Positions 1-64,000 of a stretch of DNA of 64,000 nt are shown in pieces (position 1 is the first letter of the stretch; every line of letters starts with the position of its first letter). A program made the translations under genes and the position numbers. Origin of the DNA: Euglena gracilis (lineage: Eukaryota). The stretch lies in contig CP154954.1 in NCBI GenBank assembly GCA_039621445.1, forward strand, positions 32,651,455 to 32,715,454, written 5' to 3'. The notes beneath the pieces were generated by a model. It made no database searches. It was given only the letters and a program-made list of their open reading frames with translations, and was not told where the DNA came from.

Positions 1-1654
1 TTGCAAAATGTCACAAAGATAATTCTTCGTTTGATTTCAGTCCCCTCCCGTTCGATACTGCTTTTGCTCCACCTGTCGGTGCTCCCAAAGAGGTGAGACG
101 GCATATAAGTGGAGAGGGTCTGCAGACAGCTATGTCAGTTTTTCACCTGAAATCCAATAATGATCCTGAAAATGTGTCTTTGAAATCGTCATTTTTTAAA
201 ACCTGCCAGGCTTTCTCCCTTAAATCTGAAGCCAAGAAGCACAGTGCTGCGCAAAAAAGAGAGGCGATTGGGCAACACGGATGATACAAATGGGAGGAAA
301 GCAACTCAGCCGTCTGGCTGCCATCAGCGCACAAAGTTATCGTGGCTGGAGCCCAATGGCTCCAGCCCCCCCCCCTTTGCTGACATGCAAGCACAAAGCC
401 AGTGCAGCGCTTGCTTGGCCCCCCTTCCATACATACAGCAAAAATGACCTGCAAAATATTTACTTTCTTTGATTACACAATTGTGCTGTTTGCAAAACTA
501 CACCTTTGAAGTATAAATAAATGTCAAAATGTCAAAATATCAGCAAATAAAATATAAAAAAATTTGTGTTAAGTGCTGCTTGTGGATACAAACAGCAAAA
601 TACAGGGGCGAAATGGGGTTTTAAAAACAATTGGCTAAGTGAAAAATTGGGGCTGAAAAAAATTGGCAGTTCTGTCAAAATGGCAGAAAATATATCTGGA
701 GGTCTCGGCAAAATCTGATAGAGAATTTCGGAGGGCTTCCCAAAAGGACATAAAAACCTTGAAGATTTGTGGACAAAAAGCAATGAATATTAAACTTTGT
801 TTAGTTAATGACATGGGGGGGAAATGATTTTTCAAAACGTGTCGGATAGCTTTGGAGGATTTTGGCCATGGGAAAAATTTTGAAGGATTTCGCTTTGTCA
901 ATTTTGTCCATCCCAATTTTTGTACAACTCCAATCCCCCCCCTCTGGTAACCATTCCGTGTTGTGTGTTGCACCAGCTAAAGGAAATTGCTGAACTTGTG
1001 GGATTCCCTCTCTCAACTGGCAAGAGACCATTGCACATCTCCTGCTGGACTTTGGGAGAAATGCATACCGCAATGCGTAATGCTCACACCTCAAAAATGA
1101 GATTTGCACAGCCAGCAAACAATGTGAATGAATATGCTATCACTTTTTACCGGGGGGGGGGGGCATCTTAAGCAATGGCATGATCTCATTCGCCCCAGGG
1201 GTGCCAATATCCAGAACCAAAACCCCTGCCCCGGCGGCACAAATCGTGGACAACGGGACTTTCGGCAACTTTATCACTGTTGGGCACAACAATTACAAAA
1301 ATTCGAGTTGGTCGAGACGACAAAATTATGCAAAATCACAAGTTGAAGCAACTTTTTAAAAGAAACTTAAATCACATGGTGTGATGTTTACGTTGCTGTG
1401 TGTTTTTTGAGACCTGAAAATCATCATGGGGCACAACTAGCAGTTAGCTTTTAACGCTGTCCCATGTCGCTGAACGCTGTGCTGAAGTCTGACCTTTTCA
1501 TTTTTCCAGTTCTGCACCCCCTTTCCAGTTTGTTTTGAAGCATTCTCATTTCAGGGGTTCCTATTCTGAGGGGTTCTCATTTATTTATTTACGGGGTTCT
1601 GATTTGGGGGATGTTATTCGGGGGGAGCTCGGGGATAACATCGCAAGGTGGCAC

Positions 1655-3735
1655 CGTTTGGCGGCGGCCTCTTTGCTCGCTGGGGGCGACGCTGCAACGT
1701 GCCCAGCAGGGCTGAGAGGGGAGGGGGCAGGGGCGGCAAGCCAAGGCCACCGCCAGCCCTGCCCGGGGTCCGGCGGGGCCTTTCGTCGCGGTGCGGCCGC
1801 CGGGGTCGCGGGGGGGCGACCGAGGCGTTGCGCCATGCCTCGGCCGGGAAGTGGCCTGGGGAGGCAAGGTGGATGCCACAGCCCACCCCCAGCCCATGTG
1901 ATTTGCGATGCACAATGTTAAATCCCCCCAAATAACGTTGCAGTGCCCTAAAACTTTACGATCCCGAATGACTTTGCAGGAGAAAGCCAAAAAAGATCGG
2001 TCCAAATAACTTTGCCCTGCCCCCTTTAGAAGGAAAAAAGTGCAAAACAATGCATCTTTTTGGGAAATCAGGAGGTGGCAAGCACAAAGAATTATCTCAA
2101 AGGAGTTGATGCTTTATTATTTGATGAATAGAAGCATTAAATTGCAAACATTAATGAACAGCAAATGACAACAAATTTCTTCAAAGAAATGTGGTGAATT
2201 GGTGCATCAATGGTTTTGGGTGCTGCCCAAATAACTTTGCAGGGGTCCGGGCCAAAAAGATCCGTCCACTAACTTTGCAGGGGGCACAGTTATTTGGGGG
2301 GGGGGGAGGGGGGTACTATAGACTTTAACAGTTACAGACTTTTGTTTGCCAAATATTTTGTCATTTTGTGCAACTGTGCAGTGGAATATGACAAGCGGTG
2401 AGAGGCTGCATCATCTTCCCCTTCTTCCCCCGTCAATCAATATTACCGGTGTCACACATGACACTGAATAAAATGAAACTCTCCAAACTTTTTTCTGTTT
2501 ACATAAAGATTTCACGGGTGGAGCTCCCCTCACCCTGTGGGCCTCCAGCGTTGTGCCACAGATCGTGCCCAACAGCGGTGGCCCATCCTCACACCAGTGG
2601 CGGAGGGGTCAGCGGAAGGGCAGCCACGCTGGCACAGGCAGGTCTGAGAGCTGCCGGCTGGTCCGCGAGCGCCATGACGCCGACGGGGGAGGAGGCCCCG
2701 CCCGCGACGCTGCAGAGGGACGAAGGGAACGCCCCCCCCCCCATGCAGCGGAGCCCAAAAAATAAAAAGGGTCAGCCAGCCGGGGCTGCGCGAGATATGA
2801 TTCCGGGGGGGGGGGTCACCAGCTCTGTGGCGGGGGGGGGGGGAACCCAGGGGGGGGGGGCACATGCCATGGAACCGCGGGGTGGTGGAGCCGTTGGAGG
2901 GGCGCCGCTCCGCCACCAGCTCCGCCAGGGGCAGCGACAGCTTCCGCTGGATGGGCGACTTCGCTGCCAGGTCCCTGGCCCCCGGACCTGCAACGGGCGG
3001 GAGGAAGGAGGGAAAGGCAACGGTTGCTCTGGTTCGTGAATGCCGGCCGGCGGTGCGTGGACCTTTTGATCGTGCCCCACCCGAAGCATCGCCACAACCC
3101 GGTGTGCCGAGAGGTTGTGTCCAAGCGCAGCACAACTTTCCAGGCCCCAGTGGTCCGAGGGGCGGGGGGTTGCCTTGGGAGGTATGCAGGAAGTTCGGTC
3201 AAGGTCGCTGGAAACAAGACTGAGAAGCTGCTGTTTTTTCAAGTCCCAAGAAGCCTGCCTTTCGCCAACTGGTTTTTTCATGGAGCAGGACACTCTGTTG
3301 GCTTCTTGTGCCCTGCTTGACTGGGTTTGTGCGTGCCAGTGGGTATTCTTACAGTTGTGGTTTCTCCCAGTTGAATGTTGAGTCTTAACCAGGCCGACCC
3401 AAACGACTTTGCACTCCACATCGGAAGCAGCGTCACTCAAGGAGGCTGCCAAAATGTCGACAGGTGGTGCAGAAAATGCCCCAATGGCGTGCAGGGCGAG
3501 TTGTCAATAGATTTATGAAGGGAGGCAACTTCCCTCATGCCTGACCTTTGAGTTTTTGGATTCTGTTCCGCACCGAACAGCCGGAAGAATGGTGCATTCA
3601 TTGGAAAGTGATTGTTTTGGCTGTCCCATGAGTGAGATGTCTACCTTTGCTGTGTCAGCCCAGATAGGGGCGAAGTTATTTGGACAAATCTGTTTGGCCT
3701 TCCACCCTGTCAACCCCCAATCTGTTTGGCCTTCC

Positions 3736-3815
<80 letters not shown>

Positions 3816-6800
3816 ACACCCACACACCCCCCCCCCCCCCCCCCCCCCACCCCCCCCCCCCCCCCCACCCCCCCCCCCCCCCCAAAATAAGACCCCCCTC
3901 TGGGCCGATCGAGCAAAAATCCAAAAATAAGACCCCCCCCCCATAAATAAGACCCCCCCTGACGGCGCGAAGCGCCGGGGACGGTGAAAATTTTCCCTGA
4001 GAAATTGCCAAAAACCCAAATTTCACACACGAAAATGATGAAATTTCAAAAAATTTCAGATTCTTGAAGTGCAAAAAACATGCTAAATGTCAACTTACAC
4101 AAATTTACACATGGCGCGAAGCGCTGAAGGAAAATTTTTAGTGTTTTTGGGAACCTGAAAAATGATTTTTTTTTTCAGGCCCGGGTCGGTCAAGAAAAAA
4201 TCCAAAAATAAGACCCCCCCCCCAAAATAAGACCCCCCCCTGGAGGTTTCCAGCAACGGACCCAAAAATAAGACCCGGGTCTTATTTTTTTGGGGGGGGT
4301 TTAATGTGACCCAGGCAGGCAACCCAAGAGGGCACTGGTGGTTCACGTGGTGCTACACTGCATTACCTTGCACACTTCACACACTGCACTGCACTACATT
4401 CTGTGACGTGAACACATAAGGCTTGAAGATCTCTCCCATCCAAAGTAACACACACCAATGCATTCATCAAGACATTATGTTCAAAAACTGAGCCCTCCTG
4501 CAGAGTGCTGAAAACAGAGCGAGGGGTTCGACCCGTGCTGCGAGGGACGGCTGTGCTCCTCACCGCCCAGCTGTCCTCCACGTAGCGCACGGACTGGCCA
4601 GGGCCGTCCCCAGGGGCCCTCCGGAGGTCGGGGGAGCGGCCGGGGAGGTCGAAGCTGGCTGAGCCGTGGGCCATCCCTACCCCTGCAGAGGTTGTGTGTG
4701 CACACAAGGGAAAACACGCAACACACGTGCGCGCATGCACACTCAAGCACGCACGAACACAGACAAACACACACAGCACACACAACACACACACACACAC
4801 ACACAACACACACACACACACACAACACACACACAACACACGCTCTTGCATTTAAGTGCACTGTGAGCTTGCAGTTGTTCAGTGGGTTGCAGGGACTTGG
4901 GCAGGCACCTCTCGCACTGCCCAGCACCCGGGGCGTCCGGCAGTCCTCTGCAGGCCGCGGGGAGATGAGGGCGACACGGGGGGTCTCCAGGACCCGGGCC
5001 GACGGCCGCGCCGCCACCACCGCTTCAGGGCCGCCGCCTGCGGACGAGGGGGCAGAGGCAGCCAAGGCATGACGAATGCCGCCGGGCTTTGATGGGTCGG
5101 CAGGGGGGGGGGGGGGCAACATGGACCCTCAAAAAAGGCGACACAAAAAAACACACAAAAAAAAACGCAAAGGGTTAGAGCGAAAGTGGTCGTCAACTCG
5201 CTTTGCGAAGGGGGGATTTGGAGCAGAATTGCAGTCGCAGTTGCAGTTGCAGAAATTGAAGTCTCGGCCAAAACGCAGAGAAAATTTGTAAGGATTTTGT
5301 TCCGCCAGTTTTTCCCAGTTCTGTTCATTTCCAATTTTTTCCCATCTGCATTCATTTGCCATTCTCAACCATCTCATTTTCAACCGCCACAGTGACCCAC
5401 TTTCAAAAGCAAAGCCATGAACACTTTACACGGCACGGCCACGCCTGAAGCGGGCTGCTGCCCCCGGCTCGACAAGGGGCGGGGGGCCCACTGCGCGGCA
5501 GCGGCCGGGCCCTCCTCCGGGCGGTACAGCACCGCCGGCCGGGGGGAGGCGAGGGCGGGCATCGACTGGGCCCGCGGCATGTCCCCCGCCGGCGGCCCTC
5601 CTGAGGCCGGGCGGCACGCTGCTCCTCGGGGGGGGGGGGCAACCCTACAGGGCCCTTGTCGAAAAGCTCTGCTGCTGTCCCGGGACAGTCAACGGATACT
5701 CCTCAGGAAGGATGGCCGAGGAAAGTGAGCAGAGATGATGGCCCATTGCCCAAAACCGGCAAAAAAAATGCGGTGGTCTGCCATTTTGATCTCGACCCAT
5801 TTGAGCCCTGGACGTCCTTCGGTGAAAGGGAAAAAAAAAACTCCAGCCCTTGCAGCAGGCTGACGGCCGCCAAATTGCGGGCACACCAATTTCGAAGCGG
5901 GGCGGCAGGGTTGGAACCCAAACCCCACCATATGGCTCCTCAGCACCCGATGCAAAACAGGCCACTCCGTGGGACCCTGCACAAAAACCCTCGGATCACC
6001 CCCCAGGACAAAGGGACAGCTCGGAGGAGGGCTCTTTTCTGGGTCATTTTCTTTGTGCAGGGGGGGGGGGCAGAATGTGGACCTTGGAAGAACAAGCTTG
6101 ACAAAAATGCAAAACTCAAGTTGGACTCAATGCGCTTTGGGGGTAAGTCAGGCGTAACAAAAATGTTGAAAGCCTTGATTTTTTTTGTAATTTGGGAGCA
6201 TACCGCCTCTAAAAGAGAGTGCTGTCAAAAACAATACAACAACATCTGATTGAAAAAGTCAGGGCAAAATAAAAATTTGGTCCAAAATGTGGAATTTTTC
6301 TGAAGCAAAACCATAGAATTCGAAAAATTGCCAGCAAAAAAACCCACAACAACAAGCGCAAAGCAAAATTGCAATTAAACCTGTGGAGTGAGGGATCAAG
6401 GGATTCCCCTAACACATTTGACACACATTTAGCTCAATACCGATCCCCACTGGGGGAAAAGGGGGGGGGGGGGGGCTTTGAAGGCAACAGAGGACAGCAA
6501 AGAAAAAAGGTGGGAACAACAAAAAGTAGTTGTTTGCGAAGGAGTGGACAGGAACAAGAGCACAGTCACAAGTCTGTAACACATTTGACCAACCAAACCA
6601 CCCAAAATTGTATGCACAAGAAAAAAATGGAACCGATGCTTCGAAAATCCTTGAAGTTTGGATTGCAATTTTTTGCCAGAAAACCTGAGAAAAGTCAAGC
6701 ATTTTTCCCAGTGAAATTTGAGCTTGAATCCAACGTCCGAAACTAGCATCCAGGTTGCTGCCGAAAAGTTTGGTTTCATGGAAACGATGTAGAAAAATTT

Positions 6801-9800
6801 TTTGGAGATCGCTTTTCAAACTTTCCTTTTCTGTGATGAGAAACCATGCGGGGAGCATGTCCTTGAACAACCCCCCCCAACAAAAGCCCCTGCAGCCAAC
6901 AGAGCACGCACCAAACACCTGCGGGGGTTGGCTTGGAGTGGAAGTACTTGGACGCGTCCGTCGCGGCGGCGGGGGAGGCGGCGGGCTGGATGGTCCGCAA
7001 CACACGGGGGCTGGCGGCCGCGGCGTCCGGCCGCGGCGTGCGCAGCGCGGCGCCGTCCCCGGGCAGCGTCCGCGGGGTGGCGGTCCGGGGCGTCTGGGTT
7101 GGGGCTGTGGGGGAGAGTGGGGGGGAGCAGCAGCCCTGCATGCGTCTGACACGGTCCCTGGGGCTTATTTTATTATTTTATCATTTTAGCCCAATAATTT
7201 CCTTTTGGAGATATTCTGAAATTTTCGATTTTTTTGACCCGGAAATGGCCAAATGGGTAGCAAAATGTGGCAGGGGATCCCTGTCCTGTCACATCACCTC
7301 ATCGTGGCACCAGGTTGAAGGGAGTGCGCCAGAAACACGGCAAAGGATGTGGCATTTGATTTTTTGGAAAAATTGATTCGGTGACGGTCAATCGAAATTA
7401 ATTGATCCATGCCCCTTATGACGGGGGTTTTCGGAATTTCGCGACCATCCTTGCCCCCCCCCCTATTTGCCCCCCCTATTAGCCCCCCCCCCTGATTGGC
7501 AAATTGTCGAGATGGGCCAATTTCAGCAAGACCGCGAAAAAGCTCAGAAAACCTCCAAAAAAGCTCGTTTCGAAAATTCAACTGCATCACAGAGGAATGA
7601 AGGGGACCGGCCAGCCAGTAAAACCTCCCCTAACAAGGGCGCAGTGCCCGAATAAGTGCGCACCCCCCAAGGGTCTGAAACTACCTCCCTAAAAATGTGC
7701 ACCCCCCCAAGGAGAAGTCGCTGTCACATCTCAGGTCTGAAAAGCACACACAACCTTCAGAACTGTCCTTCTCAGACCAAATACTCCTGTCATCATAATC
7801 GCTTGATTCATTGCTTGACATCACAAAATAGATGGAAAATTGAAAAGAGTGGGGGAATAGTCAGTATTTTCGGCTTTGCCCTAATAAGTGCGCACCGCTT
7901 GGGGTCCGAAACTACGTCCTTGAATGTGCGCACCCGTGCACTTATTAGGGGGGGCGGTTTCCAGGGGTTCCAGAGTTTCTGAATCTCTGACAGCACCGCG
8001 GGGGAAGTGCGGTGGCCATGTGCCAGGGACACTCGGGCTACGTTCAACGTGAGCAATCCACATTCGGATTCTGAACGGGGAACTGTCCTGGCTTGAGGGC
8101 GGTGCAAGAGGGCCGGGAACCTCACCCCTGCCCCTCCCCACTGATGGAACCATGTCCCTAAAACCTCCACAGTGAAAAAGAAAACAAAGGAGCTATCCCA
8201 GCGAGGCATATTGACAACGGGTGAAATGAAACGCCTCTCACTTCGTCGACGCATCGACAATCCGTCTCGGGCTCAAAAGGACGTTGACCCGTCAGATCCC
8301 GGATCGACTCCAGGTCACCCCTTGCTGGACATTTGGTCAAGAGACGATCCTGAGGGTCGGTACTCAGGACCAAAAAAAAAACAGCACAAAGACTTCCCGA
8401 TGCTGAGAGCACAGAATTATGCCGCCAACCCCCTGCCCACCAGCCAGGAACCGAACCGTTCTGCTTCAGAATCAAACCATCCAAACAGCAAAGCAAACAC
8501 ACAATTTCACATTACGGCGGAACCCAAAACGAAGTGCTATGCTTATGTCACGTAAAGCGCAGTCCCATCTGCTCACAAATGCTTGTTGAGAACTTGGAAC
8601 ACCCAGTTGCTCCATATTTGCAGTGGGAAAGTCGCTCAGAGCAATTGCGGATGGAGACTTTGAAGAATGGCCAAAGAGCAGAAGGAGTGCAACAAAGAAG
8701 AGAAAGGGGAGCACGGCAGAACAACGCACCGGTGGTCGCCCGCTGCGCCGCACTGGCCCCCCGCTCCACGCGCGGCTGGGACGCCGAGCGGTGTGGGAAC
8801 CGCGCCCGGCCGGAGTCCCTCGGGTCCAGCGCCCAGGCGGAGGGCGCAGGCTCCGTCGCTGAAGACATGGGACAGAAAGGCACCGAACACAACAGGATGG
8901 GGGGCCCAGCAGGCAGGGCAGTCCTTAAGCAGACAAAAAAAAACTCTGCTGCCAAAACATATTCAAATGAAAAATCATGCAAAACTCGTGCAAAAAAAAA
9001 TTGCAAAATCCACTGGAAAGATGGAGGAAAATGGCTGTACTTTGGCGAAAACGGGTCAACTTCGGGGTAAAAAGCGATGTCTGGCATCCTTGGACCAACA
9101 CCCCACCCACCCAAAAAGTCAAAACGTGTGTTTTTCGACTTTTTAAAAATTCGACCCTGTTCCAGCCCCAGAACCGCCCTTGGCCGGCCCTTGGGCCTCA
9201 AGGCGGTCCTTGAGGGGCGGTTCTTAACAGGGAAAAAAAGAAGATCCCGTCCCTTGTGGACCGCCATGCCAACGGGTGAGCAGCAGCCGTCGGATGCTGT
9301 GCAGGGTGGGATTCCTCGTAAACCCCCGAATAATAAAAGGTAGGGAAATGCATTGCAGAGAGCAAAGGGTTGTTCACTGAGTGGAAACTTCAGACAATTT
9401 CAGGCGTGCAATGTTGGAGGGGTGCTGCGTGAATAAAAAACCCACCACGCCAGTTCCCCGGCAACGCCGTTCCGTTCCGTTTCGCCAAACCCAATCCGTC
9501 CCGTCCCCCCCACCCCAGCGCCACCGGACGGGACAGCGGGCACCGCCACCCCCGCCACACCCGGCGGGGGCGGGCCGGGGCTGGGGGGCGGCGGCGGCGG
9601 CGGCGGCGGCGGTGGTGCGGTGCCGACAACGGTGGCGCCCTGCAGCCTGGGGTGGGGGTGGCCGATCTCGGCGGCGGTCACGGTGCCGCCGTGCGTCGCC
9701 TGCGGCCGGGGCGGCGGGGCCCCGCCCGCCGGCCCCCGCGGCGCCGGCGGGGGACTGACGGCGGCCGCATCGCCGCCGTCGGGGGCCGCCCGTGGCGACG

Positions 9801-12774
9801 CCCCACTGCGGACCGGGAGGGCAGCTTAAGGACCCCCCAGGGGGGTCCAGCTCAGAGGCGGAAAGTTTGGGTTGGCTGGAAAAAGGCTGGGTGACCCCCC
9901 CCTCCCCCATGGCGGCCCCAGGGCTGGAACTGGGCCCGACTGGGGGTCGAACCCGGTACCAAAAAAAAATCGAACCTGCAAAAACGTCCAAAAAAAACTG
10001 CCAATTAGGTTTAAAAAAAATCGATTTTTTGACCCCAAAATTAAATCCCCTGGACAGCTATTTTCCAACCCGTTTTCGCCCATTTTTGGCCCATTTTTGC
10101 CTGTCCTAAATCCGTTGCATAAATAAATATCCGTCAAATTCGTCAAACTCGTTGATGTGGGGGAGGGGGGGGCGAGGCTGGAATGGACCCCCCCTGGATG
10201 GTGGATCAAATTCTCGTAAGCAACAACGCCCTACTGGAGGGGCCCTGTCGTGGTGCCGGAATCACTGCATTCCTTTTCTTTTCTCTTTTTTTTTATCTTT
10301 CTCTCTTTCCTTTTGTTCCTACATCAACAGGGAATGTTAGAATGCTGAAAAAGCACCAAAAATGAATTTGCGTGAATTTGGAGAGGGTTCTTGTTGGGTT
10401 GATGGTTTGGGGAAATGGGGAAGCCCGCACATGGCTTGGCCAGGTGTTCAGGGGGGAGGGCTTAAAATTTCAGACGGCTCCTGCATTCACTCCCTTCACG
10501 CACTTCACTTCAGACAGCTCCTTCACTTCTCCACCTCAAACAATAGCTTGGTTTTTGCGCCCCCAAAAACCCAGGCCGTGTTAGGGTATACGCATCCCAA
10601 ACACCTGCCCACCCCCCAAATCGGCTTGGCTCACTCAGGGACGTAGCCTGATAATAAACCAGACCATTTCGTGATGGATCTGGATAGTTTTAGGGGAAAA
10701 AGCATTTGACCCCCCCCCGTTCACACGGTTGCATGCCAAATTCTGTGCCTTCCAATCGGGTGACATCCTGACGATGCATCAGTTTATGTGTCGATCAGTG
10801 TGGCATCGGCTGTCGGGGGGCAGGGGGACCCAGGGCAAGGGGTTGGGGGGCTGATGAACGTGCCGGACCAGTGGCTCGACGGAGACAGGGAAGCGGTCAG
10901 TGTCTGCGTTGACGTGGCTTTGGCATGAGGCTATCAACATTGTACGGCTGTCTCACTCTGGCATTTTAATGCCATCGTTTGATTGTGTGCAGTTGGGAAA
11001 ACTTCCAATTTATTTTGAACCCTGCTCCCTCTTCGATGGAGCAGAAAGACATATGTGGAAAAAAAACTAGAAAATAAGTGCGAAAGAAAAACACTCTAAA
11101 ATTTGCAAAAAAAACAGACTCTTTGATAACCACCACTTAGCAACTGGGAAGGTGCCATGGGAAAGGCAACACGACTGGAAAAAATCTGGCCCTTAGTGCT
11201 TGAAAAGGGACATGGAAAAATTAAACATTATGTCACCAAATAGTACGTCATGTGAAGGGTTTCTGGTAGCTCAAAATTTTCGGGAATAACCCAAATAAAA
11301 GCAGACGACCTTCAAAGGAAGCTAATCGTTAAAAAGATGGGTAAAACCTGGGAAATGCTCATACGCACAGCAACAAAAAAGTTTTCACCCACCAGTTTCA
11401 AAAGTGTTCATACCCCCAAAATGACGGGGATGTTTAATTCAAGTAGAATTTTGTGCCAACTCTGCAGTGATTCGTCCCACAAGTCAATGTCAATGGATGG
11501 GGATGGGGTGCAATGAGGCTCTGCAGTGCAAGATTCACGAGCCGCTGTTTGGGGTGTACCGCCGATTGTTTGGGGTCTGAAGGGGACGACCACGAAAAGA
11601 TTTGCAACCCAGGGAGAGCGGCAGCTGCAGAATTGCAGGAGTAATTTTCTGAACGCAAAATACATTGCTCACGTCCGATGGCGCGACACAAAGTAATGCT
11701 CCTGCAAATTTCGTCCAAGAGTGGCTTGTATTGACCCAATATGAGGTGGGAACCTGCCCAAAGGTCCCATATCTGTCAATCCGTCACGGAAAACAAAAGG
11801 CAACGGTAGAGAAGCAGGGAAAATAACAGTGGATGCAACTGAAGCAATCATTTTTTTGCATCTGCCTTCGATTTAGCCCCCCCCCCCAAACTTCCCACAC
11901 AATGTGGCATATTGCTTTTTTTTCAAGGTTCTAATTTGGGCAGATTCCCACCTCATATTGGGTCAATTCAAGCCACTCTTGGACGAAATTTGCAGGAGAA
12001 TTATTTTGTGTCGCTCCATCGGACGTGAGCAATGTATTCTGCGTTCAGAAAATTACTCCTGCAATTCTGCGGCTGCCGCTCTCCCTGGGTTGCGATCTTA
12101 TTGTGGTCATCCCCTTCAGACCCCAAACAATCGGCGGTACACCCCAAACAGCGGCTCGTGAATCTTGCACTGTAGAGCCTCATTGCACCCCATCCCCATC
12201 CACTGGCTTGTGGGATGTGTAACTGCACAGCTGGGACAAAATCTTATGTGAAATGAAACATCCCCGTCATTTTTGGGGGTATGAAGGCTTTTGAAACTGG
12301 TGGGTATGAAAACTATCGTTGCTGTGTGTACAGGGCTTAGACATGGGGTAGGGAAAATGGCTTGGCACTGGACCCTTTCACCCCAACCTGTAGACGGCTT
12401 CCACCGCATACCGTTGAACTTCCAACCAATATCACACATTGCCAGGTACGCTTCCCTGTGTGGGCCATGGGATGGCTGCAGTTGCAAAGGCTGGCCACTG
12501 CCTTCAGCATCCACTACAGGGTGCGATGCCCCCTGGACAAGGCGCTGCCGAAAAAAAAAAGACTGCTCCAAATGCTGTGTTATAACCATCAATATCGAAA
12601 AGAATATGGCTGCACATTGGTCCTACTGACAAACTAGGCGCAACAAAGAGTCAGAGAGGATGCCATCACGTCCCTTCACGTTTTGCTCTTGAGAGGCGCC
12701 CCCTGGTCGACGAGGCTTTGGGGCTCCACGGCCGCCGATGGGGATGGGGGAACCGTTCCTGCTTCTGCCAGCGC
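1655..12774 (-). CDS. Probable Pro/Ala/Arg-rich tail exons of the kinesin gene (or of a downstream gene)
   Basis: GC-rich islands flanked by YAG acceptors and GT donors, mostly phase-compatible: ~12774-12680, ~9805-9525, 8858-8730, ~7104-6948, ~5599-5443, ~5085-4909, ~4682-4564, ~2986-2868, ~1855-1655. The product is low complexity with no recognisable domain, and linkage to the kinesin is inferred. Confidence 0.5.
3737..3883. repeat. ~145-nt poly-C tract
   Basis: Near-pure C run whose length is probably unreliable. Confidence 0.9.
11360..12330. repeat. Long inverted repeat (~400-bp arms, ~170-bp spacer)
   Basis: ~11360-11762 is the reverse complement of ~11935-12330. The ORF track shows near-identical peptides on opposite strands. 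Confidence 0.92.
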
Positions 12775-14138
12775 CTGGTGAGGAAGCCACACGGAGACAG
12801 AGGACTGATGGTCAAATGGCCTCATGCCTCCAACAAAGGGGAAACCAACCGCTGGGACCAGGATTGCTGGGAACCCCGACTGTGAAAACCCACTAATGCC
12901 ACCGCGTCTTAACTCTCCCAAATAGAAGACAACAAAGCATTGGCTCTTGCAATTTGGGCCAGCGGTGGCCAACATTAGCCGCAGCAACAATGGCGGCGAC
13001 AACACCAACCAGAACAACCACAGCAACGGAGGCAGCATGCCTCCGACTCTTCCACCGTGTCATCGCCGCGGGGGTCCAGCAACGCCTCATCTGTGGCTCC
13101 CAGCCCTTCATCTCCCCCAGGAGCATCCAATCGCTTACGGGTGCTGCATTTTGAGAGTGACTGCCTGGCTTCTTGGCCTGTGTATGTCTTCCAGCAGATG
13201 ACGTATGGTTTTGTTGGAACGCTTCCCCCCACCCCTCCAACAAAGCGACTCGAAAATGAAGGCCATTTTGGCAGGGATTCTTCGAAGGTCCAATGTGTAT
13301 TGTAAAACCGCCCCAGCCGACTGGATTTGGGACGGGACCGAAAGCGATTGCATGCTCAGGGGGCTCACCACATCCGACTGCGACCTATGCAGGTTGGGGG
13401 AAACGCAGCAACTCTGAGACTGCTTTCATCAGCAGCAGTTGAGGTTAGTACTTCGTCCAAAAAAGGACAAATTAGGAATGTCCAGGGTCCAGACATGTTT
13501 GTTTTACCCCCCAAAAAACTCAAAATGCCGTTGTTTTTGTAGATTTTAGGAGTAAATTGTGGATGGGCACTTCGTGGCCAAAGCTGAATTCATTTGGTAT
13601 TCAACCAGACACCGTTTCAGGCAGTGGACCCCGGCAACTTCCTTTTCTGACAGGCTGGGCAGTGTCTGGGACACAACATCTGGCTACCCCTGGGGTCAAT
13701 TTTTGGGATCCAAATGCTTTTCAGTGCTTCGCGCCAAAGAAAAAGAGGAAACCCCCTTGAAAAGATGACGACGACACACATCAAGATCTCACTTTCAGGC
13801 AAAAAATTGATTTCGGGTTCGACAAAATTCTCATTCAATTTATGTTTGCTTCGGTTCAGAATGTGCCGACTTTATGCCGACATTTTCAGGGGTGCTTCTG
13901 CTTCACACAAGGGTGGCAGGATTTTGGGCCCTTTCTAAAGAAGGATTTAAAACTGGGGGGGTACCCACTTGGCCCAACCCTCCACCCCCGGAAGGGGGTC
14001 CAGCAGACCCACCCACCCTCCCCCCCCCCGAGGGGGTCCGACCTTTAAAAATCCCTGGTCCGAATTTGATCAACTGCTCAGCATATCCGGCCGCTGCCAC
14101 TGCCACTGCCACACCTCCGGCCTCAAGGTGTCCTGCAC

Positions 14139-14265
14139 CTGGCGTTGCTCCAGGGCGGCCCGCTCCGCCTCCAGCTGCCGCCTCCTGTAACCCGGCGGTC
14201 CCCGTCGCAAAGCACCCAGCGCCAAAATCAACACCAGCACACAGTGAGGTGACAAATGGGCCGGT

Positions 14266-14304
<39 letters not shown>

Positions 14305-17300
14305 CAAAACACACACACACACACACACAGCACACAGCACACACAGCACACACAGCACACACAGCACACACAGCACACACAGCACGCAGACACACAACAC
14401 ACACCCACACCCCCACACACCGGGCCTGGCACTCCTCCAGCTCCTGCCGCTCCTGGGCCTGCAGGGCGGCCAGGAGCGCCTCCCCCTCCGCCACCGCCGC
14501 CGCCTGCGGCCCCGCCGTCACCCCCGCCAGGCTGCGCCGCTGCAGCTGCAGCTCCAGCTGGACGGCGGCGATGGCCGCCGCCAGGCCCGGCCCACCCTGG
14601 AAGGAGGGAGCGTCCAGGACGGGCGCCACGGTCACGGTCGAGGCCGGGGTATGTTGCGGACAATTTCTGCCGGCGAATTGGCAGCCTCCAACCGGGGCCG
14701 TTGGGTTTGCGGAGGTTTTAGACATGACACATAACCCCCAGCCTACCACTCTGCCATCCCGTGTGCCACTCTGACGTTACGAAGCAGCGCAAAGCGCACA
14801 CCCGCACGGGGTTCACCACCTGCCGCGCCAGGCCGGCGGTGCGCAGCGTCGCGAGGGTCTCCTCGATGTCCGCGGCGGCGGGGGACACGGCGGCGAGGAC
14901 GGTCGTGGCGGTGCCGCCGCCCAGGGAGGGGAGCAGCAGCTGCGTCACGAGGGAGTCCCGGAACGGGCCATGCCCTGCGGGGAGACAAGGGGGCCCGGCG
15001 ACGCTTGGGCGGCGAGGAGGGTGGCGGAAGGCCCAGGCCGGGAGGCGTGATGGGGAAGAGGACAGCCGGAGGCGAACACCCCAACAAAGCAGGGCAGTCC
15101 TGAAGCAAGGAAAGAAAACTTCCCGTCCCAGCACATTCAATGGAATAATCCACAGGAATAATTGGTCCAAAAAAGGCGGTATTTCGGCAAAAACAGGTCG
15201 AGTTTGGGGGGAAATTTATGTCTGGCATCCTTGGGCCATCCCCCATCTGCCCAAAACGTCAAAAATGCAGTTTTCACTTTTTACACATAATTTGGACCCC
15301 CGTTCATCATTTTGGACCCCGGATCGGCCGTTAGCCTACCCTTGGGCGGTCCTCAAAGGACGGTCCTTAACAAGGAAAAATGAAACCCTGTCCCTTGAGG
15401 ACCACCCTACAAAAATGACAGGCCCTTGAAACCTGGGGGGAGCCCAGAGTGATGAAACGGTGGCAAAAAAAGTTTTGGCAGAGCAGCAAAATTTCAAAAC
15501 GCCAGAATCAAAGTGAATACCCCCCCACCAAAAAAGGCAATCCATTCAGCATTAATTTGACATTTCGATACGAATGAGTCTTCAAAGTTTCGAAATTTGC
15601 ACCCAAAGCATTCCATGTGGAGGCACCACACCCTGACCACCAACGAGCCCGGCAATGACCCGTCCAAACACCGCCATCGACTTGTTCAGGAATGGGGCCT
15701 CCGTGGACCCAGACCCCTCCGTTCGACCTCTGACCTGCGGCGCATTCCAGCAATCCAGCACAGCACAGGGGCAACCAGGGAGGGCAACAGGGTAACGGGG
15801 CAGGTCAGGGTGCTCTGCATGTGCACCCTCGCAGAAATCCTCGAATTTCTACCCCTATTTAGGTTGGACGCACATATCCAGATCCAAACCCGAGGTGCCA
15901 AAGCATCGACCGTTTGACATTCCCCATTAAGCGTTGCGTTGGAAGGGTGGTGATTCTCAAACCCCTGCCATGTCTGAAAGCCAACTGCAAAACAGCAGGG
16001 GGAGGAATGAGACCCGCTCGCTGCCCGCCAGTTCCACAAGGTTCACGCGGCTGGTGTGGGTTCGCCGGATGTCTTTCCCACAGACAGAGCCCAAGAGCTC
16101 CTCCTGAGGTTGGCAGAAGGCATTCCTGAGATTTGTTAGTCACAGGTTTGCAGACTGAAATACAGAGAGCAAACTGTGGCATTGTTTCAAGCATCTCCGA
16201 CATTCCTTCTGTTCTCATCAACTGTTTCGGTCCTCCTGTTTAAACTGTTCAGAGGGCAGATCACATTGGTCTCCTGCATCCAAGGTTGTGATGCACACTT
16301 GCAGGTTCAACGTTTCCCCCAGCTCAAATGTGCACAGACATCCCTCCCACCACAGAGCACCGCATCCCACAGCACACTCTCTGCACATTCAGTTGCACGA
16401 TGAAGGTGGACCGAGCGGCCATCTCGGTCGCGGTGCGCTGCGCCTGTCCCCGCTCCAGGAAATGCAGCGCCTGCCGCCACGTCCTAAGCAGGCGACCCCA
16501 TGAAACGCGGAGCCGCTCTGAGCAATGTCCAAATAAAAGCGCACTCCCGGCCACCGAAGGCGGCGGTGCACTACACTGCACTGCACTACAAGGACAGCCC
16601 CGTTTTTATGGCGGTTCTGAAGGAAATCAACAAAAATCAACCAGGCGGGGTCCAACTAGAAGAATGGGCCTCTATTTTGGAGGGCTCAACAAGGAACAAG
16701 GAACACCCCCCCAACACCCAAGGCCACGAGAGGGGTCGGCGGGGGTGAGGACCTGACCACCCTCGGGGTCAGACCCTTCAACACCGGCCCGTGCTTCGGG
16801 TCGTTCACGAGGCGAAACGTCTTGACCTCGCTGGTGGGGGTCCGGCCCAGGCCTTTGCCAGCCTGGTCAGCCGGGCAGTCCAGCAGGTCCCGGGCCCTGG
16901 GGAGGAAGGCTTGTGGCTTGGAAGAAAGGGTCCACACATACCGCGATGGAAAATGCTTTTTGGTTCCTTTGTCTGTGCGAAAGCGAAATAAATGCAACAA
17001 GAACCTCAAAAAAAAAACACATAAAAACAACAGCAGCAGCAGCAGCAGCAGCAACAACAACCCGTAAAGCATAAACTTTGATATGATGAGTTCTGCACTT
17101 TTTGGAGTTTCCTATTTCCAGTTCTTGATTCCAAAAATCGTCAATTTATTTTGAAATGCGGAAATGTAGAAAAACTGACAAAATCAGGTGGAAAAGTGGG
17201 ATAAAACGTAATAAAATTACCTAAATGGAAGCCTACTCTTGCATACCTCGAACCCTTGATGGTTAGGAGCTCGCCCTTCCCTTCACGTATACCTCTCGTT

Positions 17301-19112
17301 GCAGATCTCCAAGTAGGCCATCGACACGGAGAAGGTCCCCCGCCTTCCCTCCACCGCAGAGGCAGCGGAGGGGGTGGTGGGGCAGGAGGAGGAGGCCCCG
17401 TCAGGCAGAGCCACCCGACGGCTTTGGGACGGCCCCGGCACGGCACAGGGGGCGGTGGGGGGGGGGGGGGACGAGCCGTTGGGTGGCCGAGATCGAGGCG
17501 AAGAGGTCCTTCAGCAGGCGGGGGACCAGGCCGGGGGCGTCGGGCGTGCCCATCATCGTGTACGTCTTCCCGGCGCCGCTGGGGCCTGGCAGGGGGAGGG
17601 GGGGTGGAACAGGGCAGGGAAGCGACGCAGACGCCATGGGTTGTTTGCTTCGACTCCGAGTCGCCGAGGAGGCTGCTTGCGCGGAGCCACAAACGAAGGG
17701 TAAGCCTGATCACCCCTGGGGGGGGGGGGCTGATCATAGGACTTGCTGGTAGCCCCCCCCCCATGTCCAACAACCGGTAACCTCTGTCCTCAAAAAAAAA
17801 AACAGCACAACAAAACCGGAGGGTACCCGGGAACTCCCCCTTCAAAACAGTCAAAATTTCGCTTCCAGCACTTTGCGCCTTGGTAACCTTAACTCAATTT
17901 TTGGTCCAAAAAAGTGTCCAAAGTGACATTTTTGGCCGATTTTGGGCAGCAAATTTTTTTCGGCCCAGTGATTTGTGGCGGGCTAAAATTTTTGGCCAAA
18001 CCTCCAAAAACGCGTCCTCCGACCGGGGGGGGGGGGTGGTCATGGGACATAGGGGGTCGTTGGATGTGGGGGGGGGGGATTCACCAAGCAAGGAAAGTTC
18101 CGGAATCCGGAACAAACTTTTTGATTGGTTGGAAGCTCCAGACCGTGGAGGGGCAAACGGCAGGGACTTCACCGGTGGGTATTGCACACCGTAGGCCAGC
18201 ACGCTGGCGCTGAAGCCGTCCAGGGCCAGGGCCAACGCCCGGGCCCCCACCTCGCGATACACGTCCGCCTGGTCGCCGCCCGGGCCCAGCACGCCGTCGA
18301 CCAGGAACCGCCGGGGCGGGGCTGGGCGGGCCGGGGGGCCGGCGCAGAGCACGACGTCGGAGAGGAAGGCCACGGGGGACGGGGAGGACGGGGGGCACGC
18401 CGCTGTCGGGCGGTGGGGGGGGGGGGTTAGCCCGGCGGGCCGGCGCAGTATGAAGTCGCGCGCCGCAATTCCGCCGGCGATCCATCGCGACGGTTTGAAC
18501 CCGACCGGAGCGACGTGTTCAACGCCTGGCTGATTCCAGGGCAGGACGCTCCAGCGGCAGGGCGACCCTATGAAGACGCAACCTGCCCTGGGGGGGGGGG
18601 GGTGTGCAATTGGTGGGGTTTGGTCGAGAGTTTGCCTTGGCCTGTTGTGCTGCCTGTGAATGCTGCACTGCAAGTCTGTAAAAAGAAAGGAGGACGAAAC
18701 CTGGTCTTTTCTCAGGTTCAGGCAACTTGGCACCTGCTCCGTGGCACTTTGGCCATTTGTCCCATGGGGGGGGGGAGGAAGGGGTAAAACCCCCAAACAC
18801 ACACACACACACACCGTCTTTGTGTTTGGGCAGGATTTCCAGACCCTCAGGGGGCTTTATATTTTGGGGGCTGAGGGTGCAAGGCAAACCACGCAACGCT
18901 TTCTTTTAAACCTGCCCCCCCCCACTTATAGCCCCCATCCCATAACACCCCCCAAAGTATAACCCCCCAACAAACCATTGCAGCAGCGTGGCCGAAGCGG
19001 TGTCTGCGTCCGGGGTGGCGGTGGGTCGGATGCGGACGACCACCCGGATGTGGTCTCGGAAGCCTCGGGCCCCGCAGGCAGGGGGGGCCCCTTGCCGGAC
19101 AGCAGCCTCCAT
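14139..19112 (-). CDS. Kinesin family protein: motor domain and neck/coil exons (spliced, GT-AG introns)
   Basis: Hand-spliced exons ~19112-18976, 18567-18524, 18402-18190, 17585-17293, 16896-16753, 16483-~16376, ~16125-16014, 15734-15632, 14974-14800, 14666-14421, 14184-14139. They give the ordered kinesin motifs IRVVVRIRP, FLVDGVLG..Q.DVY, AYG|PSGAGKTYTM (P-loop), SMAYLEICNER|ARDLL, NLVELAGSER, LNKSM..FGRVI, PFRDSLVTQLL, EETLATLR. Intron phases match at GT/AG sites. One 1-nt frameshift lies at a G14 run (17457-17470). Confidence 0.93.
14268..14420. repeat. (CA)n / (CACACAGCA)n microsatellite in a kinesin intron; others at 4766-4840, 25170-25205 (GAA)n, 29376-29418 (8-mer cggtaact) and 61641-61680 (GT)n
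   Basis: Direct reading of the sequence. Confidence 0.9.
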
Positions 19113-20334
19113 GCGGGGTGTGGCCTGGGGCGGGAGGGACGAAGGTCCAGGTTGCAGTTCCGGCCTGACATTGGAGAAGGGCGGCTGTCCGATGGCCGGA
19201 TCTAACACGAAGGAAACGAGGGCTTCTGTTTTCCCGTATCCATGTTTTGGCGAAATAAGCACCACCACCCCCTGCCCCCGTCCTCCCCGTCTTTCCATGC
19301 TCAGACAAGGGGAGGGGGAGGTAAATCTCACTCATCAACAGTTGTCATCCTCCACATTGTTGTCTTCTTGGACATGCTTAACGGCACTAAAACGACTTAA
19401 GACGACGCTGAGATGTGCCATTCTCTCTGAAGGACCAGGGGCTAACAGCTCAGCTCACGGTCCACCGCTTCAATTACAGCTTAGCTCACGGTCCACCCTT
19501 TTCCAAACCATCGTCCTTCAATCCTGAACTGTTCATGGAAAGAGGATTGCGTTCCAACTCATTTACAAGGGAAAAAAGAACTTCTTTCACTTCACCCTCA
19601 CCCTGGTAGCAACCTCATCTCCCGGTCCATCGTTGCCGCGTTTCCAATTGCTCGACGTTGCCCATGAGTTTCACAAAAATGCACCTTTTCCCACAATGGT
19701 CGGCACAAATGCTTGAGCAATGGCGAAGAGCGATGGAAGTCTGAATGGGACAAATCAGTGGAATTCAAAAGAAACCCGTTTCAAAGCGGAAAAGTGTGGG
19801 TGAGATACATACCGAGGCAGCAGTTCAGCAGTTGATGGTGCAGCAGGAAAGGGAATCCAAGCACAAACAATTTCAGCATCTTGCAACAATCCAACCCCCC
19901 CCACAATGGCATTCTTATTTTTCTTATTCCGAAACAAGTCAAATACCAAATCATTTCTAGGAGACAGCCTTCATTGCCCAAAATCAACACTGCCACCAGC
20001 ATTGGTTGGTGGGACCTCTTCAGATTCAATGAAAAAAACAGTATAACAGGACCTCACCCCCTGTACCCATTGGTGAGGTCCATGCTTCGGAGATGTGGAA
20101 AGCCCAAATCCTCGGGAGGTAGGCAGCGAGCTCCTCTTCTACCAACAACACCAGCAAAGCGGCGTTGAGCGGAGCAGGGAGACCACGGCAGCAATGACAG
20201 GAGACACCGGGGAGGCAGCAAGACAGGGAATGATGGAAAGCATCCGGGGCATCCGCGACAGTGTGGGTTGGCAGGCGACTGGACGGTCAAAGCCGCCAGT
20301 GTGGCCGCCAGTGTGGGCAGTGTGGGCGCTGGGG

Positions 20335-23300
20335 TCAAGTGCCGCAGGCGTAGGCCTTCGGCACAGTGATCACGTCTCCGTCCAGCACGATGCCGAGCCG
20401 GAACGGGGGGTTTGCATCAGGAAGACAGTGGCGGCGTCTAATGAGGGGCCCTGGGGGGGGGGGGGGGGGCGATGGGTTTCTGTCGCTGGAATCACACCGC
20501 CAGCTGATCACGGACCTGCCACCCTCCAAATTGTGGATTTTTCATGTCTTTTTTGTTCCCCCCCCTCAAAGATAATACATCTCTGGGTTGAGCAAAAATC
20601 CAAAAATAAGCCCCCCCCCCCAAATTTAAGACCCCCCTGACTGACTGCACCTCCGGGGACGGTGAAACACTTCCCTGCAGTATTCCCCAAAAATATCCTA
20701 ATTTAAGGCCCAATGATGAAGTTTCTGATTTTTTGACATTTCTATAATGAAAAAACATATAAGGAATTTCAATTTGGCAGCATCACTCTGAACCCCCCGT
20801 GGGGGCGTTAAGAGTGATCAGAGGGGGGGAGGGGGTCGTATGGAGCGACCCGGGTACCCGGGTTCTAGGAAAGTCTGGGTTAATGGTTGGGACAGGGTTA
20901 GGGTTCTGATCCTGGAGGTTGTACATTTATTGAAAATTAGGCAGAAGTTAGGTTCCATTCCAGATGAATTTGAGGCCGAATTTACGGCGAATTTGGGCAT
21001 TTTTTTGTACCCCCCCCTCTGTCCAACGACCACTAATGCACTAATGTTCGTCTCCGACCGGGGGGGGGGGGTCGCTAAAACAGCCAATATTCGTCTCCAA
21101 CCAGGGGGGGGGGGTCGTTGGACAAGGGGGTGGGCCCAGGTTGGCGAAAATTGGCCACAGATTGGCATATATAGGTACATGGCAATGCTGGCTTTTTTGA
21201 ACTTTTTTGGGCCTTTTTTTGGCCACTTCGTTCATTTTGGGTTATTTTGGGGCACTTTTTTTTCAATTTTTGGCCATTATTGGTCTTTTTTTACCGTTTT
21301 TGGCCATTCTTGGGCAATTTCTTGTAACTTTCAACCATTTCGCATCCATTTTAGTTATTTTGGGTAATTTGTTGCCTTTCTTGGAGCTATTGACCTTTTT
21401 TTTTACACCATTTTTGGGCATTTTCAGCCATTTTATGGTGGCCATCCCAAGAAAGTACAAAAAAAGCTTCTCTAAAATAAGCAACTGCAACAAAAAAAAG
21501 CAAAATTGAATTACACAAATCCCTCAGCAATTATTGAACCAACACACAAAAAGATCGCATCTGACTGGGGGGTGGTCGTTGGACAAGCCCGGTTGTTGGA
21601 CAAGGGGGGCGGGAGGAACGTTAAAAGTGTTCTTGAAAATCTTTCTGAATCGGGACTAACTTCCGGCCGAACTTGGTCCCAAAAATTAGCCAATTTCCAC
21701 CAGGCCGATCCCAACCCCAACCCTGTTCTTAAAATTAAGGGCCCACCCTCCCCGAATTGCCCAAAGGTGCCGCGGAAACCGCGTGTTTCTGCGGCACCAC
21801 GGGACCGAAAATGCGAAAGGTCGGACCCGGGTCCTCCAAACAACCCCCCCTTGATCACTCTTAACAGCCCTCCGGGGGGGGGGGGGCGGTAGAGTGATGC
21901 TGCCTTCAATTTATACCAATTTAAGTGGCGCAAAGTATGGAAGGAAACGTTTTGGTTTATTTTGGTTTATTTGGGAAATCAAAAAAATGTTTTTGGGGGG
22001 CCCAGGTCGGTCAAGAAAAAAATCAAAACAGACGCCTCCCCCCAAAAAGACCCCCTGGAGATTACCACTAATGGACCCCAAATAAGACCTTGGTCTTTGG
22101 GGGGAGGGGCTATTTTGCAGTTTCCGCATAAATCGCACCCTGCCTCATGTGAAAGCCAACTGACCGTTTTCTCCTGCAGGGTTCCAAGGATTCATGCGGT
22201 GCAACTCTCTCTGTGGCCCCATGCAAAAGTTTGGCCCTGTCCATTTAATGGATGACAGCACCAAACAGCCCAGAAAACAAGTCTCTCCCGCCACAGAGAT
22301 TTTGACCCGCCCGCCTGACACTGGCCGCGGAGGGCGGTGAGGGCTGCGCGGCCGGACCCCCCCACCGGGTTGCTGGCGAGGTTCAGGGACAGGCTGGCCA
22401 GCTGCGGGGCACGCCGCAGGGCCACCAGGCTGGGGGACCGCGGCCGCCGGGGCCCCTCCCAACCCCGTTCCCAACCCCGTTCCGGCCCGTCCTGGTCCGG
22501 CTCTTTTACGACCTCGGGGGGAGGGGGAAGGGAGGGGGTTTCCCGACCCACCCAGCCTGGGGTGGGACCCTCCCCTCCCAAAGCCGGGCCATCTGAAATC
22601 TCCCCCAAAAGTTGCCAGGCACCAGTTCCTGAGGTTCCCTCCACCTCTTCTGGCGTTGGGAATGGTGGGCAGCACAGACGGAGGGGTGACAACAACCCAG
22701 AAGCGGCAAGTGTCCGGTGGGAAGGTTGCATGTGTGTGTCGAAAGCACCCCTTCTCACAGGCTTGGAGGAACCCTTTTCCAGCGTCATTTCCATAGCGTA
22801 ACCCCCCCCCCAGTAGAAGCACGGGTGCGCTTATAGCGGACCACCGCCTCCGGTGGTGGGGGGGGGGTGCGCTACGTGCACGATTTTTGTTGATTTCCAT
22901 TAGAAATCCCATCAAAATGGGGGGTGCGCTTGTTGCAGACCGCCGCCTTCAGCGGCGGGGGGTGCGCTTTGTTTGGACCCTGCACTTGTAGCGGCCCCGC
23001 ATTGGGGGGGTTATGTGGTTGGACAGACCCCAATGTCCAAAATCAATGATGAGTCTCAGCGGCCGCCGTGCCGGCCGCCCCCTCATCCCCCACCCCACAG
23101 CCTAGCAGGTCCAGGTGCAGCACCCGCAGCCCCGGCGCCCGCCACAGGTCGCTGAGGGCCACCGCCCCGGCGGTGCCCACCGGGTTGCCTGCCAGGTCAC
23201 TCGCATGGCGCTGCCACTTGGGGGGGGGGGGGCGTTGGTGCGGCAGAGCGACCCAATTGCCGCTTTTTAGTAGGGTTTTTGTCGGGTTTCTGGGCAGCTT

Positions 23301-26300
23301 CACAGACGGGGCTTTGCCTGAACAGGGTAGGCTTCTCCAAACCCGGTGGAGGGGGGGGCTGCCAGTCCAGTCAGGCAGGGCAATTCCGGTGTTGAAAATC
23401 AACCTTTTTCAAGTACACTTTTAAAAAGACACTCAAAATGACACGCAGTCGTCGATCAGACCAAAGGCAGCAACAGAGACCCCCCATCATCCCCAGCACG
23501 CCGCTCTGGACGCTTGCCAAGGGGCGGGCGAGAGCACAGGGGAGTGCTGCGCTCTGCATGGCAGCCCCCTGGCGGAGGTGCAGCACCTCCAGGCGGGGGC
23601 ACGAGTGGAACAGGGCCAGCGCCCCAGCCCCGGCTGCCTGGACGCAGTTCCAGGACAGGTCAAGGACCAGCGACCGCAGGGCGGGGGCCTCGCGGAGGGT
23701 GGCCAGCGCCCACGCGCAGGGCTGGTCAGGAATGTCGGCCGACCCCCGCCGGAATGTCGCCGACCCCCGCCAGAACGTCGCAGACCCCCGCCAGAATGTC
23801 GGTCCCCCCGTGAATGTTGCCGACCCCCGCCGGAATGTCGTCGACCCCCGCCCTGCCCAGATGGCACTGGGCAAATCAAAGTTCCTTTGGCACCAAAGAA
23901 GCCAACACAGGATGCTTGCTATGAAATGGGGAAAGGGGGGGTGGTTGTCCCCCACGCCTAACCCACCACCCATACACCCACAGGGTGTCCGGGAGTCCCG
24001 CTCAGCCCTGCCCGCGCGCCGTCGTCTGACAGCCGGTTGTTGCTGAGGCGCAGGGAGAACGTCTCCAGGAATGGCAGCGGCCAGTGTGTGGGGGGGGGGG
24101 ACAACCGGAGAAACGAAGCCTGAGTTGAAAAATCAATGACATGGGGCTTTGCAAGGCCCACTGGCGACCGACAAATACCGCGGATGGATAATTACCGCGC
24201 ATGTTGTGCTGTTCGGCGGTGTTTAACTCCAGCAGCCAGTTACAACATTGAAAACCTTTGGGACCTCAGTTATGCTGGAAAACGGGGGGTTGAAATCTGT
24301 ATCATTTGTGCATCTGATGATCAGAAAAGCATTCTGATAGTTTCACTCACATGCCAGACGCCATTCTGATTCCGAAAAGATCCGGCTTTTGTCTATTTTC
24401 GGTCAGTCGTCTTAAAATGGGCACACTGTTATTCTGCGCTTTCTGGGCAGGGAGTGCATTGTTAACCCCCGCAGTAAATGTCACCGCGGCAATTGCTACC
24501 CAGCAATTACCCACCAGCAGTAAACCCCCCCCAAATATAAACCCCCCTTGGACCTTGAAATCCCGCCCAAATATAAAAGCCCCCCTCCGGCGCAAAGCGC
24601 CGGAAAAAAAATCGACAAAATCTCTCCTGAAATTGTGATTTTTGGCAGAACAATTTTTACCAAAAACATGTGAAAATTGTTCCTTCGCCCGAAAAGTGAA
24701 GTGTTTGGCCCCAAGGGTGGGCGTATTCGTGATTTTGGACCGAAAAAGTGACTACCGGTACTGGATCCCGCCAAGAAGTTGATTATTCCGACCGAATATA
24801 AACTCCCCCCCAAATATAAAACCCCCCTGCGGGGGTCTTGAAATTTCCGCCCGAATATAAAACCGGGGGGTTTTTCATTTGCGGGGGGGTTTAATTGTCA
24901 GTTGCCAGCATGCGAAGCCCACGGTTCGGTTGCCTTGCCTGCATTTTTGCGAGGACGAGGAAGGAAGAAGGTAAGGTAGGAAAGGGCAATATCGAGGGAT
25001 AAGAAAAAGGGAACATTTTTATTTCAAATACTTTGACAAAAATGCAAGGGTTTATTTTGGTCCTTCTTGATTCTGTCTTGTGATGCACGTTGTTTTTATT
25101 TTCGAACCATTTTGCTGCGTTTTGAGATAAAATCTCTCTGGATGAAGACAACGGAAAAAGAAAAAGGAGGAAGAAGAAGAAGAAGAAGAAGAAGAAGAAG
25201 AAGAAAAGAGAACGTTTGGTGCTTTGGTTGGGTTGCTCTGCTTTTTGGTGTGCTGCTTAGAGAGCCACTCACACAAAGGTGAAACGTTTTCAAAAGGCTA
25301 TTTTTCAAAGAAAAACTGCCAGGTTGTTATCAGAGGGAAGACGGGTCGACAGAGACCTGTCATTTGCCTCGCGGAAGGGGGTGTGAGCGCCGGCCGCGCC
25401 GGCAGGTGCCGCAGCTGGGCCACGGCGGTGGCGCCGAAGTCGCTGACGTCGTTGTCGCCGAGGTCCAGGGCCAGCTGCCGCAGCAGCGAGGCAGCGCGCA
25501 GCAGCGCCAGCCCCGGCGGCAGCCCCCGACTGCCTGCCCCCAACCCCGACCCTGACCCCTCCTCACAGCAGGGGGAGGGGAGGGAACACAAAATGGACTC
25601 GCAGAAAAGCGACGCGAAACACAAAAAATAGAAATTAACAGAAAAAAATGGATTTAATGTAATTTCAGAGGACTGGGTGGAAGAACGAATTCGAAAGGCA
25701 TTATGTTGGCAATTTCACTGTTTGCAATTTTTGCACGGTGGACAAAAAGGGGAAATCTGGCCCAAAAACGCAAAACTAAGCCTAAGTCGAAATCACTTCC
25801 CAGCCGAACTTGAAAAACCACCAAAAGAAACCGCACAAAAAATTACAAAAAAAACACGCAAAAACACACTCAAAAAGCAAAACACACAAATTTCACCGAA
25901 ACCGAATCACATAACACCCGCAAAAACTGTGTTTGCATTTTCCCCAACACCCCCTCTGCCCGCCCACTGACCAGCGGAACAGTGCCCAGTCAGGGCCCAC
26001 ACACTGTGCCGCCATTGCCGAGGCGGTTGGTCCAGAGGTCAAGCGTCCCTTCGCAGGTGTCACTCTACGCCCATTGCCACAAAAAAGGCGTCCCAGCCTG
26101 CCAGCAAACCCGCTGTCTTGCCAACAAATGCCTGACTGTTGCATCCAATAGCCCCTCCCCTTCCACACTCGAAAGCCATTTGCCAGAGACCCACTCAGGG
26201 AAGAAGGTCTTAAAGGTAGGCCCACTTTTCATAAACGCCCTTTAAGCCTTATTAAATTCAAAGCCTCTGGAAAGGGAACCACCATTCCTTAACGAAAGCT

Positions 26301-29300
26301 TAAAAAAAAAGCTGTTCACGCATATTCAATCAAAAACCTCAAACCGAAGGGAAATGGGCGAAATTTATTCGCAGCAAAAACAGGTGATTAGGTCCTTGAC
26401 ATATTATGGCAGAGCTTGTCAGAATTTTACGGCGAATATACAAGAGGGGAGAGGTGAGGGATGCCCAGAAACAGCGAAATGCCTGATGTGGGGTGGACCC
26501 CCCCACTCCCCCACCAGGATGGGGTGAAGGGAGTGGTCGTCCCCCTCCCCACCCACCACAGCAAGGTTTGCAAAATTCGAGCTGAAAATGAAGTCACAAA
26601 CTCTCGGCAAAAACAAGCTAATTCCAGGGGAAACTGATTTCTGGCATCGCTGGAAAAATTTTCTGTCGGACACTCGAAAAAATGGGGTTTCCAACTGTTT
26701 CGATTCTGACCCCCATTCTATCCTGGGATGGCCCTTGGGACATCCCTCAAAAAATCGACGCCTTGAAATTTTGAAAATGCCTGTAAAAACCTTAACCGGG
26801 TCGGTAAAATGAGCCCCCATCAACCCCCCAAAGAAGTATGGGAGCGCTCAATGCAATCTGCCGCCTCAGATGGCGCTTCTATTTTGATCCCGCCTGGAAG
26901 ATTTTTGTTGATATTCTTCAGAAAGCCCAGCAAAGTGGAGACTGCCCGACCAGGTGCTCCACCGACCATTATGGTCCGGGCCTACCGAACAGACTTCTTC
27001 TTGAGACCCCCACCGGGTTGGGTTTCGGCGCAAAGCGCCGAAATTTTTTGGGAAATGCCCTCAGACGGCCCGATTTTGTCCCCCCCCCCCGGGGTCCAGC
27101 GCTGGGCTGGGTGGGTTGGGGACCCCCCCTCCAGCCTGGGACCCCCTAGGGGGGGGTCCGGTCCCAGACCCACCCACCCACCCCGGGGGGGGGGGGGGCT
27201 GCTGGCTTAAAAAAAAAAAGCCTGCTACCGACCTCTATGGCTTTCCAATAAAGTTAATTCAATATTCTTGTGGAACATGAAGAAGGCCCATTTTTAGCAA
27301 AGAATGCACCTCTGGGTGCACCTGTGCAAATAGGTTGGACCATGCAGCCGCCCAGAGCTTCTGTTGGGGGGGGGGGGGGGAGTTGGGATCTGAAAATTGG
27401 TCCGTTGGGTTGCTCATTGAACCGGTTTAAACAGATACATATGTGGCCGGCAGGCGGGTAGCAGGGGGGCCCCCCCCCGGGGGGGGGGGCCTGCTACCCA
27501 CGACCCTGCACCTGCCAACATGGCCATTAGCGCAACATGGCCATTAGCGCACCTAACCCTACTCCTTCAATTAACCCCATAATAGCGCAACATGGCCATG
27601 TTGCACAACATGGCCATGTTGCGCAATATGGCCATGTTGCGCTATTATGGGGTTAATTGAAGGAGTAGGGTTAGGTGCGCTAATGGCAGGTGCAGGGTCG
27701 TGGGTAGCAGGGGGGCCCCCCCCGGGGGGGGGGCCCTGCTACCCGCCTGCCATGTTGCCTTGTACAAAAACAACTGCAATGCCATCTCCACACCCAGAAG
27801 ACGTTGTTGCACAATCTTTGGTGCGGGCGCAGTGACTTCAAGGCGGTGCAGATTATTCAGCAGAAAAAGCGGCGGTGTCTCCCCGCCCCTCCAGTGCCAC
27901 CTGGGCAGCCACTCCAGTGACGGGGAGGCGCCCAACGCAGCCAGCTCCTTCGGCGCACCTTCCCCCAGCTGGTTCGTGCCAGTGGCCCACCCCGGTCCTA
28001 CACCCGCCAGGCTGAATTTCATTAAGCTCGTCTCGGGGTTACTTCGGGCGGTACTAACCCCCCACCCGAGTTGTGCCTGGTCGTGAGGAAAAATTTCCCC
28101 CAAAATGACATTTTCCGGCCTTCGAACCCCCCTCCCGAGGACTGACTTCAGCTATAAGTAATAACACCCCCTCCGACAGATGAAAGCAAAGAAAAAAGAG
28201 AATAGAATGAGCGGGAATGTTGCAAAAATCACAAAAAGGGATGGTTTGGTGCAGAAAATATGTCGAAAAGAGTGCAAAAAAAAAAGACAAAATATTGATG
28301 ATTAGAACCTATTGAAACGCTTTTGGGTCGATTCTTGACTTCAAAACTGTTGCCCTGATAATAACCTCCAAATATCACCCCTCCCCGGGACCCTGACTTC
28401 GAGTGTCCAAAAAATAACTGGGGGGATTTTGTTTGGGGGGTTCATGTGCCCACCCTCCATCCTGGCCGCAGTAGGGTTTATCATTAGCAAGTGTGATGAT
28501 CACCTATCAATGGTATTACAAAGCGAAGAAGGCGCCCCAGGGCAGACAAAGCCCTCAGATCTGACCCCCACCCTGGGTTTGACATTAAACCAGGTTTTGA
28601 GTAGTGCTGAGCTCTTAAAGGGACATGCATGTGATGGAATGCCGAAAAGACTAGCATTGCAAAGTTCGCGTAATTTATAATTTACAAATTACACTCTTTC
28701 AATTTACGGTGACTTTCAGTGATTTTACGGAACTTTCTGAAATGACAATGATAATCCCCCCCATACACCCCATACCCGTTTTATAGGATTTTTTGACTTT
28801 TTTACCCATTTTAGAGCCAAACTCCATGGGTTTCGGGCCCAAAACGGGGCGCAGGGTCGAAAAACGCTCATTTTTGGCTGAGAAACAGGTTTTCCGGGTC
28901 CGGGAGGCCAAAAAGAATCGTTTCGAACAAAAAAAAATTCGATTTTTTCCGACTTCTTTGACCCGTTCCTGGCCAAACTGCATGGGTTTCGTGCAAACAA
29001 AAAAAACAGGGCGCTGGCGGGTCGAAAAACGCTCATTTTCGGCTCAGAAACAGTTTTTCCGGGTCCGGGAGGCCAAAAAACATTGTTTCAGGCAAATTTG
29101 ACCAAAAATGACCGAAAACGGCCAAGTCACATCAGGCCAAAACTGTACAAAACGGCCAAAATCGGCCAAAAAAATGACCGTAACTCGAGCTAGGCGGGGA
29201 GTTGCGGGGAAATCAAAATACTGTTAGATAGGGCATTTTAAGGGCTTCAATTTAGGTCTCCAGACATTTCCTTTGATTTTGCTTCATTTTTGAGATATCT

Positions 29301-32300
29301 TAAAACATCGATTTTTTGACCCCGAAAACAGCCCAAATGGCCCCTGAAATGGGCCAAAATTGGCCGAAAAATGGCTAACTCGGTAACTCGGTAACTCGGT
29401 AACTCGGTAACTCGGTAACGGAAAATGGTAACTCGGGCTACACGAAGAATTGGGGGAAAAATAAACCATTCCAAGGGCTTCAATTTTGCAGTCCGGACAT
29501 TTTCTTTGATTTTGATTCATTGTCGAGATATTTTGGAAAAACCGATTTTTTGACCCTAAAACGACCCAAAAAACCCCCCCCCAAAAATGGCCGTTTTGGG
29601 CCGCAAAAGCGCGCCGGAACACGGGCCAGGCGTGCCAGCGGCCAAAACGGCGAACGGGGGCGATAGAGGGCCTCCGGGGGTGCATTTCGTCAGACCCACA
29701 TTTCCGGAAATAATGTACGTTTTCTCGAGATATTTTCAAAAAATAGATTTTTTGACCGATTTTTGGACCCCAGCAAAATGGCAAAGTCGGAAGAGAGGGG
29801 GGGGGGGGGGCGGGCCGCCTCCACCTTCTGAACAGTGGCTGAATTACAGACCCCAATCATTATCTGGTGCACATTAAAGTCCTGCCAGAGGGGAATGAGA
29901 GTCTGCGGCCTTTTATCGGCATCGTCCTCAGTCCGGCCCCCCTCGCCCATGAATGAGGGGGAGGGAGGGACCTCCTAAACCCCCCCACCTCTAACCCCTG
30001 GGGGGTTGTAGGTGGGGGGTCGCTTGAGCTCTTATCTCTTTATGGGTAAGAGCGAAGCTTACCCCTGGGTCCAACCCCCCCCCCTCCCCTCGGGCCACCT
30101 TGGGAACCGACTGATTATCACCATGATCCTGGCCCGGTTCCCGGAATTTTTTTTTTCAGTCGCGAGCGACTGGATTTCTAGTTTCCGAATGGCAGCCCGA
30201 AACTACTGGGCCCCCCCGGGGGGGGGGGCCAGTAGTTAATCCGGGGGGTCAGAATAGTTTTTTTGTGTTAATGATGGAATAGGGTCAGGTGCGCGACTTA
30301 GGCTTAGGGTTAGGCCTAATTTATAGACGGGTGTTCGGTGTACAAGTTAGGCCTAACCCTAAGCCTAAGTCGCGCACCTAACCCTATTCCATCACTAACG
30401 CAAAAAAATTTTTGACCCCCCGGATTAACTACTGGGCCCCCCCCCCGGGGGGGGCCCAGTAGTTTCGGGCTGCCTTCCGAATCACCTTCGTTTGACCCCC
30501 AACTCCCCGTCAGGCCCGAGTTATTCACGCACGAAGGCTATGAAAGGGGGTTCCACCCTGTATCTGGAACATCCTTAGCCAGGCCTTGATTGTTTTCCTC
30601 CACACGGCCATATGGGTTCGGAGCACTGGCCGAGGCCCAGCTGGAGCACCACCGTCTGCAACTGACGCATCTCCCGCAGCTGCGCCAGCCAACAAACCCC
30701 ATCGGGCCCAGGGGACAGGTTGGAGCATTGGTGACGGAATACCAGTGGGGTCGTCGCCACGGGGAGTGCCCGTATGATTGGACAGGGGGAGTGCCGACGA
30801 ATCTAAATGAATAATTTGGTTTGATATCCAAGGGTTGATATTGGCAGCTTTTTACCCAGGAGGCCAGGCCCACTAGTGTGGGATACGGTTAGGGTTACGA
30901 TTTGGCCCAAAAGTAGACCCAATTTTGTCCTCCACAGTGGGAAAAGGGCAGCTCTATGGATCAGGCTCTGAATGAGCGAGTTGCACAACAGGGGTTTCCC
31001 AAAATTTCAGATTTTCACAACGGGTTTTCACCAAATTCTCTTGCGTGTCCACTGCAAAAACAAGTCATGATCAAAACCATCACTTCAACGTCAAACAATC
31101 GTCGTCATTGATTGGCGGAAACAATGATAGCCATGGCCACTGCCCTCTGCCCGCGGCGGAGCTGGTTCTGGTTCAGGTTGAGGGCCAGAGAGCGCAGGGA
31201 CGTGGAGGCCCGGAGGCCGGCGAGGGCCTCGGCGCCGTCCGGCCCGAGGTGGTTGCCGGACAGGTCCAGGCGGAGGGTGTGGAGGAGCGGTGCCTGCGCC
31301 AGCAGCCCGGCGGGGGCGGCCTCCCGCCTGCGGCAGTGGGGCCCATCGGGGACCTGGCCGGCGAGGGGGGGGGGCACACCAACCCGAGGGCCCAAACTGA
31401 TCAATGGCCCGCCTGTCGCGGCCATTGAAACGCCGCCACTGTACAAACAGAGCTGGAAGTTGGAAAGTCACAGCGGTCACACACGGGGCACGGATCCCTC
31501 GTTCGGGTGTGGCAGAGGCCGCCCCCCTCGCCAGCGCCGCCGCCCCGCCGGGGCCGATGTGGGCCCGGGCGGCGTCGAGGGACAGGGTGCCGAGGCGGGC
31601 GGCGGTGCGCAGCCCCGCCAGCGCTGCCAGCCCGCCGTCCCCGATGGGGTTGCGGCCCAGGTTCAGGTGCCGCCAGGGCCGCGGCCGGTGGGTCGCCGGC
31701 AACACCTGGCACAACACTCGGCCGCAATCGACAAGGTCTGGCGAGTGGACCGAGGCGGAGGGGCCTCCAGGCAGGGATCATCATTTTTCAAACGCGCCAA
31801 AACCTTAAAATGTTTTTAAATGCAGCTTAAAAATATGGGCAGAATTTTTCTCCGATTGAATGAAACAAAAATGAAAGCACAAAATCTCGACAAAAACAGG
31901 CCAGCTCCGGGGAAAAAATGATGATTTCTGGCATTAAAAAAATAAATAAAAGTATGTTTTTGATTTTTTGATTTTGGACCTCGTGCAAAATCAAAAATGT
32001 TGGTTCGATGCCCACACAGCCCTTGAACAGCCCTGAAAAATGGCTCCTTTAAACGCCTTAATGGACAGGGCTGAAAAAATGCCTCCTTAAAGCGCCTTAA
32101 AAGTCTTTAAAGCCTTAAAGTGCCATAAAAGCCTTAAAAAATGCCGTAAATTTTTGAGAAAAAAAATTCCCTTAAAAAATGCCTGGCTCCCGGGCTCTTT
32201 TTCAACGACCCCCATGGGTGCCTTGTGCTGTAGGTGCCAAACCCCCCCAAGGGTTGTGACCTTCTTAAGAAGCGTGGTTGCTCCCCCTTTCTTTTTATTT

Positions 32301-35300
32301 CCCATGCCCTGTGGACTGGGGGTGCCGGGGCGGGCCCGGGGGCCGCCGCCGGCCCTGGCCGCAGCGTGTGCAGTGCCGGGGCCGCCCCCAGTCCAGCCAG
32401 CGCCTGGGCCCCCGCCACGCGCAAGGGGGTTCCCGTCCAGCGGGCTGGGATTGCCGGTGGAGGGGGAGGGTGGGGGCTCTGGCAGCGCCGGGCACCCCGC
32501 TGGCCGGGCCGATGTCGGTTTTGTACACGTCCAGCGACAGCCACTGGAGGCCCGGCATGTGGGCGAGGCTCCGGCCCGCCGACCTGCCTGGATTCGGTGC
32601 CCCCCCCCACCACCTCGGGATTGGGACATAAACGGGATGCCACCACTCCCTTCCGCTGGCTCTTGTTCACTCTCACAAACTCTGGAGCATTTTCTTTGTC
32701 CAAGGACCCAAGCCCATTGAAGTAGAACGAAAAGGGTGGCTGGAAACCTGCCTTTCAACAGAAATCTGCCGATGCCAAGCTCAACTCAAACCTCAGCAGA
32801 AGAATGCAAATGATCAATGAACCAAGAGGGAAATGGGGGGGGAATAACTGATATCGGAGGCCCTCAGAGAAATTGAAGGAAAAAACTGATATCAGGAATG
32901 TTCACATTTCTGCTGGAAGGACACGATTCTGAGCTACACCCTGAATAGAAGTAACTAAAAATCACGTACACCTGCAAATTTTTTCAACTGCTCCAGAAAT
33001 TTTGGAACATTGGTTGGCATTTTTTTCAACAAAATATTACAAAATTATACTTCTTCTTATTTTGGAAACATGCTGCTTCCACAACATATGCAATTTGTTG
33101 GCCCCAAAAAAATCAAAAAATGACAAAATTTGCCAAAAAATTTCGTCTTGGGATAAATCTGGTCCAAAATTGAAGGCAAAATTATTTACCAACAGAACTT
33201 AAAGGAAAAAAAAAGAATTGCCGAATTGGCCGGCCTTGCCGGGTTTTGACAAAAATTTGCCAAGATTTGGAGAAAATGTAAACACATACGAAAAAGGTAC
33301 TTGTGTTACCCCTTCGTTTTTATATCATCCGTGGAATGGCCGGAACTCATTGATGCGATAAATTTTGCAAAGCAAAAAAATTGGAGAATTTGCAGGAAAT
33401 TGCGGGAATTGAGGCAAAATGCAGGAAACCGAGGGGAAACTGCTGAAAATTGTGGGAAGATTGCAGAAAATTGCGGAAAATTGCAAAAATAAAAAAAAGT
33501 GGATCAATTGGCTGTCCATTATTCCCCTAGGGAGGAGGAATTTTCAGGAAAAGTTTTACAAATTTAAATATCAGTCCTTTGTGACGCTTTTCTCTGCACC
33601 TTCAACATTTCCCAATGCTTTTGATACCCCCCCCAAGGAATGGAAAATACAACGCCACCAGGCACCCAAAGGCAGCTTTATGGCAAACCACTTCAAGGGA
33701 GACCACAGGGAGGGCGGCGGCCGCCAGGGCAGAGGCCCCGATGTCCCCAATCTCGTTGTGGGAGAGGTCGAGGCCAGGCTTTTTTTTTACCAACCCCGGG
33801 GGGGGGGGGCTCGGAGTGCCTTGGAGTGCCTGCCCAGGCAGGCACCCCCCTCCCCGGGGTGGGGTCGGCACCACCTTAAAAAACAGCCTGGTCGAGGCAC
33901 AGCCGAGCGAGGCCCGCGTGGCGCTGGAGTCCAGCCAGCTCCGCCGCCCCGAGCGGCCCCACCCGATTGTTGTGGAGGTCGAGCATCGGCGGCAGCGCCC
34001 TTTGCGAGGTCCGGCATTGGAGCGGACGGCGGTCGCAGTGAGGCAAAGTTCTCCCAACTGGATGAGGATTCTATTTTTAAGCGCCCGGGGGGAGGGCGGT
34101 CCCCCCCCCACCCAGCCGGGCACAGGACCCCCCCCCCCCGGGACAGCGGGGACTATCCCCAAAAACGGACTCTCTGAAGGCATTTCCCAAAAAAAAAAAC
34201 CTTCCAGCGCTTCGCGCTGAAACCCGGACCTCCAGGGGTTCGGCCCGTCTGGGGCCGAACCCCCCACCCCGGAAGGAGGTTGGGCCCCAGCCCCCCCCCC
34301 CCTGTGGGGGTCTTCTGAGCTAAAAAGAAGCTGGTTCAGATATCAGGAGATGACAGGCCCGGGTACCCCCTCTTTGTCCAAGGATGTTGTTGTTACACAT
34401 CATTGTTCCAAGAACGTGTTGTTGACACAGGGGAGGGCAACAACTTGCCGTGTGAACGGCACAGCATTTCAACGGAAATGCCAGGTGGCATTCCGAAAGT
34501 GCGCTTTGGCACAGTTTCAACGACACTTGTGCAAGAGAGGCTGCCCTTACCTAACCCCCCCAAATATAAAGCCCCCCCCTTCACATTTGGGCGGGATCTC
34601 AAGACCCTCAAGGGGGACTTTATATTTGGGGTGGGGAGTTTAAAATTGGGGGGATCGACTGTTTCTGGGTGGCCCATCCTGACTTTGGCAGCCTTCAACC
34701 ACAGTCAAGTGCCAAAATTATACCAAATTTTCATTGTGTACCTCAAATTTACCTCAGAATTTGCAATTTTTGTCCAAAATGGAGAATTTCTGGTGGGAAA
34801 TTGTTACATCCACCCATCTGTTTTCCCTGATCGGCGGGTGTCACATTGGGGAGGGCTTTATATTCGGGCAAAACCAAACCTCCTGGGGAGGTTTATATTT
34901 GGGGGGCTTTATACTACCCCCCCCCCCCCACTGGCCGTGCCATATGGGCCAGGGTGGCAAACGCCTGGCACACGAGAGGTGTGAAGGACAGTGGGCAGGG
35001 TGGACAACCCACGACAGGCTGAGAGTTGGCAGTGAGTGAGCACTCCATAATGGGAATGACCAAGAGCACATGAATAGCCTGAAACAGCTGAATCCAGCGA
35101 CAGATGACGTTTTTTTTTTGAATTTCAACTGCCTTTTTTAAACGATTGGACCGTTCTGAGTTCGCGCAACATCACTACTGTCTTGGAAATCTAGTTGCAT
35201 GCCAAAGATATAGACGTGGTTGACAATTTGACACAGTGAACACAATAGAACGAATGCAGTGGCTGGAACGGAGGAAGGCCCTCCAAAGCCAATCAAAAAA

Positions 35301-38300
35301 GGATGATAATAATAAAAAGGTGAAAAAAAACTCTTATAGCCGTGTTATCAGCACCTATTTTTTTAAGAAACGGGTGACAAGAAGTCATTCCAGTGTGATG
35401 GCCAGTATGGGCCTTCTTCATTGTAGATGGAAACTGTGGTTCCCCCCAATGCAATTCATCAATATCATTTAGTTGTTGGACTGCAGGTTTTTGGCTAATA
35501 AAGTTCACCCTGGCAGGATTGTCACTTGTTGTACTTTGGCACCATCTGCACCTTGCCTGTTGGCACCTCTGCGAAAAGAAGAGGTGCCAAGAGGTGCCAA
35601 ACAAGGTTCGTTCCAAATAAAACTGTCCTGGGAAAGCGTTATGGGGACGTTGCGTTACGGTGCTTCCCATTGCATAAACCACTCCACATGGTGGAGAGCC
35701 CAATCAAACCAGCCAAGGCAGTAGCACCCTTGTCCCCCACGGCGTTGTCAGAAAGGTCAAGCGCCAGAACACGAAGGGATGCGGGGTGGGACCTCTGCCG
35801 GTTGGAATGCACGCCAGCCCCCCCATTTCCCAGCCATACCCATAGGGGTTCAAGGATTCCCGTCCAGTTCTGGGGTCCAGACCCCTGCCAAGCCTTCAAT
35901 GCAGGGATTTCTTAAAGACCAGGATGGAGGGAGGGAGGGGTCCCCCCACCCACCCCTGCCAGAAGGCTCCCAAACACACATGCAAAGTGTATGTGCCGTG
36001 TGCTATGGAGACACCTGCCGTTGTGCACACTCACTGCAATGTATTTAGATGATTACACCGGCATTTCACCCGTGTCGCCCAAAGGTTGCTTAAATGTTGC
36101 TGCTGCTTAACTTTGGAGGGGTTGTTTAAATTTGGAGGGGTAACCCACCCTGGAGGTTCCAGCAGACCAACTCACCCCACACCCCCCAGGTCCAAACATT
36201 AAAAAAATTCTGTCTAAATGAGGGGTTACATGGAAAACAAAAAACCCAGAACTTGTTTGAGTACCTTTTCTTTCCCAGAAAAAAGAACATTTTTGTGGTC
36301 TTGAAACAATTTTGGTTTTCAAAAAAAATAGGGGTTGAACCCTAATTCTGATGGAATTCTGAAGAAAATTGACAGAAGGGCCCAAAGACGTGTGCCCCCG
36401 CTTTCCGCACATCCGTGCTGAAATTTGGGGGGTTTACAATGCAATTCCCGGACACTCTTTCCTCGAGTCCTCCTCCACACCACAACTAATTCAAGGGCTG
36501 TTTCCATGGTGCTTTCACGTCAGACATACCTACTGCAAAGGCTTCAAAATTAAAAAACCCTTTCTAGAATTTCTCCAAACTGTCCCCTCACATGAGGATC
36601 GCCACCATTTGAATCCCGGGGCAAAGGCTCAATTTTGGTGTTTTTGGCCTGACCTAAATTCTTCCAAGTTTTGTTTCCCCTGCGTTCCGCCCAAGAAATG
36701 TAAAACCTTAATGCTGTCCCACACATTTCCTGTCAGGCTCCATGGTATGGTCAATATTCCCTTGGATTCCAGTGTGGCCAACTGCCCTCTCCACTGGAGT
36801 AGTGACTGAAGTAGTGACTGACCGGACTGGCTGGTTTTGGAAATGACCCTGGTGGTCGGTGCTGGACCCCACCTGCAAAACATGGCTGCCTCTTTGAGAG
36901 AGGTAATTGCGCAGTTGCATTAATGATCCTTTCAAATGATGAATTTGCACACGTTGGGCAAATGGGACGAGATACGGCTGAAATGCGAGATCGGCTGCCA
37001 AAGCTAACTTCGCTGGAAAAGGCAGCTGACTGGCTGGACACCCCTGTGGGCAGTGTCCAAGCGAGGCCAGGCTCCCATGCTGCTTGTGATTGGGATTTGC
37101 TGTTGAAATGTGATGCATCAAAGCAGGGTCAGAAGATAAATTGGCAGAGACCAAAACAGAATCTTTGAGGCGTGCCAATGCAACGGCACCATCCGACGTC
37201 ACTTGGTTGTCCCACAAGTTCAAGCAGAGGCAGGGGCGAGGTTTGCAGTTGGGCTACCTCCGTATTTTTTTTAATCCATTCCTTGTGACATTCAATTCCT
37301 TGTGCACTGGACAAGAATTACAGAAAATATACACAGGATGACCCGGGGGGTCAGTGTTATCTGATGTGCTTGGCATACTTTCGCGTGCTTGGGACACACA
37401 AGGGTGCAGGGGGGGGGATAGATATCAGAGTCTTTCGGAAAAACTGCGTAAAAATTGCAGGAAATTTTTAAATGTGTTTTTGAGAATTAGTGCACTTCTC
37501 CTGGAAGTGGGGGTTGGAAAAAACCTCACAAATTTGCTCATTTTGCAACACAGGTGTATCTTTTGAGCCGTTATTCACATTCCAACAAAAAGGTCTAAAA
37601 ACTTGATTTTTGTAATTTGGAACATGCTCGTTCGGGAAACATGGAATTTCTTGGTGAAAAAGCCAAAACTGGCAAAAAGTTGCCGAAAACTTTGGTCTCG
37701 GGTAAAATCTGGTCAGGTGAGCAGAATTATTTCCCAGCAGAAATTGGGGGAAAACCTAAAAAAGACCCAGAATTTTGTCAAGTTTTATAATATTTTTGGC
37801 AACTTTTGGCAAATTTGCAACAAAATGACAAAAAAGCACCTGGTTCCCTTGTGAAACGTTCAGGAATGGCCGGAACTCATTTCGCCTTCCATTTCAGGTT
37901 CATGCGAGAAAAAAAGCTCAAAGGGAAAAAAATGCAGAAAAATTGCAGGAAGTTATGGAAAATTGCGAAAATTGCGGAAAAATTGCGGATATCAATTTCA
38001 CCCCCGAGGCGGACAAACTGCCTTGACCCCACCCCTGGAGCATACCACCCACCCCTACAAATGGTGTGCTCCCACTCCTCCAAGGGCAGCCCTGGACCTA
38101 TCAGCCCCGTCCGTGGAGCCCCGGCCCTGGGCACAGGGTGTGCAGGGAGGCGGCCCGCTGCAGCAGCGCGAGCGCCTCCGCCCCGGCACTCTCGATCTTG
38201 TTCTTGTGGAGGTGCAGGGTGAGGGACGTGAGGGACGCGCAGGTGAGCACACAGTGAGGCTGCCACTGGACTTCCATTCTCCATCTGTGAGTGAACGCAT

Positions 38301-39100
38301 TCATCCCAATATTGAAGGAAACAAATGCTGGAACCAGAATCACCCAACGCCCATTTAAAGCCAAAAAAGCTTCACATACAAAATTCAATAAACCACAATT
38401 TATGGCAAAAAGTGTGCAACGACTTGATGCTTTGCTTTCGTGTGCACAGTCCGGACAAAAATGACGGGAAACAAAGATGATGGGAAACCACCAAAAATTT
38501 CCCGTCATTTTTCCATCATTTTTTCCCCCTGTACCCTTTCTATGCCCTTTTGGAGGAACCACATTCACAGCTGGTCAAATTTCACGCACAAAGGATGGGG
38601 GTATGACATATGATCAAGTTTGGGATGTGTTTTCAATACAACCACAAAAAAAAGAACACCCAGAACACCATTTTGACACTTTCTTGGAATTTTGAGGTGC
38701 TGCCGAAAAACTCCCACTTATTACCTTCATGGAAAATTGAAATTTCCATCACTTTTTCCAGAATAAAAATTTTCCCATCATTTTATTTCCCGTCATTTTG
38801 TTTCCCGTCCGCTTCCGCCATTTTTGTCCGGACTGTAATTTGGAGAAAACTTGGATGTGCGTGGGCAAATGTCATTTCAAAGCCAGCTTCAATGGGCTGC
38901 GGAAATCGCCGAGCACATTAGCACGTGAAATAACTCCTCCAATCATCCCACCTCACAATTTGAATTTACCAAAATTTCAATGCAACGGCAAAATCAATTG
39001 TTGTTTGTATTGCATAATCGTATCCACAAAATGCAAGGTGCTTCTCCGGACGAAAAGTTGCTGAGGTTGCTCAGAGCTGCCACGCCACCATCGCCAAGCA
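20335..39100 (-). CDS. Leucine-rich repeat protein, RI-like/NLRC3-like ~28-aa repeats (LxxLxLDLxxNxIGxxGAxALA), split mostly by nonconventional introns
   Basis: About 18-20 short exons that join into successive LRRs: ~39095-39050, ~38240-38133, 37225-37158, 35782-~35690, ~33985-33894, 33769-~33722, ~32570-32506, 32416-32361, 31668-31530, 31306-~31159, ~30709-30632, 27974-27907, 26047-~26008, ~25514-25401, 24072-24014, 23711-23575, 23198-23073, 22431-22327, and a possible last exon ~20420-20335. Example peptide: LHTLRLDLSGNHLGPDGAEALAGL. The 5' end was not located. Confidence 0.9.
20776..21904. mobile_element. GG-terminal non-autonomous DNA transposon (Merlin-like) with a nested MITE
   Basis: TIR GGCAGCATCACTCT, perfect TSD ttcaattt. 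Confidence 0.85.
23717..24010. mobile_element. MITE-like core of nonconventional intron 23712-24013
   Basis: Termini CAGGGCTG / CAGCCCTG and a TSD cccacgcg/cccgcgcg (7/8 match). Internal ~21-bp tandem repeat (gaatgtcgccgacccccgccg) at ~23730-23850. Confidence 0.8.
26990..27224. mobile_element. hAT-type MITE (CAG-end family) nested in an LRR intron
   Basis: Ends CAGACTTCTT / AAAAAGCCTG, TSD ctaccgaa/ctaccgac. Confidence 0.75.
27449..27751. mobile_element. GG-terminal palindromic (foldback) element
   Basis: Nearly fully self-complementary, termini GGCAG/CTGCC, TSD atgtggcc/atgttgcc. Confidence 0.85.
30191..30474. mobile_element. GG-terminal palindromic (foldback) element
   Basis: Arms of ~130 bp, termini GGCAG/CTGCC, perfect TSD ttccgaat, TTAGGG-like motifs near the centre. 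Confidence 0.88.
33775..33890. mobile_element. 116-bp hAT-type MITE inserted in an LRR exon (predicted nonconventional intron 33770-33893)
   Basis: TIRs CAGGCTTTTTT / AAAAAACAGCCTG, with a perfect 8-bp TSD gtcgaggc at 33767-33774 and 33891-33898. Confidence 0.92.
38447..38835. mobile_element. MITE with 17-bp TIR
   Basis: CAGTCCGGACAAAAATG / CATTTTTGTCCGGACTG with ttcccgtc subterminal repeats. No matching TSD was seen. Confidence 0.7.
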
Positions 39101-42100
39101 ATGAACCCTGTACAGAGTTTCTTTTTTGGGCTGAGGAGAGTGGGGACACTCAAGGGCAATATGCGACGCCCTTCAATGTGTCAGGACATCATGGCCCAGA
39201 AATTCCTTCCTCTTGCTGCTCAAATAACGCATCCCCAGGGGCCTGGCTACAATGACATTTCGGTTGTGGGGACATTTTGGTTCACTTTGGTTGGAGGGAC
39301 ACACTTCTATTACAGGGGCATTTTGAAACACTTCGGCTAAAGGTGGGGATGAAACTTACTTTTGGTTTTTAAAAAACTGGGAGAAACCATTTGCTTTTTT
39401 AACTTTCAATTACTTTTTGAACAAAAACTGGGCCAAATATTCTTCAAAGCTTGTTTGAGATAAAATTCTGCAAATTCTCAAAATACTCCGATTTTTCATT
39501 TTGACCTTTTTCCTTCGCTAAAATTTTCCTTTTATTTTTTATGTTTTCATACCGTTTTCTTTTTTAAAAAGCACTGTTTTTGCTCTTTTTCCTTCAAAAG
39601 CAACAGAATGCCAACGCTTTGAATATGCATTGAACAGATCAGAATGTCAGTGTCAAAGCGAATCCTCCACACAGGGTTTGTTGCCAGAAAATTACACAAC
39701 GTTCCGTCAGTAAAATTTGATTGGATCTTTTTGTGCTTCTTTTGAGACTGGAAGGGCCCAAAGAAAGAGGACGCCCGAGACTCTTTGGGGAGACGCCCTA
39801 AAACTTACAGTCAATGCCTGAAAAAGGGTCCAGCATCTTAAAAAGAATCCTGATCCCGCAGCTGCATTGTCTGTACAAGGGAGCTGCCAAAGCTCTCCAT
39901 GCAGCCACGGAGGCACCACGAGCACCTCCCACCACATCCCGAGGATGAATCACCACACAGCTGACTTTCCTATGGACTTATCGAGGGCGTTGTTGGGTTG
40001 TGTAAATTCAACGTTCCTTGGTTGCCTTCATTTCAGTCTTGTGAGAGGTGAGTAGAAAGACAACCTTGGTGAATCATTTGCTGGATGTCGTTTTTTGCGA
40101 TTTCTGGAGCTTGGAGGACAAAATCAGTCAGCAATGGGGAGTGTTCGATTTTCGTTGTTGACATCCCTCATAATTCACCCCGAAACCCTCCAAACCCCCC
40201 CAGGGTGTCATTTATGGGGATTTTGAAGGGAAAATCCAAAAGAACTGTCATCGGCAGCGAGCAAAATTTCTTATTGCAGAGCGGTGGGTGTCATTTTTGA
40301 TTTATAGAGTGGCACCTACCGTATTTGTCACCCCTGGGGGCACTGCCAGACCCCCTTTGTTGATGTCAACGCACCCTAATTGGACAATTAGAGTGCGTTG
40401 CCAGTATTCCACCTAATTGGCACTTTTCTGACACTCCTTTCGCACTCCAAAAAAAAAGTTCTTCGGCTGGTCCTTGGGGATTTAGTACCCCCTACCCTCA
40501 CCCCCCCTAATTGGCCTCCAGGACAACACTGGCAAAAATTTGGCCAGGCTCCAACGACTTCCCCAAAAAATGACTATTGAAACAAATGTCCATCAAAAAG
40601 TGGAGAAAAAATTCATGAAGCACCCAACCGTGCACAAAAAAAAACAAATTTTGTGCTGGGGGTGATAGCAGGGGGTGGGATCCTTGAGTCTCCTTGCTTG
40701 TCCCCCCCCGGCTAATTGGCTGATGGGGGGTCTGAGGGAACCTGGTCATTATAAGTCATAAAGAAGGTGTGAAATTGCCACCCTTCGGCACACAGGCAAT
40801 ATTCCCCCTGGCAGCAGGGAGAAGCGCCAACACCCCCCCCCTTTATTTGAGCACACCCACGGGTCAAAAGACCCCCCAAATGCTCAAACGAGGGGGGGTC
40901 GGAAATTCGGCTTTGAGAGAGGACAAAAAAATTTCGGCGCCTTTGGCGCCTAAAATTTTTTTTCCCCCAGACCCAAATGTTCAATTAAGGGGGGGGTCAA
41001 ATAAAGGGGGGGATGGTATTGACCATTTTTCACCAACTCCCCCAGGGGGAGTCATTTTCTACTCTGCTAAAGACCAGCCAAAACCATTTTCCTGGAAAAA
41101 TAGCAATTCAGCACCTGCCTGGGAGGTGGGTTGGTCACTTTGGGATCCAGTGGAATTGACCACACATGTGAAGCACGACCAAAAAAAACTTTCTCTGACA
41201 GAAATGCCTTAAAATTCACTTTAAATTCTTGGCCAAAATGGGTAAAAATCCCTTAAAATGCCAATGCCTTAAAATTTCTGAGGGGAAATTTTTCCTCCAA
41301 CCCAGCAAAAATGAAAGTGCAAAAATCTCAGCAAAATAACAGGCCAAATCCAGGGGAGGAAAAGCGATTTCTGGCATCGTTGGAACATTGTCTAGTCAAA
41401 ACTGAAAAAAAAAAATGAGCTTTTTGCCCTCTTTTTCTTGGATTTGGACCTTGTGAAAATCAAAACGTTGGTTCGATGCATGCCTGGATGGCCCTTGTAC
41501 CACCCTGAAAAGTGGCGCACCAAAAAGCCTCAAAGTGCTGTTACAAAGCCTTAAAAAAGCTTAAACAACCTTAAATTTTTGAAAAAATTCTGCTTTGAAA
41601 AAGGCCCACCTCCATGGTGATTGGCATTTGCCAATCAATTGGTGCAGCCTTGGAAGAAATCCACAACATTGGCTGCTGTCACTTGGCACCAAATATGACG
41701 ACTGGCTAATAGTGATCGAAGGCGGTGGCAAATCTGGCTCGGCATCAAGAGAAGAATGAATGTGCATCTCTTTTTTGATGTACGTTCATATTCCCTCCCT
41801 TTAATCCCCTCTAATTCTTCGACAATTATCGTTAATTCGACAATTTCGGGGGCAGTAGTGTGTCGGTTCATGGGCAAAACCTGCGGCCTACGGGACAACA
41901 CTCAACAAAGAGCCCAAAGAGCATCACAACTTCAATTACCACCGGGTTTTATGCAGCCGGCGGTTTTCAGTACGTACCCAGGGGAAACCAGGTGGTCCAG
42001 TTCGGTCCAAAAGACCCCCCTCCCTAGGGTTGTGCCAATTAATCGTTTCGAGCAGGCGAATAAATCGGGGTGTCTCAGACGACTAACGATCAATTGGTCC

Positions 42101-43014
42101 CTTCTGAGTTTTGCTGTTGAAATCTGCATAAGAAATTGAAATGCGGAACTCAAACCATTTCTTTGCGCGCCCTCTAACGAATTTTTTCCTTGTTCTGGGC
42201 CAGGCACTAGCAAATTAGGAACCGTGTCAGCTTAATAAATCGCACAGCATTTCACTGGCACCTTCGCTGACTCATGGCAACTTTAACAACTGTGTCAAGG
42301 TGTAAGTAGAGTATTATCTGACTGGTTACTGTACGAAATTGCGTGTTTGTAGCAAATATCGCGCCCATCGTGGTTGACATCCATAATGAACGATTGCCCT
42401 GGGCCGAACGATTCGGAATCGGCGATGACGAACAATTAGTCGATTAATCGATTGATCGAATCTACCCCAGCCTGGCCGGGCCGGCCCGGGATGGGCCGCC
42501 ACCGGGCCGCTAATCCACTGGCCTGGGCCGTGCCGCCGGGCCGTTGGGCCGGGCTAGGCCGCCGGCTGCCGATCACCTCAAACATCTGCCACACGCCTCA
42601 AACATCCGCTGCAGCATGGCACCATCATGCATGTAAAGGGCTCGGTACTACACAAAACCTAATCAAACAGGGGGGGTTTTCAGTCACCCCAAAAACGTCC
42701 CCCCCCTTGTGACCTGGACCACCAACAACAATGAATTAGTAACAAGGTAATTACCATGCCCTGGACCCTTTACGGCCCAATGGGAACAGTATGGGGGCAG
42801 CTGGACCTAGGTCCCACTCAAGCTATTCCCATACCCGAACCTGGCACAGCCCAAAAGGGGGCATCTTTGGAATTTTTTAGGATGTTCACAAAAAATGGTC
42901 AATTTCAAGCACATTTGCCAAAAAGCGATTTTTGAAAACGTCCAAATAATGTCGATTTGACCATTCTTTCAGGGTTTCTTCACAAAGCACGCTATGGCAG
43001 TGAGCTATTCCAGT

Positions 43015-43330
43015 CAGGCTTTTGCTCAAGGACCCGGGGGGGGGGTACTGGCTAGCCAATCGGCTAGACACTGGAAAAAATGGACTAGCTAGACCCCCCT
43101 CCCCCCCCCCCGGGGGGGGGGGGGCCGGGGGTCCCCCCAACTGGAAAAAAATTTTCCTCCGGCACTGCGCGCCGAGGTGGAAATCAGGTTTTTAATAGGT
43201 TTTGGGCTGATTTTGTTCCAAAAATTCCCAAAAATGGCCAAAAACGGGCTAGCGGCCAAATTTGGACTAGCTGCAGTCCAGCCCTTCCCCCGGGGGGGGG
43301 GGGGACTGCAATCCCTTAAGCAGAAGCCTG
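43015..43330. mobile_element. hAT-type MITE (CAG-end family)
   Basis: TIR CAGGCTTTTGCT / AGCAGAAGCCTG, TSD attccagt/attcccgt. Confidence 0.8.
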
Positions 43331-43744
43331 ATTCCCGTCCCCCCTATGGGAATAGCTTGGGAGGGGGGGCATGGAAATTGTTTGGTCCCCCCAACGGTCA
43401 ATTAAATGAGCACAAATCCCATCAATGTCAGTGAATCGCGATTTTTGCACGCATCTCTATTGGATGTTGATTGATTATAACCTGCGCATGCCCCCATTGA
43501 CCAACAGGGGTACAAATCCCCGAAAAGGATGTGAAGTAGACTGGGTAGTCGGCCAACTACGCAATTGGTCGGCTGACTAGCCCCTGTTGGCAGCTAGTCG
43601 AGCGGCAAGATGCGGTGGGGGGGGTAATCGGCTGACTACCATGCCCCACCCATATAAGACCCCCCTCAGGAGCCAAAATCCAAGGGGGGGTCTTATATGG
43701 GGGGGGTCTTATATGGGGGGGGTCGCTGAGCTCTTATCCCTGAC

Positions 43745-44330
43745 CAAGATCCTTTGGCCTCCCGGAAAAACTGTTTTTGAGCCGAAAATGAGCGTTTTTC
43801 GACCCACCAGCGCCCCGCTTTGGGCCGCCAACCCATTGCCTTTGAGTCAAAACCAGGTCAAAAAAGTCGAAAACAATCGAATTTTTTTTTGCCCGAAACG
43901 ATGCTTTTTTAGCCTCCCGGACCCGGAAAAACCGTTTTTGAGCCGAAAATGAGCGTTTTTCGACCCGCCAGCGCCCTGTTTTGGGCCGCCAACCCATTGC
44001 CTTTGGGTCAAAACCAGGTCAAAAAAGTCGAAAACAATCGAATTTTTTTTTTGCCCGAAACGATGTTTTTTTAGCCTCCCGGACGCGGAAAAACTGTTTC
44101 TGGGCCGAAAATGAGCGTTTTTCGACCCGCCAGCCCCCCGGTTTGGGCTGCCAACCCATTGCCTTTGGGTGATTTTCGGGTCAAAAAGTCGAAAAAATCT
44201 AAAAAAAATTTTTGCTCGAAACGATGTTTTTTGACTTCCCGGACCCGGAAAAAAAAGTGTTATTTGAGCCAAAAACGACTGTTTTTTGACCCCCTGGCCT
44301 CCGGTTTCGGGCACAAAACCCTTGCATTTC
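43745..44330. repeat. ~141-bp tandem repeat (~4 units); related units in opposite orientation at ~28810-29090
   Basis: Repeated gccgaaaatgagcgtttttcgacccgccagcgccc; its reverse complement gggtcgaaaaacgctcatttt occurs near 28855 and 29020. Confidence 0.85.
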
Positions 44331-46791
44331 AGTCAAAAGAGATCCATGGAGTGGGCCGGTGTGGTGGAAATTAGCAACCAGAGGCTTGACCCTGGCGTGC
44401 CTGATGGGTAAGGGCCGGCGGTCTACCTGACCTGTCACGATTAAACAATTGCGGCTTCGGCCGAGCAGTGACACTAAGGACAAGCAACCCCTATCAAACA
44501 CGCCATCGCCAAGCATCAGGAGCTGAGGCAAGGGATGGAGGACTTCGAGTGCCTCGAACCCTAGGGCTAATGCCCCCTGGCGGTAGCTCCACAGGCGAGA
44601 AATCGCTTCGTCCAGAAAATCTGTCCTCAGTCGTTGGAAAAATTATCTCTTGCCCAACGCTGCAGATTGCAAAAAATCAGAGACATGATACCAAACATCA
44701 TTCGGAAGACAAGAAGCTTCACTCATCATGAACAAATAACCCTATGGAAAAGAGAAGGAAAAAAAAGCGAAACCTTCACCACCACTTGGACGGTGATGAC
44801 AAATGGGGTGCGCCAAAAATCTGAGGCATTTTTTGTCCAATTTCGCCTCCAGCCCCAATCCTTGCCGACCCCTTTCCCCAAAGAGAGGCCTGGCGTGACT
44901 TGCTTGCAGCTGTGTGCGTCCCATTGCAGTCCTCATCCTCCTTCTGGAAGAGGCACGGGACCCCCCCCCAAGTTGAATACCATGGCACAGCAAATGATCC
45001 CCCACCCCCGTCTTGGAAAGTACTTGTCAGCTGTGCCGAACGAAAAACACGTGTATTCGTTTTTTTTTCGAAACGCCCATTATGGCACCAGTGTTAGCAG
45101 TGATTAATTGAGCTTCTTTTATGGCAGGGGCTTTTTTGGGGGCTGCACCGGACTCAAATGGTGGTTGGGGCTTCCTTTGGCAGAACCCATTGAGACCTGT
45201 GCCGGCTGCCGGTCCGTCACGGACATCGACAGAGACCAGGGGGGTCTATGAAGGGGTGGGTGTGCGCTTATCAAGAGCTCAGCACTATTCAAAACCTGGT
45301 CTTATATGGGGGGGGGTAAGCTCAAGGTCAAGCTCGCCGAATTTAAGCTCCGCCCCAAACGCCCCCAAAGTGCTTGCCTCTACGACGGTCTTTGGTTCGA
45401 AAGACCCGCCCCCGAAAATAATTGTCCTTCCAAAATAAGCCATCGGAGCGAAGCGCCAGAGGGTGAAAATTTTCCTAACACAAGAATGATGAAATTTGAA
45501 AAACTTCAGGATTTTGAAATGCAAAAAAGTATGGCAAATATCACCCTATACAATTAACACATGATGCGAAGCGCCGAAAGTTTTCAGTCTTGGAAAACAA
45601 GACCCAGGGATTCTTTGGAGGGGGTTAAAGCAGCTTGTTTTGTTATTAGAGGCTAGGTAGTCCTCCCCCCCCCTCCCCCTTGTTCAGCTCACTTTGGAAG
45701 TGAACAGGGGGGTCCCGAGACTGCCCCCCTGTACCTAGCCACACTTGTTCACTTCCGGGAAAAAAACCAAAAACCGGAACAACGGGCACACACCAATCAA
45801 GGTTCTTTTTCAAAAAATTTTCGGCACCTTCGGTGCCGGACCTTCCCCCCACTCCGGGAAGTCAACATGTCTAGTTCAGTTCGGAAGTCAGTGAACAGGG
45901 GGTTCCAGCCCCCCGTGTAATTGGGCTCCATTAGAGTTAAAAATATTTTTAAAAAATGCGAACAAAAGGAAAGCCCTGCGGGTGCTGACACCAAACAGGG
46001 AGCCAGGTCAGTGCGTGGGAAAACCTCCAAAAAATGTCTTTTCTTTGCGGGGTCTCATTTTTTTGGGCCAAAACAACCAAATTACACCTAACGCATGGAT
46101 ATTTTGCACTTCACACCGTATGTTTTTGCACTTCCGGTCAATGTTTTTGCACTTTATCTCAAAAATGTTTGCACACAAGCACAGGCCTCAGGCAGAAACC
46201 TCAACAGCCGTGACTGTTTGTTGGAGGTCGGCACGTTTGACGAGGACCCTCGGCCACCAGGGGGGGGGTCCCCATTTTGCCGTGCCGAGGGGGTCCGACC
46301 ACCATGGGGGGGGTGGGAAGTGCATCACCTTGCAGCCATCAAGACAATAACGCAAGAGCACATGCTCAACCTGAGGATCTCCCAAAATGCCGAGGACGTG
46401 CCATGCCTCTTCGACCTTGATCACCACCCCTTTCCGGAATGATGTTGAAAGCGGGTGTTCCACTGGGAAGCCGAGGACCCGCAACGATTGCGGACAACTT
46501 TCAGGAGGGCTTGCCAGTCAATTGTATTGAACGCATTCTGTAGGTCCCCTTGGAGGATGGCCCACGCATCTCCTTGGCCATGTTCCGCAAAGGTTTTTTC
46601 CCCTAGTCAAGGACCCTGACATGTCTGTTGGTTGCCACCTCCCTTGCTCCCAGTAAACATCTTGGATGACCACCTCTTGGCTTTGGTCAACCTGCACCTC
46701 ACCCAACCACTGTCATCCTCTCCTTGGTCTGACACCAATGCCACTGTGACCACCAAAAAAAGCCACCAATAACCCTCATGCTGAATGGAAC

Positions 46792-46966
46792 CAAGGTTTC
46801 CGGGCTGTTTTTAAACAAGTTGTTTAAACCAGATTTTTTTCCTATTTTGTAGTGTTTTATTTAAAAAAAAACAGCCCTTTTTTAAAATAAAAAACCGTTT
46901 TTAAACCGTTTTTTATCCAGGAAAGTTTTTTTGCTTTGTTTTAAAACAAAAAAAACGGGAACCTTG
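46792..46966. mobile_element. hAT-type MITE
   Basis: TIR CAAGGTT / AACCTTG, TSD aatggaac/aatggaaa. Confidence 0.75.
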
Positions 46967-48405
46967 AATGGAAAAACAGAGGCCGAGAGTTGTTGCAGCC
47001 CCCCAAAACCGACCAAAATGGTTCAGAATGCGTATTGAAGCAGAAATGTCATTGCTGCAAAAGCCGATTGACCTCAGAATTTGTCCCACTTCATTCTAAC
47101 CTTTGACAAATGAGTTACATTGGTTCGTGTCAATCCTGTTTTTCAAATACAATTCACTGCTTGGACATTTCCAAATACCAATATTTGGCAAAGAAAAACA
47201 CTGCATATGTGGGCACCTTGCATCAAAACCCCAAAAATTGAAAATAAATTGCAAAATTTCTGCCATTTGAGCCATTTTTGGCTGGTTTTCCGCCATTTCA
47301 AGCAGTTTTTTTTTGCAATAATTCTGGGCATTTGTTGGAATTTTTGGGGCCAATTCATGGTGATCATGGATTTTTTTGTTGTCATGTTCGACCCCATTTT
47401 GGGCAGTTTTTGGCAGATTGTCAATCATTTTTTGGGGACAGCTGCAAATATTTTTGATAAATTTTGGAAATGCTGGGCCTTTTGTGTCATTTTAGGTCAT
47501 TTCTGACCAGATTTTGAACTGTGTCCATCCATTTTGGGCATTCACCAATTGTACGTGTGCAAGTTGGTGATTGAACACAATAAACATCTATATTTTTCAT
47601 TGGCTGTTAAAGATCCAGACTCCGTCCTGAGCCCCCACGCCTCTAATAAGCAGACTTGAAAAAAAACACCTGTTAAGACGTTCAATTGGCCTGGATCTTA
47701 ATCCATTCCAGTGTAAGGGTTTTTTCATTGTGCAAAAATAAAATGACGGAGGGCAAATATTTTTTTGAGGAAATGCAAATATTTGGCGGCGCGGAGCAAA
47801 AGTTTTTGAGGCCTCTGGTCAAATTTTTTAGAGGGAGCCAGGCAAAAATTTTGACTGGTTGGGGCAAATGTTTTTGTCGGCCGTGGGCAAACATTTCAGA
47901 CACTAGGTGTAAAACCATTTTCACCTAGCGTCTGAAATGTTTGCCCATCCCAGCGCCCTCAAAAAATTTGTCCAAAAGTCTCAAAATTATTTGCACTTCC
48001 CCCCAAAAATGTTTGCACTTGTTCCGAAAAAATTTGCACTCCGTCATTTTCTTTGCTCAATGGAAAAAAAGGCTAATGCTGGACAATGGAAAAAGATCCA
48101 CGCCGATATTTATTTGGGAGGCAGAGAGGATGGTGATGAGGGCAAAGAGGAAATAAAATCCTCCTCTGTTTCGTTTCTTCTTTTCAGTTTGTGATCCCCT
48201 CAGACGGACGTTGCCGCCAGGGTGTCGCCAGGCAACCCCCAAGAGGGGGGGTCTAGCGTGGCTGGAAAATTTGGGCTGGTTGGAAAAGAGTGTTGGCTGG
48301 CCCCCACTTAAATTCCCCCATCCTATGACCTCCCATCCACATATGCCCCCCTGACCACTGCACATACCCCCCCCCCCCGCTGACCACCAAACCATCACTG
48401 ATACC

Positions 48406-48837
48406 CAGGGTTCGATATAAGGACAGGTGGGGGGGTGGTCCGGACCCCCCCCTGCGGGCCAGGAGGGGGGGGGGGTGGGGGGGACACCCCCCCCCCACCT
48501 AAACAGGTGCGCGGTCAGGGTGGCTGAATTTCGGCCCGGCGCAAAGCGCCGGACCGAAAATTTTTGACCCCCAAAACGACCAAAAGTGCCATTTTGGGCA
48601 CTTTTTGGGCAAAAATGTGCCAAAAATGCAAAAAATTTTCGGCGCAAAGCGCCGGAGGAAAAAATTGACCCTTTTTGGGGGGGGGTCCCGGGAACCCCCC
48701 CCGAGGGTCGGTCCAGACCCCCCTGGCAGGTGGGGGGGGGGGGGTCCGGAACCCCCCCCTGCGGGCCAGGAGGGGGGGGGGTGGGGGGGACACCCCCCCC
48801 ACCTAAACCATGTACGCCCTCCTTATATCAAACCCTG
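48406..48837. mobile_element. hAT-type MITE (CAG-end)
   Basis: TIR CAGGGTTCGATATAAGGA / TCCTTATATCAAACCCTG, perfect TSD ctgatacc, internal direct repeat. Confidence 0.9.
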
Positions 48838-49304
48838 CTGATACCAACCAGAAGGAAAAGTAATGAAGAAACAACAGACAAAATGAGCTAAAAATCACAC
48901 ACTGTGCAGGAAAAATAAAGTGCAATGGGCCAGCCAATCTCTGAATCTTCAAAAAACATATGATGGCCCAAAATACCTTCTTTTACCCCCCTGATGAAGA
49001 AATATGGAGGGGCATTCTTGGACCTATTTCAGTTACACAGGGTTATGATTCTCATCCAAACAGCAGAACATTTCCCGCTCAACGCTTTTTGATTGGCCTC
49101 TACAAGGTACCCAGCGAACCCGAAGAGCCGCCCAACTAGGGTTAATACACATGAGGGGGACCCGAGCGAGGCGCCTTTGGCGCCTCGTTCGGGTAGGGAC
49201 CAACTTATCACGTTTCTGAGCAACCGGTTTCTATACACAAATTTTCGGGGCCCCCTGGCTGAACACGTTTTTTTCAGGCTGAAATCTGGGCTCAGCCACA
49301 ATTT

Positions 49305-50514
49305 GTTTAAAAACGTGTTCAGAGCCCGCCAAATGCCTGCCCTGAAATTCGTGGTCATGATTCACGCAAGGGGTCAAAAACGCGAATTTGTGAAATTCGG
49401 ACCCAAAAAACGGCGCCCTAATGGAAAACGTGCCTGAACACAGATGCCTTCACTGAAAACGTGTCATTGCCACAAATACCCTCATTGAAAACGTGCCTGA
49501 ACACAGATGCCTTCACTGAAAACGTGTCATTGCCACAAATGCCCTCACTGAAAACGTGTCACCCCCCCCCTTTTTTCTTCTTTTTTTCCTTTTTCCCGCA
49601 GCCCTGCCAATATGGCCAAACGCACGGCAAACTTTGTGAATGGTCTTTTGCCACCACCCCCTAGGACGGAACTGTTCCTGGCTGCTCTCGCGGTATACCA
49701 GCAAGATGCCAAGAAGCCGAAGGTTGACCCCCTTCATGGCACCTTGCTGGCACAGGGCAACACAAAGAAAAAGTGACGAACACTCGGTCGAAAATCAGGA
49801 CCTGACCAGTGTTCCCTCTGTCTTTCCCACCGCCGAGCAACGTTCCGCTCCTGCGGTCAGCTCTGTTTCCTCCCCTGACCAACCCCCTGTGCCTCGTGCT
49901 GTATAAAACAGGAGAAATGTGGTTTTTGTGGTGTTGCCATTCCGAAAAATCCAAATTGTGTGGAGCTGAACAAAGTTGTGTGTGACGCCTGCGGTTTGGC
50001 ATATCATTTTCATTGCCAAGATTTGCGGCGGCCACCAAAGTATGGCTCTTTTTGGTGTAAAGCCTGTCGTGTGCCGTGATTTTCGCCCCTTCCCTGTCGT
50101 TGTGCCAAGGCAACCTAGCCTTCTTGTTGTCGTCTTCTTCGTGTTGTAGAGTGCCCCCGACCCGCCTCACCCGTTGAGGACCACCCGGCCTCTCAACCGC
50201 ACGCCGATTTTTCCTGATAGCGATTTTCGTTTCTTGCTGGGGGTTGCCACAGATGCCCTCACTGAAAACGTGCCTGAACACAGATGCCTTCACTGAAAAC
50301 GTGTCATTGCCACAAATTCCCTCATTGAAAACGTGCCTGAACACAGATGCCTTCACTGAAAACGTGTCATTGCCACAAATACCCTCATTGAAAACGTGCC
50401 TGAACACAGATGCCTTCACTGAAAACGTGTCATTGCCACATATGCCCTCATTGAAAACGTGTTCATGACCACGAATTTCAGGGCAGGCATTTGGTGGGCT
50501 GAACACGTTTTTAA
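49305..50514. mobile_element. Element with ~55-bp TIRs and internal 63-bp tandem arrays
   Basis: gcccgccaaatgcctgccctgaaattcgtggtcatga (~49324-49360) is inverted at ~50463-50500. A 63-bp unit occurs ~2x at 49424-49560 and ~3.5x at 50245-50462. Confidence 0.75.
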
Positions 50515-50531
50515 TCGATTTCAAAAAGAAA

Positions 50532-50580
50532 AGGGTTAGGGTTAGGGTTAGGGTTAGGGTTAGGGTCAGGGTCAGGGTCA
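50532..50580 (+). repeat. Interstitial telomeric repeat (TTAGGG)5 followed by TCAGGG variants
   Basis: agggttagggttagggttagggttagggttagggtcagggtcagggtca. Confidence 0.9.
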
Positions 50581-53500
50581 GTGCCAGGCCATCCTTTGCT
50601 CACACAATGGGATATTGTCATTGGTCATGGAACTCAACTGATTTGGCCGTTTCCCCCCTTTTTTTTAAACCGGCGGCGCGGAGCAAAAGTTTTTGAGGCC
50701 TCTGGTCAAATTTTTTAGAGGGAGCCAGGCAAAAATTTTGACTGGTTGGGGCAAATGTTTTTGTCGGCCGTGGGCAAACATTTCAGACACTAGGTGTAAA
50801 ACCATTTTCACCTAGCGTCTGAAATGTTTGCCCATCCCAGCGCCCTCAAAAAATTTGTCCAAAAGTCTCAAAATTATTTGCACTTCCCCCCAAAAATGTT
50901 TGCACTTGTTCCGAAAAAATTTGCACTCCGTCATTTTCTTTGCTCAATGGAAAAAAAGGCTAATGCTGGACAATGGAAAAAGATCCACGCCGATTGAAGT
51001 TTCAAAGGGCAAATGTGCAAAACACCCCATCCAAGTGCAAAAAAATTTGAAACAGATACTTTTTCAAAATTGGTGGGGGTACACGGGCTTTGTCCTGCGC
51101 TCCGCTCCGGACAAAGCCCGTGTACCCCTACACAGGGCTCAGGACAAAGCCCGTGTACCCTCCCACCAATTTTATAAGCCCGTGTACCCCCCCCCTCCGG
51201 ATTTGGACAAAGCCCGTGGACCCCCTACAGCGGCCATGTAGACACCCATTGGCCTGTTTCCCCCCCCCTTTCCACAGCTATGTTGCTCGCACAGCTCGTT
51301 ATTGTGGCCGAGTCGGCTGTCCCGCTCCTGCCCACACTTGATGATTTCCTGAGGGACCCAGAGGTTGGAATCCTTGACGGCATAGTCAACTGACACGGCA
51401 CTTTTTAGGGACACGTTTGAGGCAGCTGTTCCTCGTCCTGAGGGGAGCGTAAAAAATATATGAAAAAGGCATTTACAGCCCTGAAACATTTCCAGAGCGT
51501 TTGCGAGAATTGGGGCTGGAAAACGAGAACGAGAATTTGAATGAGTGCATGGTTGCCTTTGCAAAGTGGACCCTCTGTGCGGAATGCCTGGTCAACACGG
51601 AAACCAAAATTGTGGCGGTTAAGGCCATGTATGAATGGGCACCCACGACTCTGACCACTAACATGAATGTGCTGGCGGTGCTCCAAAAGCATGGTAGGCC
51701 AGAGCGACAAATTGTTCCAAAGGCAAATAGGCAATTTCCCAATTTTGTTCTGCTGGAAATGCATGCCAAAACGCGTTGGGATTCCTGGTTCGAGGTTCAA
51801 AGCTACAACATCATGGTGTTATTTTACAGCCTCGGCCAACGCCAAGAGTTGCAAAAACTGCTGCGCGTGGGAAATTTTCACCCTGCCAACTGAAAATCAC
51901 GCCTGCCCCGACAAATCCCCAGGGTCCATTTTCATAGGCGGAGGACATAAATCCTGGGCCAGCCGAAATAGCCGGTGTTGTCCGCGCTGTGAGGGCGGCG
52001 AAATGCCCCTTCTGCCAGCCCGTGTGAAGGGCAAGCGACCATAGCGGTGACACCACTGGCTCCCTTAGTTGCCGCTTTCCCCCTAAGAAACATTCCGTGG
52101 CTGTACACTATGCCTGGCCTTGGTTTTTTTTTACGGCAACTGACAACATTTATTCTGCCAAATCGCTGTGCATTGCAGTTTTCACTTTGAGGGGGGGTAC
52201 ACAGGGCTCAAGACAAAGCCCGTGTACCCCTACACAGGGCTCAGGACAAAGCCCGTGTACCCCCCGCCCAGGGAATTTCTTAAGGACCCCCCGGGGGGGG
52301 GGGGGTCCAGCCACAGAAAGAATGTGAAACAAACACGGGTGACCTTATGGGCACCTGTGACTGTCTCGCAATTCCCCATATGGTCACCCGTGATCCAATC
52401 ACGGGGGGGCAATATGGTCACCGGTGATCACTTTCCATGAACAAGATTGGGGCATTCCACATAGCTGGCGGGTTTTTGATTGATGATGTTTCCAATAGAA
52501 AATGCAAAGTTCCAACACATTACCATAAAAGAGCCACAATAATAGTAATAAAGCAAAATAATTTCCAAAGAAAACACTCATTTTCAGTGATCGTATATTC
52601 CAAAATTTGACATGTTGGTTTTTCAAATCCCATGGTGCAGTAGAGCACATCAATTGAAAGGTCTGTCCAAGGCCCACCGAACTCACAGAAGTCAGCCACA
52701 CTACACAGGGTCGCAATTTCCAAATTCCACTATTCACCTTGGCCTCAGGTTTCTGTCACACTACATGGTCTTCTTATTTCCGAAAATCCCCAGAAGTTGC
52801 CAAAGGGAATCATTGCACAAAAATTCTCCAATTTCAGGTCAAACACCATTCTTGTCCCCCCCCCGATCTTATCCCACACCTGGCCAAAGGGTCTGGGCAA
52901 GGGTCCGATTAAGGAAAGTTTCTTGATTTTCTTGAAACGATCTTGTCCCCTCCCGCGATCTTGTCCCATACCCGGGTTAGCGTCACCCGGGGTATGGGAC
53001 AAGATCGGGGGGGGGGATGGTGAACCCCCCAAATAATACCCCCCCAAATAATACCCCCCCCCTTGGGGTCCGACTTCGGCCGCCGAAATAATACCCCCCC
53101 CCCCCCCTGGTTTCGGGCCGAAGGCCCGGATTTTTGACCTGAAAATGTAGGTAAAAATCACAATTTCTGACAACAAATGATGAAAAAAATGGATTTTTCT
53201 GGCTCATCTGACCTCCAAAAATGGTAAATTTCACAAGAAAGTGCAAAAAAATGACCCAAAGGGTGGTTTTGGGTGCTATTTTGGGTTTTACGGGACTTCG
53301 GAAAATTTCGAAAATTTTGGAAAAATAATACCCCCCCCAAATAATACCCCCCCCCCCTCGGGCCGGGACTTCGGGCGAAAAAATAATACCCCGGGGGGGT
53401 ATTATTTGGGGGGGGGGTTTACCAAAACTCCTCAGATATGATTGTCACATCACTAACATTTTGGTTCCCTTCTCGCCGGCTTCCCGCCCGAACCGGCACG

Positions 53501-55648
53501 CTGAACACTGAACTGTTCGGGCGTGAAGCCAGATCCCCAATACACGGTTTAAGGTCAAAATCCAGGTTATCGGCCCGAAAGTCAAGGGCCCGAGGGGGGG
53601 GGGGGTGTTATTTTGGGGGAGGGTTCACTGGCTTTATCATAGGTGCTCTATACAAATTTTGAGACAAAAATGGCTCAAAATATATTGACTGTTGTTGGAA
53701 GGTGGGGGTGTACAGTGGATACATGCTGAGTTGAATTGTGATGCATTAAATGTGCAATTTGTGCAATGTGCAATGTGCAGATTTTTTCAGCAGTTTGTAA
53801 ACACTGTAATACACAACCATTTTGAAGACATGCCACAGATAAATGAAATGATCCTAAAATATGCATGCAAAAATATGAAGATGCATGCATGTCGCCAACA
53901 AAAATGCGTGACAGTTTATAAACGTTACAGAAGAACACAGCAGGAGCAACAACAGAGAACATGCCTTCAACTGTGAAGCAATCAGCACGAACTTGGCACG
54001 AAATGAACTATCATTTCTTCCTCCAAACCCGGTTTTTTTTGTGTTTCCACACCCAAAATGGAGTTTTGTCAAAAATGGCCCAACATTCATCCCAAAAAAT
54101 GTGATGGTTGATCAGAATATCCTACAAAAATCCCTCCCAAACAATTCTTTGAAAGGCAGTCTCTAGCAAACTCAAAATGGGAAGATGGCTCTTTGGGATA
54201 ACCCCCCCCCCTAATAGAAGCACGGGGCCACTACAAGCGCAGGGTCCAAATAAAAGCGCACCCCCCGCCGCCGAAGGCGGCGGTCCGCTGCAAGCGCACC
54301 CCCCATTTTGATAGGATTTCTAAAGGAAATCAACAAAAATCGTGCAGGTAGGGTCCAAATAGAAGCGCACCCCCTGCTGCCGAGGGCGGCGGTCCCCTAT
54401 AAGCGCACCCGTGCTTCTATTAGGGGGGGTTTACACCACGATCAGAATTTCCAGGTGACAGGATGGGCTGAACGCCATGGGCTGAAAAAAAATCGACAAA
54501 ATGGAAAAGACAACAGGAGATGGGAACGGTGTCAACAAAAAGGACAGCGTGCGGTGGTTGCAGGGGGACATTCTATGATTAGCATTGCTCATGCCAAACA
54601 AACAGGAAATGACAAATGGACACTCTTTGCATGGCCAACACCAATTGTCTTCCCGGATCCCATCAACTACAATGTAAAGAAATGGGAAGCATTCCCTTGG
54701 AGATCAGACTTTGGTCATTTTGACCCCCTCTCCCCCCCCTATGGTCACCATTTGAAAGTTCACCGGGGGGTCCCGGACCCCCTCCCACCCCCTCTGCCTA
54801 ACCCATCGGTACCATGCCCCCCCCTTACTGTTCCCGTCCCGTGGCCCCCTTTTGGGTCCATGGGAACAGTAAGGGGGGGGGAACAGTAAGGGGGGGGGGG
54901 GACGAGCTCCCCCGCCCTTACTGTTCCCATGGTCCATGAACCAACCAACCAAGTTAGACCCAAAAGGCCACCTAAAATGCCAAAATGAAGCTTTTTTGGT
55001 TTACATGCTTGAAAATTGCACCTCCACAACATCCATTTTTTTTGGCATTAGGTTGGATTTTGATGGGATGGAAAGCACCCAAAACCGACCAAAAAATCCC
55101 CCGTTTTGCCTTGTGTTCCAAGGATCCTTTACAAAAAGTGCTATGACACTGTACTGTTCCCGTCCCCCCAATGGGAACAGTAAGGGAGGGAACAGTAAAG
55201 GGGGGGGGGCATGGTAAACTTCACCGGTGAAGTTCACCAAGAGAGCACTTTTTTTGGCAAAAAAAATGGCCAAAAATGACATTTTTTGGCCATTCCCCCC
55301 CCCCCTAAAACGTTCTTTTTCCTTCTCCCCTCTTCTTCGTTTCATCACATCAAGCGTTGCAGAAAAGCCTCTTCAAAAAAAAGGACACCAAGCCACTTGG
55401 TGGGGACGGGTGGGGCACGCGGGGGGGGGGGCGCGGGTAGGATTTTTTTTTCGGAAAAATATAAAAAATATTTTTCTTTCGGAAAAATTTCGGAAAAATT
55501 TCGGAAAAATATTTTTTGATGATGAAAAAGTAACCTCACGGTTGAGCGCACTCGGGAACTGCCCCCAAGGCCCTGCCCGTGCCCTCTTTTTGTCTCATAG
55601 GGCGCGGCGAGGAGTTAGTTCCGCCAAACAATTGTTCATCATTGGGTG

Positions 55649-55941
55649 CAGGGGTTTTTTTAAGACCGGGGGGGGGGAGGGGGGGTCCCCCCCACCCCCC
55701 CACCCCCCGGGGGGGGGCCCCCCCCGGGGGGGGGGGAGGGGGTCCCGGGGGACCCACAAAAAATGGCCGAAAAATCGCGAAAAGTGCTAAAAATAGAATT
55801 TTTTCGGCGCCTGCGGCGCCGAAAAGTATATCCCACCCCCCTCCGGGGGGGACCCCCCCCTGGGGTGGGGAGGGGTCCGGCGGACCCACCCACCCTACCC
55901 CCCCTCCCCCCCCCGGGGGTCCAAACTTAAAAAAATCCCTG
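55649..55941. mobile_element. hAT-type MITE (CAG-end family)
   Basis: TIR CAGGGGTTTTTTTAAG / CTTAAAAAAATCCCTG, perfect TSD attgggtg. Confidence 0.9.
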
Positions 55942-56019
55942 ATTGGGTGTCAGATGACAAAAGGCCGATAAATGGGTGGGAGTTGGGAAAACAATGAACA
56001 TCAAAGGCAAACTCAGCAC

Positions 56020-56160
56020 TTAGTGCCATATGATTGTAGCGGATGTACACCTCACGGGCAAGTTTGTCGAACTCAATGCGAGTCCGGCCATCGGACTGAA
56101 AATCAGCGGAGCTGAACACACGTTCAACGGACGCCTGTGCGGCCGCAATGGCTCCCAAAG
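56020..56160 (-). pseudogene. hAT transposase remnant, C-terminal dimerisation domain
   Basis: AIAAAQASVERVFSSADFQSDGRTRIEFDKLAREVYIRYN matches the hAT SxAxxERxFS..R..L....N signature. Confidence 0.8.
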
Positions 56161-56230
56161 GGGGTGTATGAGTCGCAGGGGGGGGGTCGCGGGGGGAACG
56201 TGGAAGTCTTGACGGGTCACGCGTGACAAG

Positions 56231-57281
56231 CAGGGTTGGGCAATTAACCGTTATTATTGGGGTCAAGCGATTAACCATAGTTAACTGGGGGTCAACAAGC
56301 GATTAACCAATTTTCGATTAACTGTGCCTTTCCCTCGATTAATCTCGATTAACCGCCACAAAAAAAACTCAAAGTGCCCTACCCTTGAGTAGTGTTGTGC
56401 ACCTTGCCAAATTGGTGCCTGAAAACATCATCCCCAAACCAGAGCTTAGACTCTCATTCATTGGATGGATCATGAGCCAAACAAACAAAGAAAATGAAAA
56501 CCACACGGCTCTCCGTTGCCGAGTCTAATGGGTCAGATACCGTGCCCCCCCCCCCCCCCGTTAGTCACCCCTTGGGAGGGGAATTTGGCCAAGGGTGACT
56601 AATAGGGGGGGGTGACTAACTCGGGGGGGGGGGTCATTTTAGGCCCAAATTTTGCCCCCTGCCCCAATCCTTGGGGGTTTCAAGGTTGTTTTTGGGCATT
56701 CCAGGGCACTTTTCATGGATGGCAACCATCAAAAAAATTCCGATGGCCAAATTCGGTGTTTTTTTTAGAAAAATATTTCCCTTCAAAAAATTTTTTTTGG
56801 CTTGGGGCACAAGGGTGACTAATAGGGGGGGTGACTAACTAGGGGGGGGGGGCATGGTAGCCAAGTGCGCGTAAATTCATTAGCACAAACATGAGCGCAT
56901 CAATGGAGCAATCACTAAGGCGATTGCGCAAATCGTTGGGGTCACATCTTCTTTCATTTGATGACAATTACCACCCCTCCTCCGAAGGGTTGTGTTCAGT
57001 GTTGCAGTTGAAAATTGCCTCTTTTCCAAAAGGGAACTTCAATTACCCACACAACGAGGTCCATCCCCCACCCGGTGTCTAAGTCCCCAAAGGGTAGATA
57101 AATGTTCCCAAACCCAAGTCATCTTTGATTTCTGCAAACAAAAAAAGGTCGATTAACTGGGGGGGCCACAAGCGATTAACCGTTTTTCGATTAACCATGG
57201 TTAATTGTTCCCCCCACAAACGATCGATTAACTGGGGGGGTCACAAGCGATTAACCGTTTTTCGATTAACCATCCAACCCT
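56231..57281. mobile_element. Non-autonomous hAT-type element with cgattaac subterminal repeats and a nested TA-flanked MITE (~56538-56860)
   Basis: TIR CAGGGTTGG / CCAACCCT(G), TSD gtgacaag at 56223-56230 and 57282-57289. Confidence 0.8.
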
Positions 57282-58006
57282 GTGACAAGTGTGACCTTTC
57301 ATACAACGTCACATGGAACCTATTTTTAGAACTTTTGTGTCCAAAAAGAGCTCCAATTAGGAATTTGTCACACATTTTTGGCAATTTTGATTCCTAATTT
57401 GGGTGCAAATTAGGAATTAGTTGCCACTTTTTGGCTCCTACTGGGATGTGGAAACCCTCCATGTGTGGGTCGCGGGGGGGTCGCGGGGGGGGTCGCGGGG
57501 GGGCCGCGGGGGATACACCCCCAAAAGGCGGCCAAGGGAAGAAACGGTGGGTGAAGCATCCATCTCAACTGGCTCAACAATGAAATGAATGAATGAAGGT
57601 GGATACTTTGTATAAAAAAAAACACAAACTACAATTGATTGTTGTCTGCAGGGTGTTTTCATGACCCGGGAGGAGGTGGAGGTCCGGACCCACCCACCCA
57701 CCCCCCAAGGGGGGGGGGGCGGGGTGCTCGGGGGGACCCACGTTTGGGGGTCGATTTTGGGGCCCAAAAAAAACTGGTCTCTAGGCGTGGTGTAGGAGGT
57801 TAACATGTGGAATTGTCCCAAAACTGCCCCCCCCCAAACAACAAAACATTGTTCAATTGCCTACCATCATCACAACCACGCCACAAAACATCCCCCAAAA
57901 GTTTGTCGAATGAGGGGCGTGCTTCACACTATCAGGGTAAAGGACAGACCAGAAACTACAAGGATGGCAGTTTATGTCCTCGCTGTCTTTAAACTTTCCG
58001 GTGCAC

Positions 58007-58438
58007 CATAGCTGGCGTTTTTTTTGTTTTTTTAAAAAAAAAACGTTTTTTTTGTTTTTTTATTAAAAAAAACGGGCAAAAAAAACGGCAAAAAAAAACA
58101 AAGGGGAAAATGATGGTCCAAATTTTGCCTTTGATCGCAAGGGTGAACCAATCTTAGCTCAAATGACTTGAAAACCAATACTTTTGGTTGTCTTCAACAA
58201 GAATGGTCAAAATAGGGCATTTTTCTGCCATTTTGGGATGTTTCAACTTGAAACATCCCAAATTTGGTGTCTTTCTCTGACCGAGGATGGGCAAAAAAGC
58301 TAAAATTAAAAGGCAAAAATTTTTTTTTGCCCTGGACCCTCAATGGCGTTTTTTTTTGTGTTTTTTTTATAAAAAAAACATGTTTTTTTAAAAAAACGTG
58401 TTTTTTTTGACTTCGTTTTAAACGAAGTGCCAGCTATG
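58007..58438. mobile_element. hAT-type MITE (CAT-end)
   Basis: TIR CATAGCTGGC / GCCAGCTATG, perfect TSD cggtgcac. Confidence 0.9.
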
Positions 58439-59219
58439 CGGTGCACCCAATGAACTCGATCAAGTCGTCCAACACGGGGGTCTTCGGCACCATCAGTGGG
58501 TCCAATTCGGCACAAAATGTGGAGATGCCTCTCAAAGTTGCGTGCAAGGGGTTATCCTGAACAGAGGGATTTCAGACCCATCAAACCCAGCAAATACGCA
58601 CAGAGGCTCATTTTCGAGATATTGAAAAAAAATTTTTTTGGCCTGAAATGGCCAAAGGGGGGGGGCTCATCCAGGGGGGTGGTTCCCGGGCTGTTTTTAA
58701 ACAAATTTTTAAAATAGGTTGTTTTATTCAAAAAAACACCCCCTTTTAAAACAAAAAAACGTTTTTTTTATTCATGAAAGTTTTTTTGCTTTGTTTTAAA
58801 ACAAAAAAAAGGGGGGAAATGGGTGGTTGATTTTGACTACCTATGTGACACTGGGGCCTTCCCGCCCCCCCCCCCCCAAACCTAGCCATTCCTTTGCAAC
58901 AAAGGCCAAAGTTTCACTGAAGTTTCATTGCAAAAACGGAAAAATATTGCAGAGCCTTCGGCGCTGGGACTCCCCCCTGTCCATGACCACCAAAAAAAGG
59001 GTGATTGGATGGGGGGGGGTGATGCCGGAGAAACACCTCCCAAAGAAAAGTGCCACCCCCCGCATCCTACATCAATGGTTGGAGTGAACTTGTGGTCTGC
59101 AAAACCATCCAAAGTTTTTTTGCTTCTTTGGACTGGGACAATTTGGAGACCTTGAAGACACAGAGGATTGAGAATCTTCATGATTGCGGGGCTCCTCCTC
59201 ATAAGGGTGGACCACTGCA

Positions 59220-59404
59220 ACCGGCACAACGTTGCTCCGGTGACATGCTTCGTAATGCTGAGTCATCCGGGTGATATTGGCCTTCTGAGTCCATTCACAA
59301 TGGCAACAGTGGGCCTTGACTGCCTTCGCTACATCACAAACTGCCCCATCCTTGTTCTTCGGCACAAACTGTTCCCATATGGCATGCTTTCTGTGGCGTC
59401 CCAT
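59220..59404 (-). pseudogene. hAT transposase remnant, N-terminal BED zinc finger
   Basis: MGRHRKHAIWEQF...AHCCHCEW...NITRMTQHYEACH fits the BED pattern WxxF..CxxC..HxxxH. The frame degrades downstream. Confidence 0.75.
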
Positions 59405-61639
59405 GAAAGTATCCTGAGAAAGGAGTGGGAAGATAAAAACTTTTCCTCATTGTGCCTTGCTTCAAAAAAAATAAATTTCCATATTTTTCCACTCGGAAAA
59501 AATATAATTTATTTTTCCTGGAAAAATTTCGGAAAAATTTCCATCATATTTTTCGGAAAATTTCAAGTACAATCCTACACACGGGGGCTCAACCACCTTC
59601 ATGTACATGGTGCTCCGGCGGGTGAGAAATGTACATTCCAGGGTTGACGTTTTTATTGTTTTATTGTTTTATTGTTTTTTTTTGTGTGTTTTTCTTTAAA
59701 TTTTTTTTTTAAAAAAAACACAAAAACAAAAATCGACCTTTTTCGTTGCGAAATGGCCATTTTCGAAGAAAAATTTTCGGGGGTGGTTCGAGTCACCGGG
59801 GGGTCACATGGGGGTAACAGGGGGGTCATGGGGGAACATCACGTTTTCGGTGGCCAAATTAGGAATTACCTGAAAACGAATTTTGTGTCAAGAACTGTGT
59901 TTGGGCCAAGAGTTAGGGGGAGCCCAGGGGCGGGGACCGCGGCGCCGAAGGCGCCGTGGTCGCCCCTGGGCCCCCCTAAAACCTTGGCCCAAAACACTGT
60001 TCTTGGTTGAAACCATGTTTTGGGCGAAGATTTAAGACTTTTAAAGTCTCGAAATCGGCCCAAACACGGTTTCTTGGGGAAAAATCCTTTTTAGGCTCCA
60101 AATTAGGAATCCCCCAACTTAAAATTGCTATTTTGACACCAAATTAGGCATTACCATTCTAAGTGTTGCAAAATTTATGCCTCAAAATTAGGAATCCACC
60201 TGAATATTTTGTCAAATTAGGCATCACCGGCCCTCTAAAATTTTAATGTGTGAAAGTATTTCCAAATCTGTGTTTTCTGGTGCGAAAAAATCATGCTTTT
60301 AACCCAAAAAAACCCGAAAATGAATGTTGCAGAGATAAAAAATGAACTTTTTTCCAAAAAAATTTGCAAAAAAATTTCCCCCAAACCCTCCATGACGTTT
60401 TTTTTTGTTGTTTTCTTTAAAAAAAACACATTTTTTTTGTTTCAAAAAAAACAAGCCGTCAACCTTGGTACGTTCCACATCATCCCGAGGGGACTCAATG
60501 GGGCGTTCTATGTAGAACATTTTACAGAGCGATGTAAGAAGGCGTGTCAGTGGAAAATGAGCGAGGCTCATCTTCAATATATAAAGTGCCTGGGGGGAAG
60601 TGCCTGGGGGGGGGGCGTGTGTGTTGTGCCGAGCTTGCCGTTGGATGGCATGTGTGTGTTAGGTCCTTAGGTGGTGTGTTAGGGAGTGTTAGCTTGGGCT
60701 TGGACTGTTTCGCTGCTTGGGTTGGAAGTAATTGTTGGCTTTGGTCTCGAACAGATGGCTACGGTGACGTTAATACCAGGAGAGGATGGAGAGGACAGGA
60801 GTGTGAAGTAGGGAAGTGGGTAGGATTCATGTGGAGGGGGGCAGGTTAACCAAGGTGGACAGGTGGTTAGCAAAGGTGTTCAGTGGGAATAAGGGAGGTG
60901 GCAACCGGCAGAAAGGTCAGCGTCATTTGACAGGTTGGTGTAGAAGCTCCAAACCAGTTGTTTAGAGATTTCTTTGGCGAGGGTGGGTGAGTGAGAGTCC
61001 TTGCCACACTTCTGCTTTGGTTTGGCGCTGAAGCCAACCCTCCCCTTGCCCTGAAAAGGCTTTAAGGAGAGTGGACATCAGAAGAAAAAAAAGTGGACAT
61101 GAGGGAACGACCTTGCTGCCCCACGCCGCCAAAGCAGTCAAGCACAAACGGGGTAAGGCGCCAACCTCGTGTCGAATAAGTTACGTCATATTTGCAGATA
61201 TCATGCTGTAATTTTTTTTCATACTGGAAATCCCCAGAAACGATCTTTTCACGGCGGGTAGCACTGCTTCACCCAGACCGTGCCCCGGGCCCAGGGAAAT
61301 GGCTCTTTTGGCCCTCGCCACAAGGAGGACCTCCTCGTGACTCTCTGTGCGCCCACAGGTTAGCGGTTGCTACTGAGGGGTTTACAAAGAGGTGTTCGGT
61401 GACTGGGTGAGAGAGGTTAGTGGAAAATGAGCGAGGCTCATCTTCAATATATAAATTGCCATGGGGGGCGTGCGTGTTCTGGTGTTGCCTTCTTTGGCGT
61501 GTCAGTGTCGTTACTCCTGCGTGCGTGTGGAAATGAGTGAGGCTCACCTTCAATGTATAGTGCTTGGGGGGAGGGGTGTGTGGCTCTTGTTGCCTTCGTT
61601 GGCGTGTTTGTCTCGGGTGGTCCTTGCGCTGCCTTCCTT

Positions 61640-61680
<41 letters not shown>

Positions 61681-62602
61681 TGTGGGGGAGGAGGTTGTGT
61701 GTGGCAGGTACGCAGCCTTGCCGTTTGCACAGTTTGCGGTGAAATGGGGTTTGGATTTAGTTTGAGTAGGGAGAGTGAGAGCGTCTGGAGGTGTTGGCAT
61801 TTGTGGATGGTTCAGTGTAGAAGCACCAAACAAGAAATTAGATGTCTGATAGTTCAGAAGTGTTCAGGGGGTAAGGCTATGCACAGAAGTGATAGACGGA
61901 AGTGAGGTGAGGCAAGGGCAAGGGCAAAGCCCAAGTGAAGGGAGATGAGGGTGGCGGGAGGTGTAACGTGTTTGGTGTGCATGTGTCGGGCACCCCGGGG
62001 CTTTGGTACCAGGTGGCGGTGTGGCTGTTGTGGCGGGGGCATAGTCACCTTACTTGTTCAGGATCATGCGGTCCGTGGCTCTTTCGGCCAACCGCAACTG
62101 CCGTGCTACTGCACGAGTCAGTGTGATGGCCAAGTTTCCAGTCATTTCTTGAAACTTTCGTTGTTTGGTTGTACCTAAGTAAGAGTTGGTCGCGAGGCGT
62201 AGCACATCACGGAGGAGTTTGGAGGCTGTTGGCCCCGTGCACCCCCACGGGTTGAAGGCTGCCCCAATGTTCTCCCATTGGTGGCGTGCACCGATCTTCA
62301 GCCTGGGATCGTTTGTGCATTTCAGCGTCCGGTAAAGTACGCTGAACTCGGGTCAAGTTCAGAGGCCATCGTGAGGTTGCCAGAATTAGCAATGAGCCAG
62401 AGCAAGAAATTAAGAAAGAACTTCAAATTAGGAATTGACCCTATGGTTTCCAGGGAGAGAAAAGCAGGGACAAAAAAAGGAAAAACCCCGAGAGACAAAC
62501 CTTTTAAGAAATAAATATTTTTTGAATTTAAACTTGCTTACTGCTTTAAATGGCGTTTTGAATGGACGCTGTGGTTTCTGTCACTTTCAGGGATATTCCA
62601 AC

Positions 62603-63509
62603 ATGGAACTCACAATCCCTGAAGCATCTACAACTATTTGTGTCGGAAACCTTCCCGACTATATGAGCAGGAATCACTCTCCAGTGAGATTTCTTGCTCT
62701 TTTTTTGATTGGTTCCTGTTGTAAACTGCTCGTGAATTCCGCCTTATGTTCAAATTCGCAAACGGTGTCCAACGGTGCATCATCAATCACACCAAGGCTG
62801 GACACCAGGTTGGTTATGCAAGGTTTGGAACGGCACAAGAAGCACAAGCCGCCATTGAATGGCTTGCGCAGGGCTGCTGAAAATGATATGAAGTTTTATA
62901 TGAAATTTTCAACCTGACAGCTTCCCTGATGCTCACGGATACCCGATTGACGAGGACTTCCCAAACACTTTGAAAGTTTTCATGTCTTCAACTCAATTGC
63001 GCGATGCCCTTCCTGGCACCCGACCAAAGCGCCCGCTGGACAATGGTTTTGGCGCACCTGCAGCGAAATTCCCACGTTTGGGGGGAGTGCACAGAATTTG
63101 ACAACTGTTCAAATGTGCTTGTGAGAGGCCCAGGTTTCTCTGAGCACTTTTTCTGATCTGCAAAGTGTGAGAACCATGAGGAAGTCAAATCAACCTGGAA
63201 CCTCACTAATGGAAATGAACCAGTTGTGATGTTGTTTGATTTTGGTTTTTGCTTGTTCAAAAAATCGGAAGAAACAAAGAAAATTTTGTTTTTGGCAGGG
63301 ACTCTATTCTTTGGACAACTTGTCTTTGGTAAACCGTCATTGTCAAAAAAAAGGACTTCGGTGCCCTGAGGTGCTTGGGCCACCTCTTCAACCAAGCCAC
63401 CTCGTTTCACCTCATGTCAAATTCTGAAATGCCTTTTGCTGCAGCTCCTGGGTTCATTGGTGGCCGTGGTTTTGGCAAAGGTGTTGGAAAAGGCCGTGGG
63501 AAAGGTGGT
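62603..63509 (+). CDS. RRM RNA-binding protein (RBPMS/couch-potato-like RRM followed by a Gly/Lys/Arg-rich segment); partial
   Basis: Removing stem introns 62665-62723, 62866-62933 and ~63089-63430 gives MELTIPEASTTICVGNLPDYITAREFRLMFKFANGVQRCIINHTKAGHQVGYARFGTAQEAQAAIEWLHGYPIDEDFPNTLKVFMSS...GGRGFGKGVGKGRGKGG. This contains RNP2-like ICVGNL and RNP1-like VGYARF. An acceptor (ttcag) lies at 62590. Confidence 0.85.
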
Positions 63510-63614
63510 GCACAGGCTGAATTTCAAGGCAATGCCGACCGGGGGTTCCTGCCAGGCTGTATTTTAGTCGGGTGCCGACCCCACCCCGGGGGGGGGGGGG
63601 CAGGCACTCCAAGG

Positions 63615-63919
63615 GGTACTTGTCTGTTAGTCGATCCACGGCAGTGCATCAAGTCTGTTAGTCGATCCACACCCTATTCAACCCTATTCAATAGGAATGA
63701 CCACTTTCAGTGCAAAACAGGATGTGTGACGTCATAATTTGACCATGTGACGTCATACACAAGCAAAATGATGACCGTATGACGTCATACTTGAATGTGT
63801 GACCCAGGGATGACGTCATAAGGTCCAAATCAGCTGCATATTTGACGTCATCAAAGCATAGGGGAAGAAAGGGTGTGGATCGAGTCGTTTTGCCGTGGAT
63901 CGACTAACAGACAAGTACC
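63615..63919. mobile_element. GG-terminal MITE (Merlin-like)
   Basis: 25-bp TIR GGTACTTGTCTGTTAGTCGATCCAC, perfect TSD ctccaagg. Confidence 0.9.
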
Positions 63920-64000
63920 CTCCAAGGCCCCCCTGATCCGACCGTAGGGCACATGGCCAAAAGTGCCCTGGCACAACCCCGGCGCCGGGGAGCCAAAAAT

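Follow-up and report, generated by a model that had tools for sequence, protein, structure and literature searches.

The minus strand of the analysed window, a stretch of 64,000 nucleotides of Euglena gracilis DNA (GCA_039621445.1 CP154954.1:32651455-32715454), carries an RI-type leucine-rich-repeat (LRR) gene, or possibly two adjacent genes, interrupted by at least 19 introns that span positions 41656 to 22432. One exon ORF matches Pfam LRR_6 with 28.8 bits (cut-off 23.4), five other exon ORFs give weaker LRR_6 matches, and repeats of 28-29 residues are continuous across the gene. An initial annotation had proposed seven frame-restoring introns here. When these, the introns seen as other RNA joints and two inferred introns are removed in silico, an open frame of 424 codons results, made up of regular LRR units of 28-29 residues. 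The open frame then ends at a TGA after NRLGNGGTV, and the following LRR exon begins near 25510. The region is probably a minus-strand gene for an RI-type LRR protein in a nuclear genome that is euglenid-like as judged by the intron type, with at least 19 nonconventional introns, part of which would be transposon-derived. No marker gene and no Rfam family were detected.

The RNA data consist of one contig set (guessed to be RNA) and three raw RNA-seq runs. They provide intron joints for 13 introns (12 listed joints and one match of a contig loose end) and, through an overhang, partially for a fourteenth; raw RNA-seq reads also carry 11 of the 12 listed joints. Where a junction is ambiguous, the register was picked by motif. 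The flank repeat is the 8 nt at a junction (5 exon and 3 intron bases) compared with the other junction. The features are as follows, in the order of transcription.

22327..41686, minus strand: RI-type LRR gene, possibly two adjacent genes; both ends run past the resolved part.
39902..41656, minus strand: intron, 1755 nt; CT..TG ends without CAG/CTG; flank repeat 4/8; RNA contig loose end at 39901 matches window 41657-41686 exactly.
39108..39855, minus strand: nonconventional intron, 748 nt; CAG at +4, CTG at -8; flank repeat 5/8; joint 39106->39855 carried by the contig set and by raw reads from 3 RNA runs.
38235..39049, minus strand: nonconventional intron, 815 nt; GAG at +4, CTG at -8; flank repeat 5/8; joint 38232->39048, ambiguity 5; nested within it, at 38457-38825, is an inverted-repeat element whose duplication, GTCCGGAC, matches at 8/8.
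37226..38132, minus strand: intron of the initial annotation, 907 nt; CAGGG/CCCTG ends; flank repeat 6/8; joint 37223->38131, ambiguity 3, carried by the contig set and by 3 raw RNA runs.
35782..37156, minus strand: intron, 1375 nt; one register with a GT start and CC end; flank repeat 3/8; joint 35781->37157 in the contig set, plus 10 and 4 raw reads.
35028..35709, minus strand: intron, 682 nt; GT..CC; pairing in register 12/14; flank repeat 0/8; joint 35027->35710, ambiguity 0, hence an unambiguous junction.
33988..34996, minus strand: nonconventional intron, 1009 nt; CAC at +4, CTG at -8; flank repeat 3/8; joint 33986->34996.
33770..33893, minus strand: nonconventional intron that is an intact MITE-like element, 124 nt; 8/8 duplication GCCTCGAC; inverted repeat CAGGCTGTTTTTTA against its complement, 13/14; joint 33765->33890, ambiguity 9, carried by the contig set and by 6 raw reads.
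32571..33721, minus strand: intron, 1151 nt; GC-rich ends without CAG/CTG; flank repeat 2/8; joint 32570->33722.
32417..32505, minus strand: intron of the initial annotation, 89 nt; CAG/TTG; flank repeat 5/8; frame kept; a 9-letter contig loose end at 32503 with 3 ambiguous bases (12 nt) fits the junction.
31669..32360, minus strand: intron of the initial annotation, 692 nt; CAGGGCCG/CGGCCCTG ends; flank repeat 5/8; perfect terminal stem of 8 bp; frame and LRR period preserved.
31307..31529, minus strand: inferred intron, 223 nt, based on the LRR period; stem GGGGGCGGCC/GGCCGCCCCC, 13/14 paired; flank repeat 2/8; RNA contig piece 31152-31305 has an edge that agrees with it, given 1 nt of ambiguity.
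30704..31152, minus strand: inferred intron, 449 nt, based on the LRR period; CAG/CTG; flank repeat 4/8; its 5' site coincides with the end of RNA contig piece 31152-31305.
27975..30631, minus strand: intron of the initial annotation, 2657 nt; CAGTG/CACTG ends; flank repeat 3/8; frame kept; contains high-copy repeats (RNA contig word depth up to 13,538) and a nested element at 30191-30474 with an 8/8 duplication, TTCCGAAT.
26048..27906, minus strand: intron of the initial annotation, 1859 nt; CAGGTG/CACCTG, acceptor spacer 6 nt; flank repeat 2/8; frame kept; contains a nested element at 27449-27751 with a 7/8 duplication.
25470..26000, minus strand: approximate span of at least one further intron, borders not fixed, placed by the open frame and the next LRR exon.
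24077..25404, minus strand: nonconventional intron, 1328 nt; CGG at +4, CTG at -8; flank repeat 6/8; joint 24072->25401, ambiguity 5, carried by the contig set and by 2 raw reads.
23712..24013, minus strand: intron of the initial annotation, 302 nt; CAGGGCTG/CAGCCCTG ends; flank repeat 7/8; joint 23707->24010, ambiguity 4, carried by the contig set and by 1 raw read; contains a 21-nt tandem repeat in 6 copies.
23199..23574, minus strand: intron of the initial annotation, 376 nt; CAG/ATG; pairing in register 12/14; flank repeat 1/8; joint 23198->23575, ambiguity 0, carried only by the contig set.
22432..23072, minus strand: intron, 641 nt; GCGGCCGC stems, 12/14 paired; flank repeat 5/8; joint 22431->23073 carried by the contig set and by 1 raw read.

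A recount on the sequence reproduces the seven introns of the initial annotation at their minus-strand coordinates, with the ends, registers and flank matches claimed for them. CAG occupies +4 to +6 in all seven; positions -8 to -6 hold CTG in four, TTG in one and ATG in one, and in 27906-26048 the CTG lies one base further in, giving the claimed 6-nt spacer (N6). The three introns that had been scored return 7/8, 6/8 and 5/8, and the other four score 5, 3, 2 and 1 of 8. RNA junctions agree exactly, within their ambiguity, for 38132-37226, 24013-23712 and 23574-23199, and the agreement is partial for 32505-32417. The seven are a motif-selected subset: ten RNA-supported introns of the same gene, nine with joints and one from the contig loose end, lie outside it, and several of these are without CAG/CTG.

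The absence of a GT-AG pair, also claimed earlier, extends beyond the seven, as 0/19 introns have a GT/GC..AG register in any equivalent placement. Among the 13 RNA joints, CAG is found at +4 in five (0.80 expected), with the other eight lacking it, and CAG together with CTG in register is found in four (0.016 expected). PMC12501133 describes the motif as weakly conserved in euglenid nonconventional introns. The terminal stem is retained more generally: over 14 in-register positions, the mean pairing is 9.68/14 versus 6.44 in cross-pairs, and introns with flank repeats of 0-2/8 still pair at 12-13 of 14, bearing out the claim that the stem persists where the repeat is at background. Pairing and repeat identity are uncorrelated (rho 0.10). 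Minimum-energy folds join the intron ends in the three introns folded.

The flank repeats exceed what pairing the junctions of different introns would give. Their mean is 4.0/8 versus 2.79 for cross-paired introns, a value exceeded in 0/20,000 permutations (n=19), and among the 14 introns with RNA support the figures are 4.29 versus 2.70, again with 0/20,000. The excess per position is confined to the eight positions -5..+3 across the 19 introns; a register-free version of the statistic is weaker (57/20,000), and the seven introns of the initial annotation alone give a modest excess, with 348/20,000 permutations reaching the observed value. Scores of 8/8 and 7/8 are found in at most 0.3% of cross-pairs. 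Nine of the 19 introns score at least 5/8, where about 2.2 would be expected (cross-pair share 0.114), and five of the nine score exactly 5/8. The other ten, at 4/8 or less, are indistinguishable from cross-pairs, so that a former duplication in them is assumed and not seen. Repeat identity shows no significant correlation with intron length (rho -0.25, p 0.31), and its correlation with the length of the leading stem is weak (rho 0.38, p 0.11, n=19; rho 0.61, p 0.02, n=14).

Inverted-repeat elements with such duplications are present in the same window. The 8/8 intron at 33893-33770 is a member of a multi-copy element family, with a second copy at 63553 and RNA reads of further copies; for the ends of every other intron, no second copy was found within the 64 kb. 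Nine other inverted-repeat elements with 7-8/8 duplications of 8 bp lie in noncoding or intronic DNA of the window, making eight elements with 8/8 duplications when the 124-nt intron is included. Three of the nine share the terminus CAGG-N9-AAG. The inverted repeats match at 8/8 in intron 24013-23712 and measure 15-19 nt in the noncoding copies. No transposase was detected in 20 ORFs scanned against Pfam. Three of the elements, with 7-8/8 duplications, are nested in host introns that themselves score 5, 3 and 2 of 8. This nesting of well-preserved elements within lower-scoring hosts is consistent with an age series without proving age, as is the multi-copy family of the 8/8 intron.

These observations suggest how the introns may have arisen. 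The euglenid noncanonical splicing system would take them out of the mRNA by reading a terminal stem that unites the intron ends, in which CAG at +4..+6 typically pairs with CTG at -8..-6, and would cut 3 nt ahead of the stem and about 5 nt past it. Taken together, these 3 and 5 nt would be as long as a single copy of an 8-bp target-site duplication; splicing would therefore remove an inverted-repeat element along with one duplication, restoring the pre-insertion frame. At least part of the series may have begun when small inverted-repeat (MITE-like) DNA transposons inserted and made 8-bp duplications. The intron-side copy of the duplication could then mutate freely, with the stem and the lengths of the spacers conserved, and the spread from 8/8 to background would most likely reflect different times since insertion. 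Of the interpretation in the initial annotation, the nonconventional introns with paired ends, the 8-nt excess and the retention of the stem are supported. The splice junctions, this excess, the stems and the occurrence of such transposons are shown directly; that the degraded introns descend from transposons, and that repeat identity reflects age, is inferred.

It is rather unlikely that the series has mixed origins, in which only the introns with clear repeats were transposon insertions and those at background, derived from converted conventional or "intermediate" introns or from double-strand-break repair, never carried a duplication. Intron-type conversion and break repair have been proposed in PMC3935182 and PMC4770533, ten of the 19 introns fall within the cross-pair distribution, and RNA confirms two introns with GT starts, 35709-35028 (0/8) and 37156-35782 (3/8, in an alternative register), which may indeed have a different origin. 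Two clean classes would not, however, leave five introns at 5/8 and nine of 19 at 5/8 or above; this excess over the roughly 2.2 expected points to partly decayed repeats, and introns with low scores have their stem in the same +4/-6 register. A reading of the flank repeats as sequence preferences with no history behind them is very improbable. A splice code (candidates are a purine at intron +1 and exon +1, and C at +3) or the periodic codon content of the LRRs could produce similar flanks: cross-paired introns already score 2.79/8, the consensus has purine and C positions at both junctions (PMC4770533), and by our own reading several introns share an LRR position. Yet cross-pairing retains these very preferences and still exceeds the observed mean in 0/20,000 permutations, 8/8 and 7/8 scores are rare among cross-pairs, noncoding elements have equal 8-bp duplications, and substitutions at exon ends are tolerated according to PMC12501133.

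Some of the listed introns could also be mis-drawn, if the exons at about 30632-30703 and 27907-27974 belonged to another transcript structure or if there were two genes, and we regard this as unlikely. Five of the 19 introns, the two inferred and three of the initial annotation (32360-31669, 30631-27975 and 27906-26048), have no joint among the 15 RNA joints listed; an RNA contig matching up to 30650 continues for 255 letters not found in the window, contig depth is 220 upstream versus 41-51 downstream, and one intron near 26000-25470 lacks fixed borders. As 59 joints exist beyond the 15 listed, absence among the latter is not evidence, and the frame and the 28-29-residue LRR period hold across all three annotated introns, whose terminal stems occupy the expected register.

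The preferred reading, transposon insertions at different stages of decay, concerns a known kind of intron, and the idea of an age series is largely published (PMC3935182, PMC4770533, PMC11282704). Euglenid nonconventional introns (Milanowski et al. 2014, 2016; PNAS 2025, PMC12501133) share with this locus the lack of GT-AG borders, the terminal stem with its donor and acceptor spacers, slidable junctions with direct repeats and removal from mRNA, and part of the introns here also have their CAG at +4..+6 and CTG at -8..-6. In their CAG/CTG code the donor spacer is strictly 3 nt and the acceptor spacer is 5 nt, or one more, as at this locus. Introns of that class would leave independently of the spliceosome and be released as circles. 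The same 2025 functional study still calls their origin unclear. PMC3935182 and PMC11282704 likewise already contain the MITE hypothesis and TSD-like repeats, and PMC4770533 describes a recently gained intron with an 8-nt repeat. This is the strain-specific intron 4 of Euglena agilis gapC, in which a full 8-nt junction repeat, longer than those of other introns, would mark the "young" end of the proposed series. Its authors considered the repeats a possible mark of double-strand-break repair; here, 8-bp repeats also flank noncoding inverted-repeat elements, which favours transposition. In introners and MITE-derived spliceosomal introns (Micromonas, Aureococcus, dinoflagellates), transposon insertion also makes the intron, the duplication and inverted repeat feed the splice signals and removal restores the frame, as reviewed in PMC11282704. 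Introners, however, use the spliceosome and GT-AG or near-canonical sites, in contrast to this locus, where none of the 19 introns has such borders and cutting would follow distance from the stem.

The hAT superfamily of DNA transposons and its MITEs make 8-bp target-site duplications and have short inverted repeats starting CAG or CAGGG. The elements of the locus match these in duplication length and terminal bases only, making them candidate members. It is conceivable, with somewhat less than an even chance, that euglenid noncanonical splicing acts on RNA as a "precise excision" system adapted to a single class of transposon, in which the fixed 3-nt donor and 5-nt acceptor spacers together would correspond to the 8-bp duplication of hAT-like MITEs still active in the genome. 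If so, splicing would remove every exonic insertion of this type and restore the frame, the majority of nonconventional introns would be insertions of this type that have decayed to varied degrees, and the identity of the 8-nt repeat could be used across the genome as a clock of intron gain. A literature search, with subscription journals and supplements outside its scope, found no paper on the 3+5=8 equivalence or naming the element families.

The locus reveals no new kind of system and differs from other euglenid nonconventional introns in nothing of kind. It is a compact worked example, in which one RNA-verified intron is itself an intact inverted-repeat element, present in several copies and flanked by a perfect 8-bp duplication, sister elements that share its termini lie in noncoding DNA, and neighbouring introns keep the stem with the duplication partly or wholly eroded; the transposon-origin hypothesis can be tested genome-wide with the simple 8-nt statistic. 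The series is also unusually dense, since a single LRR gene holds at least 19 introns and all of them are nonconventional; the nonconventional share is about 72% of introns in Euglena agilis. In the fold of the 124-nt intron at 33893-33770, the ends are paired, with a z of -3.56.

The minus-strand host gene encodes leucine-rich repeats (LRRs) of 28-29 residues, of the ribonuclease-inhibitor type. One exon open reading frame (ORF) matches Pfam LRR_6 at 28.8 bits (cut-off 23.4) and five other ORFs do so more weakly, and a motif scan finds 13 minus-strand LRR units from 38217 to 22386, with no comparable run on the plus strand. Transcript evidence came from one contig set, which we guessed to be RNA, and from three raw RNA-seq runs chosen by species label, aligned to 20500-40499. 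Among the joints listed, 12 are clean, and the raw reads also carry 11 of these. The seven nonconventional introns of the initial annotation are a real and RNA-backed observation, and they are a subset of the gene's series. RNA agreed with the proposed junctions of three of them within ambiguity (37223 to 38131 for 38132-37226, 23707 to 24010 for 24013-23712, and 23198 to 23575 for 23574-23199, this last joint carried by the contig set only), and a 9-letter contig overhang at 32503 agrees with the junction of 32505-32417. The 15 RNA joints listed include none for introns 32360-31669, 30631-27975 or 27906-26048; 59 further joints exist beyond that listing. The remaining introns of the series are as follows.

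Further introns of the LRR gene (minus strand) and their evidence
39855-39108, intron, listed RNA joint
39049-38235, intron, listed RNA joint
37156-35782, intron, listed RNA joint
35709-35028, intron, listed RNA joint
34996-33988, intron, listed RNA joint
33893-33770, intron of 124 nt, listed RNA joint
33721-32571, intron, listed RNA joint
25404-24077, intron, listed RNA joint
23072-22432, intron, listed RNA joint
41656-39902, intron, contig loose end at 39901 matching 41657-41686
31529-31307, intron, demanded by LRR periodicity
31152-30704, intron, demanded by LRR periodicity

An RNA contig piece at 31152-31305 agrees with the edges of both introns demanded by periodicity. Removal of the 19 introns leaves 424 open codons of regular repeats, and this frame ends at a further intron near 26000-25470, whose borders neither motif nor frame could place. 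A GT/GC..AG reading fits none of the 19 in any equivalent register. A comparison of a 45-residue exon with longer proteins, seeking a product across unverified junctions, returned 7,898 candidates and none at E<=1e-5. One RNA contig follows the window as far as 30650, beyond which it has 255 letters absent from the window; this suggests a paralogous LRR transcript with common downstream exons, and the structure around 30632 is consequently unproven. Because contig depth is 220 upstream versus 41-51 in the downstream contigs, the locus could conceivably comprise two adjacent genes. Dating the introns by LRR-unit duplication was abandoned, as three position pairs coincide, which on a rough estimate is not clearly more than chance.

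A splice motif at a fixed distance from the intron ends recurs more often than chance predicts. CAG at +4 to +6 is present in all seven introns first listed, as had been proposed. At -8 to -6, the proposed pairing partner reads CTG in four introns, TTG in a fifth and ATG in a sixth, and in 27906-26048 the CTG indeed lies one base deeper, leaving a 6-nt spacer. Of 13 RNA joints, 5 carry CAG at +4 (0.80 expected) and 4 carry CAG together with CTG (0.016 expected). Pairing inward from the +4/-6 register averages 9.68 of 14 positions, versus 6.44 for 5' ends cross-paired with the 3' ends of other introns, and several introns that start with TGA, TGG or ACG and lack the CAG show in-register pairing too. 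In their minimum-energy folds, the 124-nt, 302-nt (24013-23712) and 89-nt (32505-32417) introns have paired ends; with z-scores against shuffles of -3.56, -1.81 and +1.50, respectively, only the 124-nt intron is clearly stabler. The system is of a known kind. In PMC12501133, cuts 3 nt before and 5 nt after the stem are defined experimentally, with a strict donor spacer and an acceptor spacer that tolerates one additional nucleotide, which is the case of 27906-26048.

Each intron was scored in the stem register by comparing the last 5 exon and first 3 intron nucleotides with the last 5 intron and first 3 exon nucleotides, and the cross-pairing control preserves composition, splice-code preferences and LRR codon content. 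The mean match over 19 introns is 4.0 of 8 versus 2.79 in cross-paired ends, a value reached in 0 of 20,000 permutations; for the 14 RNA-supported introns it is 4.29 versus 2.70 (0 of 20,000), and for the seven originally listed 4.14 versus 3.02 (348 of 20,000). Support is weaker with a best-window statistic that ignores the register (57 of 20,000). By position, the excess spans -5 to +3 and drops off at +4 and -6. Our recount returned the 7/8, 6/8 and 5/8 noted earlier, and the other four of that list score 5, 3, 2 and 1. Over the series, the scores are 8 and 7 in one intron each, 6 in two, 5 in five and 4 or less in the remaining ten, which are indistinguishable from the cross-paired control. 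Repeat identity does not correlate significantly with intron length (rho -0.25) and correlates weakly with the length of the leading stem (rho 0.38, n=19; rho 0.61, p 0.02, n=14).

The intron scoring highest is itself MITE-like. The 124-nt intron has termini CAGGCTGTTTTTTA and its complement, matching at 13 of 14 positions, and lies between perfect copies of the duplication GCCTCGAC. As expected, its RNA joint has an ambiguity of 9 positions. A copy of its first ~75 nt lies at 63553 (87%), and RNA reads that break at 33872 bear the terminus of that copy. When all introns were compared with the window by BLAST, a second copy of the termini emerged for this intron only, and the other matches were internal repeats and shared dispersed repeats. 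The copy at 63553-64000 is split after CTCCAAGG by the inverted-repeat element 63615-63919, whose 16-nt repeats are perfect and whose duplication is 8/8. Beyond this nested element the copy is unlike the intron, and it shows no 3' terminus before the window end. A relaxed window-wide scan for inverted repeats was dominated by G/C runs, and elements with complex repeats were selected from it by eye.

Inverted-repeat elements in the window and their 8-bp duplications
20776-21904, clean element, 8/8
30191-30474, clean element, 8/8
38457-38825, clean element, 8/8
48406-48837, clean element, 8/8
55649-55941, clean element, 8/8
58007-58438, clean element, 8/8
63615-63919, clean element, 8/8
27449-27751, clean element, 7/8
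43015-43330, clean element, 7/8

The CAGG-N9-AAG terminus of the 124-nt intron is also found on the noncoding elements 48406-48837, 55649-55941 and 43015-43330, and no open frame crosses the empty site of the first or the last. These three MITE-like elements have G/C-run cores. Elements 20776-21904 and 58007-58438 have differing termini (GGCAGCATCAC... and CATAGCTGGCG...), and GGCAG-type elements also occur nested within introns (27449-27751 and 30191-30474). A single metagenome 21-mer match of the 124-nt element, in an otherwise unlike high-GC contig, was attributed to chance. Rfam gave 0 matches over the whole window, and Pfam detected no transposase in 10 other long ORFs.

These features are most likely explained by a scheme in which the splicing system would recognise the terminal stem and cut 3 nt before and 5 nt after it. 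Since 3 + 5 nt equal one 8-bp duplication, splicing out an exonic insertion of such an element would restore the frame. The duplication copy on the intron side would from then on be unconstrained and erode, with stem and spacer lengths retained. In line with this erosion step, repeat scores bear no relation to total stem pairing (rho 0.10), and introns scoring 0-2/8 retain 12-13 of 14 pairs. The spread of repeat scores may plausibly be an age gradient, as the initial annotation had proposed. Nesting is the sole internal evidence of relative age and agrees with that reading: three elements are nested in host introns whose flank repeats score 5, 3 and 2 of 8. For part of the series, there is good support for reading the introns as transposon scars. 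Two of the ten control-like introns start with GT and could have been converted from conventional or "intermediate" introns, so mixed origins are a live rival.

A transposon origin has been proposed before. PMC3935182 gives the +4/-6 consensus, direct repeats at junctions and a MITE-origin hypothesis; PMC11282704, which describes inverted and TSD-like repeats, likewise comes down in favour of MITEs as the source; and PMC11170887 states the transposon hypothesis. PMC4770533 reports a strain-specific gapC intron of Euglena agilis with eight-nucleotide direct repeats, longer than those of other introns, and suggests break repair as their cause. In PMC12501133, 71.8% of introns are nonconventional and 84.4% slidable, and their origin is called unclear. 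A full-text search, outside subscription journals and supplements, found no mention of the 3+5=8 equivalence, named element families or measured repeat decay.

Two introns carry further repeats. The 302-nt intron (flank repeat 7/8) contains six tandem copies of a 21-nt repeat at 23729-23852. Intron 30631-27975 holds dispersed and tandem repeats at 28500-30500, where RNA contig word depth reaches 13,538, and ~80% identical copies lie 14 kb off at 43761-44321. Many RNA reads break in G-runs near 27181-27198 and 29797-29814. A 320-residue open frame on the minus strand at 17897-18856, downstream of the LRR gene, matches the Pfam kinesin motor below threshold (16.7 bits, cut-off 29.3) and could represent a neighbouring gene's exon.

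Follow-up and report, generated by a model that had tools for sequence, protein, structure and literature searches.

An LRR exon of Euglena gracilis interrupted by a MITE that fits the nonconventional-intron code and may be removed without a scar

Introduction

The origin of the nonconventional introns of euglenids, and the reason for the 3-nt and 5-nt spacers at their ends, have been a standing question since the 1990s. A transposon origin had been proposed before, as the first-pass annotation of this DNA stated (PMC3935182, PMC11282704, PMC12501133), and repeats resembling target site duplications (TSDs), the finding of an 8-nt repeat in a newly gained intron, and the notion of transposon tolerance are also already published. 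The paper that describes the splicing code calls the origin of the introns unclear, and slidable introns were left out of the derivation of the code (PMC12501133). The literature searched contained no statement equating the sum of N3 and N5 with an 8-bp or hAT duplication; relevant material could lie in the sliding-distance figures of the SI and datasets of PMC12501133 and in Table S3 of PMC4770533.

The locus described here raises this question in a concrete form. The candidate intron would be a young case in which the transposon copy and its TSD can still be made out, and copies with related ends are found in the same window at places where their excision restores no reading frame. The window is the whole stretch of DNA that was analysed (64,000 nt). 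A 102-aa ORF encoded in it showed 97% identity to the eukprot sequence EG_transcript_7892, a 578-aa kinesin that maps as 17 minus-strand exons from 19112 to 9786; the tblastn pieces listed for this kinesin were 87-100% identical, and its other exons were placed via peptide matches. Judged by its sequence, the window is nuclear DNA of Euglena gracilis.

Results and Discussion

A MITE with a target site duplication in an LRR exon

The 116-bp element with CAGGCT termini and a perfect 8-bp TSD that the first-pass annotation had reported was seen inside a minus-strand LRR exon. The features around it are as follows.

33767 to 33774, no strand: left TSD copy, 8 bp, GTCGAGGC on the plus strand
33775 to 33890, no strand: MITE body, 116 bp, CAGGCT...AGCCTG, 66% G+C, without coding capacity
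33891 to 33898, no strand: right TSD copy, 8 bp, GTCGAGGC on the plus strand
33894 to 33987, minus strand: LRR exon upstream of the insert, MLDLHNNRVG...ARLCL, 5' limit provisional
33692 to 33769, minus strand: LRR exon downstream of the insert, DLSHNEIGDIGASALAAAAL..., 3' limit provisional, possible GT donor after ...SLE

Within the element 12 of the 14 terminal bases match as inverted ends, and 13 of 14 match if one flanking base is included per arm (33774-33787 and 33878-33891). The two TSD copies are identical at 8/8 positions as claimed, while the direct repeat, taken as the longest exact match, extends to 9 nt (33766-33774 and 33890-33898), its ninth base being the element's own terminal G. 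The insert is thus short and non-coding, with inverted ends, a TSD and related copies, and shows all characters of a MITE. An Rfam search gave 0 matches. One shortened relative was found in the window, and loose RNA read ends at 33872 belong to reads of a further copy of the element, which end on other flanks.

63553 to 63614, minus strand: shortened relative of the element, 78% identity over 72 nt, matching its right half

We consider it likely, with a probability of roughly 0.7, that a non-autonomous MITE inserted into the LRR exon and is removed scarlessly as a nonconventional intron by means of a 3+5=8 register. A 116-bp non-autonomous DNA transposon would have hit the Leu|Asp position of an RNI-type LRR exon, and the insertion would have duplicated 8 bp of the target. 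In the minus-strand pre-mRNA the inverted ends would pair, and 3 nt would then separate the first cut from CAG and 5 nt would separate CTG from the second cut. The nonconventional splicing machinery, which according to the literature is probably not the spliceosome, would then remove the element and 3+5=8 flanking nt. Because N3 and N5 add up to the length of the TSD, this would be the element plus one duplicate, and the product would be the mRNA as it was before the insertion, without a scar.

Fit to the published splicing code

The code published for euglenids reads N3-CDG...CH'G-N5-6|purine (Nomura et al. 2025, PMC12501133). In knock-in tests in E. gracilis splicing required a 5' spacer of strictly 3 nt and a 3' spacer of 5-6 nt, and fully synthetic 50-bp inserts with the features of the code and 12 bp of pairing were spliced like wild type (PMC12501133). 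Nonconventional introns are released as circular RNA and are spliced after the conventional introns (review PMC11282704).

33770 to 33893, minus strand: predicted nonconventional intron, 124 nt, GAC-CAG...CTG-GCCTC, followed by exon G

On the minus strand a 3-nt spacer is followed by a CDG triplet (GAC-CAG, 33893-33888). At the other end a CH'G triplet, whose middle base is complementary, precedes a 5-nt spacer (CTG-GCCTC, 33777-33770), and the downstream exon begins with a purine (G at 33769). Inward of CAG and CTG 10 of 12 positions pair, and an RNA fold of the insert gave the closing stem CCAGGCU/AGCCUGG (MFE -76.2 kcal/mol, z -2.75). The insert therefore fits the complete published code, from which its removal is predicted.

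With cuts placed 3 nt ahead of CAG and 5 nt past CTG, the element and exactly one TSD copy (124 nt) are taken out, as had been proposed for this site. The expected scarless join was also confirmed on paper: excision fuses ...ARLCL to DLSHNEIG... in one open LRR sequence. It reduces the spacing of the conserved Asn codons from 211 to 87 nt (211-124), the same distance as in the uninterrupted repeat 31269->31182. Ten equivalent cut registers around 33894|33769 yield an identical mRNA. The further claim that any such insertion would be removed in either orientation went too far: a purine after N5 is favoured by the code, and two of the five introns of this gene described below have T or C there.

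Other introns and transcription of the LRR gene

Four further nonconventional introns of the LRR gene preserve the LRR frame.

37226 to 38132, minus strand: nonconventional intron, 907 nt, GCC-CAG...CTG-CCTCT|G, flanks 6/8, LRR period 87 nt
24077 to 25404, minus strand: nonconventional intron, 1328 nt, TGC-CGG...CTG-GCCGC|T, flanks 6/8, X15 record 9
23712 to 24013, minus strand: nonconventional intron, 302 nt, GGG-CAG...CTG-CGCGT|G, flanks 7/8
22421 to 23157, minus strand: nonconventional intron, 737 nt, CCT-CAG...CTG-GTGGC|C, flanks 8/8, AGGGCCAC on the plus strand

The ends of intron 24013-23712 match as inverted repeats at 11/14 positions, and there are tandem repeats inside. Intron 23157-22421 has weak inverted ends (5/14) despite its 8/8 repeat.

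RNA reads (X21, X24), RNA contigs (X15) and DNA contigs (X12) were mapped over 22000-41900. RNA depth across the LRR gene was about 0.3-4. Among the 15 of 291 joints that were listed, all of which fell in DNA-run repeats, the junction of the focal insert did not occur. The spliced contig X15 record 9 covers 25513-25401 and 23707-23575 with 63 nt in between, which is the length of the exon 24076-24014 of our model with 4-nt slides at both joints. By this length arithmetic, the middle piece of the contig not being among those listed, the contig indirectly supports introns 25404-24077 and 24013-23712. Together with 12 X21 reads at 35730 it documents that the LRR gene is transcribed and is spliced elsewhere along its length.

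No entry for the transcript of the gene itself turned up in the protein collection. The 64-aa ORF of the upstream LRR exon had no match there among 46 candidates (longer proteins), and the large exon 31108-31467 matched paralogues only, the best being EG_transcript_6474 at 44%. The LRR gene is one of a large, probably redundant family of LRR genes.

Flank identity in the 8-nt register

The proposition that the splicing register equals the insertion geometry (3+5=8) held across the five LRR-gene introns but not in the kinesin gene. With the focal insert included, in-register identity of the 8-nt flanks was 6, 8, 6, 7 and 8, i.e. 35/40 in a partly selected set, since three of the five were first spotted by their duplication or inverted ends; introns 38132-37226 and 25404-24077 were found without recourse to flank identity. 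Registers shifted by -4 to +4 gave 10-13/40 for the same introns, and 20 pairings of flanks from different introns had a mean of 2.55 and a maximum of 5. Random CDG...CHG pairs between 22000 and 38500 reached a flank identity of at least 6/8 at a frequency of 0.0077. In the kinesin gene, on the other hand, the two code-fitting introns had flank identities of only 5/8 and 2/8, and an intron with CAC...GTG ends and the same N3/N5 geometry had 2/8. The TSD-like signal is thus not general among code-fitting introns.

Chance was assessed with all CAG...CTG pairs of the window that lie 40-3000 bp apart and whose ends are complementary at 9/12 or more positions. Of these 850 pairs, 3 were flanked by a perfect repeat in the 8-nt register, with about 0.013 expected, while the same pairs gave none at 9-12 nt and one each at 6 nt and 7 nt. 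For the other 63 terminal trinucleotides, 13 perfect 8-nt repeats among 79,542 pairs correspond to a rate 22-fold lower than that of CAG. When inverted ends were not required, CAG scored 7/57,998 against ~2.7 predicted from the window average, which is not significant, and several other trinucleotides equalled this score. A contiguous-stem test with one mismatch allowed was not discriminating and was set aside (CAG 3 at k=8, GGC...GCC 4).

Related MITEs and their superfamily

Three larger MITEs with related ends were found in the window.

48398 to 48845, no strand: 432-bp MITE with TSD, body 48406-48837, perfect 8-bp CTGATACC, ends 13/14 and related to the focal ends
55641 to 55949, no strand: 293-bp MITE with TSD, body 55649-55941, perfect 8-bp ATTGGGTG, ends CAGGG(G/A)TTTTTTTAAG, 13/14
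43007 to 43338, no strand: 316-bp MITE with TSD, body 43015-43330, 7/8 duplication, ends CAGGCTT...AAGG, 12/14

None of the three yields a long LRR-like frame upon excision, and for the body 48406-48837 no convincing coding frame at all was regained. All four clear MITEs, the focal one included, begin with CAGG directly adjoining the duplication, and they share an end consensus of about 14-17 nt consisting of CAGG(C/G), a T-rich stretch and AAGG. This end motif occurs 14 times in the window against an expectation of 3.97+-1.99, a number that was attained in 0/100 shuffles.

Ends of hAT elements typically begin with CA(G/A). The MITEs of this window combine an 8-bp TSD, with enrichment confined to the 8-nt register, and short inverted ends (the consensus of about 14-17 nt in four elements). 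These two characters, TSD length and end sequence, are those on which an assignment to hAT is suggested here, and they agree with the description of hAT elements by short 10-25 bp ends and an 8-bp duplication (PMC3942097). Another group with 8-bp TSDs, such as Merlin, is rather unlikely as the source. Two Merlin families with 8-bp duplications have been described from E. gracilis (PMC8101967), and the literature searched contained no report of hAT elements in Euglena. However, the Merlin families described in this source, including those of E. gracilis, all begin with GG, whereas the ends found here start with CAGG right beside the duplication. A Pfam scan of 10 ORFs, out of 45 ORFs of at least 170 aa in the window, detected no transposase.

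Alternative explanations

The insert might not be spliced at all. As a recent, gene-breaking MITE it would lead to a stop four codons into the element, and thus to a truncated protein (...LCLDQAVF, stop) or a decayed mRNA. The perfect duplication and the 12/14 ends suggest a young insertion that is possibly untried by selection, the gene is part of a large and probably redundant LRR family, with a paralogue at 44% as closest database relative, and the joint is absent among the RNA joints listed (15 of 291). We nevertheless regard retention as quite improbable, given that the insert satisfies the four code requirements tested and that synthetic inserts with just those are spliced (PMC12501133), that the gene is transcribed and spliced at other places, and that its four other introns of the same anatomy maintain the LRR frame. 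Far less probable still is an origin of the 8-nt repeats by double-strand-break repair or microhomology at intron gain, in which case the CAG and CTG ends would be merely a need of splicing. MITEs that share the end consensus and have 8-bp duplications sit where excision restores no frame, so splicing did not shape their ends. The enrichment, moreover, is found in the 8-nt register alone (three perfect repeats vs none at 9-12 nt), such a fixed repeat length being the mark of a transposase stagger, and the focal element has relatives elsewhere (truncated copy, RNA reads, end motif). Break repair is the reading that Milanowski et al. 2016 gave to the eight-nucleotide repeat of the new gapC intron (PMC4770533), and the weak ends (5/14) of intron 23157-22421 beside its 8/8 repeat, as well as the lack of a transposase in the 10 scanned ORFs, would be in line with it.

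If the removal of the MITE as an intron is accepted, the meaning of the 3+5=8 register still has to be considered. It is conceivable, if tentative and somewhat short of an even chance, that nonconventional splicing undoes, at the RNA level, the integration of one transposon family, with the 3/5 ruler reflecting the 8-bp transposase stagger of CAGG-ended elements. The 5' spacer is indeed strict at 3 nt (PMC12501133), and the otherwise arbitrary 3/5 asymmetry of the code would be explained. An exonic insertion would then be silent from birth in either orientation, given a purine at position 6 of the duplicate, and a large share of the nonconventional introns, which make up roughly 70% of Euglena introns, would be decayed copies of CAGG-ended elements. 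The distribution of sliding distances would be predicted to peak at 8. A somewhat doubtful but serious alternative holds that the spliced MITE-intron is real and that the register is a filter: the N3/N5 ruler would be older than, and independent of, transposons, and only scarless CAG-ended insertions with an 8-bp TSD would survive in exons. It accords with the looser 3' spacer of 5-6 nt, which exceeds what an exact undo requires, with the 38.8% of E. agilis nonconventional introns that fall outside the signature (both PMC12501133), and with the kinesin-gene introns of the same geometry that lack the repeat. In old introns, however, the repeat should fade, as 8 of its 16 positions lie within the intron and can drift freely, so the absence of the repeat cannot separate the filter from the undo.

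Relation to known systems

The predicted intron resembles published euglenid nonconventional introns in the positions of CAG (+4 to +6) and CTG (-8 to -6) (PMC12501133; Milanowski et al. 2014, PMC3935182), in its paired ends, in the purine of the next exon, in the lack of GT-AG and in borders that can be slid through direct repeats. It differs from them in that it visibly belongs to a dispersed MITE family and still has its 8-bp TSD intact. Intron 4 of gapC in E. agilis ACOI 323 is likewise nonconventional and has eight-nucleotide direct repeats; it is newly gained and strain-specific, and its authors saw in it a trace of double-strand-break repair (PMC4770533). Unlike the insert studied here, it comes without a repeat family or an inverted-end element in the excerpt of that paper. 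The Euglena MITEs share the 8-bp TSD and short inverted ends with hAT MITEs (PMC3942097) but are G+C-rich (59-69%) rather than A+T-rich, and no link to a transposase was found for them.

Among other systems that cope with insertions in exons, SOS splicing in C. elegans and human cells is similar in that pairing of transposon inverted ends triggers GU-AG-independent excision from the mRNA and buffers exonic insertions (PMC12779559). It depends on AKAP17A, CAAP1 and RTCB and uses many cut sites, with indels and a subset of products in frame (PMC12779559), in contrast to the fixed 3/5-nt ruler in Euglena. If the register argument holds, Euglena would possess a precise transposon-tolerance system as counterpart to this imprecise animal one. 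Introners of Micromonas, dinoflagellates and others are also MITE-like transposons that act as introns upon insertion, with the duplication supplying part of the splice signal (review PMC11282704). They are spliceosomal and co-opt GT/GC-AG sites that the element provides together with a 3-5 nt duplication (PMC11282704), whereas the intron predicted here has non-canonical borders and would be removed together with a whole 8-bp duplicate.

Two further candidates were set aside. One of them, 31545-31326 (CGG...CCG, 5/8), was ambiguous and was excluded from the counts given above. The other, the pair 33993-34829 beside the upstream LRR exon, combines a perfect 8-bp repeat with CAG...CTG and is no intron as drawn, since a stop codon interrupts the LRR frame three codons above it; the pair may be due to chance.

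A candidate nonconventional intron in an LRR gene

On the plus strand, direct reading of the sequence placed two copies of GTCGAGGC around a 116-bp miniature element, and this bore out the first-pass annotation, which had described an element with inverted ends and a perfect target duplication inside an LRR exon.

33767-33774 and 33891-33898, plus strand: the two copies of GTCGAGGC
33775-33890: element starting with CAGGCT and ending with AGCCTG

The ends of the element match at 12 of the first 14 bases (13/14 if one flanking base per side is included), and the exact direct repeat amounts to 9 nt, as the last G of the element is also the base preceding the left copy. The element has a G+C content of 66% and no coding capacity. 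A truncated relative is located at 63553-63614, and ten reads of the RNA run X24 leave the element at 33872 and continue into different sequence, as expected from one more transcribed copy.

The host is an RNI-type LRR gene on the minus strand whose repeat motifs span about 38217 to 22386 (Pfam LRR_6 against ORF 31094-31777, E 8e-5, slightly below the curated cut-off). No transcript of this gene was found in the protein collection searched. Low-level transcription was indicated by 12 reads of the RNA run X21 at 35730 and by record 9 of the RNA contig run X15, which connects 31282-31152, 25513-25401 and 23707-23575. With the insert retained, the upstream LRR frame reads four codons of the element and then a stop. 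Once the element and one duplicate (124 nt) are taken out, ...ARLCL runs on into DLSHNEIG... in a single open frame, and the distance between conserved Asn codons drops from 211 to 87 nt, the spacing of the uninterrupted neighbour repeat.

Knock-in experiments in E. gracilis showed that nonconventional introns require N3-CDG...CH'G-N5-6 followed by a purine, a 5' spacer of exactly 3 nt and pairing of the intron ends, and that entirely synthetic 50-bp inserts carrying only these features were spliced like wild type (Nomura et al. 2025, PMC12501133). Read on the minus strand, the insert is GAC-CAG...CTG-GCCTC|G with pairing at 10 of the 12 following positions, and in the predicted RNA fold the element would be closed by the end stem. 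Judged from its sequence, the insert is a candidate intron with every sequence feature that the code asks for. The earlier reading as a nonconventional intron agrees with this fit and with the restored frame and 87-nt period; splicing itself is here a prediction.

A MITE origin of nonconventional introns has been proposed (Milanowski et al. 2014, PMC3935182), and CAG/CTG as inverted ends at +4 to +6 and -8 to -6 together with TSD-like repeats have been reviewed (PMC11282704). A strain-specific new intron with an eight-nucleotide direct repeat was interpreted as break repair (PMC4770533), and machinery mitigating transposon insertions was raised as an idea in a Discussion (PMC12501133). SOS splicing in animals removes transposons from mRNA, imprecisely, through paired inverted ends (PMC12779559); Euglena is not mentioned in that paper. 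Full-text searches of main articles turned up no paper equating N3+N5 with the 8-bp duplication that a hAT-like family makes, and none in which a nonconventional intron is traced to a dispersed element family as one of its copies. Overall, the first-pass interpretation is partly supported, and the insert is an unusually clear candidate for a known kind of euglenid intron, the nonconventional intron derived from a MITE.

Splicing register and target duplication

Because 3+5 = 8, the code would remove the element together with exactly one 8-bp duplicate. The 87-nt period of the repeats, taken together with the code, allowed four further introns of the LRR gene to be placed.

38132-37226, minus strand: nonconventional intron, 907 nt
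25404-24077, minus strand: nonconventional intron, 1328 nt, CGG...CTG
24013-23712, minus strand: nonconventional intron, 302 nt
23157-22421, minus strand: nonconventional intron, 737 nt

When the 8 nt preceding the 5' motif were compared with the 8 nt that follow the 3' motif, identity in the five introns including the focal one was 6, 8, 6, 7 and 8 (35/40), a count that leaves out several unplaceable introns and in which three of the five were first noticed via the duplication or inverted ends, those at 38132-37226 and 25404-24077 without either. Cross-intron pairings (n=20) had a mean identity of 2.55, with no pairing above 5, shifts of the register by -4 to +4 gave 10-13/40, and random CDG...CHG pairs from the LRR-gene region reached at least 6/8 at a frequency of 0.0077. 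RNA support for two of the five introns is indirect: X15 record 9 has a 63-nt gap between the piece that ends at 25401 and the one that starts at 23707, and by length arithmetic the predicted exon 24076-24014 with 4-nt slides at both joints is 63 nt long, this middle piece not being among the pieces listed.

The base after N5 is T or C in two of the five introns, so a purine at this position is preferred and not obligatory; the claim that any insertion in either orientation is removed seamlessly was too broad. The register argument is readily testable genome-wide.

Some other sites in this gene were also observed. The intron after exon 23707-23575 (23199-23574, minus strand) starts with CGC-CAG, conforming to the code, and no CTG-N5 acceptor compatible with the LRR period was found in it; its presumed borders are 9 nt and 2 nt away from a GCTGCC/GGCAGC stem. 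At 33985-34837 a perfect 8-bp repeat, ATCGGCGG, surrounds an 837-bp CAG...CTG stretch (33993-34829) adjoining the upstream LRR exon start. This pair was rejected as an intron as drawn, with an LRR-frame stop three codons above, and may represent an element nested at the end of an older intron, or chance. Two LRR-gene introns contain arrays of 10-bp units similar to AAATTGCGGG (33378-33490 and 37928-37987).

Introns of the kinesin gene

A 102-aa ORF (17404-17709) showed 97% identity to eukprot EG_transcript_7892 in a protein search.

19112 to 9786, minus strand: kinesin gene matching EG_transcript_7892 (578 aa), 17 exons and 16 introns

The 13 tblastn pieces listed were 87-100% identical to this transcript, and the remaining exons were placed through peptide matches. 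This exon identity assigns the window, on sequence grounds, to nuclear DNA of Euglena gracilis or a very close relative. One intron carries a TG/TGTGC microsatellite (14070-14330) with long Cys-Val ORFs in several frames.

Ten of the 16 introns are GT/GC-AG, and two fit the nonconventional code, with flank identities of 5/8 and 2/8. Another (17407-17488, minus strand, 82 nt) reads GGC-CAC...GTG-GCTCT|G, which is the same N3/N5 geometry, with pairing at 8 of the 12 following positions and a flank identity of 2/8; the CAC...GTG pair is absent from the published motif list (PMC12501133). The remaining three fit none of these types. "Slidable" introns make up 69.1% of nonconventional introns (PMC12501133), and sliding distances were only 1-2 nt in the six non-GT-AG kinesin introns versus 3-9 nt in the LRR gene. 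The duplication signal is not general. The register argument, as put forward before, is supported within the LRR gene and nowhere contradicted. The weak signal of the kinesin introns is what an old duplication would leave once its intronic half had decayed; an older, transposon-independent code fits equally well.

Related elements and superfamily

Three other elements in the window, whose ends match at 12-13 of 14 positions, share with the focal element the end consensus CAGG(C/G), T-rich, AAGG.

48406-48837: element with perfect 8-bp duplication
55649-55941: element with perfect 8-bp duplication
43015-43330: element with 7/8 duplication

Excision of these three restored no convincing frame, and they have the appearance of non-exonic copies. 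Perfect flanking repeats were counted in 850 CAG...CTG pairs whose ends are complementary at 9/12 positions or more, giving three in the 8-nt register, one each in the 6- and 7-nt registers and none in the 9- to 12-nt registers; the remaining 63 terminal trinucleotides gave 13 perfect repeats in 79,542. The end motif occurred 14 times (expected 3.97±1.99). Single or unpaired matches to the end motif CAGGSNTTTTTTNAAG, at 13272-14057, 26299-26314, 32170-32185, 35902-35917, 39837-39852, 45605-45620 and 52269-52284, may mark the termini of elements that have decayed or are longer.

Ends of hAT elements frequently begin with CA(G/A). The superfamily is described by short ends and an 8-bp duplication (PMC3942097). 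Duplications of 8 bp are likewise made by the Merlin elements of E. gracilis, all of which begin with GG (PMC8101967), whereas the elements here start with CAGG. No transposase was found among 10 ORFs scanned of the 45 ORFs of at least 170 aa in the window. The hAT label of the first-pass annotation, with which duplication length and short ends agree, is therefore likely but unproven.

Other repeats

The segment 28640-30631 reached a word depth of up to about 790,000 in the DNA run X12, compared with about 40-60 in single-copy bins, and had many rearranged joints, which marks it as a dispersed or satellite repeat of very high abundance. At 43761-44292 a 161-bp unit is repeated 3.3 times in tandem, with 87% matches. 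Long G or C homopolymer runs occur at 3737-3883 and many more sites, and C-run/G-run palindromes of the type CCCCGGGGTGGGG are found inside many elements.
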